A stretch of DNA of 63,998 nt, filler included, from Jimgerdemannia flammicorona (taxonomy: Eukaryota): the NCBI GenBank assembly GCA_003990765.1. It is 3 parts of 3 records of this genome, joined end to end, with 100 filler letters (N's around TTAATTAATTAA, not from the genome) between each part and the next. Parts side by side here need not be neighbours in the genome. Positions count along the whole stretch, not along the records: positions 1 to 21,453 come from RBNJ01001448.1; positions 21,554 to 43,000 come from RBNJ01001449.1; 1 more part is not named here. The stretch is one strand, 5' to 3'. Positions 1 to 63,998 of this stretch are shown here, one piece after another. Below the pieces are notes generated by a model. That model did no database searches. It saw only the letters and a list, made by a program, of their open reading frames with translations, and was not told the origin of the DNA. Positions within the stretch are counted from its first letter, which is position 1; the number at the start of each line of letters is the position of its first letter. The position numbers were made by a program, and so were the translations under genes.

Positions 1-2019
1 AAAAAAAAAAAGTAGAAACACCTCCCCAAACTCCCTCACCTTTTGTTCCTGAGACAAATGAGTTGCCACCAGAAGATGAAGAAATAGAACAAGAAGAATG
101 AGAACCTGCTGCTCTAAAGCCTAAGAAGAAGTACACTCTGAAGACCATGCCTAGAGACATTTACAATGAAGCCTGGCAGAAGATTCAAAAAGCCAAGATG
201 GAAGTTCCTCTTCTACAGTTCTTGTAACTGATACCAGCTGGAGTCCAAAACAAATTGCTGAGAACCACCAGGTCTAGCACTGGCCAAATTCCGATTCCAC
301 AGCAAGAACCAGCTTCCATTCCTATTCAAGCAGCTAAAAGACATGTCAGCACCTACTTATATAGAAATATTGGAGGACAAAAGGTGAAGATCCTCATAGA
401 CACAGGAGCAGCTGTCTGTGTCATTGTCAAACAATTCCTAGATACCCTCCAATGGCCTATTGATGGACCATCTAATCTCAGCATCATAGTAGCAGTGGAG
501 CCCGAACTCAACCCCTTGGAGAAGTACAAAATATCACAATCTCTCTTGGATACATTCAGTTCTCTATCCCCAAAGCTGTTGTCACTGAAGCTGTCACCTA
601 TGATATGATTCTTGGTACCAACTGGATGAAGGAAATGAATACAGTTGTTGATATTGACCAACAGGTACTCAAGTTTGACTACTGAGGCAAGAAGTACAAA
701 GTTAAGGTGACCAGCTATGAGTAATCAAAGAAGAAGAAGAAGGTCACTATTCAGGAAGAGTATGCCAGTAGTAAAGAATCTACCACAGAAGAAGAGAAAG
801 AATCTGAAGATAGAAATGACCCCAGACTCAATCTCTGAATCAATCTGGTAGATGACTGACCAGAAGATAATATGTGGGCCAAGAACACTATCTCTATTAC
901 CATTGGAGCTATTGCAGGAGAAGCCAAAGGATGCCCTACATGCCTCAAGAGACACAAGTGTCCCAAGCACTCCTCTAAGATCACGGGAACAAGGAAATCG
1001 CCTGGCACAGCCTGCCCAGAGTGCAGAAGGAAGAAGAAGAAATACAGACATGTTCCAGAAACACCTGCAACCGAAGCTACAGAAGTACAAGCAATTTGGG
1101 GTCAAGAATCATCTGAGGAAGAAGAAACTTCTGACCAAGAAGTTCCTGAACAAGAAGCACCTGATGAAGAAGAGGTCCCTGAACTCATTCCCTAGGATGA
1201 CTCTCACTGGACACTATCTGAAGACAATGACCCTTGGAATACAGAAGAAGGATTCAGTATAATCACCATTATTCCCAAGAAAGAAACTCACCAAGAAAAG
1301 ACTTTTTGGCTAGGAAGATGCCTACACCAAATAGTCTTCCACTCTCTCTGAGACTACTGCTATCAGTGTCATCTGTTGGACCAATAAGAAAGACAGAGAC
1401 CCCAGAGACCAGAACCCCCAACTACTCTTGCACAGTCTACTACCTTTCAAGAAGTTACCATAAGGTTATAAAGTCGATTTAGGGGATAAGACTTTTTCAC
1501 CCAAACAGAAATATACCTCTTGTCTACCCTTCCCCCAACCTATGATCAAGATGGATACCAATTCTCAAGACAACAAGAGATAAATAGCTGGGAACATCAT
1601 TTTTGGGTAATGGGATATTACAACTATGAGAGACACCCTGACTGCCAAGACTGTAGACACCAGAAGATTCACCTCAGTCATGATGTTGCAGTGCATACTT
1701 TGAAGAAAGGAGATAACCAAAGCCAGATCTGAAAAAGCCAGATTCAAAAAAGCCAGACCAAGAAGCCTGGAAAAAGAATTCTCAAGATCTATGATTTGAG
1801 AGAAGACATTCTAGCTCTCATCAGACATGCAACCTGCCAAAGATAGGCAGAAGATACCACCAACTTCATAGAAGCCCTTGACCCTACAGGAAGGAGGGGA
1901 ATCAACTACCTCCAAGACCCCTCTACTGGAGCAGATGGCCACACCTCAACCTTAGAGCTTGAAGGCTCTCTGCTAGTAGAGCTTCAGTCTTAGAAAAGCC
2001 TGAACTCAGCAAGGATATT

Positions 2020-2425
2020 GCCCAGTATGTCCTGCTGCACCCCAAGGCCAAACCCCTGACCAAAGCCCACCCTGAGGATATAGGATATGATCTTCACAGC
2101 CTGGAGGATAAATCTATCAAGCCTGGAAAAACCTTCATGATCAGAATTGGATTAGCCATGCAGCCACCCCAAGGAGCTTATATTCAACTGACCTCAAGGT
2201 CTGGACTTGTCAGACAAGGGATAACTGTAGAAGGAGGAACCATTGACCCTGGATATATAGGCGAAATCAAGATTATCCTATACAACAATAGTGCAGAATG
2301 GCACTGAATCATTAGAGGACAGAAGATTGCCCAAGCAGTCTTCATGAAGGTCAAGACCCCACAGTTACAGGAAGTCTCTGAACTAACTGAAGGAACAAGA
2401 CAAGCCAAGGGATTTGAAAGTTCAG
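2020..2425 (+). pseudogene. dUTPase domain of element A pol (between protease and RT)
   Basis: Translation HPKAKPLTKAHPEDIGYDLHS...SRSGLVRQGITVEGGTIDPGYIGEIKIILYN...QKIAQAVF...RQAKGFESS matches trimeric dUTPase motifs I-V; one in-frame stop. Confidence 0.9.
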
Positions 2426-3727
2426 ATAGGAAGGAGATACATCTCCTTCAAGTCAACCACCTCAAGAGGAATGTTCCCCAGCAAGTGTACTGACAATCAG
2501 TCAGACTGCACAAGAATCTCATCCTGGAGCTTAGAGAATAAACTATCTTCAAAATCTTTGCACCACCTGACCCCAGAAACCTTTTCTTTGAACCCAAGAA
2601 AGATATCCTATACCTGGATATAGAGGGACACACATTCCCTGATAAGATGAAACCAGTACACTCCCGAGCAACCAACCAAAGTTGGGAGACCATCATCTTG
2701 CCAAGAGGAACCATCATAGGACATCTGGTGCCTTTTCTCAACTGAACTCATAGGGAAGTTTATGAACTAAACCTATCAGGAAATGGCAAAAGGTCCCAGA
2801 AGAAAGGAAAGACCCCTCTGTGACCCAGGAGACAGTGAAGCCTTCTACCAATATTGGAGAAGAATTGACACCCCAATAATAGCAACAACTAGTAGAACTT
2901 CTCAACAAATATCAAGATATCTTTACTACCAATTATGGCAACCTGCCATACAACCTATCATATCACCATAGTATAAATACAGGAAATGCAACACCCATCT
3001 GGCAGAAACCCTATAGAATACCCCATCACTTGAAAATATTCAAAAAGAGCACATTCAAGAACTCTTAGACAATGGAGTCATCTGACCCTCCACTAGCCCC
3101 TAGACCAGCCATATACTTATTGTACCAAAGAAAGGAGGATGGAGACTCTGTATAGATTACAGGAAACTCAATTCAGTCACTGAGAAGGATGCTTATCCTT
3201 TGCCCAGAATCGATGATCTTTTGGATCAGTTACAGGATACCAGATACTTCAGCAGTATGGATCTTTTCACAGGATTCCATGAGATCCCCATGGACTCCAA
3301 GGATATTCAAAAGATAGCCTTTCTTACTCTAGGAAAACTGTTTGAATACCTCTGAATGCCCTTTGGACTCTGCAATGGACCCCCCACCTTTTAGAGGATA
3401 ATGAATTCAGTCTATATTCCTTTGATCCACTACTGCCTGATTGTATACATGGATGATTCCAACATCTATTCAGTGAATTTCAAAGAATACCTGCACCACC
3501 TAGAGGAATTCTTCAAGCTCACTCACAAAAATCACTTGAGATTGAATGCAAAGAAATGCTACTTTAGGAAACAGAAACTTGAATTCCTGGGATTCATGGT
3601 TTCAAAAGAAGGAACTCATGCAGATCTAAAGAAAACTGAGAAGATCAACAATTGGCCAATACCCAAGACTCCAAAAGAAATACTATCATTTCTGATGCTA
3701 GTATCCTACTACAGAAGGTTCATTAAG

Positions 3728-5790
3728 TATAAGCACACAACCTCCAAGTCACTGAAATCACACATCACTCTCTGAACAAGCCACTGAAATCACATGTGAC
3801 CTCTGAATAAATCTGGAAATCACTTGCTTGATCATGAAGCTGAGTCAAACTGAAGTCACAGCACACAAAGCTGAGTCAATATAAAGTCACAGAACACAAG
3901 ATTTATACAAACAGAATCTTACCAATCAGGACCAAATGCATATATACCAAGTACTGAGATGTGTCAAAACAGAGAACCAAAACAAACAACAAACCATAAC
4001 TTCCAAACATACAAATATGACCACCAAGATCTACACCTGTATTCATACTGACATTTGGAATGCCATTGTCAACCAAGCCACTCCCCCTCTGCCTCTCATG
4101 AATATTCATAGCTGGGCACCCCTCTATTTTGTGGAAGCCCAATGGAATGCCCTAAACATGCTCAATGAGGCCCACTGAATTGGACAAATCTCAAGCTACT
4201 ACCAGATTGGCTGCCTCCTAGAAGACATAGTCAAACACCACCATGATACAGACATTACCCAGATGTCTCAACACCAGAAACTCATTGCCTGCAAATACCA
4301 AGAACTCTTCTATGAGTATAGCACTGTTATTCCCCACCTCTGAGTTACTACAGCCAAAATGATTGCTACCCTGTCCTATGGCCAAATCAATAACATAATA
4401 CAAGAACTCAACCACAAGTACCTTGAGTATGTTGAAACCATAGACAGAACCTTCCCACACCCCAATGATCATATCCTGCAAATACCCCAAGTCAGATATG
4501 CCATGAAGGATGTCTATAATATAATCCACTTCGATGAAGACAAAGTAGAAGACAATGATCCCTCTGATACCAACATGACCTCAAGCCAAGGATCTCTGCC
4601 AACCCTGATCACACCACCAACCTTGCTGATGAACTTATTACAATTCATAACAGTATACGAGACTTATTGGGACAATGACCACTGACATAAATACCAACCT
4701 GCATTCATCTCTGATTACTTCAACTATAATAAAGAGACCAGAGAACACAACCTGTACCTTCAGACAACCCTTGAGAATGAACCAACCACTCTACCATCTG
4801 AGTATGAATGATATGAACTACTGCTGCCAGCTTACTACAACTCTGTAACTCATAGTGCTGTAACCTACAGAAGGTATATAGACAGCAAATCTGATAAAAG
4901 TGAAGATGATGCACCCCTCCTTTACCCGCCAATACCTTACCCTGCATACAAGATGGATGATACCATCTTGTAGGATAGAGATGAAGTTCCAATGTATTAT
5001 TACTTCAGTGAACAAGGAGAAGTAATCCACAAATCACTTTTTCTAGATGACTACTTCATCAGAGATGATGTCATTGATGGTGATTTCATTGAAGACTACT
5101 CAGACAGTGTCTAAACCTATAAATAGCTTAGCAGTCATAGTATAGTTAGATTAGTCTTGTATGACATGACTGTGAACTGACTCAGCAGTCAGATGATCTC
5201 TTGACATATCAGATCACTCTTGTACTATGTGACTATATTCCAACTCAGTAAGGCACTTAGTGCTACATCCATATCTAGCATAGTTCAGATAGCCCCTCAC
5301 TAGTATAAATATCCCCTCTCCCAGACCTCAGAATCTCAGACTCAAACACACAAGAACATTCCTGAATACTTTCCCACAATATTCCTTCACACAACTACTC
5401 CTAGTATAGCAATATCATGAAAAGCGAATAAACCTATTTAATAACCAACAAACTACTCTTAAGTAAATTTACTCCCCATTAGATCCCACTCCTAACCCCA
5501 TTATGAAAATTCCTAATTGGGTATTGTCTGCAGCAATATGCCAATTCAACTAAGCTGGTCTTAGTTTCTTGAACTTTCTGAAATATGGAAAATCCTGAAC
5601 ATCCAGAACTAGTCCGAAAAAGGACTTTGGTTGAGATGTCAACCCAATCTTGAAATCAATAAGCATAGAGGATGTACTCTATATGAAATTGATCTTAACC
5701 ATAAGAAAACAGTCTTCCAGAATATCCAGAACTTCCAGAAAACCCTTCCAGAACTATGTAATAGATACCCTAAAAAGCAACCCTCTTACA
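3728..5790 (+). repeat. 5' LTR of element B
   Basis: Colinear with 12314-14375 and 35065-37042; starts TA (mutated TG) AAGCACAC and ends CTCTTACA; TATAAAT near 5303, AATAAA near 5427; short tandem repeats 3750-3900. Confidence 0.95.
4017..5114 (+). pseudogene. ~365-codon accessory ORF of unknown function inside the B LTR (U3)
   Basis: One frame from ATG 4017 to TAA 5112-5114, interrupted only by transition-type stops. Same frame seen at 12602-13699 (one frameshift) and in the solo LTR (minus, ~35730-36753). Confidence 0.75.
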
Positions 5791-6751
5791 ACTTGGTAGC
5801 AGTAGTTTACAATCCAATTCCACTTCAAGATGCTTCCTCATCCTGCTATAAACCCATCTGTAAATTCCTACAAGTTGGTATAAAGCCCAATCTCTGAACT
5901 GAAATTTATCCTGAACCATCTGACAATCTGGAGAGAATTGAACCTAATATACAAGAACAATTTGACCTCCACATCTGCAACAAGTGGGACAAACTTCATT
6001 TGAAGAAAGAAATACTCTAGTTAAATCAGCAAATAGGCGAAACCCTATTCACTGAACTCCTTACTCTACACCCAGCAAGTCAAGATGAAGAAGGTCTTAT
6101 TGAAGCCTTCTTTACTCTTCTCAATAAGAGTTTTGTCAGCTCCATAAATCTGAGCGACCTAGGATAACTAGCAGTAGTCTTTCTAGCCTTAGTTCCTCAT
6201 AAAGCCCAAGCCTCTGTAGCCAAGTAGCTCAACACTATCAACTTTCACCATACCAGGACCAAGACTGCACTATACTACTGATTCCAGAACAGCAAGGCCT
6301 GCCATATTCTTAAAGAAGAAGCAAGAGAAACCCTTCATCAACTACCTGACCCTGAACCAGAAGCAGGCTCTGCTACAGCCCTATCTGAATCTGAAACCAA
6401 CACTGAACCTGAACTTGACTTCGAATTAAGTCCATCTGAAATCAGATATACAACTGATTTCATCTACTTCAACACTGAGCAAACCCAATTACACAGAGAC
6501 CAAACTGAAGAGGAGGAGGAGTATCTCAGTGAATTTGATCCCGGATATACCACCAAAGGAGAAGCACCTCCATTAGGATAGAATACACCTATACAGCAAC
6601 AACAGTTATCTATCAAGCCCTCACTCCAGACCCACAACTACTACTCTAGCAACTTACACAGACCAAAAGAACCCCATCACACTCTGCACCAGTACCTCAA
6701 GTAGTACCAGTAACACCACTACCAGCAGTCCAACCACCTCCAGTAAACAAT

Positions 6752-7790
6752 ATGGTGAACCAACAGATTCTAGACCTCACAGCCTAGATAGCCATAATGG
6801 TAGCAACCATTACTGCCTTAGCTGAACAGACCCAACCTACCAAAAATCTGAGCCTACCTACCTTCAATGGTACTGCACAAGAAGTCCAAAGCTTCATTAG
6901 TATAGTTGATACCAACTTTGAAGCCAATAAATGGACCAATGAGTGAGTTGCTGACCATATTCTGACAAACAATCAAGACCACACTCTGGGACAACTCTTT
7001 GCAACCACTACAGCCTATGTCCACCAAGTTGTTACATTCTTCTGAGGACCTGCTGAAGAATAGTGGCAAACCCTTTCTGAAAAACCCCTCATATAGGATA
7101 CCCAACCTACAGTAGTTGCTCAGAATGCAGCAAACAATACTCCAGGATATAGAGCCCATCCTATGGCCCCTGGACTCAAACAACTCATGATTGCTCAATA
7201 CCACAGCGAAACTATAATTGCTGAATCCCGAGTAAAACTCTGCAACCTCAAATTCAATGTACATGACAAAGAAGAATTTGAAACCTTCTGTATAAAACTC
7301 GAGTCACTCCTGAACACTGTTGGCCTAGGATACATTGCCAATGATGAAGCATGAAATGGTACAAGAGCAGACCATTTATTCGATGTACTGCCTGAATGGC
7401 TTACTAGAAAAATCCAAGAACAAGGCTGCTCAGTTGGTTGTGATCACCAACAATGGTATCTGGCAAGAATCAAGACTATGGTCAAGTGAATCCTAACAGC
7501 TGGACCAATTCTACCCCAAAGACAATTCAACAACAAGAAAAAGACTTGAACCAAGAAAGAAGAATCCAAGCATGAAGCATTCTGAACTCCCTCCATATCC
7601 ACTTCTTGGTCACCCAGAAATCATGAACCCATGCAGCCGAGTACCTTCAAGAAACTCACTGAAGGCAAAAGGAATGAACTTTGAAGAAGCAGAGCATGCT
7701 TATATTGCTGAAAGATAGGATACATGGCCAGCATCTACCCTAACCAAAAACCCTGAACAGCAACATGAGCAACTGTTACCACTCTGCACC
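6752..7790 (+). pseudogene. gag of element B
   Basis: LSLPTFNGTAQEVQSFI capsid-like start; degenerate zinc knuckle CLYC*KIGYMASIY (C-x2-C-x4-H-x4-C with transitions) at ~7697-7740. Confidence 0.75.
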
Positions 7791-7816
7791 ACCTCAATAA
7801 CCTGACTACCAGAACA

Positions 7817-10800
7817 CTAGACTTTGTCAAGTTAAGACAAACTGCTAAGGCCCCAACCAAAGGAAGTCAAAAAGCAGCTGGATATAACCTGTATGTAGCT
7901 GAAGAAGCTATAGTTTCCAACCGAGAAGTCAAGCAAGTCTATACAGGAATTAGTATCCAAATCTCTGAAGGACATGTTGGAAGAATATGCTGTTGCAGCA
8001 GTCTAGTATTGAAAGGACTCTCAGTAGAAGGAGGAGTCATTGACAAAGATTATACAGGTGAAATTATTGTTCTTATCCAAAACCACAGTTGGACACCCTT
8101 CAAGATCTCTATTGGTTTCTGTATTGCTCAGATTCTATTTGAAAAAATTGAATCAACCCTGATAATTAAGGAAGTCCCTGAACTACTACCCACCATCTGA
8201 TGATCCAAAGGATTTGACTCATCAAACAAGGCCTCAGCCCAACCTACCATAAACAAAGAAGAACAATTCTACAAGAAAATCGAAGATGGATATATACCAA
8301 GTGGCCAATGCCCTTATGGCATTGGAATGTACTCTTCCCAAATGATTGATGATTGCTTCTCTTGTGTCAATGAACTGGCTCAAAGAAGAACCAACAGAAA
8401 GAAGGCTCCTACAACCAAAATCACCACTATTGGATCAGACAAACTGCATATACTTAAAGCTTTTGTCAACTGAGCACCTGTTAAGATTATGATAGACAGT
8501 GGTGTCTCAGACAACTTCATCAATAAAGAAATAGCCAACAGACTTAAGGTTTTCACCTCTCTAGTACAACAAACCCAAGCAGTTGCCACAGCTGATGGAA
8601 CCTCACATGTTATTAGCAAGGAAGTCCACAATCTACCCTTCCAAATTGGTGACTAGTGAGTACATGTTACCCTCCAGATCATATCACTCCCTGATAATGA
8701 AATCATCCTTGGGACTCCATAGTTAAAACAAGAGAACCCCATGATCGATTGGATAAACCATTCTCTGACCATCAAGAAAGGATGCCACAACTTCAAACTG
8801 CAAGGCAAAAAGGATCCACTTAATTCTAGTGACCCTGGACCAAAGATCATCCACATTAACAAGCTACAACTCAAGAAATTGGCCAAGAAATACCCTCTCT
8901 TCACCATCTCCATCCACCTATCCAAAGGAGAACCCAAAAACTCTGAAGAAGATTTTTCCAAAGTTAACAGCCATGTCAGACCACTACTCCAGAAATTCTG
9001 AGACATATTCCCGAAGAAGCTCCTGAAAGGCCTACCTCCCAAATGAGCAGTAGACCATACTATCAAGACTATTTCAGATACCAAACCAGCCTTCAAGTCA
9101 ATCTACCACATGTCTCTGAGAGAAATTGATGCACTCAAGAAAGAAATTGATGAACTCCTAGAATAAGGATTCATCAGATCCAGCATATCACCTTATAGTA
9201 CACCAGTCCTATTTGTTGTCAAGAAAGGAGAAGACCTGCGAATGTATATTGATTACTGTAACCTTAATGAACAGACTATCAAGAACTGTTACCCACTACT
9301 AAGGATCAATGAAATATTCAATAGACTTACCAACCCACAATTTATGAGCTCCTTTGACCTGCGAAATGATTACTAGCAAATTGCCATGAAAGAAGAAAAC
9401 ATCTACAAGACAGCCTTCCGAACTCACTATGGACACTTTGAGTTCCTGGTTATGTCTTTTGGCTTAACTAATACTCCTGCAACCTTCCAGACACTGATGA
9501 ATACTATCCTGCACCCATACTTGGACAAATTTGTTATTGTCTATATTGATGACATTCTAGTCTTCAGCAAAACTCTGGAGGAACATCTTGAATACCTTGA
9601 ACTAGTACTACTGAAACTCTGAGAAAACTGACTCTTTATAAAACTCAGCAAGTGTGAATTTCTCCTGAAGGAAATCCAATTCCTTGAACATATTATCACA
9701 CTGAATGAAATCAAAGTGGACCCCAGCAAAATCTCTGCAATCAAGAATTGGCCCAGACCCAAGAAGCTGAAAGATCTCCAGTCATTCTTGGGATTAGCAA
9801 ACTATTATAGGTGATTTGTTGCCAACTTTGCTAAAATCACCACCACTCTCACCCAAATGACCAAGTATAGTAAGAAAGAAAAACAGCCCTGGACCACGAA
9901 ACAAGAGAAAGACTTCAACAATCTTGTAAATTGGAGACCCAAACAAGATACAGCCTTTCAAGCATTGAAAGATGCCTTGATAACCACTCCAGTACTTCAG
10001 GCAGCCAATTCTACCCTACTATACAAAGTCACTACTGATGCCTCTGACCTAGCTCTTAGAGCAGTGCTCATGCAAGAAGGACACCCTGTGGTCTATTACT
10101 CCTACAAGTTCAATGATGTCAAAATTAACTATACAACCCATAAAAAGAAAATACTAGCCATTGTAGATACTCTGATCAAATAGCGATCATACCTAGAAGG
10201 AGCACACTTCACTGTATTGACTGACCACAAATCATTAGTCAATATTAAGACCCAGGCTACCCTTTCTCGAAAGCAAGCCAGATGGATGAAAGTCCTCACC
10301 AACTTTGACTATGAAATCCAGTACTGCCCTGACAAGGAAAATATTGTTACCAATACAATCTCCAGACCACCAATCAAAGAAGTTATCCAAACCCTCATCT
10401 TGATTACAAACTCTATCATGGAACAAATTATCGTAGCATGTGCTGATGATAAAGAAGCTCAAGCACTCTGAGAAATCCTGAACAGTGATGATACTGACAA
10501 GTATACACAGTACCATCAATACCAACTGAAGGACAATACTATCTACTACAAGGACAGACTGTATGTCCTAAACAACTGAGACCTCCAAAGGACTATCCTA
10601 TTCAAATGTCATGATACCCCTACAGCTGGACATTTAGAATTTGATAAATGTTACAAAGTTATCTCCCGAAACTTCTATTGGCCCTGCATGGCAGACCAGC
10701 TCAAGACCTACATTACTTCCTGTGATGCCTGCCAATGGAATAAGTCCTCAACACTAGCAAAACCTGACCTACTCCACCCTATTCCAGTACCATCTGCTAA

Positions 10801-11884
10801 TTGGGAACAAATCTCTATGGACTTCATTGTACAACTACCCCAAACCAAGAATGGGAAAGATGCAATTGTTGTCTTTATGGACTATCTCAGCAAACAAGCT
10901 CACTTTGTATCAACTACCACTACTGCAACAGCACCAGATATAGCTACACTCTTGTTTGACAACATTTTCTGCTATCATGGTCTTTCTAAGATCATTGTTA
11001 GTGACTGAGACCCAAAATTCACCAGCTATTTTTGGAAAGCCCTCCATGCACACCTTGGAACGAAACTTGCACTATCTACAGCTTTTCACCCTGAAACTAA
11101 TGGCCAAACTGAAAGAATGAACTGAACTCTGGAACAAATGCTAAGGAACTATGTTTCCTACAGACAAGATGATTGGCATGAACACCTCACTGTAGTTGAG
11201 TTTGCCTATAACAACAGCAAGCAAGCCTCTCTCAGAATGATACCATTCTTTGCCAATACTGGACAAAACCCAAACACCTCTTTGACACTCATCCGAACTA
11301 CTGAAGAACTCTCTACAGTCGAAGCCATTGAAGAATTCCTACTCTGAATATATAATCTGAGCCAGATTGTAATTGAGAATTTATCGTGAGCCCAAGAACA
11401 ACAGTTACAGTATATTAACCAACACTGCTGGGAAGAAACCTTTAACATTGGAGAAAAAGTTCTACTGGACATCTGAGGATACCAAGTTGACAACCTCAAG
11501 CACAGACCATCTACAAAGCTGAACAGCAAGTTCATTGGACCATTCAAAGTCATCGCACAAGTCTCTCCTACTTCCTATAAATTGGCACTACCAGACACCA
11601 TTAAGATTCACTCAGTCTTTAATGTCCAACATCTCAAGTGATATAATGAAAATAATGACAAACTATTTTCAAACCAGACCACCAAACCACCTGCACCTGT
11701 CATTATTAATGACCAAGAAGAATATGAAGTTGAACAAATTCTCAACAAATGTGTCCACAAAAACCACCCAGAGTACCTTGTCAAATAAAAAGGTTACCTG
11801 ATCTACAATGCAACCTGGAAACCCAAGAGCAATCTCCAGAATGCTACCGACTTAGTTCAGGAATATGATTCCTTGAACAACTAA
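7817..11884 (+). pseudogene. pol of element B: dUTPase, protease, RT, RNase H, integrase, chromodomain
   Basis: dUTPase AAGYNL/GGVIDKDYTGEI (7817-8225); protease IMIDSGVSDNFI (~8485); [13 protein letters not shown] and [37 protein letters not shown]; chromodomain EEYEVEQILNK...YLVK*KGY...ATWKP (11716-11884). Confidence 0.92.
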
Positions 11885-12313
11885 AACTATATACTCTACA
11901 CCTATCTGTACATACTATATATTATCCTCCCAAACACTATAATTACTACAAATAAAATCAAAAACTCAGCAAGTCAAGACATAAGAATACCGATCCTGTA
12001 GAAAAATAGCAAAACTAAAAGCCAGCCTATTCTCCCCATACCACTGATGGAAAACGAGGCATAGATATTTAAGAAGATTCCTTAGAAGAAATTCTCCAGT
12101 AGTGAATGACATCAGAATCACTTCCGGCACATAGCATTGAACACATGACCCTTTAATGTATGAATCTAATATGTTAGACAACTGTACTATGAGCATGCCA
12201 CTTTCTGAGAAAAATGGACTTCACTGGACTTTTGACCTCTCAAATGGTATAACAATACTAGAACAAAATTAGAAGGCCTCAATAAGGATATCGAAAGCTA
12301 AGAAGGGGAGAGT

Positions 12314-14375
12314 TGTAAGCACACAACCTCCAAGCCACCGAAATCACATGTCACTCTCTGAACAAGCCACTGAAATCACATGTGACCTCCAAACAAATCT
12401 GGAAATCACCTGCTTAATCATGAAGCTAAGTTAAACTGAAGTCACAGCGCACAAAGCTGAGTCAATACGAAGTCACAGAACACAAGATTTATATAAATAG
12501 AATCTTACCAATCAGGACCAAATGCATATATACCGAGCACTGAGATGTGTCAAAACAGAGAACCAAAACAAACAACAAACTACAACTTCCAAACACACAA
12601 ACATGACTATCAAGATCTACACCCATATCCGTGCTAATATTTGGAATGCTATTATCAACCAAGCCACTCCCCCTCTGCCCCTCATGAATATCCATAGCCA
12701 GGCACCCCTCTATTTTATGGAAGCCTGATGAAATGCCCTAAACATGCTCAACAAGGCCCACTGAATTGGACAAATCTCAAGCTACTACCAGATTGGCCAC
12801 CTCCTAGAAGATATGGTCAAACACCACCATAATACAGATATTATCCAGATGTCTCAACACCAGAAACTCATGTCTGCAAACACTGAGAACTCTTCTATGA
12901 GTATAGTGCTGTTATTCTCCACCTCCGAGTTACTATAGCTGAAATAGTTGCTACTCTGTCTTATAGCCAAATTGACAACATGATATAAGAACTCAATCAC
13001 AAGTATCTTGAGTATGTCAAAACCATAGACAGAATCTTTCTACACTCTAATGATCATATCCTGCAAATGCCTCAAGTTGGATATACTATGGAGGATGTCT
13101 ATGATATAATCTACTTTGACAAAGATGAAGCAGAAGACAATGATCCCTCTGATACCAATATGACCTCAAGCCAAGGATCCCTGCCAACTCTGATCACACC
13201 ACCAACCTTACCAATGAACTTATAACAATTCATAACAGTATACAAGACTTATTGGAACAATGATCACTAGCATGAATACCAACCTGCATTTACCCCCGAT
13301 TACTTCAACTATAACAAAGAGACCAGAGAACACAACCTGTACCTTCAGACAACCCTCAAGAATGAACCAACCACTCCACCACTCGAGTATGAATGACATG
13401 AACTACCATTGCCAGCTTACTACAACTCTGCAACTTATAGTACTGTAACCTACAGAAGGTATGCAGACAGTGAATCTGATGAAAGTGAAGATGATGCACC
13501 CCTCCTTTGCCCACCAATACCTTACCCCATATACAAGATGGATGATGCCATCTTGTGGAATGGAGATGAAGTTCCAATGTATTATTACCTCAGCAAACAA
13601 GGAGAAGTAATCTGCGAACCACTTTTCCTAGATGACTACTTTATCAGAGATGATGTCATTGATGGTGATGTTATTGAAGACTACCCAGACAGCGTCTAAA
13701 CCTATAAATAGCTTAGCAGTCATAGTATAGTTAGATTAGCCTTGTACAATGTGACTGTGAACTGACTCAGTAGTCAGACAATCTCTTGACATGTCAGATT
13801 ACTCTTGTACTACGTGACTGTATTCTGACTCAGCAAGGTACTTAGTGCTACATTCATATCTAGCATAGTCCAGATAGCTCCTCACTAGTATAAATACCCC
13901 CTCCCCCAGACCTCAGAATCTCAGACTCGAACATATAAGAACATTCCTGAATACTTTCCCACAATATCTCTTCATATAACTACTCCTAGTATAGTAATAT
14001 CATGAATAGCGAATAAACCTATTTAATAATCCACAAACCACTCTTAAGTAAATCTGCTCTTTATTAGGTCCCACTTCTAACCCCATTATGAAAATTCCTA
14101 ATTGGGTATTGTCTGCAGTGATATACCAATTCAACTAAGCTGGTCTTAGTTTCTTGAACTTCCTGAAATATGAAAAATTCTGAACATCCAGAACTAGTCC
14201 AAAAAAGGACTTTGGTTGAGATGTTAATCCAATCTTGAAATCAATAAGTGTAGAGGATGTACTCCATATGAAATTGATCTTGACCATTTTCTTATGGTCT
14301 TCCAGAACATCCAGAACTTCCAGAAAATCCTTTCAGAACTACATAACAGTTACCCTAAAAAGCAACCCTCTTATA
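12314..14375 (+). repeat. 3' LTR of element B
   Basis: Starts TGTAAGCAC after the PPT and ends CTCTTATA (mutated CA); colinear with the 5' LTR. Confidence 0.95.
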
Positions 14376-15960
14376 TCAAGGATTTTGCCCAAATTGCTGC
14401 CCCAATCTGAATCCTTCTCAAGAAAGGAATGCCATTCAATAGACAGAATCACAGGAAAAAGCCTTCAGAGAACTCAAGAACTGCATGACTACAGCATCAA
14501 TCCTTGTGCACTCCAATCTATAGAAGCCATTCATCTTGTATACAGATGTTTCCAAAGATGGCCTAGGAGCAGTTCTAGCCTAAGAAGGACCTGACCAACA
14601 GTACCATGTGATAGCTTATGCAAGTAGAACTACCAATTAGCAGCAGATGAACTATGGTAGCACCAAACTAGAATGTCTTGCAGTCATATGGGTGGTCACC
14701 CTGTTCAAGCATTATCTTATTGGTAAAAGATTCACCCTGATCACAGACCATACAGCCCTCAAATAGCTATTTAACTGTAAGGAATCTGCCAGAATCCTAG
14801 CCTGCTAGATCCTTATCTTTCAGAATTACAAAATCACAATTATTCACAAAGCAGAGAAAGCTCACAACAATATTGATATACTTTCCCATCAGCCCCAATG
14901 AACCAGAAAAAGGGTGTTCTGAGGAACTACACCCTAAAGAAAGCTTCTTAGACCATCAAAGAACAAGAAGATCTCATCCAACAAGAACATCAGAAAGCCC
15001 ACCAAGGACAGACAAGCACAGAAGACAAGATTTGAAAACAATATCAACATTGGCCCTACCTCAGAACCCAAGTCTGAGATATCATTCAGAAATGTGACAT
15101 CTGCCAGAAGTACTAAGGAAAGAAGAACTATCAAGCCCCTCTGCAACCAATTTCCCCACTCACTCACATCTTTCAAAGATGGGGAATAGATGTAATTGGA
15201 CCTCTACCAGTTATACCAAGAAGAAACAAATATATCCTTGTATTTGTAAAACATCTGACCAAGTGGCCTGAGGCTTTCCTAATGGAAATCACAGATGCCC
15301 TAACCATTGTAGGCCTTCTCCATAGACTCACACTCATATATGGATTCCCAGAAGAACTCATCTCTGACCGAGGCACAGAATTCATCAACAATATAATTAT
15401 AAGTTATGCTCGAATTCACAAGATACATCTCAACTGGACCACATCATACTATTCCCAGACCAATGGCATGATAGAAAGGATGAACCAGACCATCAAGAAA
15501 GGACTTGCCCAAGTCAATTCTACCAATTGGGACCTCTGCTTACCTGAGATCCTATGGGAAATTTAGAACACCCCTACTGCCTCAACCAAACAAAAGCCAT
15601 TTGAAATAATGTTTGCTAAGAAAACAAGAACTGCTGACCATGAAAACCTTGGAGATCTTCTCAAGAAGGCAGAACAGTTATATAATCAGACTCGAGATCA
15701 GATTATCAAAGCCCAAGAAAGACAAAAGAAGTACTATGACCAAAGACAGAAGGATCAGGAGATCAAGATTAGAGATTAAGTATTAGTTTGGAGAAGTATG
15801 ATTAAAACAAACTTCACTGCCAAATTGGAGCCCAAATGGGAAGGATCTTATCTTGTATACAATATCAGAGAAACCAGCATCTATTTAAGAAGCATGGATG
15901 GATGAACCCTGAGAACATCAGTATACATCAATTGCCTCAAGATATATCTCTTCTCATACT

Positions 15961-16473
15961 ATGAACTAGAGAATTGACAACTACCTCCAAACCCTTGTCC
16001 TCAGTTCCCTCCAAGCCCTACCAGTTCTCCTGCCTCAGTTCTGGGAATCCAATGGAATATATCTTCAGAAAATCTGAGTTCATCAAAAGAACCTCACTTT
16101 GGCTGAGAGGCTACTCTAGGTCCACCAGCTGCAGGCATACTATACAATTAGAGAGCAATTGCAGAATCTTCCTCTCCCAGACCTAGCCTATGTCTGAAAT
16201 ACCACTGGTCTGAACAGAAGGAATATTACTGCTGCAGACAGACTATATACAATATACAAATGAAATCCTTCTGCCTTAATCCAGGCCCAGTTCTCCTGGA
16301 ATGACCTCTAAAGGATAACACTGCCCACCTACTTCAGTATCATTCACTAAGTAGAGATCCTATTTCCTGAGGAAGAAGAAGAGCTCCTGGAATGAAGTGA
16401 CTGTAGCTTAGATAATGATGATAGAACAGGTATAGATGCAGAAACTGCTTATGCCTATTGAGATGATAACTGA
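15961..16473 (+). pseudogene. Extra ORF (~170 codons) downstream of integrase in element A
   Basis: Single frame MN*RIDNYLQ...QLQAYYTIREQL...NITAADRLYTIYK...DDN*; internal stops are all compatible with C->T/G->A changes; aligns by eye with the B-LTR and C extra ORFs. Confidence 0.65.
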
Positions 16474-16512
16474 AGAATAGTCTGGGACAGACTACCCTTT
16501 AGTAGGGGCTGA

Positions 16513-17230
16513 TGTAACAGACCAAAACATACCATCTGAATTATAACTTAGCCAGACGATGTGAACAATTAGTATACTTACTCAGCATGATGTAACTTCC
16601 AGTATATTATAGTTATCCATGTCTGTCACACTTATAATTAGCCAAGACACCAGATTAGGATTATTTATCTGTATTCTGAAGACACACTTATGTTCTGTGG
16701 ACACACTCATGTCCTATGGACACACTCATGTTCTGTAGATACACTCATGTCCTGTGGATATACCTATACTCAGAGGACACACTCAAGCATTACCAGAAGT
16801 AGTAAATCTATAGTTAGCTATATAGCAATCAGATAGCAACTAACTTGTATAAATTACCCCAGAGATAAGAGTGAATAAACCTCAGTCTGAAATACAAATA
16901 CCAAAGAAGTCTCTAAAGATTGAGCATTGGTCCCCTTTCCACTCTGGTCTACTTTCTGATATAAAGATTGATTGGTACATTTACCAGACTAAGCCTGAAG
17001 ATTTGCTGCCAAAGTTCAAAAAAGAACTTTGCCACCTTTTGAAGAGAAACCTGCTGCTTAAGGAATAAGCCATGCTATTGGTATACTTGCCAGATAAGCC
17101 TGAAGAACCCAAGTATTCACCACCATTCTTGCCACAAGTCAGTCTTTCTGATGCAACTTTGCAGTAGAGCCAGTCTATGATATGTATAACCCCATGCAAA
17201 TGAAGCCAGTCTTTGACATAACTTGCCAAG
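16513..17230 (+). repeat. Truncated 3' LTR of element A (contains a 19-bp tandem repeat at 16681-16765)
   Basis: Follows the PPT; homologous to solo LTR 55727-57010; similarity stops at ACTTGCCAAG where the LINE begins. Confidence 0.8.
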
Positions 17231-20200
17231 TATACTTTGGGGTCCCTGATGTGGCATAAGGGGGTCAGGTGGTAGCAGTTGGCGAGGATGAGCTGGTGGA
17301 TGTCCTTGAGGAGGAGTGGGATGAGGCTGCTAGTGTAGGAGCTGACACTACGATATTGGATACAGGGTGACTGTGGGGAACTTGTTGTGGATACACAAGA
17401 TGATAGATAACCTTGCAGCAGAGGCTTTGGAGGAGGTAGACCTGTGGGCAATGCCTGAGGAGCATTGGGCAAGGATTCTGTATGGTGATGGAATGGTGGA
17501 GGTACTGAAGGTGGAGATTCTGGCAATTTTGCTGGAGGAGGAGGGATATGAGGTTGATGAGGTGAGGAAGGCAGAGCTGGGGGTGGTCGCTGGTGAGTGG
17601 GCAGACTACTGTTGGGCAGAGCATCATGGTCTGCAGCTCTGGCAGGAGGCCTGTCTGGAGTATTGCGAGGATTTTGAGGAGCATGAAGATGGGGCAATAG
17701 TAGAACTTCTGGGAGAGTTGGAGGCATGGGAAGCTGGGGAGAGGGAACTGGCTGCTGAATATGACTTGGACTTGGTGCAAGAGGGGCAGGATGCTGACTT
17801 ATAGAGGATGGGACCCCGATATATATCATTATTCTTTATGAACAGTACAACCAACATTTTCTCCTTAAATGTGAATGGGCTAAGGGGCTCTGGGCAGCAT
17901 AGGAACATTTTTACTTGACTCAAGGGATTGGAGGCTGATCTCTTTTTATTACAGGATGTTAAGTGTGAGGATAAGGATGATTGGGTAGAGTGGACTAGGG
18001 AATGGGGGGGGGTTGCTGCTTGGTTTGAAAAGGTAGTAATTCTGGTAAGGAAGGGCAGAGGAGACTTGGGGGGAATCAGGAGCTGGGGCAATTGCTTGGT
18101 CTGAGGAGATTGGTATTGGCCAGAGTGGGAATTGGTGAAGGTGGGCTCTTGCTACTGCCCTGCGGCTAGGGGTGAGAGGACTGTATGGATTAGGGGATTG
18201 CTGGAGGAGGGTATTCTCTTGGAGGAAGGGGTCGATATTCTCAGTGGGGACTTTAATATGGTTTGGGATCAGTATCTGGACAGAACTGATGGAGGGAGGA
18301 GTGCTAGGGGTAGAAGTGGAGGTCTGGATACATGGGAGGAGGTGGAGACATTGAGCTCCTTGGGGGATATGGGCAGAACAAGGTGGGGTGACACCAGGGT
18401 CTACATACATTGGGTGAATGGCTTGGGTACAAGGATTGACTGGATTCTGATGGTGGAGTGCTGGGGTTCGGATGTTTGGAAGGCATTGGAAGTGGAGTGG
18501 TGTCTATGGTCTGATCACTGGGGACTGTTGGGGTAGGGGTAGTTTGGGGGGAGTGGAGATGGACCCAGACATTGGCACCTTAACTTCTCCCTGCTGGCTG
18601 AGAAGGGGCTGTGGGAACTGTGGGTGGAGGACATTCAGGCAAAAGTTTTTATCTGGAAGTGTGAGGGTTTGCCTGTGGCTGTCCACTGGATGAGGTTGAA
18701 AGAGGCTGTGAGGGTTTATTGGGGAGAGGCTGGTAGAAAGGCTGGGAGGCAGAGAAGGAGGTACACGAGGTGTGCTTCCAGCAGGCTGAGGAGACTACAA
18801 ATAGATTGGATGGATTTGCTCACTATTGTAGGGGTGGAGGATTGGAGGATAGAGAGGGCAAAATTGGAGATAGTGGAACTACAACAGGTGCTGAGGGAAG
18901 AGGAGGAGACCCATATGTGGGGCATGGCTGCTAGGCTGTGGTGGCAGGGGCTTAAAGAGGGTGAGTGGCCTACTAGGTACTTATCGAGACTTCTCAAAGC
19001 TAGGAGAGTGCGTCATCGGTGAGATGGGGTCCTGGATGCTGATGGAGACATAGTACACGGCATGCAACAAATCTTGGGGGTCTTGAAGGAGAGATGGCAG
19101 GACTTGTGGAGTGAGAGAAGGGGGTGCAGATGGGGCAGAGATTGCGAATACACTAGACAAGTGGGGGCCACCGCAGGTTGCTGGACTGAGGGACTTGACC
19201 TTGCCAGTGCAGGGAGAGGAGATCCAGAGTGTCCTGGCAGCAACTAAGCTTGGGATGGCACCAGGGGAGGATGGATTGCCATGGGACTTCTGGAAGAAGA
19301 TGGTAAATGTCCCCAGAGTTTTGGGTGAGATGGCTGCTCTTTGTGACCATGTTCTTCAGAGTGGTGAGTGGGTTGGAGAGCAGGATCTGGGGCTGGTGGC
19401 CTTACTGTACAAATCAAGGGAAGGAGGGAAGACTGGAAGAACTGGAGGCTGATCATGCTTCTGGATATAGACAGGAAGATGGTGACTAAGATGATTGTTG
19501 CAAGGCTGCAGAAAGTTGCCCAACAGGTGCTGGGGGAAGAGCAGAGGGGCTTTGTTGGGGGCAGGCTAATAAGAGATGGGACTGCATGGGTTCATGGTAT
19601 CATTGAAGGGGCCCGGGCCTGTGGACTGGATAGAAGATTGGTCTTTCTGGACCAGGAGAAGGCCTACAACCATGTATGGCAGGTGTGGCTGGGAAAGGTA
19701 TTGGACTGAATTGGTATTCCTCCAACATTTAGAGCCTCTATATTGAGTCTGCTGGAAAGTAGTCGGGCAGCTCTGATGTGTAATGGTCACTGTGGGAGGG
19801 CATTTCCCTTGGGAAGAGGAGTATCTCAGGGGGACCCTCTATCCCCGATTCTCTATGCCCTTTCACTGGAGCCATTGATGGATAGGATTTGCCAGAAGGT
19901 AGCAGGGCTCTCTATATATAGTATAGTGTGGAAGGTGGGGGCCTTTACTGATGATATGGTGGTTGGACTTGGGTCTGTGGTAGATGTAGAGGTACTTCAG
20001 GAGACTGTGGAATGGTATGAGGCTCACTCGGGGGTGAAACTCAACTGGCATAAGTGTGAGACGATGGTGCTAGGGAATGGGTTAGTGGGTGGGGACGTCA
20101 TTGGAACAATTGTCCCTACTGGTGAGGTGGTGTGGTATCTGGGCATCTTCCTCTCTGTATATGGTTCTGTCTTGCCACGAGTGTGGTGGGAGAGCAGGGT

Positions 20201-21453
20201 GAATAGTTGGGGGGAGGCCCTTCAAGGTTGGGGAGGCTGCCATATCTCTCTAGCAGAGCAGGTGTTAATCCTGAATGTATATTGGTTCCCAAAGCTGTGG
20301 TATGTGACATATCACCTTGACTTCCCAGCATGGGTGGTGAAGAAGCTGACGAAGGTGGCTAGAGATTGGATTTGGGTGGGAAGGAGGTCCCAGGTCAGTT
20401 GGGATACTCTTGTGAGACTGGTAGTCAGGGGAGGTCTTGGCCTGGTGGATTTCCCTAAAAGGCTGCACTGCTTAAGAGCCTGGTGGTTGAAGAGAGCTGT
20501 GGAATTGCAGGGTGGAGGTTGGGTATCTCTACTGCAGAAGGTATGGAAGATGCGAACATCCCCTTGAGGGTCCTCCAGAGATCTGCTCTCTTTGGTGGGG
20601 CTGAATGGAATTCGGAGGCTGTGGTTCAAGGGCTTTTAGTGGAGAGTGGCTGATGAAGTGTACTGAATTGACCTGCGCTGGCAAGGTAACGAGGAGGAGG
20701 CAGTGTGGGGGTCTAATATGTGGCATTGGGATAGACTGCTCCTGGGGGGGTACTCTACTGACTGCATTCGATATTGGGGAGGGAGTAGAGTATCAGCAGG
20801 GGCTTGGCCAGGATCTTTGGCCGAGTGGCTGGCAGGCAGTTGGAATCAGAGAGGAGTGGGACTAGGCAGGCATCTGGTCTTGGAGTGCAGAGGTATGGAG
20901 GTGGCTTCCTCCCAAGTTCTAGGTGGTATGGTGGAGAATGTTGCAGTGGAATATCATGCTGAATTTCCACTTGGGGCATTTAGTAGAGGGTGGACAATTT
21001 GACTGTGAGGAGTGTTATGATGTTGGGCAAGCTGGGGGTCATGTACAGATGCCAGAACATTGGCTGGGAGAGTGTGAGGTTTTGGGGGAATTTTGGGCTG
21101 AAATAGGAGATAGACTGGGTGTGGGGTATCAGCTGGTAGGGGGGAGGGTCGTTGGGAGGACTTAAGATCTCGGCTTGTAGGTGGGGTGGGTGATAGTTGG
21201 CTTACTGTAGGGTGGGTGTTAGCAGTATGGGTGGGACTGGCAGGACATTGGCTTTTTGTATTTGAGGAGGGGCAGTGGTTAGGGCTATGAGAGAAGGTGT
21301 TAAGGTGGGAGGAGCTGGTGGGAGATCTGCTGACTGGATGGTGGGTGGGTTGGGGTCCTCAGGGGGGACAACATCGCAGTTTGGTAGTAAAGATCTGTGA
21401 GCAGAGTAGTGGGAGGGTGGGGATAGTGTTCGATAAAGTGGTCTTTTACAGGG
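17229..21453 (+). mobile_element. 5'-truncated L1/Tx1-type LINE, copy 1 (end of ORF1; ORF2 APE endonuclease-RT-CCHC), runs into the gap
   Basis: ORF2 ATG 17838 MNSTTNIFSLNVNGLRG; GDFN and SDH endonuclease motifs; RT QRGFVGGR, LDQEKAY, GVSQGDPLSP, FTDD; CEEC...EHWLGEC at ~21004-21075. Confidence 0.9.
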
Positions 21454-21553
21454 NNNNNNNNNNNNNNNNNNNNNNNNNNNNNNNNNNNNNNNNNNNNTTA
21501 ATTAATTAANNNNNNNNNNNNNNNNNNNNNNNNNNNNNNNNNNNNNNNNNNNN
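21454..21553. other. Artificial gap/linker
   Basis: N44-TTAATTAATTAA-N44, with stops in all frames. Confidence 0.95.
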
Positions 21554-22086
21554 AGGAGGATCAGTTGGTTTATAGCGATGAAGAGGAGGATCAGTTGGTT
21601 TATAGCAATGAAGAGTAAGATCTGTTCACACCGGTAAGTTCTTTATTTTCCTGATTTACTTCCTATTTATTTCCGATTTCATTTTGATTTCTGATTCCTA
21701 ATTATGTTTCTGTTTGTTTATTCTAAATATATCTTAGATGTGCAATATTTTTTTTTTGGTATCTTGTAGCTTAAAGGCGGATTAAAGACAGGTCTGTGTC
21801 GGGTTAAATACGGGTCAGGGTCGGGTCACATATATTTCTCAGGTTGGGTTAAAGATGGGTTACGTATAATTCCGGGTCGAGTTAAAGACAGGTAACGTAC
21901 ATTTCCAGGTCGGGTTAAAGATGGGTGACGTATAATTCCAGGTCGGGTTAAAGATAGGTGATGTATTATTCCGGGTCGGGTTAAAGACAGGTGACGTATA
22001 ATTCCGGGTTGAGTTAAAGATGGGTGACGTATAATTCCGGGTCGGGTTAAATATGTACACGGGTCGGCTCGGGTTGCGATGCACTA
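21554..22086 (+). mobile_element. Probable 3' end of a hAT-like DNA transposon with a subterminal 33-bp tandem array
   Basis: Acidic ORF tail EDQLVYSDEE x2 then TAA; ~6.5 copies of CCGGGTCGGGTTAAAGAYRGGTGACGTATAATT (21838-22052); terminus ...GGGTTGCGATGCACTA abuts Gypsy RNase H sequence. Confidence 0.5.
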
Positions 22087-24418
22087 CTCAGCTCTCACCT
22101 GGCTACTGACAACCGGACAACCCAAGGGAATCTATGCTAGATGGATAATGAAGTTATAAGCCTATGATGTAACCATCATGCACCGCCCTGGAAGAACAAA
22201 TTCCAATGCAGATGCTCTCTCACGGATACCTCAAACTACCTCCAACCAACAAATCAATCATGAATAAGGAGCTCTACTATAGAATCATCACATACCTGGG
22301 ACAGCGAAAGATGCCCCAACATCTGGAAGAATGGATACAAACGATTATCAACAGGATATGGAAACAATTCGAAACCAACGGAGAAACACTGAAGAAAGGA
22401 AAACTACTAGTCATACCAGAACACAAGAAGGAGCAAGCAATGAAATCAGTACATGAACTTGGTTATCTAGGAGGAACGAATACATATGACAAGGCAAGAA
22501 GAACAATATGGTGGCCAGGGATGGAGGAAGATATCAGACAATTCGTCAAGACCTGTGACAAATGCCAGAAACAGAAACAAGACCAACGAAATCAAGCCCC
22601 AGGATCAGCACACATAGAACCAGTACCATTCGCCCACATTGCAATGGATGTAATCGGCCCCCTACCCTTGACTTTGACTGGCAACTGATACATCATTGTC
22701 ATTGTAGACCTTTTTATAAAGTGGATAGAAGCGGGACCCCTTATGGAAGCCAATGCACAGTCAATCGCCAATTTCTTCCACAAGGAAATCATCTGCCGGT
22801 TCAAGACCCCAACACAAGTAACTACAGATAGAGGAACTGAATTTGTGAACCAGTTCTTCGAAGTTCTCTATAAGAAGTACAAGATCCAGCACATTCGGAC
22901 CACAGTCTATCACCCTCAAGGAAATGGACAAGTAGAAAGGACTAACAAGACCCTCAAGAATGTTATCGCCAAGATCTGTAATAGCTACGAGAACTGGGAT
23001 CACTATCTACCAATAGCATTATCCGCTCTCCGGGATATCCGATCACAAAGTACCCACTTTACCCCTCGAGAAATGCTGTTCGGAGAAGAATGTTCTCAAG
23101 GAACCCTATCATCCAATAGAGATGCTGTATGGAAACATGTGGACACGGAAATACGGAGACTACACCAAATCAGGAAGAAGGCTGAGGATTACATAACGAA
23201 GGTGCAGACACTACAACGGAGGAATGCGGAAAAGACCCACAAACCCTTGGAGATCATCAAGATAGAAGACAAAGTCCTGGTGTATCGGAATATGGTTGAA
23301 GCTTCATGGTCACGAAAACTGGAGCCCAAGTGGGAAGGACCTTACCTTGTGCAAGATATAAAAGGAACCACCTTTTGGCTACGAAAACCCTCAGGCACAA
23401 TAATCCCCACCACAATTCACCGAAACCGGCTCAAGAAATATCATGGCCAGTAACAAAAGTACCGCGATGGTACTCAAGATCACTAGTGCTGCCCAAAGAG
23501 CCATCGAAAGACAATGGCACACCACCGAGCCTCCGACCATAGAGCCATTCTATGAGGATATTCAGAGTATTGTACAGACTCATCTCTCTCGAATCTCGCA
23601 CTTTAGAGCCTATCAATATCGAGCAGAATTCCAAGAGTACTTCAAGCTTGGACAGGTGCTCAATCAGGATTCAGCAAAGACCAAGGAGGACTAGATTACC
23701 GAGTGTCAACTCTCTCACTCACAGATCACTATTGCCAAAAGGATCCACAAGTTATTCTGAGAAGATGAAGCAGCGATAGACCACCTGAGAGGAGTAACCC
23801 CTACCGACTTTGAGAAAGTGAGAAGACATCATTGGGAAACAGTTATGCAGCAAATTGCATAGTACAAGACCATACAGACTATTGAAGCCTGGGAGTTTGA
23901 ATAGATGCCTCAGGGACGAGACCATCCATTCAGGAGGAAGTTGTGATGGTACAGCCAGATTTGGAAGAAGGCAATAGGGAATAGACACTTGATCGCACCC
24001 ATTCCCAAAGTAGTATAGCATTATAGTTAGCAGTCCTCGATTTTGACATTGTCTAAATTCTTAGACATTATCTAAATTTTGGACATTATCCAAATCGAAT
24101 ACCCCGATTTAGTATAGCATTTAGACATTGTCCAAATGTTTCGACAAAGTCCAAATGACTCATTTATTACTTAGCCACCCTTTCATAGCTAGCAAACTTG
24201 TATAAATAACCCAGTATCTTTGAGTGAATAAAACCTCAGATCGAAATAGTTCAAAGCAAAGAGATAGCAAAGGAACTAGTAAGTCTGCGGGCAGATACAC
24301 TTCGAACTTACCCACCCTCCCCTGCAACTTCAAGAGACTCTGTGAGAGTCAGAACAGTCAAGTTTTCAAGATACAGAAATCCGACGTACTTTCAAGAGTA
24401 AGCGTCTGCTATGTTACA
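22087..24418 (+). mobile_element. Ty3/Gypsy element C, 3' part: RNase H end, integrase, extra ORF, PPT, 477-bp LTR (23942-24418)
   Basis: HRPGRTNSNADALSR; zinc-binding region WWPGM...CDKCQ; AMDVIGPLP, TDRGTEF, HPQGNGQVER, WEGPY; PPT CAGGAGGAAG; LTR TGTGAT...GTTACA. Confidence 0.9.
23443..23904 (+). pseudogene. Extra ORF (~153 codons) overlapping the integrase stop in element C
   Basis: MASNKSTAMV...FQEYFKLGQVL...QITIAKRIHKLF*EDEAAIDHLRGVT...WEFE*, with three internal transition-type stops. Confidence 0.7.
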
Positions 24419-24860
24419 TTATATAATCTTTAACCTTTTTTCTAATTTGGTATAATTTCTATATCTCTATATCAATATATTTCTATAAGGTATCTCTATG
24501 AGATAATAGAGTTTCTTAAGAACTTTTTTCTCCAAATAGTATTTCTCAAAAGGTAAAATAGGTACTTTGTGATTAAATATCTTAAAGAGTAAATAATACT
24601 ATTAGCAAATAGTAGTCTCAGTTTTTATAGTTATTATAGATTTTGGTAATAATATTCTTAAGAGTCTTATTAGTTCTTTTTACTTATCTATTTTTCTAAG
24701 AGTATAGACTATAGTCTGAAAATACTGGATCTTATACTTTTTATAGAGAACCTCAAAGAACTGATTTATAAATTCTATTTCTTTATCTATAATTAGTTGA
24801 ATTAGGATCTTAAATTAGCAGATAATTTTTTTATAGAAGAAATTAGCAATTGACTATATA
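24419..24860 (-). pseudogene. Heavily mutated integrase fragment of C-family element F
   Basis: Reverse complement matches C integrase 22750-23190 after G->A/C->T changes (e.g. AATTAGCAATTGACTATATA vs AATTGGCGATTGACTGTGCA). Confidence 0.7.
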
Positions 24861-27165
24861 TATAATGATTCTAGTTTTTTTTAGAGAAAGTAGCTTAATC
24901 TGGAAGTTTTAGTTGGCCTAAAGTAGCTCAAAGAGATACTTAAAGGTTTAAGTATTCTTGAAGGATTTCTGAGAGAAAATATTCTGAGCTTTATTTGGAT
25001 AGAGAATAAGAAAATTTATATATAATCTAAAAGAAAGATCTGGAAGGATCTTAGAAAGAAAGAAAAAATGCCAAGTAATAGGTTCTTAGTAAAGCTGACT
25101 AATACTATTCTACAATGTTCTGAAAGGTTCCATAACTAGCTAAGATAAGATACTTAGTACCAAGAAAAGACAAGAATGTTCTAGTAGTGTCTGGGTACCA
25201 AGAGAAGGTTTTTAAACAAGTAGAAGGTGGTAGAACATAGTAGAATATTTAAGAAATGACAAGAAAAGACTAACTAAAAGATGTAAAAATATACTAAGAC
25301 TAAATATGACTGTGAAATTATTACATCTCTCTCTCCTTAAGAATCAATATCTTTGTTGAGTTCTTAGATAATATAAGACTAGATATATTTAACCAAAATT
25401 TCTCAAACTTGTATTGGCATATTGACAGAGATTAGCCATTCTTGTATAGAGCAGAGAGTCTATTACCAGACTAATTAACTGAGAGGAGTTTGAACTCAAC
25501 TAGTAGCTTTAGAGGAGGAAGAAGGCCCAGCGGGAGTCAAGGGAGCGAACTCAGAGCCAGTGTCAAAGCGAACGGAAGACATGTGGAAGAGCATATACAT
25601 ATAAGGGGGATGAACAAAGAACGTAACCGAAAATGCATCAGCCATTTATTGCCACGTAAAAATGCAGTCCTTATATACAAAATATGACGTCCCAAAAGGG
25701 AGGATGCGCCACAACTCGGGGCGAACCGAATTAGGAACCACATGACCACCGGAGATAGGCGGAGATAAAGGGGGAGCCAATCCCAGTTGCAGGATAAAAA
25801 TCACAAATAAACACAAACAAAACAAATCCAAATCGAGATTAAAAAACATCCGCAGACCCCGGAGGGGTGAGCATGAGCAAGGGGTGAGGCCGAAATGGAG
25901 CAAGCCACAGCGAGCCCAAGCGAAGCGAGGAGCCGAAGGCAGCAGAGGGGAGCGGAGTAAGGCCAAGACCCTGGAGTGAGCATGAGACCCCAGAGGGGGC
26001 AAGGATGTTTTTTAATCCTCTCTGGCAGAACCGGAGGCACCAGAAGGTGACAAAAACGCAAAACGAGAGCAATGGATTGAAGAAGAAATAGAAGGAAGAC
26101 GCGAATGAGCAATCAGAGGGCGTCGGGAAAGAGAAGAAAGTCTGTGGCATGAAAGAGAAGAGCGCAGGACGGTATCAGGGCGTTGAGCGACCCAGCAAGC
26201 ACAATCAAATGGTATGATAAGAATCGGGGGTGGGAAAGAAGAGAGGGTATGGAGAGGGTAAGGGGGGAGAGAGGGAAGGAAGGGGGGGTAAAGGGGAGAG
26301 AGTAGGGAAGAGTGAACAACAGACCATTCAACAGAAGCAAGCAGATCGTGAATGATAGAAATAGGATAGGCACGATGATGGACCATGAAGTTGCCAAGAA
26401 CCTGAACAGCAGACACCCAATTGGAACGATGGGAGCAGCATAGTGCAAGATGATGAGCCTCACCATGAACACATTCAAGAAGAGTGCGATGAGGATGATT
26501 GGACAAGAAGTCAGGGAACTATTGGGAATGGGGAAACCAGGAATAAACAACAGTTCAGAAGGGAGAAAGAGAAATAGAAAGGTCCAAAAAGGGAATACTA
26601 GTCATACTGCACACCCAAGTAATAGAATGATAGGGAGGGTAGACGCCCAAGAATACACTAGGGATATTAGAGGAGGAAGAAGGCCTAGCGGGAGCCAAGG
26701 AAGCGAACCCAGAGCCAGTGTCAAAGCAAACAGAAGACATGTGGAAGAGCATGTATAAGGGGGACGAACAAAGAACGTAACCGAAAATGCATCAGCCGTT
26801 TATTGCTACATAAAAACGCAGTCCTTATATATAAAATATGACATCCCAAAAGGGAGGATGTGCCACAACTCAGGGTGAACTGAATTAGGAACCACATGAC
26901 TGCCAGAGATAGGCAGAGATAAAGGGGGAGCCAATCTCAGTTGCAGGATAAAAATCACAAACAAACACAAACAAAACAAATCCAAATAGAGATTAAAAAA
27001 CATCTGCAGACCCCAGAGGGGTGAGGGCGAGCGAGGGGTGAGGCCGAAACGGAGCGAGCCACAGTGAGCCCGAGTGAAGCAAGGGGCCGAAGGCAGCGGA
27101 GGGGAGCGGAGTAAGGCCGAGACCCCGGAGCGAGCGCAAGACCCCAGAGGGGGCAAGGATGTTTT

Positions 27166-29250
27166 TTAATCCTCTCCGGCAGAACCAGAGGAATCAGAAG
27201 GTGACGAAAATGCAAAACGAGAGTGATGGATTGAAGAAGAAATAGAAGGAAGATGCGAACGAGCAATCAGAGGGCGTTGGGAAAGAGAAGAAAGTCCATG
27301 GTGTGAAAGAGGAGAGCGCAGGATAGTATCAGGGCGTTGAGCGACCCAGCAAGCACGATCAAATGGTATGACGAGAATTGGGGGTGGGAAAGAAGAGGGG
27401 GTACAGAGAGGGTAAGGGGAGAGAGAGGGAAGGGAGGGGGGGTAAAGGGGAGAGAGTAGGGAAGAGTGAACAACAGACCATTCAATAGAAGCAAGCAGAT
27501 CGTGAATGATAGAAATAGGGTAGGCACAACGATGGACCATGAAGTTGCCAAGAACCCGAACAGCAGACACCCAATCGGAACGATGGGAGCAGCATAGTGC
27601 AAGATGACGAGCCTCACTACGAACACATTCAAGAAGAGTGCGACGAGGATGATTGGACAAGAAGTCAGGGAACTGTTGGGAATAGGGAAACCAGGAATAA
27701 ACAACAGTTCAGAAGGGAGAAAGAGAAATAGAAAGGTCCAAAAAGGGAATACTAGTCATACTGCACACCCAAGTAATAGAATGATGGGTAGGGTAGATAC
27801 CCAAGAACACACTAGGGATATCAATGCCAGCAACAGTGAAGACAATAAAGTCATCAATGTATCGGCGAAAGAAGATATCCCTAGCCTGGAACACAATAGA
27901 AAGAGGTGAAGTAATATCATGTAATGCACGCAATTCATGGGCCAGGCCAATGAGGTTGGCAAGGGTGGGGGCACAATTCATTCCCATGGCAATACCAGAA
28001 GTCTGGTGAAAGGAGCCAAGGGCTGACTCAAAATAATTAGAGCCGCAGATGAGGAGCGTAAGCTCAACAATGGAAGCCAGCGAAACCAGGGAATCCAAAG
28101 GAAAAACCAAGGAACCCAAGAAGTGAAGGCAATCATCGATCTCATCAAAACGAATAGTAGTATAGAAGGAAGAGAAGTCACTAGAGGCCAAATGGGAAAA
28201 ACGGTGAACAGGCACAATGGTGGAGCAGAGAAGGGTGAGCTCCTGAGTATCATGAAGAATAGTATACTCAGGCCCAAGACAGTGTTGTAAGAGAGCCATC
28301 CAGGAGAGAAAGAAGCGGGACAACCACTTCGAAATCTCGGTGGTAGGAGAACTATAAGCAGCCATAATAGGATGCCAAGCCAAAATAGGTTTGTGAACTT
28401 TAGGAAGAGTATAGAAAACCAGAAGAGAAATATCCGGGGAGGACAAGAAGTCCTGGAAGAAGTTAAAAATGGGGTTTGCAAATGGAGAATCTGAAAGCGA
28501 TCTAGCATGAGCCAGAGAAACCCGAAGAAGAGTGAGAACCTCATCCAATCCAAGAGTGCTAGGCTCGTAAGCCGTGGCTCGAAGGAGGGCAGAAAGGCCA
28601 TCAAGGTAGAGCAACTTAGGAATAAGTGCAAAACCCTGATTCTTATCAGTAACTGTGAGCAAGTGCATAGGCAATTGCTTGACCGATTTAAGCGCGGTAC
28701 ACACGGCATGGTCCGAAACCAAGCAAGAGCGAGCTCATCCAGGAATAGACAGCGAGCAAGCTATGTCGAGGAATACGCAGTGTGAAGAGACATTGGGAGG
28801 GGGGACCCAATCACTAGGAATAAAATAGCGAGAGGGCATCTCACCACGATCTTGAAAGAAAATGGCAAGATCAAGAGCATGACGAAAACGTGTTAGACAA
28901 GCCGGATCAGTGAAGGAGAATTGTGAGGGAGTCGCAGGAAAAACAAAGCAAGGACTCAAGGATAGGGCAAAGACTTGAAGGGGAGAAAGGGGACAGTCAG
29001 CTGAAGAAAAAGGAGGAGACAAAAGTGTTCCAAGAGAAGAATAAACCCGAAAGTTTGGGACAAGCAACTGGGAAAGGCAAAGGGGGGACAACATGAGGAA
29101 CCACTCAGGGCACACCAGAAGCGACGATGGAATCCGAGAAGGGATGGGGACACCGGGGGAGAACCACACTGGGGGGAAGTTTAAGAGTGGGAGGCCTTCC
29201 CCTTCTCTCTGACTTTTTTTGAAGGTGGCGAACTCAACGAATAAGAGCAC
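27166..29250 (-). pseudogene. Penelope-like reverse transcriptase ORF2 (~690 codons, two in-frame TGA)
   Basis: ORFs 28735-29250, 27709-28722 and 27166-27660 share one frame; motifs TDKNQG, LPKVHK, HPIMA, DFSSFYTTI, QTSGIAMG-NCAP-LAN, RYIDD, IPFLD, SNHP. Confidence 0.9.
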
Positions 29251-30419
29251 ACCCCATCAGAGTGCCAGACCTTGTGGCCACAGGCTTTTGTGCAGCCCTT
29301 ACATTCAGAGACACGGGGAGAGGAGGTGGAGGAGGAACCGGCGGAGGAGGGTGAGCGAGCAGCCAAAGGGGCAGCAGCACAAGGAACACCACCATGAGGA
29401 CAGACGGACTTGGCCGGGTGCCAGTAGGCATGGTGGAGGTGACCAGAGCAGACAGTGCAAGGCCAGGCCCCGACAGGGTGAGAACCAAGTTGGCGGCCAT
29501 GCTTGGGGGCAGGGGGAACGGAGGAGGAAGCCTTGGCGGGGGAGGGGGACCGGGAAGAGGCCGATGAAGCCTGGTTGGGCTTGGCGGGGGTCTTGGCGGG
29601 GGTCTTAGAGGGAGCCTTGGCAGTGGCAGCAGTGAAGGAACGAACCTCAGTATGAGCAGCGGCACGAGCTTCAGCGCAGATGGCCTCGGAGACTGAAACC
29701 TTGGAGGAGGTAGGCAGGAGAGCAGTGGCGGTGGCGCGAGCAGCGGCGGCAGCACGTGATGACTCCTGCTCGTGAAGGTGAGCAACAAAAGTGGTGCCGG
29801 CAAGGAGGAAACAGCATACAGCGTCGATGTCAGCGGTGACAGAAGGAATGTCTTGGATGGCGAAGCCACAGAAGGGGGCAACATCCGAAAGACAGGAGGA
29901 GGCGAAGGCCATGAAAGCGGCACAGACATAGTGGAAGGAGGCGGAAGCAGTGGCAGTGGAAGCAGCAGCAACATCAGCAGCGGCGAGCTTGGCAGCGGCA
30001 GTGGTGGCACAAACCTCTTTGGAGAGGGCTTGGCAGCGGGCCTCAGGGAGAACAGAGTAGTGGACGGTGGGTGGAGTGACGATGTCGATGTCATGGTGGA
30101 GATGAGTCTCCTTGGCGGAGAGGGCAAGAACCGATCAGAACTGAGAGAGGAGTGGACAACCAGAAGGACGAAGGTCCAAGGGGAGGGAGAGGATGGCAGA
30201 AGAGATGTAGGTCTTGAAGAAGATAGTGGCGGGGGTGAAGGCAGGGGGAGAAGGAGGAGGAAGTTCCTCATCCATGAGCTCGTCGACGAGGACGGAGGCC
30301 TCAAGGGCAGGCGGTACAGCAGAGGAGGAAGAAGGCCCAGCGGGAGCCAAGGGAGCAAACTCAGAGCCAGTGTCAAAGCGAATGGAAGACATGTAGAAGA
30401 GTGTGTATAAGGGGGACAA
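29181..30419 (-). pseudogene. ORF1 of the Penelope-like element (~400 codons, Ala/Pro-rich, C-terminal Cys/His motifs)
   Basis: ORFs 30135-30419 and 29181-29912 share one frame, split by one TGA; CTVCSGHLHHAYWHPAKSVCPH and CKGCTKACGHKVWHSDGVC. Confidence 0.65.
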
Positions 30420-30874
30420 ACAAAGAATGTAACTGAAAATGCATCAGCTATTTATTGCCATGTAAAAACGCAGTCCTTATATACAAAATACGATGTCCCA
30501 AAAGAGAGGATGTGCCACAACTCAGGGTGAACCGAATTAGGAATCACATGACCGCCGGAGATAGGCGGAGATAAAGGGGGAGCTAATCCCAGTTGCAAGA
30601 TAAAAATCACAAACAAACACAAACAAAACAAATCCAAATAGAGATTAAAAAACATCCTTGCCCTCTCTGGGGTCTCGCGCTCACTCCAGGGTCTCGGCCT
30701 TACTCCACTCTCCTCCGCTGCCTTTGGCCCCTCACTTCGCTCAGGCTCGCTGTAGCTCGCTCCATTTCGGCCTCACCCCTCGCTCGCGCTCACCTCTCTG
30801 GGGTCTGCGGATGTTTTTTAATCTCCATTTGGATTTGTTTTATTTGTGTTTGTTTGTGATTTTTATCCTGCAAC

Positions 30875-31015
30875 TGGGATTGGCTCCCCCTTTATCTCTG
30901 CCTATCTCCGGTAGTCATGTGGTTCCTAATTCGGTTTGCCCTGAGTTGTGGCGCATCCTCCCTTTTGGGACGTCGTATTTTGTATATAAGGACCGCATTT
31001 TTACATGGCAATAAA
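30875..31015 (+). promoter_or_regulatory. Putative promoter/polyA module of the pseudo-LTR (also in the minus-strand copies)
   Basis: Reverse CCAAT (GGATTGGC), GACGTC, TATATAA (~30983) and AATAAA (~31010), upstream of the ORF1 start-equivalent. Confidence 0.4.
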
Positions 31016-34000
31016 TGGCTGATGCATTTTCGGTTATATTCTTTGTTTGTCCCCCTTATACATGCTCTTCCACATATCTTCTGTTCACTTTGACACTGGC
31101 TCTGGGTTCACTCCCTTGGCTCCCACTGGGCCTTCTTCTTCCTCTGTTAGATTGAAGGTTTGAAGCTTAAGGCTCTACTTGGCTTATAGATATAATAGAG
31201 TAAGTTGGGTATTGATATACTTAAGGGATTGATAGTCAGTAATGATATCAAACTCAATACCTTCTAGATAGTATCCAGTGATCTAGTGCATATATTATTG
31301 CTAGTAATTTCTTCTCATGAGTGGCTAGCTTTTGTTCAGCTAGAGCTAACTTGTGGGACTCAAAAGTAATAAGATGATGTTCTTTGCCATCATCTTATAA
31401 CAGGACTGCTCTAATGGCAAAACTCAACATATTAGTAGTAACTATGAATTTTAGACCTTGATCTGCATTATGCAGAACTAGAGCATGGGTCAGGTAGTTC
31501 TTGAGTTCTTGAAAGGCTTGTTGATAGAATAGATCCCAGGTATAGAGTATATAGTGGTCTGAGTGTAGGGCCTTCCTCATGAGATTAGTCAGTAGCTCAG
31601 CAATACCAGAGAAGTTTCTGATAAAGTAGTAGTAGTAGTCAGCTAGATCAAAGAAGAATTAAAGTTCTGTAAGATTCAATGGAATGGGCCATTCTTCAAT
31701 TGCTTTTATCTTATATAGGTCTACTTAAATTCCTTATGCAGAGATAATGTGACCAAGGTATTTGACTTGTTCTTTGAAGAATTTGCACTTCTTGAGCTTA
31801 ACATAAAACTTGTATTTTTGCAGGATCTCTAGGACTATTCAAATGTGTTTGAGGTATTCTTCTTTAGTTGTACTAAAGATCAGATTATCATCAAGATATA
31901 CCAATAAAAAAATAAATAGTTGGTTCTTAAATATCTTATTCATCAGGGTCTGATATATAGTAAGTACATTGGTGAGACCAAATGCTAAGATCAGAAATTT
32001 ATAGAGTCCAAAGAGGGTCATGAATGTAGTTTTGGGAATATCTTCTGACTTAATTCAAATCTGGTAGTATTCTGATATGAAGTCTAACTTGGTGAAGTAC
32101 TTAGCATTCTTGAGAGTATTAAAGATTTGATCAATCAAGAGTAGTGGATAGCAGTTCTTGACAGTGAGCTTGTTAAGTGTATGGTAGTCTATACATATTC
32201 ATAGGATACTATTCTTCTTGACAAATAAGACTAGTGAGCCATAAGGAGATTTGCTTGGCTGGATAGCTCCTCATGTAAGTAGTTCTTCTAGTTTCTTCTT
32301 GACTGCTTCAATTTTAAGTAGTGACATATAGTACATATGTTTCTTGGGTGGTACAGCTCCTGGAGTCAGTTTGATTTCATGATCAACTTCTTGTATAGGT
32401 GGTAGACTAGGTAGCTTATCTGGAAAGACATCCTTGAATTCTTCTAGCAGTAGCTTGATGCTTTCATTGACTGATAGTTTCTTATCTTGTTTCTTGAGGC
32501 AGATTATTACAATAAAGACATGCATTGTCTTCTTGAGTACTTTCTTATATTATATAGCTGATAGTATTGCAATCTGAGTCTTGCTTATAGTCTTGTCTGT
32601 CTTAATTATAATATTAGCTCTATCTTAAAGTAAGGTGACTTCATTCTTATACCAATCAATGTCTAGGTTGTGTTTCATAAGCCAGGGTTTTCCTAAGATC
32701 AGGTTATGATCTCCTAGTAGTGCAATTTTAAAGTCTACTCATTTCCAATATTTCTGAATCTTGATGGGTAGTTTGGCAGAAATTGACTTAATAGAGTGTA
32801 GAGTACTATCTGCAATGACTATATTATTATTCTTGGGTGCAAGCTTGATAAAGATCTTGAGAATTTTGATAAGGTTCTGATTTATGAAGTTTCCTGTAGC
32901 TTCACTGTCTATGAGTACTTGAACTTCTTTTTCTTTGATTAGGTCTTTGAAAATGAGTATAGCTTGAACTCGATTTTCACTGAGACTTACTGCTTGATCA
33001 GTACTATTAAAATCTTTTTGATCTCATTTGATTTTAGAGAGTTCTTGGACTTCTGTAATCCTAAGTTGACTGGCTTTTTCTAGGATCATTTGTGTGACTC
33101 GGTCTCCTTTCTTAACTGTATAGTCTTGATCCTTCTAGTTAATAAGTAGAACTTGAACTTATCCTTAAAAGTCTGGGTCAAAGACACTAGCATCTATATT
33201 CAAATGATGTTTGTCACTGAGTCCTGATTGTAGTACAATTCTGACATAATATTCTTCAGAATATTGAACTGCAATTTCAGTAGGCACCAGAGTTCAGCTC
33301 TTGGCTGGAATAGTGACTTGTTTGACTGAGTGTAGGTTAAGACCAATGGCTTCTTCTGTTTGATATTAAGAGGTCTGGGCCTTTGGATGAAGCTTCTTGA
33401 TCTTGAGCTTAGGTTGACTAGTAGTGGGGTTGACAGATATGTCTTTGGATAATATGGTAACTAGTTTTGAGAGTTCACTATTCTTCCTAGGACATTTGGT
33501 TGCAATATATCCTATTTGGTAATAGAAGAAACAGACTCCAGATTTCTTCAGGCAGTCCTTTTTTTTAGGGGTAAACTTGGTGTTCTTTTTGTTCATGATA
33601 TCTAGATCCATTGGTGCTAGACCAACTATCCTTGATTGGTTCTTGTAGTGGTTCTCAAAGTGGTTCTTCTTGTAATGTTCTGGTTTGAAGCAGTTGCCAA
33701 AGGTGATGACATCAAACCTATTAGTAATTCTCATAGCTTCATCAAGATTTTTGGGCTCTTCTAGCTTGACCTTGACTTATGTATTTCTCTTCAGACCTTG
33801 GACATAGTGATCTATCTTTTCATCCTCAGATATCGCTGGTAGCTTGAGTAGGATTGATAAGAATTATGTATTGTAGCTTTGCACAAACTTGAGTTATTTG
33901 ATGTTCACTAACTTGTCTCTGGCTAGTTTGGTGGTATTAGCAGACTTGAACTGCTTGTAAAGAGCTCTCTTGAAGGCTTCCCAGTCTCTGATTCATACAT

Positions 34001-34930
34001 ATGAGTGTATAGAGATAACCATGATATGATTGTACTATTAGATGGCTATATTTCCTCAGAGGAGTGTGGTGGCAAATTGAACTTATATGTCATCTTCTAT
34101 TCTTGTGAGCTCAAAGTATTAGTCCAACTAGAAGGTCTATACATCTGTAGATAGTCCTCTTCAATAGCTATTGAAGATATCTGGCTTAAGTGGCTTAAAA
34201 CTGACTAGTGTTATGGTAGAATGTGATGTACTTGCAGTTTGTATTTTCTGCTATTCTAGTTATACTTGAAGTTCTTAGATTTGGTAGACCATAGCATTGA
34301 TCATATCCTCTATGCTGAGTTGCTATCCTCTTGCTTCTTCTGTAGCAAAGAGGTCTAGCTGATAGACTGACTCTTTGTAGCTCATTTTGGATTATTTGTA
34401 ACTGGTTTCCAAATTTATATAAGATTTCTTAATAAGGTAAGATATAATGATACTGCTGCTACCAATTGTAATAGTTCTAGTTTCTTTAAAAGAAAGCAGC
34501 TAAATCTGGAAGTTCTAGTTAGCCTAAAGTAGCTTGAAGAGATACTTAAAGGTTCAAGTATTCTTGAAGAATTTCTAGAAGAAAATATTCTGAGCTTTAT
34601 TTAGGCAGAGAATAAGAATATTTATATATGATCTGAAAGAAAGATTCAGAAGGATCTTAGAAAGAAAGAGAAATATCAAGAAATAGATTTTTGGCAAAGC
34701 TGACTAATACTATTCTACAATGTTCCAAAAGGTTCTATAACTAGCTAAGATAAGATACTTAGTACTAAGGAAAGACAAGAATATTCTAGTGATGTCTGGG
34801 TACTAAGCGAAGGTTTCTAAGTAAGTAGAAGGTAGTAGAACATAGTAAAATGTTTAAGAAATGACAAGAAAAGACTAACTAAAAGATGCAAAAATATACT
34901 AAGACCAAATATGACTTTAAAATTGTTACA

Positions 34931-37900
34931 GATATATTTTGATTTGTCACAATAGTTATTTTAGCAAATATCTTAGTGAGGTTCTCTATAAGATTACTAT
35001 TTTTTTGTTATTTTATAGCTTTTAGTTATAGTATATTTTAATTGACTATTGTGATAAGAATTATTGTAAGAGGGTTGCTTTTTAGGGTAACTATTACATA
35101 GTTCTGGAAGGGTTTTCTAGAGGTTCTGGATATTCTGGAAGACCATTTTCTTATGATCAAGATCAATTTTATATAGAGTACATCCTCTATGCTTATTGAT
35201 TTCAAGATTGGATTGACATTTCAACCAAAGTCCTTTTTTGGACTAGTTCTGGATGTTCAGGATTTTCCATATTTCAGGAAGTTCAAGAAACTAAAACCAG
35301 CTTAGTTGAATTGGCATATCGCTGCAGATAATACCCAATTAGGAAATTTTGTCATGGGGTTAGGGGTGGGACTTAACGGAGAGTGGATTTACTTAAGAGT
35401 GGTTTGTGGGTTATTAAATAGGTTTATTTGCTATTTATGATATTGCTATACTAGGAGTAGTTATATAAAGGGATATTGTGGAAAAGTATTCAGAAGTATT
35501 CGAATCTGAGATTCTGAGATCTGGGAGAGGGGGTATTTATACTAGTGAGGAGCTATCTGGACTATGCTGAATATAGATATAGCACTAAGTATCTTGCTGA
35601 GTTGGAATGCAGTCATGTAGTATAAGTGTGATCTGATATATCAAGAGATCATTTGACTGTTGAGTCAGTTCACAGTTATGTTGTACAAGACTAGTTTAAC
35701 TATACTATAACTGCTAAGCTATTTATAAGTTTAGATGCTGTCAGGGTAGTCTTTAATGACATCACCATCAATGACATCATCTCTGATAAAGTAGTCATCT
35801 AAGAAGAGTGGTTTGTTGATTACTTCTCCTTATTTGCTGAGATAATAATACATTAGAACTTCATCTCCACTTTCATCAGATTCACTGTCTGCATATCTTC
35901 TGTAGGTTACAGCACTATGAGTTATAGGGTTATAGTAAGCTGGTGGCTGTGGTTCATATCACTCATACTCGGGTGGTGAAGTTGTTGGTTCAATCTCAAG
36001 AGTTGTCTGAAGGTACAGGTTGTATTCTCTGGTCTCTTCATTGTAGTTGAAGTAATCAGGGATAAACATAGGTTGGTATTCATACTAGTGGTCATTGTCC
36101 CAATAAGTCTCATATATAGTTATGAACTATTGTAAGTTTATTGGCAAGATTGGTGATGTGATCAGGGTCAGCAGGGATCCTTGGCTTGAGGTCATATCAG
36201 TGTCAGAGGGATCATTGTCTTCTGCTTCATCTTCATCGAACTGGATTATATTATAGATATCTTTTATAGCATATCCGACTTGGGGCATTTGTAGGATATG
36301 GTTGTCAGGGTGCAGGAAGATTCTGTCTGTGGTCTGGATGTACTTGAGGTACTTGTAGTTGAGTTCTTGTATCATATCGTCAATTTGGCTATAGAATAGG
36401 GTAGCAATCATTTTGCTGATAGTAACTCAGAGACAGGGAATAAAGGTGCTATTCTCATAGAAGAGTTCTCTATGCTTGCGGGTGATGAGCTTCTGGTGTT
36501 GAGACATCTGGGTAATATCTGTATCATGGTGATGTTCAATCATATCTTCCAAGAGGTGGCCAATCTGGTAGTAGCTTGAGATTTGTCCAATCTGGTGGGC
36601 CTCATTAAGCATGTTCAGAATATTCCATTGGGCTTCCACAAAGTAGAGGAGTACTAGGCTATAGATATTCATGAGGGGCAGAGGGAGTGTGGCTTAGTTG
36701 ATAATGGCATTCCAAATATTAGTATAGATGCAGTTGTAGATCTCAGTGGTCATGTTTGTGTGTTTTGGTAGTTATAGTTATTATTTGTTTTGGTTCTTTG
36801 TTTTGATATATCTTAGTGCTCGGTATATATGCATTTAGTCCTGATTGGTAAGATTTTGTTTGTGTGAATCTTATGTTCTATGACTTTGTGTTGACTCAGC
36901 TTTGTGCACTGTAACTTCAGTTTGACTCAGCTTTGTGATCAAGCAGGTGATTTCCAGATTTATTCAGAGGTTATGTATGATTTCAGTAGCTTATTCAGAG
37001 GGTGACATGTGATTTCAGTGGCTTGGAGGTTGTGTGCTTACAATTATCCTAGTTACCTTGGATGTATTGATTTTGGCTCTAGTGATTCTTTTTATTATAT
37101 AATCTTATAGATATCTGACTATCTAGTATCACTGAGTATAGGTGACCTTCTGTAGCAGATCTAGAGCTACTAGTGATAAGTAGATGATTATGACTATCTC
37201 TGAGTAGACTTTTTTCATAAAGGTTATCTTAGCTACTTGGTCTCAGATAGCATTAGTATAATCTGTAAGAATTATCTGATATTAGATACTGGTGTAGAAT
37301 ATATTTAGATTCTTACTTACTCTTTGATATATAGTATTGAGCTAATCATTTAGAGTTTGTTTAATCTTATCTATATAGTAGATAACTTAGAGCTAGATCT
37401 TCTATACTATTAGTACAGTATTGTCATTATTTTTTATATAGGTTATAGCTATAAATACTGCTCTTATGGAGTCTTGAAGACTGAAAGATACATATGAGGA
37501 CTACTTGCTGTCTTACTATCAAAGTCCTTATAGTAATATATTACTCAAAATTATTAATAAAGATAATAATTGATTTATCTGAAGTATATTTATAGAATAC
37601 TGATGATCTTATATCTATTTTATCTAGATATCTTATTTGATTTATGTGGTTGTTCTTTGAATAGCTATTATTTGTTATTTAGCTTGAAAGTGAGGAATTT
37701 ATTTTAAATTACTAGCTAATAAGTACTAAGTTATAATATAGCAGATATATAATTATATAAGTATATATATTAGATTTCTATATCTTAAAAACTTGATTTT
37801 CTTTAACTTTATAGAGTTCTCAGAATATAAAAATAGGTGAGTTTGAAGTATATCTATCTGCAGACTTACTAGTTCTCTTACTTTCTCTTTGCTTTGAACT

Positions 37901-37990
37901 ATTTTTATTTGAGATTTATTTACTCTAAATACTGGGAATATTTATAGCTATAAAATAGTTAAGTTATAACTATATTTTCTATAAGTTACT
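34931..37990 (-). mobile_element. Element F 5' part (C/E family): LTR remnant ~37730-37990 and gag remnant, split by the solo B LTR
   Basis: 37850-37930 matches the C LTR (GAGTGAATAAA...GAACTAGTAAGTCTGC); 37043-37720 matches E gag 51230-51905. Confidence 0.65.
35065..37042 (-). mobile_element. Solo LTR of family B
   Basis: TG...CA ends, perfect ATTAT target duplication (35060-35064, 37043-37047), colinear with the B LTRs apart from a deletion near 35868. Confidence 0.95.
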
Positions 37991-39919
37991 TTTTATAAGT
38001 ATAGATCTTTAATATTTATAAAATTTTATCATTTGTTAAAGTTTCTATATTTGTGAAATAACTACTATTTATAAGGCTATATTATATTTGAGAATCAGAT
38101 TTAGGTATCATAATCAATATTAATATATTATAACAGTTGATCCAAATTAGAAATATGAATTAAGAGAATAAATATTTAATAGTAATTAGTTTTGTAATTA
38201 TAATTTTAGTTAAATAATTATTAAATATAATAATAATAATAATATTAGATTTAATTTAAAAAAGTTATAATATAAAATCTATTATATATAACTTACTCAA
38301 ACTTTTTAATAAAAATAAAAAGTAGATTGACTAATACTTAATTACTCAACTTATAATAATAGTTTAAAAGTTAAGAAGAACTTTATAATAAAGATTTTTA
38401 TTAACTAAAATATAGACTTAATATTTATAATAGATTTGATTGTTTTTAATAGTATATAAATTTTTAAACTTATTTGAGAAAACTCTAGTAGTAATAATAT
38501 TTTTTTATAAGTTTATTTAATTTAATTTAAGAATTCTAATATCAAGATAACTTATAATAATAATAAAATTTAAATATTATATATAATAGAGTATCTAATA
38601 TAACTAAGATTTTATCAAAGTTATAAATAATTATCAGATTAAAAGTTTATAAGATTTAACTTTATTTAGCTTATTGATATAATAGAGTAAATTAGATATT
38701 AATATATTTAAAAAGTAATTATATTAAACTCAACTTCTTCTAGATAATATTTTTAGATTTTAAATATATATATAATAACTAATAGTTCTTTTTATAAGTA
38801 GCTAGCTTCTATTTTACTAACCATAACTTGTATAACTTAAAAATAATAAGGTGATGATCTTTTCTATTATCTTAAGAAATAATCACACTAATTATAAAAT
38901 TAGATATATTAATGATAGCTAAAAATTTCAGACTAAAGTCTGAGATATGGTGCATACTCCTGTTTTAATTGTTGGAGGACATACAAAGTATCATATCACA
39001 TCACCAATATTGAAGAATTCTACTGTCAATAAAAATAAAAATAATAATAATATTAAATATCCCGCCAAGTCCGGTTCTGTGGGTGGCGTTTTCCCTAATG
39101 ACACTATAGAGTTTCCGACACACGGGATGCATGACAAAAAGGATAGATAAAATATATCTCCGACCATATTGATGGAATTGTTTTATGTATTATTGCTAAG
39201 GGCGGTCATTTGTGAGACCCACCGACAGAACGCATGCAGAAAAGATTTTACCAGCCCGTCTTTGCGAAGAAGCGAGGCCGCGAGCCAGAACAATTTCTTT
39301 CTAATGCAATGGCTCAAACATGGACATAGTACCCTGTTTTACGTTGTTCATGAGCCTTTTCCGTCGGTCAGAATTCGGGTTTCATGGTGTTCTAAATCAC
39401 GTGGCTTCGGAGGAAGAGTCTGGACTCTATCACAAAAAAAGCTTTAGGTTCAAACTAGGAGCGAGTGCGATTATTCTTGAAGTATTTTACTTGGCCTTAT
39501 GTTCTCGATGGCTCATCTGTTACAATGATGACCATTCCCTCTACACGGCGGTGAAACACTAGTTGGGTGTACAGTACAATGGTAATACGAACCACTCGCA
39601 AACATACCAGTATCCAGGTAAAATGAATAGGTAGGAGCAGGTCGCGCAAATTATTCGACGTCTGAATGACTATCGGTGCTCCGTCGCAAGTGCGTCATGG
39701 CATACATTTTGGTACATTTCTCATAGTTGAGTCATTGGGTCATTCAGCCAGTCCGCTCTACTGCTCCACTGCTCCACCATGCTCCGCAGCGCTTACTTGC
39801 GCAGTTTGTGAACACAAGCTGGAGGTGGCAGTCTGGGGGGTTCACTAAAGCGTCCACCGCACAACTCAGCAGTACCAGAATTATTTTTAGAAATTGTCTA
39901 TGACTTGCTTGTCACGATT

Positions 39920-40090
39920 GGGGCTGATATATGGGCTGGTGTACAGGCTGGTGTATAGGCTGGTGTTATGGGCTGTGTACAGGCTGGTGTACAGGCTGGT
40001 GTATAGGCTGGTGTTATGGGCTGTATATGGGCTGGTGTATAGGCTGGTGTATGGGCTGGTGTATAGGCTGGGTGTATAAGGGCTGGATGT
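39920..40090 (+). repeat. ~13-bp minisatellite (GGGCTGGTGTATA-like)
   Basis: About a dozen imperfect tandem units upstream of the MULE ATG. Confidence 0.85.
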
Positions 40091-40185
40091 ACTTATATAT
40101 ATATACCAATTATTTTAAATAACTTGTCAGTCTATCAGACCTTCTTTCTATACATCTACCCATCTTTCCTTCTACATATACTATA

Positions 40186-42931
40186 ATGGCTGAAATATTC
40201 CATCAACAATTTTTCAATGTTGAACAACCATTCCAAATTTCTGCACAAGAATTCAAAAAGCAGTGGCCACACATATCAAATATATGGTCAATTCAGACTA
40301 CAGGCAAACCCAAAAATGGCGATAGTTGGACAACATATATATGTCATCTGACAAAATGTGTAAAATCTAGTACATATCAAGATGGAGTTCCTGAAGAAAA
40401 GTACAGAAAAACCAAAATCTGTGAATCTGACTAGTGTTCTGCAAAAATCAAGATTACTCATTTGGAGACAATACAAATGGTACAAATCGAATGATACCAA
40501 AATTCACCTAATCATACACATACTCTTGAAGAAAGTGATATGCTAAAGCATTCTGAGGCTATCAAGACTTTAGTAGCTGAAGAAGCAAGCAAATTATATC
40601 ATCTACCTGCTATTACAGCTGCTGTCAAGGAAATTGCCACAAAATAATTCGGAGAAGAATCTGGAGTTGAACATCTGTATCGAATTGAGGTTGCCAACAT
40701 TTAGGCAAAAATTCGAGGTCCAATGAATATGCATCTGATTGGTGATGATAATCTGGAAAAAGACATTGAAGAAGCTACTAGTTATCTGAAGAACTGGTAA
40801 TATCAGGTGGACTATTTTCATTCTGGTGAACTAAAAAAAGGCTTTAGTTTTGCTAGATCAGAATAATTAACAAAGTTGATAAAATATGGCTGACTAACTC
40901 TAATTGATTCAACACACAATACTAATAAGTGGAAATAGTGCTTATTTATATTATATATTCGAGATGGTGTTGGATATTGAGACATCAGTGGTCATATCTT
41001 TATTAGTGATGAAGATAGCTTAATGGTCATAGCTGGACTAAAAAGAATTTGATCTATGACACCTAGATGGCAACCTTGATATATGTTATCTGACCAAAGC
41101 AACATTAAAGCAAATGGAATTATAATTGTATTTCCAGGAATTCAAGGAGGTGAACAAGAATGTGATATCATCTTATGTATAGTACATACTATGCATACAT
41201 AGATGAGAAAAATTTATCACACTCAAACATGTGCTAAGATGATCCTTGCAATATACAAGAGGACTCAAATTGGTTGTGATGCAGTTATTCAAGCTATCAA
41301 CAACTGTCCTGTTCAAGACGTCGCTCAGTATATTCGCAGAAATTATATGAAGAATACTAAGAAATGAGCATTGTGGGCCAGATAACACTCACCTTTATTA
41401 CTACAAATAACTTCAACCAATATACTTGAGTCTTATCACAGTGAACTGAAATCAATAACTTCAGTTACTTTTGGAATTATTGATATGTATAATTTTAATT
41501 CTGATTACTTGCTCATTTGTCACCCAATTGCTCATTTGCTGTGTGCTTGCTCACTTGCTCATTTGCCACTTACTCACTTGCTCGTTTGCCACTTGCTCAC
41601 TTGCTCGTTTGCCACTTGCTCAATTGCTCATTTGTCACTTGCTCAATTGTTTGTTTGCTGCTCACTCAATTGCTCATTTGCCACATACTCACTCACTTGC
41701 TCATTTGCCACTTGCTCACTTGCTCATTTGCCACCCGCTCACTTGCTTGTTTGTGGCTTGCTCACTCACTTGCTCATTTGCGGCTTGCTTACTTACTCGT
41801 TTACTGCTTGCTCACTTGTTCATTTGCCGCTTGCTCAATTGCTCATTTGCCACTTGCTCAATTGTTCATTTAGTGCTCGCTCAATTACTTGTTTGCTGCG
41901 TGCTTGCTCACTTGCTCATTTGCTACTTACTCACTTGCTCGTTTGCTGCCTGCTCACTTGCTCATTTGCGGCTTGCTCGTTTGCAGCTTGCTCACTTGCT
42001 TATTTGCCATTCATTCAATTGCTCATTTGCCACTTGCTCAATTGTTCATTTGCCACTTGCTCAATTGATTATTTGCTGTATGCTCACTCACTTGCTCATT
42101 TGTCACTTGTTCACTTGCTCATTTGCTGTCTGCTCACTTGCTTGTTTGTGGCTTGCTCACTCACTTGCTCATTTGTGGCTTGCTCACTTGCTCATTTGCT
42201 GCTCACTCAATTGCTCATTTGTCACTCACTCAATTGTTTGTTTGCCACTCACTCAATTGCTCATTTGCCGTGTACTCGCTCACTTACTTGTTTGCTGCTC
42301 TCTTATACCAATTTTTTTTTCCTCCTCTTTTTTTTCAATATTATTAGGAGCTACTTACAAAATAATTAAAATTGATAACAAGAAGTATGGTGATTCAGAA
42401 AAGGCAGCTTTTATTTTTTGCACCAGCAGAATTTCTTTGGCTGATATTTCTGAAGATATTTTGGATGAAATTTACAAATTTCCATATCTAGTACAAAAAT
42501 TAATTGGTAATGAAGCTCTTGCCATAGCATCAAGATTAGAGAAGGGTAAGACAGTTCCTGACTTAAAAACTACAGAGTGTTACTGTTGATTTTTTACTCA
42601 TTATCTAGTACCTTGTAGACATATTTTTCATGAGAACATTTATGGTACAAAGCTTCTTAGTCCAGAATGCTGGATGAGATTTCAATAACTTTTTAGTGAA
42701 AATAGTTTTGAGATTTATCAAAGTTGTGAGTTAGTAGAAATACCACAAATTCTTCAAACAGAAGAGAAGAGAGAGGCTAACAAATGTTGCCTAGCATTCA
42801 ATGAATTGTTAGAAAGACTGAGAGATCAGTATTTTAAAATAGAAGAAACTGGAAATATCAGATAGACTGATAATTTTGTAAATATCTTAGCAGCTACTTT
42901 AAATCCTGTATTTATAGCTCAAGATGAATAG
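40186..42931 (+). pseudogene. Mutator-like (MULE) transposase with SWIM zinc finger; intron ~41483-42347
   Basis: N-terminal C...CSAKIK...HTH zinc motif; LIDSTHNTNK, MLSDQS, LCIVH, STNILESYHSELK DDE signature; SWIM CYC*FF..YLVPCRHIF; frame joins as FGII-G-ATY across the intron (donor mutated to ATATGT, acceptor TTATTAG). Confidence 0.85.
41505..42300 (+). repeat. Complex satellite (TTGCTCA/CTTGCTCATTTGC) inside the MULE intron
   Basis: ~800 bp of imperfect 7-8-nt units. Confidence 0.9.
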
Positions 42932-43000
42932 TTTTATTATCTTCTATTATCATTTATTTTATTTTTGCAAGATTCTTTTTTTTTTTTTTTTTTCTTTTTT

Positions 43001-43100
43001 NNNNNNNNNNNNNNNNNNNNNNNNNNNNNNNNNNNNNNNNNNNNTTAATTAATTAANNNNNNNNNNNNNNNNNNNNNNNNNNNNNNNNNNNNNNNNNNNN
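43001..43100. other. Artificial gap/linker
   Basis: N44-TTAATTAATTAA-N44. Confidence 0.95.
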
Positions 43101-46100
43101 TTTATAGTCACTTGGACTCTGACATTTATTATCAGTCTATTAATAAGTATATAGTATTTCCTCCCACTATCCAATTCCCATAGGAGAGCCTCTGCCCACC
43201 TACTCCTGAACAAAGACCACCTTCTCACCAACTATTCCAACTCTTCTCCCACTCTGTCTATAGATTTTCTCTACCAATTGATATCTCCAACTACCCTGCA
43301 ACCCCCAACCAAGTCATCAGCCCATCAAGGTGTCTTCCATAAGGCTATGCTACTGCAGCAGCTGGACCCCCAAGCCCAGTCTCCTCCCCTCCTCAAAAAT
43401 GAATAGCCAGTGGCTGGCCAGCCCCACCCATATGGTGAGTACCTAGCCCAGCATGAGCTATTCCTTTCCCACCCCCCTCACCAGTCTATCCCTCAAATTC
43501 TCTCACTGCCCCCACATGCCACCTCTCTGGCCCCCTACCCCCAAATGATCCCCAATAGTCTGCCAAAAGTCACTAAGTACCTCACACTCTCCTAGCCAAT
43601 GTTCAGGCATCTGCATATATTCTTCTTCTATTCCCACATTATAGCACTTCTCACAGTTGAAACAGCCTCTCTTGATAAGATAACCTGAGCAGTAGTTGAG
43701 CATTACATTCCTCCTCAGCATACACCACCAAGTCACTCAGTACTTTGGTGGTATCTATCTTCTCACCTCCACACTCCAGGCCCAAATACCATACCAGGCC
43801 CAATCTTTGCCAATTCCAACACCTTGCCAACCACTGGGCCACAGATCCTGGCCTGGTCCCCTCTGACACTCTATTCCATCACTAATGTTGAACTTGAGTA
43901 AGGAAATGCCACCCAGCAGCACCTGGTCCATCTCCACATTGCCAGGTCCCAATCTACCTCTCCTTTATTTCCTTGCCAACGAATTCCAATATAGTGCACC
44001 CCTTCTGCCACCCCCCACCAGAAGTCTTTATATTACAATTGTTCAGTATTCCTAAGACCAACCAAGGATAGGAGATCTCCAGTCAAGCCTCATGGCAAGG
44101 TCCTCATCTCCCAGACCTTCTGCAGTAGGGGAACCCAATCTCCTCCTCTCAGCTCTACAGCTCTCTTCAGCCATTATGCTCTCAAGCAGTGGAGTCTTTT
44201 TGGAAAGTCAACCAGCCTAAGTCCACTACTTGCCACTGGTAAGAACAAGACCTCCCAGCTGATCTGACTCCTTCTTCCAGCCCAGATCCATCCCTTGGCC
44301 AGCTTTATCAATCTCTTCACCACCCAAGCTAGGAAGTCCAGATGATAAGCCAGATACTATAACTTCGGCAACCAGTATACATTCAAAATTGAGATATGCC
44401 CTACCAGTGACAATTGATGGCCCCCCCAACTCTGCAGGGCCTTCCCCCAGATTCTAACCCACTGCTCCCACCAAAGCTTGGGTAGAACTGACCCATACAC
44501 CAATAGAAAGATACCCAAGTACCACACTGCCTTACCAGCAGGAATGATCATTCCAATAACCTCCCCTCCCACCAGACCATTGCCTAACACTATTGTTTCA
44601 CACTTATGCCAGTTGAACTTCACCCCAGAGTTCTCCTCATACCACTCCACTGTCTTCTTGAGCTCCTCAACATCAGCAATTGATCTCAGTCCAACCACCA
44701 TATCATCTGCAAAGGCCCCTACTTTTCACCCAATACCAAAGATGGAGAGCCCTACTATCTTCTGCCTGATTCTATCTATTAAGAGTTCCAGTGACAGGGT
44801 ATATAGAATGGGGGACAATGGGTCCCCCTGAGGCACTCCCCTATCCAGGGGAAATGCTACCCCTCTATGTCCATTATACATGAGTACAGCCCTACTCCCT
44901 TCCAGTAGACTGATGATCACTGACCAGAACTGGTATGGAACCTCAGTCCTGTCCAATACTCTCACCAGCCAGACTTGCTGCACCTGGTCATAAGCCTTCT
45001 CTTGGTCCAAAAGACCAGGTGCCCATCCAATCCATAAGCTCATGCCCCTTCAATAACTCCATGTATCCAGGCTGTGCCATCCCTAATGAGCCAGCTACCT
45101 ACAAAGCTCCTCTGCTCAACACCCAAGACTTACTGGGCCACCTTTTGTAGCCTTGTGACCACCACCTTAGTAACCAACTTTCTGTCCATATCCAGCAGCA
45201 TAATTGGTCTCCAATTCTTCCAATCCTCTCACCTTCCTTTGTTCTTATAAAGTAATGTCACTAACTCCAGATCCTGTTCTCCCAACCATTTCCCTGTCTG
45301 TAGAATGAAATCACACATTGCCATCATCTCACTCAGTACTCCTGGGATCCCAACCATCTTCTTCCGGAAGTCCCAGGACAAACCATCCTCCACAGGCACC
45401 ATACCTAGTGATGTCATGGCAAGAACCTGGTGGATCTCCTCTTCTTGTATGGGCAGCACCAAGTCTCCAACCCCATCTACTTGTGGAGGGTGCCAATCTT
45501 CTAATGTATGGCCAATGGCATCTGCATCCACCCCACCCTCCTCCTCACTCCACAACTCACTCCAATGTTCCTTTAAAGATTCAAGAATATCATGTATACT
45601 ATGCACCAGTATACCATCCGAGTTGAGCACCCCCTCCCACCTCTGCTGCACCCTCCTTGCCTGAAGGGCTCTCATGAGATACTTTGAGGGTCTCTCTCCT
45701 TCTTCCAGACCCTGCCAACAGAGCCACACCACCAAGCTTTGCACCTTCACCTCTTCCCTCCTGCAGTATCTGTTGTAGTTTGCCAACCTCCTTTTTTGCC
45801 CTCATAGATCTCCAATCCAATGTCACCAGCCTTGCCCAATCCTCCAAAAGTCTAGACAGTCTACTAGAAGCCCATCTCACTCATCACCTTCTCTGTTTCC
45901 CAGCCTCCTTGCCAGCCTCACTCCAGTAGGTCCTGGCCATCTCTTTTATCTATAACTACTGAACACTAACTGGAGTACCTTCTCATCTCCAGCACTCTAC
46001 CCTCAGTTGAATTTCTGCAGCCCACTCATCCCACCAGATCTTATTGTCTAATTGAGGCACCAATGTCCAGGCCCATCCCCACTCCCCCCAAATTGCCCCT

Positions 46101-48920
46101 ATCCTAAAAGCCCCCAATGATCTGACCAAGGATATCATTCCACCTCCAGTGACTTCCAAATATCCAAGCCTCAGCAGCTGGCCATCAGGATCCAATCAAT
46201 TCTCATCCTCAAGCCCCCTGCCCAATGCATGTATATTCTTCTATCCCCCCAGTACCCCCTGCCCACATCCACCAGAGCACTCAGCCTTTCCACTTCCTCC
46301 TATACTGCCAGTTCTCCACTCTGACTCTCAGCACTCCGTCCTCTATCTGTTCTGTCCAACAATACATCTCAGACCATATTGTAGTCTCTACCCAGCATAT
46401 CCACTCTAGTCTTTGCAAGGATCCCACTCTTCTGAAGGCCCTTCACCCAATCCATATGCTCACTCCATACTGTGGAGCAGTAATAAGAGCCCACTGTAAC
46501 TGGCTCTCATCCTGAATATATCCACTCACCCCAGACCAATCTATCTCCCCAGCTCTGCATGTCCCTTATCTCTCCTCTGCCTTTCCATACCAGAATCCCA
46601 ACCTTGCCTTTCCAAACCACCTCCCCTCCCCATTTCTTTGTCCATTCCAGTCTATCCAAATCATTATCACACCTGACATCCTGCAAGAGGAAGAGATTGG
46701 CCTCCAATCCCTTCAGCTAAGTAAAAATGTTCCTGCATCTATCAGCCCTCCATAACCCATTCACATTCAAAAAAAAAATGTTGATTGTACTATTCATAAT
46801 GAAGTAAGGTGTGTTAATTCAGTCCAATCCTACTGCTCCATATTCATCTCTTCCTGTACTATGTCCAGATTATGTTCAGCCATCACTGCCTCCTCCTCAG
46901 CCCACTGAGCCTCCAGTCCTGCCAACAGCTCATTCATCTCCCTATCTGCCTTCTCCTCAAACTCCTCTTGGTACTCCAGACAGGCCTCCTGTCAGAGCTA
47001 TAATCTATGGTACTTGGTCCAACAGTATCTGGCCCTCTCACCAGCAACCCCTGCTAGCTCAGTCTCCCACTCCTTATCTACTTCATACCTTTCCTCCTCC
47101 AGGTATACTGCAAGGATCTCTGCCTTCAATGTCAACTCCACCCCATCTCCCTGCAGGACCCATGCCCAATGCTCATTGCTCATTACTCTCAAGTCCACCT
47201 CCCCCAGCTCTTCAGCTGTCAGATCGTTCATCATTCTACACACCCAAAGTAGGTTTCCTACCTTCTTCCCTCCTGGGGTCGCTGGTCTCCTACCATCCAA
47301 CATTATGGTATCAGCCCTGGCACTCACTGCCTCATCCCACATCTCTGGGACATCCACCAGTTCCTCCTTGCCAACTGCCTCCACCTGTCCCCCATTTGCC
47401 ACTACTGGAACTCCAAATTGCACTTGCTGGGCCCCCTTCATAGGCACATTCTCCCCCACCCTACTCTGGGAAGCCAGACCTCTCCTGATGAGCAGAGTAG
47501 GGGTAGGTAATTCCTCCCAGTCCTCTTCCCAGACCTCAAGTATACCATCAGCATATGAGTCACTGCTAACTACCTTCCTGCTCTCTTCTGATCCTTTCCC
47601 CACACTCCTACTATCTTTGCCAGCCCAGACACTTGCTTTGGCACCCCTTGTTTCCACCATTCCACCTGCCTTCTTCTGCAGTCAACTTTCCATCTTGACC
47701 AGTAACTCCTTCTAATACTTATGTCCTTGAGCTTTTTCTCATTGTATCTTATCTACTCTAATCCACTTCCCATCCACTACCTCCAAGTGTGTTGACTCCT
47801 CAAAAGCCTTCCAAGCCTTTGTCTGCCACTCTACTGCTCCACTCAGTTCTTCTAGTACCTCCAGCAAGTTCTCTTCCTCCTCCTCACTCCCCTTCACCCT
47901 TATCACCTTGCACAAGATCGCCCCCCAGACCATCCCTGAAGGTCAGTCCCTTGCCTTCCCAGTAGCTTCTTTCTCTGCCAGCTGAATCCTCACATCCACA
48001 TCTTCCATCCTGAGCAAGGTCCCCTCCCAGACTCTGAAACTGATATCCATCACCTCTCCATACTCCGCCATGACCTCCTTGACTCTCCTTCTTATCTCCA
48101 ATGCTGTCACCATGGGCACTTCTTTCACCAGCAGTTGGACCACCCTGGGGTCCAATTTCAGGCAGTGTGCCATTGGGACACATACCTTCTCAACTATCAA
48201 TCTAACCTTCAGCACTTCCTTTAGGGGCTCAGCCTCCTCAAAACCCACCTCCACTCCCTCCAAATCCTTCAGGAACTTTATAGATGCTGCTCTAGCCACC
48301 TGCTTGGTGATAAGCCCCAGCACCATTTTCACTATTACTGCTAGACCCTAGAAGTACAATATCACCATAAATACCAAGATCGATTTCTTGAGTAATGGTG
48401 CCACTAGTAGACCCATTATATCATCTGCCAAATCACCTTGTCTTCCAAGCCTCAGTTGCTCAGCCATCTCATCAGTAGTCACATCTGGATTTTTTTCCAG
48501 ATTGGCAGTCCCATCACCATCAGCCATCATGTTTCCCCCAGCTGCTACTCCCCCAGCTCCACTGCCCACACTACCAAGGGCTACTTCCCGATAAATGGCT
48601 GGCTTCTCCATCTCCTTGCCTTTCCTCAGCCAATCCTCCAGCCTAGTCGCCTACTGTCTCTCCTTCACCATCTCTGCAAAGCTCACCCTCCCAGACCCCT
48701 GTCCTCCACTACTGCCTCCTCCCCCTCTTCAACCTCTTGCCAACAACCCCCTCATGCCTCCCCCCAGGCCAGAACTTCTCCCCACCTGCTGCCAGTCAAA
48801 CATGCTAGGGCCACTCTGCCCAGTACACACTCCAGATTGCTTACTATTTGCCATTGCCTTAGTACCTTTCTCTAATAAATGACTTGAAAGTGTATTGTAA
48901 AGTGTGTGTAATGTGAGTAG
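43101..48920 (-). mobile_element. Near full-length L1/Tx1-type LINE, copy 2 (ORF1 ~48854-46814, ORF2 46797-~43167)
   Basis: RRM-like ORF1 VQLLVKEVP...EYGEVMDISF; ORF2 MNSTINIF..., LFLLQDV, LDQEKAYD, GVPQGDPLSP, FADD, EHWLGEC; homologous to copies 1 and 3. Confidence 0.9.
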
Positions 48921-48989
48921 TAGCTGAGAAAGGTGACTCATTGACTATTTGCAGACCTCATTAACTTCTCCATTCTGGACATCAAGTCA

Positions 48990-49125
48990 TCAGCAACCAC
49001 TCCTTCAATTACTAGTAAGAATAGTAACAATGAGTTAGATAAGGAGGAGGATTCTCCAACCACCCCTTCAATTACTGGCAGGGATAGTAATAATGAGTTG
49101 GATGAGGAGGAGAATTCTCCACCTA
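48990..49125 (+). repeat. Two tandem ~63-bp units
   Basis: CAACCACYCCTTCAATTACTRGYARG...GAGGAGRATTCTCC present twice. Confidence 0.7.
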
Positions 49126-49529
49126 CCTCTCCCATAGTTCTCAATTTTCAAATTTATACAGATATTGACTTTTAAGATGAGAAGAATATAATAGAATGAG
49201 GTAAATAGTTAAGATATGATAAATGATAAGTAATTATGTGACCTGGTGATGATATTATGATTAAGTATGACATATGAATGATAAATATAATGAATAAGAT
49301 ACAGATAATACAAATAATACAATAAATGATATCCAGCTTATCTCTAGCAATTAGTACTATAGCAAAAGCACAGCAACTGATTATTACCTAATAATAAAAG
49401 TTCTGATTACAAAGTATTCCTAATTACAAACTATCTGATAAAGATCACAATTACAAATCTCATCCATAGTTACCAAATTAGTCACTCATAATTAGTCAGA
49501 AATTATGAATTAACTTATATAAATACTAC

Positions 49530-50110
49530 CCAGTTTCTATCTGAAATAAGATAGTTTTAGTTCAGTCCTTGATATAAGAATCCAGTCTCTCTCTACACAT
49601 ATATATTCTCCTGAGTCTTAGTAATAATATCTAAGTAACTCTAGTATTTTTGACTAAACTCTAAAAGTCTAGCTAACTTCTATCAGAACTGAGACCAGTA
49701 TATATATCACAAAGACTTAAGTAAATCTCTTATTGAATTAGAATTCCAAGGTAAATTCAGTCTATGCACAGTAAAGAACAAGTTTCTTATAACTGTAGTT
49801 ACCTGAAGAGTACTACTACTATAACTACTTTTAAGTAAGTGCTTCCTTATACTGAAGACTTCTTAGTATACTTATGTACTAAGTCTCTAAGTAATATCTT
49901 ATTTCCCTAATTATCCAAAGATAAGAGAAAGATAGAAATAAAAGTTATTATAATAAGAATATTCTAGTGAAGTCTTAGTGTTAAGAGAGAATTTCTAAGT
50001 ATTTAAAAGATACTGAAATATTGTAGAATATTCCAAAAAAAATAAAATAAGACTAGAGAAAAAGATATAAAAATAGACTATGATTAGAAAATACTAAGAA
50101 ATTATTATAA
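49530..50110 (-). repeat. Possible degraded solo LTR distantly related to the D LTR
   Basis: 49955-50110 resembles D LTR 25175-25325; left boundary uncertain. Confidence 0.35.
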
Positions 50111-50292
50111 CTAATCTTTCAACTAATAAAATAACTTACAAAAATAGAAGTCTTAACTTAGTTACTATATAGTTAGCAAACTTATATAAATATCTCTAGT
50201 ATCTAGAGTAAATAAACCTAAGATCAAAATAGTTCAAACAAAGAGACAAGAAACTAGTAAGTCTGCAAATAGATATATATACTTCAAACTTA

Positions 50293-51100
50293 TATAGAGT
50301 TTCAACAAGAGGTAAGACAGAATCTGTAGCCAATGAGCTGGTAGTTAGTAGATATTAATAAGAAGTAGAACTAGACTAGAGTCTAATCTTGAAGTACTGA
50401 GATATAGTAGTAGCTTTCTCCAAAGTTCTGAGTAGTATAGTGGTATATTTTAAGGAGAAATATTATGTTGAATTTTAGATTAGAATACTTAATAGAAGGA
50501 GGGGTTTTTGAGTATAAAGATTATTATAATATTAAGCAGAAGAGAAGAATTATACAGAAACCAGAACATCGATTAAGAGAGTATAAGATACTTAGTAACT
50601 TCTGAGTAATAGTTAAAAATTGTCTAGAGATATAGTAGTGAGATATATATAGTAGAGAGAGATAGAGATGAGATAACTTGAGAGAGTAGTTGGTGAAATA
50701 TATTGGTAATGAGTGGCTTACTGTTGGATGGATATTGATAATATGAGTGAGGTTGACTGAATACTAGCAAAATGTATTTGAGGATAGGAGTCAGATAGTT
50801 TTGAGAAAAAGGATATCAAGGTAAGAGAAGTTGATATTAGATATTCTGTCAGACTAGTAGAGGGAGTAGGGTCCTCAAGAGAGTTACTATAGATATCTGA
50901 TAGAAAGAATATAAGAGAAGTAGTGGGTAGATTGTAGTGATTAATTATCTGGTAGTTTTAAAAGAGTGAGGGTGGGGAAGAGAAAGTATATTAGAGTAAG
51001 ATAAGATGGAATTGAGTTGGAGTTACTGGTATAATATGAGAACTATATGTTTTTTTATAGATTAGTTGATAAAGAGACCTAGTATTTATGAAATATATAT
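50293..51100 (+). mobile_element. Short 5'-truncated LINE 3' fragment in the E LTR
   Basis: ~20-bp duplication ATATATATACTTCAAACTYA (50273-50292, 51101-51120); CCAGAACATCGATTAAGAGAGTAT (~50561) resembles the PEHWLGEC-coding stretch of the LINEs. Confidence 0.6.
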
Positions 51101-53348
51101 ATATATATACTTCAAACTCACCCATCTCTATATATGAGAACTCTAAGGAGTTAAAAAAGATTAAATATTTAAGATAAAGAGATCTGTTACATTTCTGCTA
51201 GTATATATCTACTATATTATAACTTAGTATCTATTGGCTGGTAATTCAAGACAAATCTCTCACTTTTAAGCTAAATGATGAACAACTAATATCACCAAAA
51301 TACACACTCAATTGAACTAAAATATGTAGAAAAGATAGATATAAGACTACTAGTATTCTATAAATATATCTCTGATGAATTAATTATTATCTTTCTTGAT
51401 AATTTTGAGTAATATTCTGCTATAAGAACTCTGTCAGCACAATAACAAGTAACTCTAATATCATTTAGTCTCTGAGAATTAGCAAGAGCTATATTCATAT
51501 CTTTGACTTATACTGAAAATAATGATACTGTAATATAGATAACTCAGAAGACCTGGTTGCAAACTATCTACTATATAGATAAATCAAATAAACTCTGAAG
51601 AACCAACTCAATAATATCTATCAAGGAATGAATAAAGATCCAAACACCTTCTATATCAGAATCTACTATTAGTTAATCTTGATTAACTATACTAATATTA
51701 TTAGAGATCAAGTAGCAAAAGCAATCTTTATAAAAGAAATTTACTCAGAAATAGTTATAACAATCTGATCAATATCAATAGTCCTTAACTTAATATAGAA
51801 GATGACTCATACTCAGTGATATTAGTTAGTCAGATACTCTCAAGACTATATAATAGAAAGAGTTACTAGAGTCAGAATTGAAGTACCCAAGGTGACTAGT
51901 ATAATTCCTATAACTATAATCAATTGAAATACACCTCAATCAAAGGTAAAGGAGTAGTAGAGAAATAGTAATCCTATGGAAGAATTTATAAAAAGTTCAC
52001 TGAAATAATTACTTATCTGAGAGATATATATAATGAAAGAAATAGAAAAAGAGATCATTGCCTACTTCAGAAGTTTGCCACCACTATAGATAGAAAGAGA
52101 GAAATCTACTATACTTGCAGAGAAAAAGGCCACTACTTTTACAAATATATGAGTGAGACCAAGCACAAGACTCAGTCAAGCAATACTATTAGAAACTATG
52201 AATATGCCAATACTATTATCTTTGAAGAGATTGGAGATTTAGAAAAAGAGAAAGAATAGAAAGTCTATTTAGCTCTCACCTCTAAGAAGGATATCTGTTA
52301 GAAATCTTATAAGAGATTACTTAAGAAGAAAGCAGTGGAATAGCCTGCAGAAGAATAAGTAAAGATATTTATATAAATTGAAACTATAGCTGAGAAAATA
52401 GATCAAGATATAGAACTTAAATAAGTAGTTGAAGATATCATCTAAGGCAATACTTCTGTCAGTGAAGAAGAAAAAGTGAAAAAACTATAAAAGAGCAAAA
52501 CCTTTAAGTATAATATCTTCAAGGATCTTAGCTAGCAAAAAGTCAATATAAACTTTGGATAGTTGGCAGAAATCTCTACCTTCAGATTACAAATAAGACT
52601 AGAACTTGTTGAAATAATTAAGAATTAAAAGTGGAAGATAGTTGAGACCAATAATATGTAGGAGAATTTAGATGAAAAAAGTAAAGAAGATAACTATAAG
52701 ATCTCTGCCTATGCTATCTACTAGATTAAAGATAGGATATTTGAAGCTATTATTAATATAGAAGCAGGAGGATACCTCCTTAGCAAAACAGCTATAGACT
52801 ATCTAGGTTAGAAAATAGAAGTTATAAAATTGGTATTCATTATAGCTAATAGTATAAGAGCTACCCCTCTGGAAAAGATTTAAGATATTCTCATCAAGTT
52901 TAGAAGAGTAACTATTCCAGTAGATATGATCATCATAAATACTACTGACTATAATATCCTCATTAGTAACCAGGGACTTTACAAGGCCAAGACTATAATC
53001 AATATAAACTTTTAGAAGATATAGATTGTCTATTAAAGACAAAAGATGTAAATTTTCATCAATGTCAACAAGAAGTACTCTCTAAGATAGATAAAGAAAG
53101 TAGTAAGTAAGAAGAAGTCTATAAGGTAAACTCTCAAAAGAAAATTAGAAGATCAGATAAATTAGTAAAGAAAACTGATATAAGAAGATTGCTAAATAAT
53201 ATGTCTTATAAGGAGTATATTCTCATAGAATTCAAATATACTATATAAGTATATAGATGAGTATGACTAATATATTACTAAGATTCATAAGATTTATTAT
53301 AAGAAGAAGAAAAGAAGATAGAGGTAATAAAAAAAGAAAGACCAGAAA

Positions 53349-53711
53349 TAGTGCTCTCAAATAAATTGAATCAATACAAATCAAATTGAATTGAGAGTCA
53401 TTTGAATTGAATTAATTTAGAGATTTTTTAATTTAAATAAATTTTGAATTAAATTAAATTTAAATAAAATTAAGGGTCTATTTTTAGAAATATAATATCT
53501 CAATGAAAATATAACCAAATTTATAATATTTAGCTTATTAGATTTACCTTATTTAGAGAAATCTAATAAGCTAAAGACTATTAAATTTGGATATATATTT
53601 GGCAAGTTATTATATTTCCAAAAATAGTGTTTAAATTGAATTTTGAATTGAATTGCATTTGATTTGATATAAATCAAATCAAATTAGACCTTTGATTTAT
53701 TAAAACCACTA
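53349..53711. mobile_element. Possible non-autonomous hAT/MITE-like insertion
   Basis: Imperfect inverted ends TAGTG..AATAAAT / ATTTATT..CACTA; internal TTGAA/TCAAA repeats; no clean target duplication. Confidence 0.4.
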
Positions 53712-55377
53712 GTCCAGTCAGAATACAAGTCAGAAAATATAGCTAGAATAGATATTATTATAGTTGAGAGATAATTCTCAAACCTCAGACAACTACTTTA
53801 TATATAACTGGTCTAGAAATGACTATTTCCAAAAGGAGGAGTCATTAATTCTAATTATATCAGAGAAATCTTACTTATTACTAGAAATCACAACCTCATA
53901 ATTTCATTTGCAGTCAAGAAGAAGGACTAACTCACACAAATACTAATCTTTTAAGTGCTACAATCTAAGATTTTAAAAGTCAAGAAGTTGGAGAAAATAG
54001 AAAGAGAAAGAGAAAGATTCAGATTTATAGAAAAAGAGATTTTCATTAGTACTAAAATTACTAAATTAGACTACAAAAAGGAGGAAATTACAGACCAGTA
54101 TAGCTATACTATTGAAAATAAATTTTCATTCAAGAATGTCCTTACTACTGATTTCAAGAATATTAAAAAAAAGATACTATACTATTATCATAATAACTAT
54201 AGAAGATACTGAGCCAATTTATTAAAGAGTTAGACCAATTCTATCAGCATATTATAAATGACTTAAAGAGAAAATCAAACAGATGAAAGAAGTCAGTATT
54301 ATCAAGGAGACCATCAGTTCCTGATTCTTACCTATTATACTAGCTCTAAAGAAAGAAAGCAAGTTAGAAGAATTTATTTCAAGACTCTATACAGACTATA
54401 GAAAACTGAATGAAGTTATTAAGATGAATCACTAATTACTACCCCTCATCAGTGATATCTTAGTGATATTGGAAGCTAAAGTACAATACTACACTATCTT
54501 AGATTTATACTCAGAATTCTATTAGATTAGTCTTATTAGAGAAGTTAGTGAAAGGTTACCCTTTATCACTCAGATGGAATCTATGTCTTCCTGCAAATAC
54601 TATTTAGAATATACAATACTTTAGTAAGTTTTCAAAGAATGATAAATAAGATTTTCTGAGAAAACATAGAAGATTAGATAATAGTCTATTTAGATAATAT
54701 AGTTATCTACAATAAGACAGTCAAGGAACATCTGAACTATATTCACCAAATTCTACAGAAACTGAGAGATTATAATCTATTCATCAAGTCAAAGAAGTAT
54801 AAGTTTAGAGAAATTAAGATCTCTTATCTTAGACATATCATTAATTAGAATAGAACTCATATAGATCTTATTAAGATTCAAGCAGTTGAAGCCTACTCAA
54901 GATCCACTACAGTTACTAAAGCTCAAGCCTTCATAAGACTCACTACCAATTACAGAAGATTTATTAAAGAATTCTTCAATATTGCAGACTCTATCTATGA
55001 ATTATTTAAAAAAGATACTAAGTTTCTATAGACTGACAAGTAATAATATATAAGTATTTGAATATCTCAAGGTCTATTTGATCCAGGCACCCATCTTAAG
55101 GAGATCTGACCAGTCTCAGGAGTTTATCTTATAGACAGATGTAAGCTCAATTGGACTGAGAGCTATCCTTATATAAAAAAAGAATAAGGTTAAATATATG
55201 ATTATATATCTTAGCTAAGAAATCTATTGAGAAGAAAGAGAATATAAATTCTATAAGCTAGAGTATCTTGTAGTTATTTAGGCTATAGAAAAGTTACTAA
55301 AAGTCACTTCACTATTCTGATCAATCATTCAGCTCTCACTTAGTTGTTAATTATAAGCTAACTAAAAGAAATATTTG

Positions 55378-57950
55378 TATAATAGGATACTTTATTAGAG
55401 TACTATTATATAGTTCTAAAAGGGGTTTTCTGGAAGTTTTGAATATTCTGAAAGACTATTTTCTTTTAGGTCAAGATCAATTTTATATAGAGTATGTCCT
55501 CTATACTTATTGATTTTAAATTGAATTGATATCTCAACCAAAGTCTTTTTCTCAGACTTATTCTAGATTTTAGAATTTTTCTTATTTCAGAAAATTCAAG
55601 AAACTATAATTAGCTTAGTTGAATTGGCATATTGCTATAGATAATATCTAATTAGGAAATTTCTAGATTTAGTTAGAAGTAGGACCTAATATAGTATGAG
55701 TTTACTTAAGAGTAATTTGTAGCTATTGTGACAAACCAAAACATACCACTCGAATTATAACTTAGCCAGATGATATGAACAATTAGTAACTTAGCCAGAT
55801 AATGTGAACACACAGCATAATAACCAGCAACCATTGCTGTGGAAAACTGTATAAATAGCCAGACTACCAGATAAGGTATATCTGTACAGAACCTGCACAC
55901 CTGTACTAGACTTGCACACCTGTGCTGAACCAGCATACTTGCCATAAGTAGCAAATCTATAGTTAGCCACATAGCAACCAGATAGCAACTACAATGTATA
56001 AAATACCCCAGAGACAAGAGTGAATAAACCTCAGTCTAAAAAGTTGAAGCAAACCAAAGAAGCCTCTAAAGATTGAGTATTGGTCCCTTTTCCCCCACTC
56101 CAGTCCACTTTTTGATACAAAGATTGATTGGTACACTTGCCAGACTAAGCCTGAAGAATCCGAGTTTGCTGCCAAGTTCAAGGAAGAACTTCGCCGCCTT
56201 ATGAGAAATCCGCCACTTAAGGAATAAACCGCTACATTTTGGTTTGCTTGCCAGATAAGCCTGAAGAGTCCAAGTTATCTGCATTCTCAGAGAAAGCCCA
56301 CCTTAAGGAACCTTGCCACAAGCCAGTCTCTCGACGCAACTTCGCAGTGATCCGTTCGCGCAAACGAAGCCAGTCTTTGACGTAACTTGCCAAGAATCCG
56401 AGTTATTTCAGAAGCCCGCCGATTCAGGAAGAATCCTCGCCCCCCGAGTGTTATTCCCAAAAAGCCCACTGATTCAGGAAGAATCCGCGACATCCGAGTT
56501 ACTGAATTATCCGCCTTCCGAGTCATCTGAGTTATCCACGCCATCCGAGTTATTAGTTTGTTCCCAGTGAGCCTGAGTTATTGAGTTATCTGCCGCCAGT
56601 ATTATTCCCAGTAAGCTGCCGATTCGGGAAGGATCCACGCCATCCTCTATTCCCAGTGAGCCAAATCCAGAAATCGCATACTTTTGGAGATCGCCGCCAC
56701 CCAAGAAGGAAACTGTTAAATTGACAGATCATCACGCATAAGGAATCCACTGTGCTACACAGAGATCATCATGCAGAAATTGCATAAGGAAAACTGCTAA
56801 ATTGACAGACTGTCACCCACACACAAATCGCTGCTACACTCAGAGAACCGTCCCAATAAGGAAATCGCTCACAGATATCCAGCTTTTGACTATTATACCA
56901 CTAAACACCAAGAACATTTTGTTGCTTTTAACAAAGTAACTGGGGGCTCAAGCCAAACTACACCAACCCCCAATCTTGTAATTTGCCTCCATTGAGCCAT
57001 GCATGTTATACTATTTATAATATTACTATTGGCTAATACTAGAAGTAATGTGTGAAGAGATATTTGTATAGTAAAGTATTTGTCTAATTCTTGTTTATAT
57101 TCTTATCTAAATTTCTGAGGTCTGAGAGAGTGGATATTTATACTAATGAGAGGCTATCTGAACTAGACTAAATATGAATATAATACTTTAGTACTTGATA
57201 AATCAGAATACAGTCATATAATATAAATTGTAAACTAATATGTCAAGAGATCTACTGACTGATGAGTTAAAATACAGTTATATAGTACTAACTAATCTAA
57301 CTATACTAATGACAGCTAAGCTATTTATAGATTTAGAGACTATCTATATATTTCTCAATAAGATTACTATTAATGATATTATCTCTGATGAAGTATATAG
57401 TTATTTAGAAAGAGTAATTCTTAGATTATATCTCTCTATTTATTTATACAGTAATATATTAAAATAAAGTTATTATTTTATAGAATGATATCATCTATCT
57501 CATATACTAGATATAGTGTTAGTGGGTAAAGAAGAAGTGTATTATCTTTGCTTTTATCAGATTCACTATTAATATATCTTCAATAGATTATAGTGCTATA
57601 TATAACAGAGTTATAGTATACTGGTAGTTATTTTTTATATTACTTATACTCAGAAAGTGGGATTATTGATTCTATCTTAAGAGTTGTCCAGAGATATAGA
57701 TTGTATTCTTCTGTCTCTTCATTGTAGTTGAAGTAGTTGAGTATAAATATAGATTGATACTTATGCCAGTAGTTATTATCCTAATAGATCTTATAGATAG
57801 TTATATATAAACTATTATAAGTCTATTAGTAAAGTTAGCAGAGTGATCAGAGTTAGTAGAGATTCTTGGCTAAAGGATATCTCAGTATTAGAGAGATTAT
57901 TATCTTCTGCTTTATCATTATCAAACTAGATTATATTATAGATATCCTTT
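55378..57950 (-). repeat. Diverged, truncated B-related LTR (includes the 3' half of the LTR ORF), split by another solo LTR
   Basis: 55378-55726 and 57011-57950 are colinear with 35065-36265. Confidence 0.75.
55727..57010 (+). mobile_element. Solo LTR (~1.28 kb) related to the element A LTR
   Basis: Starts TGTGACAAACCAAAACATACCA as at 16513; ends TGTTATA; CTAT on both flanks. Confidence 0.75.
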
Positions 57951-58383
57951 ATATTATCTTTCTCTAGTACTAATTTAGATTATATAAGCTTTTTATAATA
58001 TATTTGATGTTGTTTTTAGTGAAACCAGACTAGTAATATAATAATATATAAGAGTTCTGATGAATATACTAGGTTGGATAAATCTGGGGCCTTTGACTGA
58101 CAATATGTCAGATGAGAGTATAACTTAGAAATAGAGTCCTTTGATGGTAAAGATAGACAGGAAGGATAGGGTGAGAGTTGACTGTCTGGCAGAAGTAGAG
58201 GAGGGCAAGGGCTGATGAGTTTTACTAAAAAGATAAAGACAGAGAGTTGGTCAGATGGTGCTCAGAGTGACAAGATTAGAGTGAGAGAGCTGATAATTAC
58301 TGGGAGAGCAAGAGGGTCATTGGCTAGAAGGACAGATATAGAGGCTGATAGAGCTGTGACTGAGAGCAGAAGTGAAGGGTACA

Positions 58384-61300
58384 ATTCATATTACACCAAC
58401 TTCAAGCAATAGTTTTTGACACAAATCCGAGGAAAGGTATTATAAAAATATCATCAAGCAAGAGTTCTGATGGGTATGCTGGGTCAGGTGAACCTAGGCC
58501 TTTCAGCTAGCAGCATGTAGGGAGGGGTTATGGTCTGGGAATGGGGGCCTTTGGGGGGTTGAAGGGTGGTGAGGACTCTGGAAGTGGACCAGTGGCTGGT
58601 AGACATGAAGAGAGGCCTGGCCCTCTAAGTTTTGCAGATAAGGTGAAGGAGAGTGGGTGGCTGGCTGGATCCAGGGCTGGTGCTGCTGTAGGGAAGGGCA
58701 AGGTGAGACAAAGGAGGGGAGGAGGTACTCAGGTAGAGGATGTAAGCATAGGTACTGGAGGTGCTGTGGCTGGGGGTGGGACTACTGATGGCAGTGTGAC
58801 AGACAATTAGGAAAAAAAAGAGATGTAACAGCTGATGGAGGTATAGGGCAGGGGGTCCCAATGAGGAAGGGAGACCTGGCTGATGGTGTGATGGGACTGG
58901 TGGTGGCACTATTACTCAGGAAGTCGATCTTGGAGTTTGTGGTGATACTGTGCTTCCAAGGCTTGGCAGTGACAGAAAGGATGGTCTTGGGGCTTATCTC
59001 AAAGCAGGTGGCTGGGGCAGCCTCAGTGAAGTTTCTGAAGGGCCTGGAGGGAGTCAAGGTGGACTTTGAGGAGGCAGGCCCACTGTAAGAGACACTGAAG
59101 ACTGGAGTGGTAGTTGGGGAGGTAGTGGTCCCCATGATGTGCTGCCTAAGGTGGAACCCCAGAGTAGTGCAGCTGCTGGTGAAGGGAGTGCCTACTGTGA
59201 TGAAGGTGAAGACTAGGAGAAGAGTGGAGGAGGTGATGGCAGAGTATGGCAATGTGGTGGATATTGGTTTCCAGGTATGGGAGGGGACCTTCATTAGGAC
59301 TGGTGATGTGGATATAAGGATTTGACTGGTGGGAAGGGAGGCCCTGGGAAGATGAGTGATTGGCCCTCAGTATTGATGTGGGGGACTTTTATCTGTAAGG
59401 TGTCAAGAGTGAGAGAGAATGAAGTGAAGGAAGAGGACTTGTTGGAGGTACTGGAAGAGTTGAGTGGTGCTGTTGAGAGGAGGGTGAAGGCCTGGAAATT
59501 GTATGAGGAGTTGACACATTTGGAGATTGTTGATGGGAAGCAGATTCATACTGACAAGGAGAAGTGAGAGCAGGCCCAGGGGTGCTTAAGGCAGAGAGAG
59601 CTGCTGGCAAGTATGAGCAGAGGGGCTATGAAGAAGATAGATAGAGCTGGGGAGGCTGGGGGCATCAAAGCCAGTGTCTGGGCTAGTAAAGGAGGAGGGG
59701 AGGTGGCAGCTACCATGGAAGGGGCTGAGAAGGTACTGAACAAGGACCCCTATGCAGATGGTACATTCGAAGTCTGGGAGCAGGAGATGGATACCACCCC
59801 CCCCTCTCTTATCAGGAGGGGCCCAGTGGTGAAGAGAGGGGCTGTGGAAGATGTGCTGATGAAGGGGGCCCAGTGAGTACACTTTGGGATTCCCGATGTG
59901 GAGAAAGGGGGACAGGTGATAGTGGTTAGCAAGGATGAGCTAGTGGATGTCCCAGAGGAGGAGTGGGATGAGGCTGCCAGTGTAGAAGCTGATACTACAA
60001 TATTGGATGCAGGGTGGTCAGAGACTCCAGGAGGGAAGGAGGTGGGGAACTTGCTGTGGATGAGCAAGGTGATGGATAACCTCATGGCTGAGGAGTTGGG
60101 AGAAGTGGACCTGTGGGTAATGCCTGAGGAGCATTGGGCAAGGATTCTGTGTAGAGATGGTGTGGTGGAGGTGCTGAAGATGGAGATTCTTGTGATTTTC
60201 CTGGAGAAGGAGGGATATGAGGTTGATAAGGTGAGAAGGGAGGAGCTGGTGGAACTTCTGAGAGGGTTGGAGGCACAGGAAGCTGGAGAGAAGGAGCTGG
60301 CTGCTGAGCATGACTTAGACTTGGCACAGGAGGAGTTGAATGTGGATTTGTAGAGAATGGGATCATTATATAACATTATTCCTTATGAACAGTACAACCA
60401 ACATTTTCTCTTTGAATGTGAATGGGTTAAGGGGTTCTGAGTGGCATAAGAACATTTTTACTTGGCTCAAGGGATTGGAGGCTGATCTCTGTTTATTACA
60501 GGATGTATGATATGAGGATGAGGATGATCAGGTGGAGTAGACTAGGGAATGGGGTGGGGCTGCTGCTTGGTTTGGTAAAGTGGCAATTCTGGTGAGAAAG
60601 GGTAGAGGAGACCTGGGGGGAATCAGGAGCTGGGGTGATCGATTGGTCTGGGGAGATTGATATCGACCTGGGTGGGAATCAGTGAGGGTTGGATCATACT
60701 ACTGCCCTGCAGTTAGGGGTGAGAGGATTGCCTGGATTAAGGAGCTGCTGGAGGAGAGTATTCTCTTGGAGGAAGGAGTCAATGTTCTGGGTGGTGATTT
60801 CAATATAGTTTTGGATATACACCTGGATAGAACTGATAGAGGGAGGAATACTGGTAGGAGGAGTGGCCTGAATATGTGGGAGGAGGTAGAGAATCTCAGC
60901 TCCTTAGGGGATATGAGCAGAACATGGTGGGGCAACACCAGGGTCTACATGTATTGGGTGAATAGATTAGGTATGAGGATTGACTGGATACTGACAGCTG
61001 AATATTGGGGTGCTGATGTTTGGAAGACTTTGGAGATGGAGTGGTGCCCATGGTCGGATCACTGGGGACTATTGGGGCAAGGGCAGTTTGGGGGGAGTGG
61101 AGATGGACCCAGACATTGGCACCTTAACTCCTCCCTGCTGGCTGAGAAGGGATTGTAGGACTCATGGGTGGAGGAAATACAGGTAAAGGTCCATATCTAG
61201 AGGCATGAGGGTTTGTCTGTAGGTATCCAGTAGATGAGGTTGAAGGAGGCTGCAAGGGTTTATTGGGGAGGAACTGGTAGAGAGGCTGGGAGACAGAGGA

Positions 61301-63998
61301 GGAAGCACATATGGTGTGCTTCAAATAGGCTAGTGAGATTGCAGATAGGATGGGCTGATCTACTTTCTTCTGTTGAGGTGGAAGATTGGAGGTTAGAAAG
61401 GGTGAAATTGGAGGTAGTGAAACTGCAACAAGTGTTGAGAGAGGAGGAGGAGATTCATATATGTGGAATGGCTGCCAGGTTACAGTGGCAGAAGCTTGAG
61501 GAGAGAGAGCAGTCTACTAGGTACTTGTCTAGGCTACTCAAAGCCAGGAGGGTGCAACACTGGTGGGATGGGGTCTTGGATACCAAGGGGGATATGGTGC
61601 ATGGCATACACCAGATCTTGAGAGTTTTGAAGGAGAGATAGAGAGGTCTATGGAGTGAGGAAGAAGGGGGTGCAGAGGAAGAGGCAATTGGCAACACACT
61701 GGAGGAGTGAGTGCTGCCACAGGTGGAAGGACTGGGTGACTTGATCTTGCTGGTCCAAGAGGAGGAGATCCAGGGAGTCCTTGCAGCAACCAAGCTTGGG
61801 ATAGTGCCAGGGGAGGATGGATTACCTTGGGACTTCTGGAAGATGATGGCAAAGATCCCAGGAGTACTAGGAGAGATGGCTGCCCTCTGTGATCATTTTC
61901 TTCTGAATGGCAAGTGGGTCAGTGAGCAGGACTTGGGGCTGGTGGCCTTATTGTACAAAAACAAGGGCAGGTGAGAGGACTGGAAGAACTGGAGGCCTAT
62001 TATGCTTCTGGATATGGACCAGAAGATGGTGACCAAGGTGATTATTGCAAGGCTACAGAAGGTTGCTCAACAGGTTATAGGAGAGGAGCAGCGGGGCTTT
62101 GTAGGAGGTAGACTTATTAGAGATGAGACTGCCTGGGTTCATAGCATCAAAGAAGGGGCCAGGGCTTGTGGACTAGATGGTAGACTAGTCTTTTTGGACC
62201 AGGAGAAGACCTATGACCATGTTTGGTGGGTATAGTTGGGTAAGGTTCTGGACAGAATTGGTGTTCCTCTATGGTTTTGGACTTCTATGTTGAGTTTGCT
62301 AGAAGGGAGTAGGGTAGTACTGATGTGTAATGGTCACAGGGGTTTGGCATTTCCCTTGGAGAGAGGAGTACCTCAAGACCTGCTGTCTCCTATCCTTTAT
62401 GCCCTTTCATTAGAACCTTTGATGGATAGGATCCACCAGAAGGTAACTGGGCCCTCTATATATGGTGTGGTGTGGAAGGTAGGGGCCTTTGCAGATGACA
62501 TGGTAGTTGGACTGGGATCAGTTGTGGATGTCAAGGCTCTTAAGGAAACAGTGGAATGGTATGAGGCACACTCTGGGGAAAAACTCAATTGGCATAAATG
62601 TGAGACAATGGTGTTGGAGAATGGGCTAGTGGAGGGGGATGTCATTGGAACAATTGTCCCTACAGGAGAGGTGGTGAGGTATCTTGGTATCTTTCTTTCT
62701 GTGTATGGGTCAGTCCTTCCTAGAGTGTGGTGGGAGAGGAGAGTGGCCATTTGGGGGGAGGTGCTGAGAGGTTGGGGGGGTTGTTATATCTCCCTGGTAG
62801 GGTGGGTGTTGATCTTGAATGTTTACTGGTTCCCCAAGCTATAGTATGTGGCATATCACTTAGACTTTCCAGCCTGGGTGATGAAGAGGCTGATGAAACT
62901 GGCTAGAGATTGGATTTGGGCAGGAAGAAGGTCCCAGATCAGTTGGGATACCCTAGTGGAGCTGGTGATTAGGGGAGGCCTAGGTCTTGTAGACTTCCCT
63001 AAGTATCTATATTGCTTGCAAGCATGGTGGTTGAAAAGGACAGTTGAACTACAGGGAGGAGGTTGGGTACTGCTGATGCAGAAGGTGTGAGAGATGAGAG
63101 TCTCCCCTCATAATTCCTCAAGAGACTTGCTTTTTCTGGTGGGTCTGAATGGGAGCTGACAGATGAGGTTTAAGGGCTTCTGGTGAGGAGTGGTGGATGG
63201 AGTATACCAGATTGGCCTACACTGGTGTGGCAATGAGGGGGAGGTGGTGTGGAGCTCTGCTATATGGTAGTGGGACTGACTGCTCCTAGGAGAGACTCTG
63301 CTAGCAGAGTTTGATATTGGTGATGGGGTGGAGTGTCAGTGGGGTCTTGGTCAGGACCTTTGGCTGAGTAGTTGGCAGGCAGTAAGGATTGATGAGGAGT
63401 GGGACTGGGCAGGAATCTGGGCCTGGAGTGCAGAGGTGCAGTGGTGGTTTCCCCCCAAGTTCTAGGTGATTTGGCGGCGAATGCTGCAGAGGAATGTTAT
63501 ATTGAATTTCCATACAGGGTATTTGGTAGTTAGTGGCCAACTGGATTGTGAGGAGTGTTATAATATTAGGTAAGTTGGGGGATATGTGCAGATGCCAGAA
63601 CATTGGCTGGGTGAGTGTGAGGTTTTGGGAAACTTTTGGATAGCAATAGGGGACTGGCTGGGTACCAAAAGGAGGCTGGTTGGAGTGAGAGACCATTGGG
63701 AGGATCTATGATCTAGACTAGTGGGAGGTGTTGGCAATGGGTGGCTCACTGTAGAGTGGGTTGTAGCAGTGTAGATTGGGCTAGCTGGATATTGGCTTTT
63801 TGTTTTTGAGGAAGGGCAGCAGCTAGGGATACAGGAGAAGGTGTTGAGGTGAGAGGAGTTGTTGAGGGATCTACTGACTGGGTGGTGGGTTGGTTGGAGT
63901 CTCTGGAGTGGGCAACAATGCTGGCTGGTAGAGGAGATTTGTGGGCAGAGTGGTGGACAGGTAGAGATGGTATTTGACAAAATGGTCTTTCATTAGGT
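58384..63998 (+). mobile_element. Near full-length L1/Tx1-type LINE, copy 3 (ORF1 ~58450-60353, ORF2 from 60385 to the window end)
   Basis: RRM-like ORF1; ORF2 MNSTTNIFSLNVNGLRG, GGDFN, SDH, LDQEKTYD, KVGAFADD, EHWLGEC. Confidence 0.9.

Follow-up and report, generated by a model that had tools for sequence, protein, structure and literature searches.

The LTRs of a Ty3/gypsy retroelement in Jimgerdemannia flammicorona display a long sense open reading frame (here termed the LTR ORF), and this raises the question of whether a gene once resided inside the LTR itself. The window analyzed is a stretch of 63,998 nucleotides, filler included, which consists of three joined parts of this genome, and the retroelement is termed element B. 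The frame is probably what remains of a genuine, ancestrally open accessory gene of ~365 codons resident in the LTR. This reading of the sequences is based on the presence of intact natural relatives, a codon-type base composition and a third-position bias of the transversions that separate two families. Coordinates are listed in Table 1.

Element B is a dUTPase-bearing chromovirus of the Ty3/gypsy group (Metaviridae), which is evident from its domain order, its chromodomain, its LTRs, a target site duplication (TSD), a primer-binding-site candidate and a polypurine tract (PPT). The element is inserted in the RT gene of another element (element A), whose interrupted RT frame continues past position 14380, and it is flanked by a 5-bp target duplication, TTAAG/TCAAG. 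Its 2.06-kb LTRs have 89.2% identity across 2059 nt (self-BLAST and MAFFT). The LTR termini are TG..CA; the TG and the CA are each mutated in one LTR and are intact in the other LTR and in the solo LTR. The primer-binding-site candidate is presumably a match to the end of the initiator-Met tRNA. Joints between the PPT and the LTR start are also present in contigs of public sequencing runs X1, X2 and X6. The 13 public runs listed for the family each contain a small share of it (no more than 0.16 of the sampled words).

In the single gag-pol frame of element B, the dUTPase is located between gag and the protease, upstream of the latter. It is followed in Pfam order by Asp protease (residues 889–997), RVT_1 (1144–1298), RT_RNaseH (1381–1505) and Integrase_H2C2 with rve (1596–1767). 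The chromodomain (PF00385, residues 1978–2026, E-value = 7.3e-10) is C-terminal to SH3_Tf2-1. Element A, which carries the element B insertion, also displays a dUTPase (positions 2002–2430). The nearest relative of the element B pol has 49% identity at most, and the named matches among the 120 listed are from green algae and plants. The integrase of a second element has named matches from sponge, fluke and plant.

Table 1. Positions of element B, the LTR ORF copies and associated features in the window.
Feature	Position	Strand	Remarks
Element B	3728–14375	+	decayed but complete Ty3/gypsy chromovirus; basis: LTR pair and TSD
5′ LTR of element B	3728–5790	+	2063 bp; self-BLAST and MAFFT alignment
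Promoter-like module	3837–3947	+	TGAGTCA at 3841 and 3872 (one per repeat unit), then CCAAT 3922, TATATA 3941
LTR ORF, 5′ LTR copy	4017–5114	+	365 codons, 5 internal stops, no frameshift
TATAAATA	5304–5311	+	kept in 4/4 LTR copies; presumed core promoter of genomic RNA
AATAAA, poly(A) signal candidate (R)	5427–5432	+	role assigned from the motif
Primer-binding-site candidate TGGTAGCAG	5794–5802	+	3 nt past the 5′ LTR end
dUTPase domain	7844–8224	+	Pfam PF00692, E-value = 3.7e-27, residues 685–811
Protease, RT, RNase H, integrase, SH3_Tf2-1, chromodomain (in this order)	8456–11869	+	one frame, stop-interrupted; Pfam
Polypurine tract AAGAAGGGGAGAG	12300–12312	+	one base ahead of the 3′ LTR
3′ LTR of element B	12314–14375	+	self-BLAST and MAFFT alignment
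LTR ORF, 3′ LTR copy	12603–13699	+	8 internal stops, 1-nt deletion near 12870
Solo LTR	35065–37042	−	TSD ATAAT on both sides
LTR ORF, solo LTR copy	36753–35731	−	6 internal stops, 75-nt in-frame deletion
Diverged LTR, related family, 5′-truncated	57113–57955	−	carries C-terminal part of the ORF
LTR ORF, diverged copy	~57955–57333	−	~codons 162–365, 10 internal stops, frameshifts
Diverged LTR, U5-side remainder	55392–55720	−	~1.4 kb of inserted DNA separates the two pieces

The first-pass annotation had described a sense frame of about 365 codons in the 2.06-kb LTR upstream of the TATA box, and this description stands. The frame starts with an ATG at position 4017 and ends with a TAA at 5112–5114. 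In three independent LTRs whose ends are clean, the frame sets in 289 nt past the first LTR base. It begins 290 nt after the PPT, and the 400-bp spacer between the pol stop and the PPT (positions 11900–12300) contains no part of it. The ORF is thus wholly inside the LTR, i.e. 3′ of the PPT-LTR junction and 5′ of both TATAAATA (5304) and AATAAA (5427). It is therefore present in both LTRs of element B, in the solo LTR and in part in the diverged LTR; this distribution had also been annotated and was recovered by self-BLAST, MAFFT alignment and HMM searches. An HMM search over the six frames of the whole window detected no copy or distant homologue beyond these four. All four are broken by 5–10 internal stop codons each, and a present-day function in the window is thereby excluded.

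The ORF frame of the 5′ LTR has six stop codons, the terminal one included, and the other five frames have 21, 38, 11, 26 and 22. The expectation from shuffled sequences is 19.8 ± 4.2 stops for the ORF frame, and none of 2000 shuffles gave six or fewer. Base composition by codon position is similar to that of a coding sequence of the same element: G frequencies at codon positions 1/2/3 of 0.27/0.08/0.12 (C-terminal ORF part, positions 4359–5111) compare with 0.24/0.12/0.12 in gag-pol, and the profile is flat in LTR sequence outside the ORF.

Codon-position bias is also seen in the substitutions. Transversions fixed between the group of element B and the solo LTR on one side and the diverged family on the other are distributed 7/2/19 over codon positions 1/2/3 (178 codons, chi-square p = 2.8e-4), and the same comparison in the adjacent non-coding region (positions 5115–5420) gives 10/8/6. 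Between element B and the solo LTR, which are only a short distance apart, the fixed transversions are 5/5/6 and constraint is not apparent. The divergence of the ORF between these two is 15–19%, higher than the 10–12% of the R-U5 part.

The stop codons differ between copies, e.g. the TGA at 4176–4178 of the 5′ LTR is CAG in the solo LTR, as first annotated. When the aligned copies were inspected for fixed stops and frameshifts, a stop in any window copy was found in 11 columns. All 11 show a sense residue in another copy or in an intact relative, and two of the 11 are shared as stops by the three full window copies. Indels of relatives were seen at 27 places in contigs of four public runs, and of the 12 places listed none is in gag-pol. 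Three of the 12 are inside the ORF (positions 4350–4356) and pair up such that the frame is restored; the other nine are in non-coding LTR or in the post-pol spacer. The earlier proposal of an open ancestor is thus upheld by the intact relatives, the gag-pol-like codon composition and the 7/2/19 transversion bias.

The intact relatives are two uninterrupted metagenome proteins. P0005 is an N-terminal sequence of 128 aa that shares the Met-Thr-Thr start, has 80% identity to positions 4017–4400 and runs off the contig end. P0002 has 247 aa, shares the C-terminus and displays 57%–61% identity to codons 115–365 (E-value = 1e-86). Both are protein fragments, from contigs of 998 and 1180 bp. The first Met of P0002 aligns with codon 115, and a shorter product in the P0002 lineage is possible. 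No homologue of the LTR ORF besides these two was found among 1.84 billion protein representatives. A third candidate, P0006 (747 aa, E-value = 4.9e-4, six stretches), is internally repetitive and was dropped as a compositional match. A search of metagenome, viral and genome contigs with the ORF alignment confirmed no relative, and a degenerate nucleotide pattern based on the conserved motif at the C-terminus matched 0 stretches in metagenome contigs.

The relatives also show how the window copies decayed. At the ten positions where P0005 has Arg, 21 of the 24 window cells hold Cys, His, Gln, Tyr or a stop, which is predicted from decay of CGN codons, and the ratio of observed to expected CpG in the LTRs is 0.07–0.18. 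Judged from these patterns, C-to-T and G-to-A transitions were the main cause of inactivation of the ORF copies in the window, around the time of insertion or later. The mutation rate per site and copy is 0.24 in CG, 0.14 in CA, 0.11 in CC and 0.03 in CT context with no CHG excess; decayed CpG sites inflate the CA class, and the rates therefore do not identify a particular methylation or RIP system.

For the protein, a helical head (~140 aa) followed by a disordered tail (~220 aa) is predicted. In the AlphaFold model of the whole ORF (pLDDT 29), helices are confined to residues 1–141; the model of the N-terminal 128 aa displays five helices (pLDDT 53), and the Atlas model of P0002 has a pLDDT of 0.39. 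The tail has a strongly acidic composition with many Tyr, Phe and Pro residues, and a conserved acidic-hydrophobic motif is found at its end. Asp, Glu and Tyr constitute 30% of the C-terminal 200 residues vs. 16% of the N-terminal 165, in agreement with the annotated Asp/Glu/Tyr-rich C-terminal region of ~200 aa. P0002 has 46 Asp and Glu vs. 10 Lys and Arg, 36 aromatic residues, 24 Pro and no Cys.

Pfam analysis of the LTR ORF shows no family at E ≤ 0.01, and a sequence profile search of PDB gave nothing at E ≤ 10. Foldseek comparison with PDB gave 0 matches at E ≤ 0.001 (best E-value = 1.7). A search of the ESM Atlas by features returned nothing usable for P0002 and P0005; the rows for P0005 are unrelated small proteins with no common family. 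No signal peptide or transmembrane anchor of the kind expected in an env-like third ORF was detected, the maximal 19-residue Kyte-Doolittle mean being 0.57–1.19; the usual threshold for a membrane segment is 1.6. An origin of the ORF as a gag duplicate was rejected (hhalign probability 0.7%).

The U3/R border is presumed to be just downstream of TATAAATA at 5304, which has its own upstream repeats containing TGACTCA; a second TATAAATA is found at 5118. The promoter-like module upstream of the ORF contains a 31-bp tandem repeat in two units, and its CCAAT and TATATA are kept in all three full LTR copies. The module was considered as a duplicate of the downstream promoter and rejected, its local alignment score being 21 vs. 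a shuffle mean of 21.6.

The motif positions and a hint from read depth point weakly to a location of the ORF in U3. It is unlikely that the ORF, as a real gene, lies instead in R or the 5′ leader, with a genomic RNA that starts past the TATATA at 3941, the ORF as first cistron and an R of ~1.4 kb. Such an arrangement is suggested by the full promoter-like module (two TGAGTCA, CCAAT and TATATA), which is 75–180 bp ahead of the ATG and conserved in the copies. However a better TATA, TATAAATA at 5304 with the TGACTCA repeats upstream, is kept in each of the four copies, the diverged LTR among them, and AATAAA follows at 5427. Two runs, which are RNA only by conjecture, show 50–500 times more contig depth on positions 5164–5737 than on the ORF, and contigs leave the LTR end (5788–5790) into diverse flanks, as initiation near 5330 predicts; since these are contigs, the hint is weak. 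An R of 1.4 kb would also be exceptional. A quite different and more improbable origin is capture of a host gene fragment, carried as a passenger without a role for the element. LTR retrotransposons are known to capture genes, no retroelement protein family matches the ORF, and it displays no similarity to the element's own gag. Yet the search of protein representatives gave the two element-like fragments and no other homologue, and the codon-position composition of the ORF is that of gag-pol. In addition, codon-level constraint persisted while two element families diverged by ~30%, and the ORF carries a start and a stop of its own, its C-terminus being conserved at 57% identity.

That the frame arose by chance, or is a relic, in an A/C-rich LTR and never was a gene is highly improbable. 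The stop-riddled state of every window copy and the lack of a Pfam, PDB or fold match would fit such a frame. The shuffled sequences never gave so few stops, however, intact relatives are present at 57%–80% identity, and the transversions between families show the third-position bias (p = 2.8e-4).

For an accessory gene resident in U3, the following working is proposed. Reverse transcription of LTR-retroelements copies U3 to both DNA ends; the gene would thus be doubled in each provirus, and one copy would remain in the solo LTR after LTR-LTR recombination. In the genomic RNA the LTR ORF would be the 3′-terminal cistron, followed by ~300 nt and then by the LTR's own poly(A) signal. A cistron at this position would need a subgenomic RNA or its own promoter. 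The latter is favored because the TGAGTCA repeats, CCAAT and TATATA are located 75–180 bp upstream of the ATG, and if it holds, each LTR would be a small transcription unit. As to how the gene came to lie there, the first-pass annotation suggested that an upstream PPT shift or a capture may have moved a post-pol ORF into U3, and this origin is hypothetical.

The product may, tentatively, have acted in trans, as a regulator or adaptor, on the expression or RNA handling of its own element. This suggestion is drawn from the composition of the protein and from retroviral analogy, in particular with foamy virus tas, for which an internal promoter and an acidic activation region are known. A further proposal, which is rather doubtful, is that each LTR is a self-contained cassette of the promoter at 3837–3947, the 365-codon ORF and the LTR poly(A) signal, and that solo LTRs continue to express a factor that acts in trans and serves, or polices, the family as a whole. 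If true, a Ty3/gypsy element outside the retroviruses would have a regulator that is borne by its LTRs and dispersed with them, and whose fold and family are undescribed.

A conserved, selected ORF that is wholly in the U3 of a gypsy-type element would mean that the retroviral trick of placing a gene behind the PPT arose outside of retroviruses too. Genes can be missed when LTRs are masked as non-coding during annotation, and in principle a solo LTR could act as a gene as well as a promoter. The product, an orphan with a predicted helical head and an acidic, aromatic-rich tail, is a candidate retroelement regulator of a new kind. Because all copies in the window are dead, the value of the locus is limited.

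Among known systems, the LTR ORF and the additional ORFs (aORFs) of plant LTR retrotransposons are alike as extra ORFs of gag-pol elements with no function assigned. The plant aORFs covered by a review (PMC7264820) lie between the LTRs, and wording for an ORF inside or overlapping an LTR was not found in that review. In fungi, dUTPase-bearing chromoviruses are represented by PosPlaTy3 and by Phanerochaete and Tuber elements. In PosPlaTy3-3 of Postia placenta the dUTPase precedes the protease at the N-terminal side of pol, and a figure legend of the same paper names an “add. ORF” of unknown function (PMC2864245). Element B shares the dUTPase domain and its location at the N-terminal side of pol; however its pol has no more than 49% identity to any relative, and no fungal name is among the 120 listed matches. 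Cer1, a Ty3/gypsy element of C. elegans, encodes CERV 3′ of pol, which is reported as an orphan accessory protein with no homologues beyond close relatives and as needed for export of the genomic RNA (PMC10309623). Unlike CERV, the LTR ORF is inside the LTR, and no similarity between the two was found.

The closest parallels are retroviral. Phrase searches for ORFs in LTRs, which covered 8.4 million papers, led to papers on retroviruses (in most cases MMTV) or to phrases used in an unrelated sense; judged by titles and abstracts, none of these papers describes such an ORF in a non-retroviral LTR retrotransposon. LTR-internal accessory genes are a hallmark of a few complex retroviruses, e.g. 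sag and in part nef and bel. The nef gene of HIV and SIV and the foamy virus bel/tas genes are likewise 3′-terminal accessory genes that reach past the PPT into U3. They only overlap the LTR, however, whereas the LTR ORF is wholly inside it, 289 nt from the LTR start, and shows no homology to them. The LTR ORF has no sequence relation to MMTV sag (no Pfam match) and no hydrophobic segment (maximal 19-residue Kyte-Doolittle mean 1.2), and its carrier is a Ty3/gypsy chromovirus whereas that of sag is a retrovirus. In arrangement the two are alike: each is a sense ORF of a few hundred codons inside the LTR, thus present in both LTRs, and sag is, as the LTR ORF would be, located in U3 and the 3′-terminal gene of the genomic RNA.

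The LTR of element B, a decayed retroelement at positions 3728–14375 of the plus strand, contains a reading frame of 365 codons that starts with the ATG at 4017 and ends with the TAA at 5112–5114. This confirms an accessory open reading frame inside the LTR, as the first-pass annotation had it. The frame displays six stop codons in the 5′ LTR copy, the terminal stop included. The other two plus strand frames over the same segment have 21 and 38 stops and the minus strand frames have 11, 26 and 22; shuffled versions gave 19.8 ± 4.2, and in 2000 shuffles the count never fell to six or below. The annotation placed the frame in both B LTRs, in the solo LTR and partly in the diverged LTR. Comparison of the copies bears this out, and an ORF-based HMM searched against the window in six frames detects these four copies only.

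A coding history of the LTR ORF is well supported, on four lines that are independent of each other: natural relatives, stops that are not fixed, composition and constraint. Ancestral openness was judged copy by copy and against natural relatives. The alignment has 11 columns with stop codons, and in all 11 a sense residue is found in another copy or in an intact relative; only two of these columns have a stop in all three full copies. The earlier proposal of an open ancestor with stops that differ between copies therefore stands, including its example of TGA at 4176 against CAG in the solo LTR. One match, the metagenome protein P0002, came out of 305 candidates when 5.8 billion proteins were searched with a word index. 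It is an uninterrupted 247 aa sequence with 57% identity to codons 115–365 of the 5′ LTR copy (E-value = 1e-86) and 61% identity to the 3′ LTR copy, and its C-terminal end coincides with that of the ORF. When 1.84 billion representatives were searched exhaustively with a profile, three proteins reached E ≤ 0.001: P0002, a second metagenome protein (P0005) and a 747 aa protein that is repetitive and is regarded as noise. P0005 is uninterrupted over 128 aa, shares the Met-Thr-Thr start of the ORF, shows 80% identity to positions 4017–4400 and breaks off at the end of its 1180-bp contig. Both relatives are fragments known as protein sequences.

P0005 has Arg at ten positions, and 21 of the 24 corresponding cells in the window copies have Cys, His, Gln, Tyr or a stop; read from the alignment, this pattern is what decayed CGN codons leave behind. 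The CpG observed/expected ratio in the LTRs is 0.07–0.18, and 152 of the 154 differences between the B LTRs over 3729–5114 are transitions. Codon-position bias, which the first-pass annotation had proposed to examine, is present. Codon position 1 of the ORF has an excess of G and position 2 a deficit, as in B gag-pol, whereas LTR stretches outside the ORF are flat. Transversions are not products of transition decay and were used for the test of constraint. Those fixed between B plus the solo LTR and the diverged family number 7, 2 and 19 at codon positions 1, 2 and 3 (178 codons, chi-square p = 2.8e-4), against 10, 8 and 6 in the adjacent non-coding 5115–5420 (p = 0.61). A fifth and weaker line is the distribution of indels in contigs of four public sequencing runs (at least 80% likeness): among 12 listed of 27 indel places none is in gag-pol, three are in the ORF (4350–4356), where they pair up and restore the frame, and nine are in non-coding LTR or the post-pol spacer.

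Some observations speak against the gene reading or restrict it, the fragmentary state of the two relatives among them. The transversions that separate B from the solo LTR as fixed differences show no codon-position bias (5, 5 and 6), and B and the solo LTR have diverged more in the ORF (15%–19%) than in R-U5 (10%–12%). The differences within B's own LTR pair, 37, 16 and 39 at the three codon positions, are not due to selection since these LTRs diverged after insertion; the excess at positions 1 and 3 reflects the location of mutable sites.

Element B is the one complete element found by self-comparison of the window, whose content is nested decayed retroelements; annotation, tRNA and Rfam scans detected neither a host gene nor any tRNA or Rfam RNA in the window. 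The B LTRs are 89.2% identical across 2059 nt and have TG..CA ends, each terminus being mutated in one copy. A 5-bp target duplication (TTAAG/TCAAG) flanks B, which breaks the RT frame of another element; that frame halts at 3727 and picks up past 14380. The internal order in a single stop-broken frame is gag, dUTPase, protease, RT, RNase H, integrase, SH3_Tf2-1 and chromodomain, thus B is a Ty3/gypsy chromovirus with a dUTPase. The element hosting B (1–3727 and 14376 to ~16000) is another gypsy element and also has a dUTPase; therefore two different dUTPase-bearing families are nested here. A piece of 373 nt (11886–12260) in the spacer that follows the pol stop and precedes the PPT is skipped by one X2 contig, and this spacer is thus dispensable or variable in relatives.

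Features of element B, its LTR reading frame and related repeats
Feature	Position	Strand	Remarks
B 5′ LTR	3728–5790	+	self-comparison
B 3′ LTR	12314–14375	+	self-comparison
Promoter-like module upstream of ATG 4017	TGAGTCA 3841, 3872; CCAAT 3922; TATATA 3941		31-bp repeat, two units, TGAGTCA in each
Primer-binding candidate	begins 3 nt past B 5′ LTR		TGGTAGCAG
Purine run	terminates one base short of B 3′ LTR		AAGAAGGGGAGAG
ORF copy, B 3′ LTR	12603–13699		8 internal stops, one 1-nt deletion
ORF copy, solo LTR	36753–35731		6 internal stops, 75-nt in-frame deletion
ORF copy, diverged LTR	from ~codon 162 on		10 internal stops, frameshifts
Solo LTR, B kind	35065–37042	-	ATAAT at both flanks
Related-family LTR, truncated and interrupted	57113–57952 plus 55392–55720		72% identical to B LTR
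Host element of B, dUTPase	2002–2430
Host element of B, RT	3044–3724
Host element of B, RNase H	14452–14760
Host element of B, integrase	15048–15947

The ORF starts 289 nt past the LTR start and ends 190 nt ahead of TATAAATA at 5304, where the first-pass annotation had correctly seen a TATA box (~5303) downstream of the frame. The box is kept in all four LTR copies, and AATAAA follows at 5427. In the usual reading, U3 ends shortly past the TATA box and R contains the poly(A) signal; the ORF is therefore probably located in U3. It is established that U3 comes to stand at both element ends through reverse transcription, and this explains the presence of the ORF in both LTRs and in the solo LTR. 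Contigs of three runs have the same joint of PPT to LTR start as B, thus the boundary is common to relatives.

As part of U3, the ORF would be the last cistron of the genomic RNA with a trailer of ~300 nt before the poly(A) signal. To be translated, it would depend on a subgenomic RNA or on a promoter of its own. By eye, no obvious polypyrimidine-AG acceptor lies ahead of ATG 4017. The CCAAT and TATATA of the upstream promoter-like module are kept in the three full copies. A separate promoter appears the more likely route, and each LTR may thereby form a small transcription unit. Alignment rejects the module as a duplicate of the downstream promoter. Contigs of X1, X2 and X6 skip 31 or 71 nt at the LTR start (joints 3768–3800 and 3812–3884), thus the repeat number of this enhancer-like region varies among family members.

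In runs X6 and X10, guessed to be RNA, contig depth on 5164–5737 is 50–500 times that on the ORF, and contigs exit the LTR end (5788–5790) into varied flanks. These contig data, from a guessed library type, are weakly suggestive of initiation near 5330. Depth is 318–2618 on 5164–5737 (TATA-R-U5), ~3–56 on the rest of the LTR and ~0–9 on gag-pol; the peak could represent read-out transcription from LTRs or a short element that has this segment in common and is abundant in its own right.

Searches of Pfam families, PDB sequences, Atlas clusters and folds gave no match for the ORF protein, and comparison rejects a relationship to B gag. It has no membrane-spanning hydrophobic segment and is thus not env-like. 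Both predicted models are of low confidence: the whole protein (pLDDT 29) has helices confined to residues 1–141, and the N-terminal 128 aa (pLDDT 53, pTM 0.48) form five helices. The final 200 residues are 30% Asp, Glu and Tyr, in line with the C-terminal richness first reported. P0002, which represents the C-terminal 247 aa, has 46 acidic and 10 basic residues, 36 aromatic residues, 24 prolines and no cysteine. Short conserved blocks alternate with variable acidic linkers in this region, which ends in an invariant alternation of acidic and hydrophobic residues. In composition and predicted models, the protein is built like a small helical domain to which a disordered region of the interaction or activation type is attached. 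As a low-confidence best guess, by analogy with retroviral 3′ accessory proteins, the product may be a regulator or adaptor that acts in trans on expression or RNA handling of the element itself.

Nearly all decay of 3728–14375 and most other repeats is through transitions, which make up 212 of the 224 differences in the B LTR pair. C-to-T rates by following base are 0.24 (G), 0.14 (A), 0.11 (C) and 0.03 (T), with no CHG excess. CpG observed/expected is 0.01–0.17 in most 4-kb blocks and 0.43–0.57 at 20–32 kb and 36–40 kb. A less CpG-depleted, minus strand RT-bearing element is present at 25600–31146 (weak RVT_1 match in 27166–28734). Its flanking inverted and direct repeats of ~300–500 bp are 81%–92% identical (e.g. 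26669–27171 and 30643–31145); the layout is not of LTR type, and we presume that it may be DIRS-like. At 41510–42296, ~18 or more units of 23 bp are arrayed in tandem within long artificial-looking open frames (41386–42589) with no Pfam match. A G+C-richer RT-bearing family with strong GC skew has three copies, 73%–86% identical, at 17373–21051, 60042–63594 and 44253–47000 (inverted), one of which adjoins the truncated diverged LTR at ~57955.

B pol shows at most 49% identity to any protein matched, and the named organisms among the 120 matches listed are green algae and seed plants. For the integrase of a neighbouring element, identity reaches 38% at most, and the named matches come from sponge, fluke and plant. 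Diverged copies of the family are many in soil metagenomes and two coded organisms; X1 gave 7526 aligned pieces. Passages of PMC2864245 describe dUTPase-bearing chromoviruses in basidiomycetes and Tuber.

Exact-phrase searches of open-access text for LTR-internal or LTR-encoded ORFs gave retroviral cases, mostly MMTV, or unrelated uses. By titles and abstracts, none was a non-retroviral LTR retrotransposon with such an ORF, although earlier descriptions may exist. A review of plant accessory ORFs (PMC7264820) has none of the phrases that would place an ORF inside an LTR or make it overlap one. Accessory ORFs described for other LTR retrotransposons are located between the LTRs, whereas that of B is inside the LTR. 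Its position is like that of MMTV sag and partly like that of nef and the foamy virus bel genes, but the ORF belongs to none of these families. Element B is thus a case of an LTR retrotransposon whose accessory gene occupies a site that, to date, is known to hold one in complex retroviruses only.

Follow-up and report, generated by a model that had tools for sequence, protein, structure and literature searches.

Decayed copies of a previously unannotated third ORF in three Ty3/Gypsy lineages of Jimgerdemannia flammicorona, a possible dimeric regulator of its own LTR

Three Ty3/Gypsy retrotransposons (A, B and C) in a 63,998-nucleotide stretch of Jimgerdemannia flammicorona DNA, referred to as the window, each carry a decayed copy of one small accessory gene, here termed ORF3. 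We propose that RIP has inactivated what was a genuine, hitherto unannotated gene, whose product may be a dimeric DNA-binding regulator of the element's own LTR, a reading to which, taken as a whole, we assign a probability of roughly 0.45.

Carrier elements and decay of the ORF3 copies

The window harbours a nest of retrotransposons mutated by RIP. The carriers belong to distinct lineages, with integrase identities of 33% between A and C and 24% for both A-B and B-C. According to their Pfam domains, the Ty3/Gypsy order PR-RT-RNaseH-IN is kept in A, in B and in L001, a metagenome element with a near-intact gag-PR-dUTPase-RT-RNaseH-IN region and an intact ORF3; the differing pol layouts of the hosts were found in the domain order that a preliminary description of this DNA had given. 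Element B displays further Ty3/Gypsy hallmarks, namely flanking LTRs, a polypurine tract, a PBS-like TGGTAGCAG and a 5-bp target duplication (TTAAG / TCAAG). Element C is present without its 5' part, and element A extends past the window.

In element A, the integrase end (14988–15981, plus strand; pol stop at 15979–15981) adjoins and overlaps ORF3 (15961–16473, plus strand), which comprises 170 codons with 9 internal stops and whose ATG overlaps the final pol codons in the +1 frame. The arrangement in element C is similar: the integrase end (22173–23453, plus strand) lies directly 5' of an ORF3 of 153 codons with 3 internal stops (23443–23904, plus strand), the ATG being located 11 nt ahead of the pol stop, again in the +1 frame. 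The B-type ORF (4017–5114, plus strand; 365 codons, 5 internal stops) is situated in U3 of the 5' LTR; its N-terminal ~130 aa represent the shared domain and are followed by a long extension with an acidic end. Further B-type copies occur in the 3' LTR (12603–13696, plus strand; frame shift near 12872–12878), in a separate insertion (35734–36753, minus strand; 69% identical to the 5' LTR copy in amino acids, with a 25-codon deletion near the end) and as a heavily RIP-mutated partial copy of the C-terminal part only (57336–57952, minus strand). The peptides reported earlier for A, B and C were present in the frames given, where they had been shown with "repaired" residues; the raw copies carry stops. 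Every copy of the family in the window does so, and all of them are dead.

The A, B and C ORFs are interrupted by stop codons only (9 + 5 + 3 = 17), and 16 of the 17 fall on Q, R or W positions of intact database relatives. The two LTRs of B differ by 212 transitions and 12 transversions, 140 of the 212 being CpA<->TpA changes, and the stops are thus of the transition type previously claimed. The decay of the ORFs is RIP (CpA to TpA), a point missed in the preliminary description; CpG deamination as its cause is ruled out by the CpA<->TpA bias between the B LTRs.

Relatedness, database relatives and selection

BLASTP, with X at stops, aligned the B and C proteins at an E value of 5e-4 (25% identity over 102 aa) and found no significant match for A-B or A-C. 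Profile-profile alignment by hhalign, which had been suggested as a check, yielded values of 2.2e-4 for A-C, 0.013 for A-B, 0.0079 for C-B and 4e-5 for A against three distant members, with probabilities that were low (3–70%) because the alignments are shallow. A profile built without A, from B, C and the distant members, gave the intact A-type proteins 26.8–32.3 bits (at Z=1, E 2e-10 to 4e-12), compared to 16.2 bits for the decayed A copy of the window; for each A-type sequence, including the window copy, 0 of 1000 shuffles matched these scores. An A-only profile recognized the other types weakly (3–8 bits, equalled by at most 35 of 1000 shuffles), and with the first profile run on 2232 six-frame segments of the window, the top match outside the training copies was the A region (8.9 bits, E 0.16). 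The shared alignment is collinear from the start codon across ~125–130 residues, at 11–24% identity between lineages. The ~75-aa alignment originally described is therefore real but too short.

When a B+C profile was run exhaustively against 1.84 billion representatives with HMMER, 8 proteins were returned at E<=1e-3, with best E values reaching 1e-54 and 7e-140; they include intact B-type and C-type proteins and the three distant members. Of 4144 candidates from a word-indexed search, 16 proteins reached E<=1, including intact A-type (171 and 172 aa) and C-type (153 aa) proteins equal in length to the window ORFs. The A-type relatives P0015 (171 aa) and P0016 (172 aa) start and end as A ORF3 does, the C-type is represented by P0009 (153 aa) and by positions 5001-5462 of L001, and of two intact B-type fragments P0002 shares the start and P0001 the end of the window B ORF. 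Being gene calls, the database proteins are open by construction. All 16 word-indexed matches stem from ENA or JGI records that bear no family name, and no trace of the family was found in Pfam, NCBI or UniRef; a family profile would therefore allow fungal repeat libraries to annotate what they now overlook. The three window ORFs matched no Pfam family at E<=10. Across 21 members, Pfam gave scattered weak matches, the best being HTH_Tnp_Mu_2 in 2 of the 21 (E 0.031), and a search of PDB sequences gave no match (best E 0.062, an unrelated protein).

ORF3 of window C and of L001 share 66% amino-acid identity and differ by no indel in 153 codons. For this single DNA pair, in which one sequence has decayed by RIP, pN was 0.20 and pS 0.80 (saturated; 91.5 synonymous sites), compared to a pN of 0.068 and a pS of 0.51 in the adjoining integrase; neutral evolution, against which the claim was to be checked, does not agree with a pN so far below pS. 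Based on the scores of the A-free profile, taken together with the intact relatives of each type, we concluded that the A, B and C ORFs form one family, as had been put forward for these three Gypsy lineages. It is very probable that this is a real gene family under selection.

Position of the gene relative to polypurine tracts and LTRs

In A and C, ORF3 lies between integrase and polypurine tract and ends 24–27 nt 5' of the tract; the gene is therefore internal. The polypurine-like sequence and 3' LTR of A (16501–17114, plus strand) comprise AGTAGGGG at 16501–16508 and an LTR starting with TGATGTAACAG at 16510, with a U3 array of a 19-nt unit (x4.1, 16681–16758), TATAAAT at 16848–16854 and AATAAA at 16874–16879. 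A second A-like LTR copy occurs at 55727–56275; its match begins at 16513, and no integrase is found upstream of it. The corresponding region of C (23929–24417, plus strand) consists of the tract TTCAGGAGGAAG at 23929–23940 and the LTR TGTGATGG...TGTTACA at 23942–24417, with an 18-nt unit (x3.1, 24040–24095), TATAAAT at 24201–24207 and AATAAA at 24227–24232. The junction of ATTCAGGAGGAAG with TTGTGA 3' of ORF3 is common to window C and L001. An inverted, older C-like integrase fragment begins at 24420.

Only B carries the ORF inside the LTR. A direct repeat (3728–5790 and 12314–14375, both on the plus strand), 89.2% identical over 2059 nt, constitutes the 2.06-kb LTR of B. The 5' LTR contains a U3 repeat (31 nt x2, 3837–3899), the ORF, TATAAAT (5304–5310) and AATAAA (5427–5432) and is followed by the PBS-like sequence at 5794; the polypurine tract AAGAAGGGGAGAG (12300–12312) lies just 5' of the 3' LTR. 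In both LTRs, starting at 3728 and 12314, the ORF is located between LTR start and TATAAAT, in contrast to A and C. Since the tract of B is 5' of the gene, the gene belongs to U3 and is duplicated into both LTRs during reverse transcription. This contrast between B on the one side and A and C on the other had been missed in the preliminary description. At the RNA level, all three lineages would share the order gag-pol-ORF3-U3 core-R. In each of A, B, C and L001, U3 holds tandem arrays 5' of the TATA box, and the repeat units display no more dyad symmetry than expected by chance. In the 5' LTR of B, the TATA, poly(A) and PBS signals were assigned by eye against consensus sequences.

Predicted protein and proposed function

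An AlphaFold2 model based on 21 sequences is all-helical, as anticipated, with seven helices, a pLDDT of 88.4 and a pTM of 0.80; the core modelled alone reached a pLDDT of 84.9. Foldseek returned nothing at E<=1e-3 for the full or the core model. When the core was compared with 48,161 chains by VIA-align, where Z values under 8 may reflect merely a common arrangement, the best rows included SopB-DNA (Z 5.1, rmsd 3.1, 65 aligned), P1 ParB-DNA (Z 4.4, 65 aligned) and KorB (Z 4.2, 66–67 aligned), with Spo0J at Z 3.5; other rows were sigma region 4, DeoR, XRE, Fis, CENP-B and Mu transposase. By their titles, read by eye, about 29 of the best 50 rows are helix-turn-helix DNA binders, all at Z <=5.2. 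The core, consisting of three helices and two short ones, superposes over 64–68 of 76 residues on ParB/SopB/KorB-type and other helix-turn-helix domains (PDB 3mkw, 1zx4, 1r71, 8qa8), and the predicted dimer and the nearby tandem repeats are also reminiscent of ParB, SopB and KorB. However, Z values of 3.4–5.1, identities of 8–17% and the lack of a ParB N-terminal domain or Pfam match make this a likeness of fold only. Membership in the ParB/KorB/SopB family was rejected, as neither the three ORFs nor the 21 members matched ParB-type models in Pfam. The core thus most resembles, weakly, helix-turn-helix DNA-binding domains, and that the protein binds DNA appears slightly better than an even proposition.

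Homodimer prediction gave a score of 0.47 compared to 0.01 for the best of 3 controls. In benchmarks on solved structures, 21 of 30 same-chain pairs and 0 of 23 single chains from microbes attained the mark, as did 17 of 29 pairs and 0 of 30 single chains from eukaryotes, but only 1 of the 7 eukaryotic cases without an older solved relative. At least 72% of contacts agreed between runs, with a partner pLDDT of at least 64. The predicted interface is symmetric and involves residues 40–76 and 84–94, including the conserved motif. A homodimer is therefore supported in silico, by a prediction on a chain with a pLDDT of ~65.

Net charges of the last 30 residues are -10 and -13 in the A-type, -9 in the B-type, -7 in P0005 and -4 in P0007, in line with the acidic tails noted before for A and B, and these tails are rich in aromatic or aliphatic residues. 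The feature is not universal: the C-type ends in EAWEFE (charge -2), and the tail of P0008 is basic, with His, Cys and Arg. The env-like ORF3 proteins of Athila and errantiviruses possess a signal peptide and one or more transmembrane segments. No transmembrane stretch was found in 8 members (highest 19-residue Kyte-Doolittle mean 1.03), nor any signal-like segment, and the model is soluble and helical; an env-like ORF3 is thereby ruled out, as had been supposed.

We suggest that the N-terminal ~130 residues would form an all-helical unit in which a long helix with the motif Y[FY]x[IL]GxxL pairs two copies, followed by the three-helix, helix-turn-helix-like core and, in most members, an acidic, aromatic C-terminal tail. 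The dimer could act as a sequence-specific regulator of the element's own LTR, most likely a transactivator, with the short tandem repeats of U3 as candidate binding sites. The helix-turn-helix-like core, the in-silico homodimer and the acidic and aromatic tails agree with transactivation, but activation of its own LTR by ORF3 is a tentative proposal with rather less than even odds. Expression may rely on the 3' end of the genomic transcript, through either a subgenomic RNA or re-initiation downstream of pol; the B gene might additionally have its own promoter within U3. A fuller version, in which a self-encoded dimeric helix-turn-helix transactivator, the counterpart in simple retrotransposons of retroviral Tas or Tax, reads its own U3 repeats and coevolves fast with these sites, while the B gene was relocated into the LTR by a shift of the polypurine tract and the promoter-like 31-nt repeat ahead of it moved along, is rather unlikely in all its parts. 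An anti-silencing factor, the other function suggested at the outset, has no specific support.

Other functions are conceivable for such a dimer. In place of regulating transcription, it could coat the LTR repeats of reverse-transcribed DNA in the manner of ParB/SopB/KorB or Mu end-binding proteins, aiding nuclear retention, integrase loading or target choice, with the acidic tail contacting integrase or histones. The best full-length core matches are indeed ParB-family domains that bind repeat arrays, the weak HTH_Tnp_Mu_2 lead and the Mu transposase rows point in the same direction, the gene adjoins and overlaps integrase in A, C and L001, and U3 tandem arrays are present. Yet the Z values are too low to separate ParB-type from other helix-turn-helix folds, the ParB N-terminal domain and any Pfam match are missing, and activation domains are where acidic, aromatic tails are more typically seen; among longer proteins no ORF3-integrase fusion was found, which is weak evidence. 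We consider this cofactor role unlikely, and still less likely a repressor that limits copy number or an antagonist of host genome defence acting by protein contact, for which the helical dimer would be a scaffold. Fast divergence between lineages and between window C and L001, and a pN of 0.20 compared to 0.07 in integrase, might be the pattern of a conflict gene; helix-turn-helix dimers are equally often repressors and activators, KorB repressing its own operons, and the host plainly runs RIP against these elements. The acidic tails, however, fit activation better, and Pfam and PDB sequence searches revealed no likeness to known silencing suppressor or repressor families.

Exchange of the module between lineages, as initially suggested, is not supported as a recent event and seems very unlikely. 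The structural context of the gene does differ, A and C having it internally and B in U3, and the pS of ORF3 exceeds that of integrase, which could mean a different history, but this excess derives from 91.5 synonymous sites, with one of the copies decayed by RIP and the estimate saturated. ORF3 identity (11–24%) is no higher than integrase identity (24–33%), and the closest pair varies with the method, being B-C by BLASTP and A-C by hhalign. As ORF3 has diverged about as deeply as integrase, the data fit old common descent with no sign of transfer; a tree test is powerless with three rapidly diverging lineages. That the ORFs arose by chance in decayed DNA, or are remnants of LTR sequence that never coded, is hardly credible. 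Stops in every window copy, the absence of annotation and the 8.9 bits of the A region would fit such an origin; it is contradicted by intact relatives of all three types from both searches that keep start, stop and length, in-frame and indel-free alignments with pN well below pS, the A-free profile, the confident fold prediction and the database E values.

Extra genes have been described in other LTR retrotransposons. Boty-like elements of Botrytis carry brtn, titled as antisense in a paper cited by PMC8365987; like ORF3 it is an extra gene in a fungal Gypsy element, whereas the ORFs here are on the sense strand. Some fungal chromoviruses are drawn with an "add. ORF" of unknown function (Novikova et al. 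2010, PMC2864245); as in our elements, the dUTPase position varies and the extra ORF is unexplained, and by its description, as distinct from sequence, it may or may not be the ORF3 family. The additional ORFs common to diverse LTR retrotransposons of bdelloid rotifers (Juno/Vesta ORF3, PMC5408684) are, as described there, likewise third ORFs of unknown function after pol, not clearly env, in more than one retroelement lineage. This likeness is one of description; the hosts are of another kingdom, and the family reported here is small, soluble, helix-turn-helix-like and once inside an LTR.

Retroviruses possess accessory genes in the 3' or U3 region, such as foamy virus Tas/Bel1, HTLV Tax, MMTV sag and HIV nef. 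Tas binds DNA, possesses an acidic activation region and activates its own LTR, and sag lies within U3. ORF3 is likewise a gene 3' of pol at the 3' end of the genomic RNA, with the B gene in U3 as sag is; Tas-type activation of its own LTR is, by analogy, the working model that we propose. Unlike the retroviruses, the carriers are fungal Ty3/Gypsy elements without env, and none of the four proteins was among the matches listed in the PDB sequence, Foldseek and VIA-align searches. LTR retrotransposons are usually held to depend wholly on host transcription factors, self-encoded regulators being a mark of complex retroviruses. If our proposal is true, this line would be blurred by three Gypsy lineages of fungi that share a conserved accessory protein able to bind DNA, and relocation of the polypurine tract would represent a simple route for a gene into the LTR. 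Under the fuller version, each B LTR, even a solo one, would amount to a regulator gene complete in itself and able to act in trans on all copies. The family would also offer a handle on how elements burst in fungal genomes despite RIP.

An accessory ORF shared by three Gypsy lineages

Three Ty3/Gypsy elements in the window, A, B and C, carry decayed copies of an accessory gene, ORF3, at 15961-16473 (ORF-A), 4017-5114 (the B-type ORF) and 23443-23904 (ORF-C). The three peptides quoted in the preliminary description were found at these places and in the frames assigned to them. Further B-type copies were detected by tblastn at 12603-13696 (plus strand, in the 3' LTR of B, with one frame shift), 35734-36753 (minus strand) and, as a partial copy, 57336-57952 (minus strand). 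The decay of the window elements is RIP, a CpA-to-TpA repeat mutation process. The two LTRs of B differ by 212 transitions versus 12 transversions, and 140 of the 212 transitions are exchanges between CpA and TpA. Internal stops in the window ORF copies lie at Q, R or W positions of database relatives in 16 of 17 cases, and the stop repairs proposed beforehand, such as the G in YYAIG, match residues of these relatives. GC content drops to 0.16 in blocks at 38-39 kb, which is compatible with RIP. Judged by this signature, the host is probably an ascomycete capable of RIP.

In BLASTP with X at the stops, B and C matched at an E-value of 5e-4 (25% identity over 102 aa) whereas A had no significant match to B or C, so that on window evidence alone the three-way kinship would be only half proven. 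A first small profile scored 8.5-8.9 bits against A; despite this, A was not left unproven, since A-type relatives were later found.

A word-indexed search with B yielded one protein, P0001 (247 aa, intact, 57% identity), which ends where the B ORF ends. Searched exhaustively by HMMER with a B+C profile, 1.84 billion representatives yielded eight proteins at E<=1e-3, including P0001, P0002 (an intact B-type N-terminus starting as in B), two C-type proteins and the distant members P0005, P0007 and P0008 (E 1e-4 to 8e-4); P0006 (E 6.7e-4), which is repetitive and doubtful, was excluded from all alignments. When the alignment also included A, a second word-indexed search yielded 4144 candidates, of which 16 proteins had E<=1. 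All 16 originate from ENA or JGI records, lack Pfam domains and, if named at all, are called 'hypothetical protein'. The C-type protein P0009 (153 aa) equals ORF-C in length, and the A-type proteins P0015 (171 aa) and P0016 (172 aa) match the whole of ORF-A, start and stop included; the 65-aa tail fragment P0020 was excluded from the A-type alignment. The database proteins are open by selection. Fused forms were absent at E<=1 among 8000 scored longer candidates, which is weak evidence by the tool's own statement, and viral contigs scanned with the A-type and C-type alignments gave no match. A metagenome scan returned two loci from 334 pattern matches, of which L002 was rejected as a family member at family-profile scores of <=0.8 bits.

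An HMMER profile built from B and C together with the distant members, with A excluded, was applied to the A-type proteins. Scores were 26.8, 32.3 and 32.2 bits for the intact A-type proteins (E-values of 2e-10 to 4e-12 at Z=1) and 16.2 bits for the window copy of A; none of 1000 shuffles reached the score in any of these cases, the best shuffle having 12.4 bits. The reverse test, an A-only profile against the others, was weaker (3-8 bits, matched or exceeded by as many as 35 of 1000 shuffles). Comparison of small family alignments by hhalign gave E-values of 2.2e-4 (A-C), 0.013 (A-B), 0.0079 (C-B) and 4e-5 (A against the three distant members), all in one register, with probabilities of merely 3-70% on these shallow alignments. 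The 21-sequence alignment is collinear over approximately 125-130 residues from the start codon, with L73 invariant and Y66 nearly invariant (P0009 numbering). On this sequence evidence we accept the A-, B- and C-type ORFs as one family, as the preliminary description had proposed for the three lineages.

The second metagenome locus, the JGI contig L001, carries a near-intact C-type gag(CCHC)-PR-dUTPase-RT-RNaseH-IN element with an intact ORF3 of 153 codons. Between this ORF3 and ORF-C there are no indels, and pN is 0.20 and pS 0.80 (saturated, 91.5 sites), compared to 0.068 and 0.51 for the adjoining integrase of L001 and C, values that come from a single DNA pair of which one copy is RIP-decayed. 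For this one pair, the ratios suggest that ORF3 is under protein-level constraint, which is weaker than that on integrase.

Host elements and position of the gene

According to the Pfam map, the three elements occupy the first 24.5 kb of the window on the plus strand. Element A runs past the left end of the window and contains protease (approximately 370-470), dUTPase (2053-2424) and RT (3122-3600). Element B (3728-14375) interrupts A at 3727/3728, and A resumes from 14376 with RNase H and integrase, its pol ending at 15981. The LTRs of B (3728-5790 and 12314-14375) are approximately 2.06 kb each and 89.2% identical over 2059 nt; B further has a PBS-like TGGTAGCAG at 5794, a polypurine tract AAGAAGGGGAGAG at 12300-12312, a 5-bp target duplication (TTAAG/TCAAG) and a pol with dUTPase (7846-8224), then protease (8458-8750), and a terminal chromodomain (11725-11870). 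Element C is represented by its 3' part, with integrase at 22173-23453. It appears to have inserted into its own relative, as its 3' LTR is directly followed by an older C-like integrase fragment in inverted orientation (24420-24853, minus strand) that is more AT-rich and shares 59-66% amino acid identity. Integrase identities of 33% (A-C) and 24% (A-B and B-C) indicate that A, B and C are distinct lineages, A and C being nearer each other. While the dUTPase lies ahead of protease in B, it lies behind protease in A and in L001 (pol residues 641-768); matching this difference, its position in fungal Gypsy elements is reported as variable (PMC2864245).

No host genes were seen in the window. Beyond 24.4 kb, 5 of 44 ORFs of at least 110 aa matched Pfam, all as LINE-type RT or endonuclease. 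LINE-like copies with endonuclease and RT are located at 17100-21400 (plus), 27712-28734 (minus), 44360-44725 (minus) and 58800-63000 (plus); their sense strand is G-rich (GC skew +0.35 to +0.53 at about 50% GC), in contrast to the A- and C-rich sense strands of the Gypsy elements. A 33-nt tandem array of 6.4 copies (or with a 99-nt period) occupies 21842-22051, between the gap at 21454-21553 and the truncated C. At this gap and at 43001-43100, two pairs of 44-N runs with a 12-base spacer look like assembly or masking artefacts, not biology.

In the +1 frame, ORF-C opens 11 nt ahead of the pol stop, and its end lies 24 nt short of the junction TTCAGGAGGAAG/TTGTGATGG; in L001 the junction ATTCAGGAGGAAG/TTGTGA, as in C, lies approximately 27 nt past the end of ORF3. 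The C LTR ends with TGTTACA (24417). ORF-A is likewise in the +1 frame; its start precedes the pol stop by about 20 nt, and 27 nt separate its end from AGTAGGGG/C/TGATGTAACAG. Another A-like LTR is located at 55727-56275; its match begins at 16513, and it has no integrase upstream. Since ORF3 of A and C ends shortly before the polypurine tract, it is internal and fills the space from integrase to that tract. The polypurine tract of B precedes the ORF by approximately 290 nt, which places the entire ORF within U3, upstream of TATAAAT (5304) and AATAAA (5427), and it occurs in both LTRs. Thus, the order in the genomic RNA is identical in A, B and C, and the plus-strand priming site alone differs.

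By eye, the LTRs of A, B and C have a core in common, GTATAAAT..CCC near the TATA box and GAATAAACCT near the poly(A) signal. The TATA box and poly(A) signal are at 5304-5310 and 5427-5432 in B, 16848-16854 and 16874-16879 in A, and 24201-24207 and 24227-24232 in C. The core words are near-identical despite integrases that are only 24-33% identical, and a further word, TAGTATAG/TATAGTTAG, is common to the three LTRs farther upstream. U3 carries tandem arrays ahead of the TATA box in A (19 nt, 4.1 copies), C (18 nt, 3.1 copies) and L001 (18 nt, at least 4.5 copies), and immediately upstream of the ORF in B (31 nt, 2 copies).

Predicted structure of the ORF3 protein

Pfam contained no family at E<=10 for ORF-A, ORF-C or the B-type ORF. 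Among 21 members, scattered weak matches occurred, the best recurring one being HTH_Tnp_Mu_2 (2 of 21, E 0.031). A sequence profile search of the PDB gave no relative (best E 0.062, unrelated). The preliminary description had read the protein as helical and lacking a transmembrane stretch. No such stretch was found, and the AlphaFold2 model from the 21-sequence alignment (pLDDT 88.4, pTM 0.80) agrees, with seven predicted helices at 2-23, 40-75, 81-88, 92-105, 109-114, 120-124 and 128-151.

Neither the whole model nor the core had a Foldseek match in the PDB at E<=1e-3; VIA-align of the whole model gave no clear match (best Z 4.5, a TetR regulator), and the ESM Atlas returned unnamed or unrelated clusters only (TM 0.26-0.39). 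The core alone (76 residues, pLDDT 84.9) was aligned by VIA to 48,161 chains and matched DNA-bound SopB (Z 5.1, rmsd 3.1, 65 aligned residues), DNA-bound P1 ParB (Z 4.4) and KorB (Z 4.2), besides sigma region 4, DeoR, XRE, HetR, Fis, Mu Mor and C, and CENP-B. Judged by our reading of the titles, approximately 29 of the best 50 matches are helix-turn-helix DNA binders. As an unrelated photosystem subunit tops the list (Z 5.2) and all Z-scores are below 8, a range that may reflect a common arrangement, we rejected membership in ParB and regard the core, from these weak fold matches, as helix-turn-helix-like. All types have many K, R and H residues in helix 92-105, the putative recognition helix.

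A homodimer of ORF3 is supported in silico. The prediction score was 0.47, compared to 0.01 for the best of three controls; the dimer mark was reached by 21 of 30 same-chain pairs and 0 of 23 single chains from microbes, and by 17 of 29 pairs and 0 of 30 single chains from eukaryotes, where just 1 of 7 pairs without an older solved relative reached it. Contact agreement between runs was at least 72%, with a partner pLDDT of at least 64. The two chains are predicted to pair through the long helix 40-76, which contains the conserved Y[FY]x[IL]GxxL motif, in an antiparallel and symmetric interface.

The last 30 residues have a net charge of -10 and -13 in A-type, -9 in B-type, -7 in P0005 and -4 in P0007 proteins, and these acidic tails are interspersed with W, F, Y and L. 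The C-type tail is merely EAWEFE, and that of P0008 is basic. The B-type ORF extends approximately 235 residues beyond the shared domain (4400-5114, 57% identity to P0001), with blocks such as HKYQPAFTPDYFNYN and YFIRDDVID that match no family.

Proposed function and place among accessory ORFs

Two helix-turn-helix units in a dimer, combined with an acidic, aromatic tail, are classic for transcription activators, and the helix-turn-helix-like core together with the tail suggests that the ORF3 dimer may be such an activator. The U3 tandem arrays would then be candidate binding sites. This is put forward as a hypothesis only, because short tandem arrays are frequent in LTRs and dyad symmetry in the repeats was within chance (182, 342 and 621 of 2000 shuffles were equally good for A, C and L001) and was therefore rejected as evidence; none was found in the B repeat. 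Expression of ORF3 would depend on a promoter within the element, on a subgenomic RNA or on re-initiation downstream of pol. In A, C and L001 the ATG overlaps the end of pol in the +1 frame, which is compatible with re-initiation. The 31-nt repeat of B contains TGAGTCA-like words and an ATAAA, which we take to resemble an AP-1/Gcn4 site and a TATA box, and for this reason it could be the ORF's own promoter.

Other explanations are less probable. A ParB- or Mu-like cofactor of integration that binds the cDNA is unlikely, though the foremost of them, and a repressor or counter-defence factor is somewhat less likely again. That the module was recently exchanged, an extension of the exchange considered in the preliminary description, we regard as improbable: ORF3 identity between lineages is 11-24%, a divergence as deep as that of integrase, and it thus gives no sign of a recent event. 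It is hardly conceivable that there is no gene at all, a reading contradicted by the relatives from the HMMER and word-indexed searches, by the pN/pS of ORF-C and L001, and by the scores of the A-excluded profile on A-type proteins.

With regard to the proposed activator, retroviral regulators such as Tas, Tax, sag and nef are encoded at the 3' end or in U3, and env-like ORF3 is among the known extra ORFs of LTR retrotransposons. Bdelloid ORF3 families are reported as common to different retroelement types (PMC5408684), brtn as an extra ORF in a Botrytis LTR retrotransposon (PMC8365987), an unexplained 'add. ORF' for some fungal chromoviruses (PMC2864245), and two ORFs only for crapaud of Podospora. 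Full-text searches of the literature found no published description of the ORF3 family. We rate ORF3 as a new family, which could include the 'add. ORF', and as a kind of accessory protein that is new for fungal Gypsy elements. Extra ORFs in LTR retrotransposons are already known, and B provides an instructive LTR-borne form of the ORF3 family.
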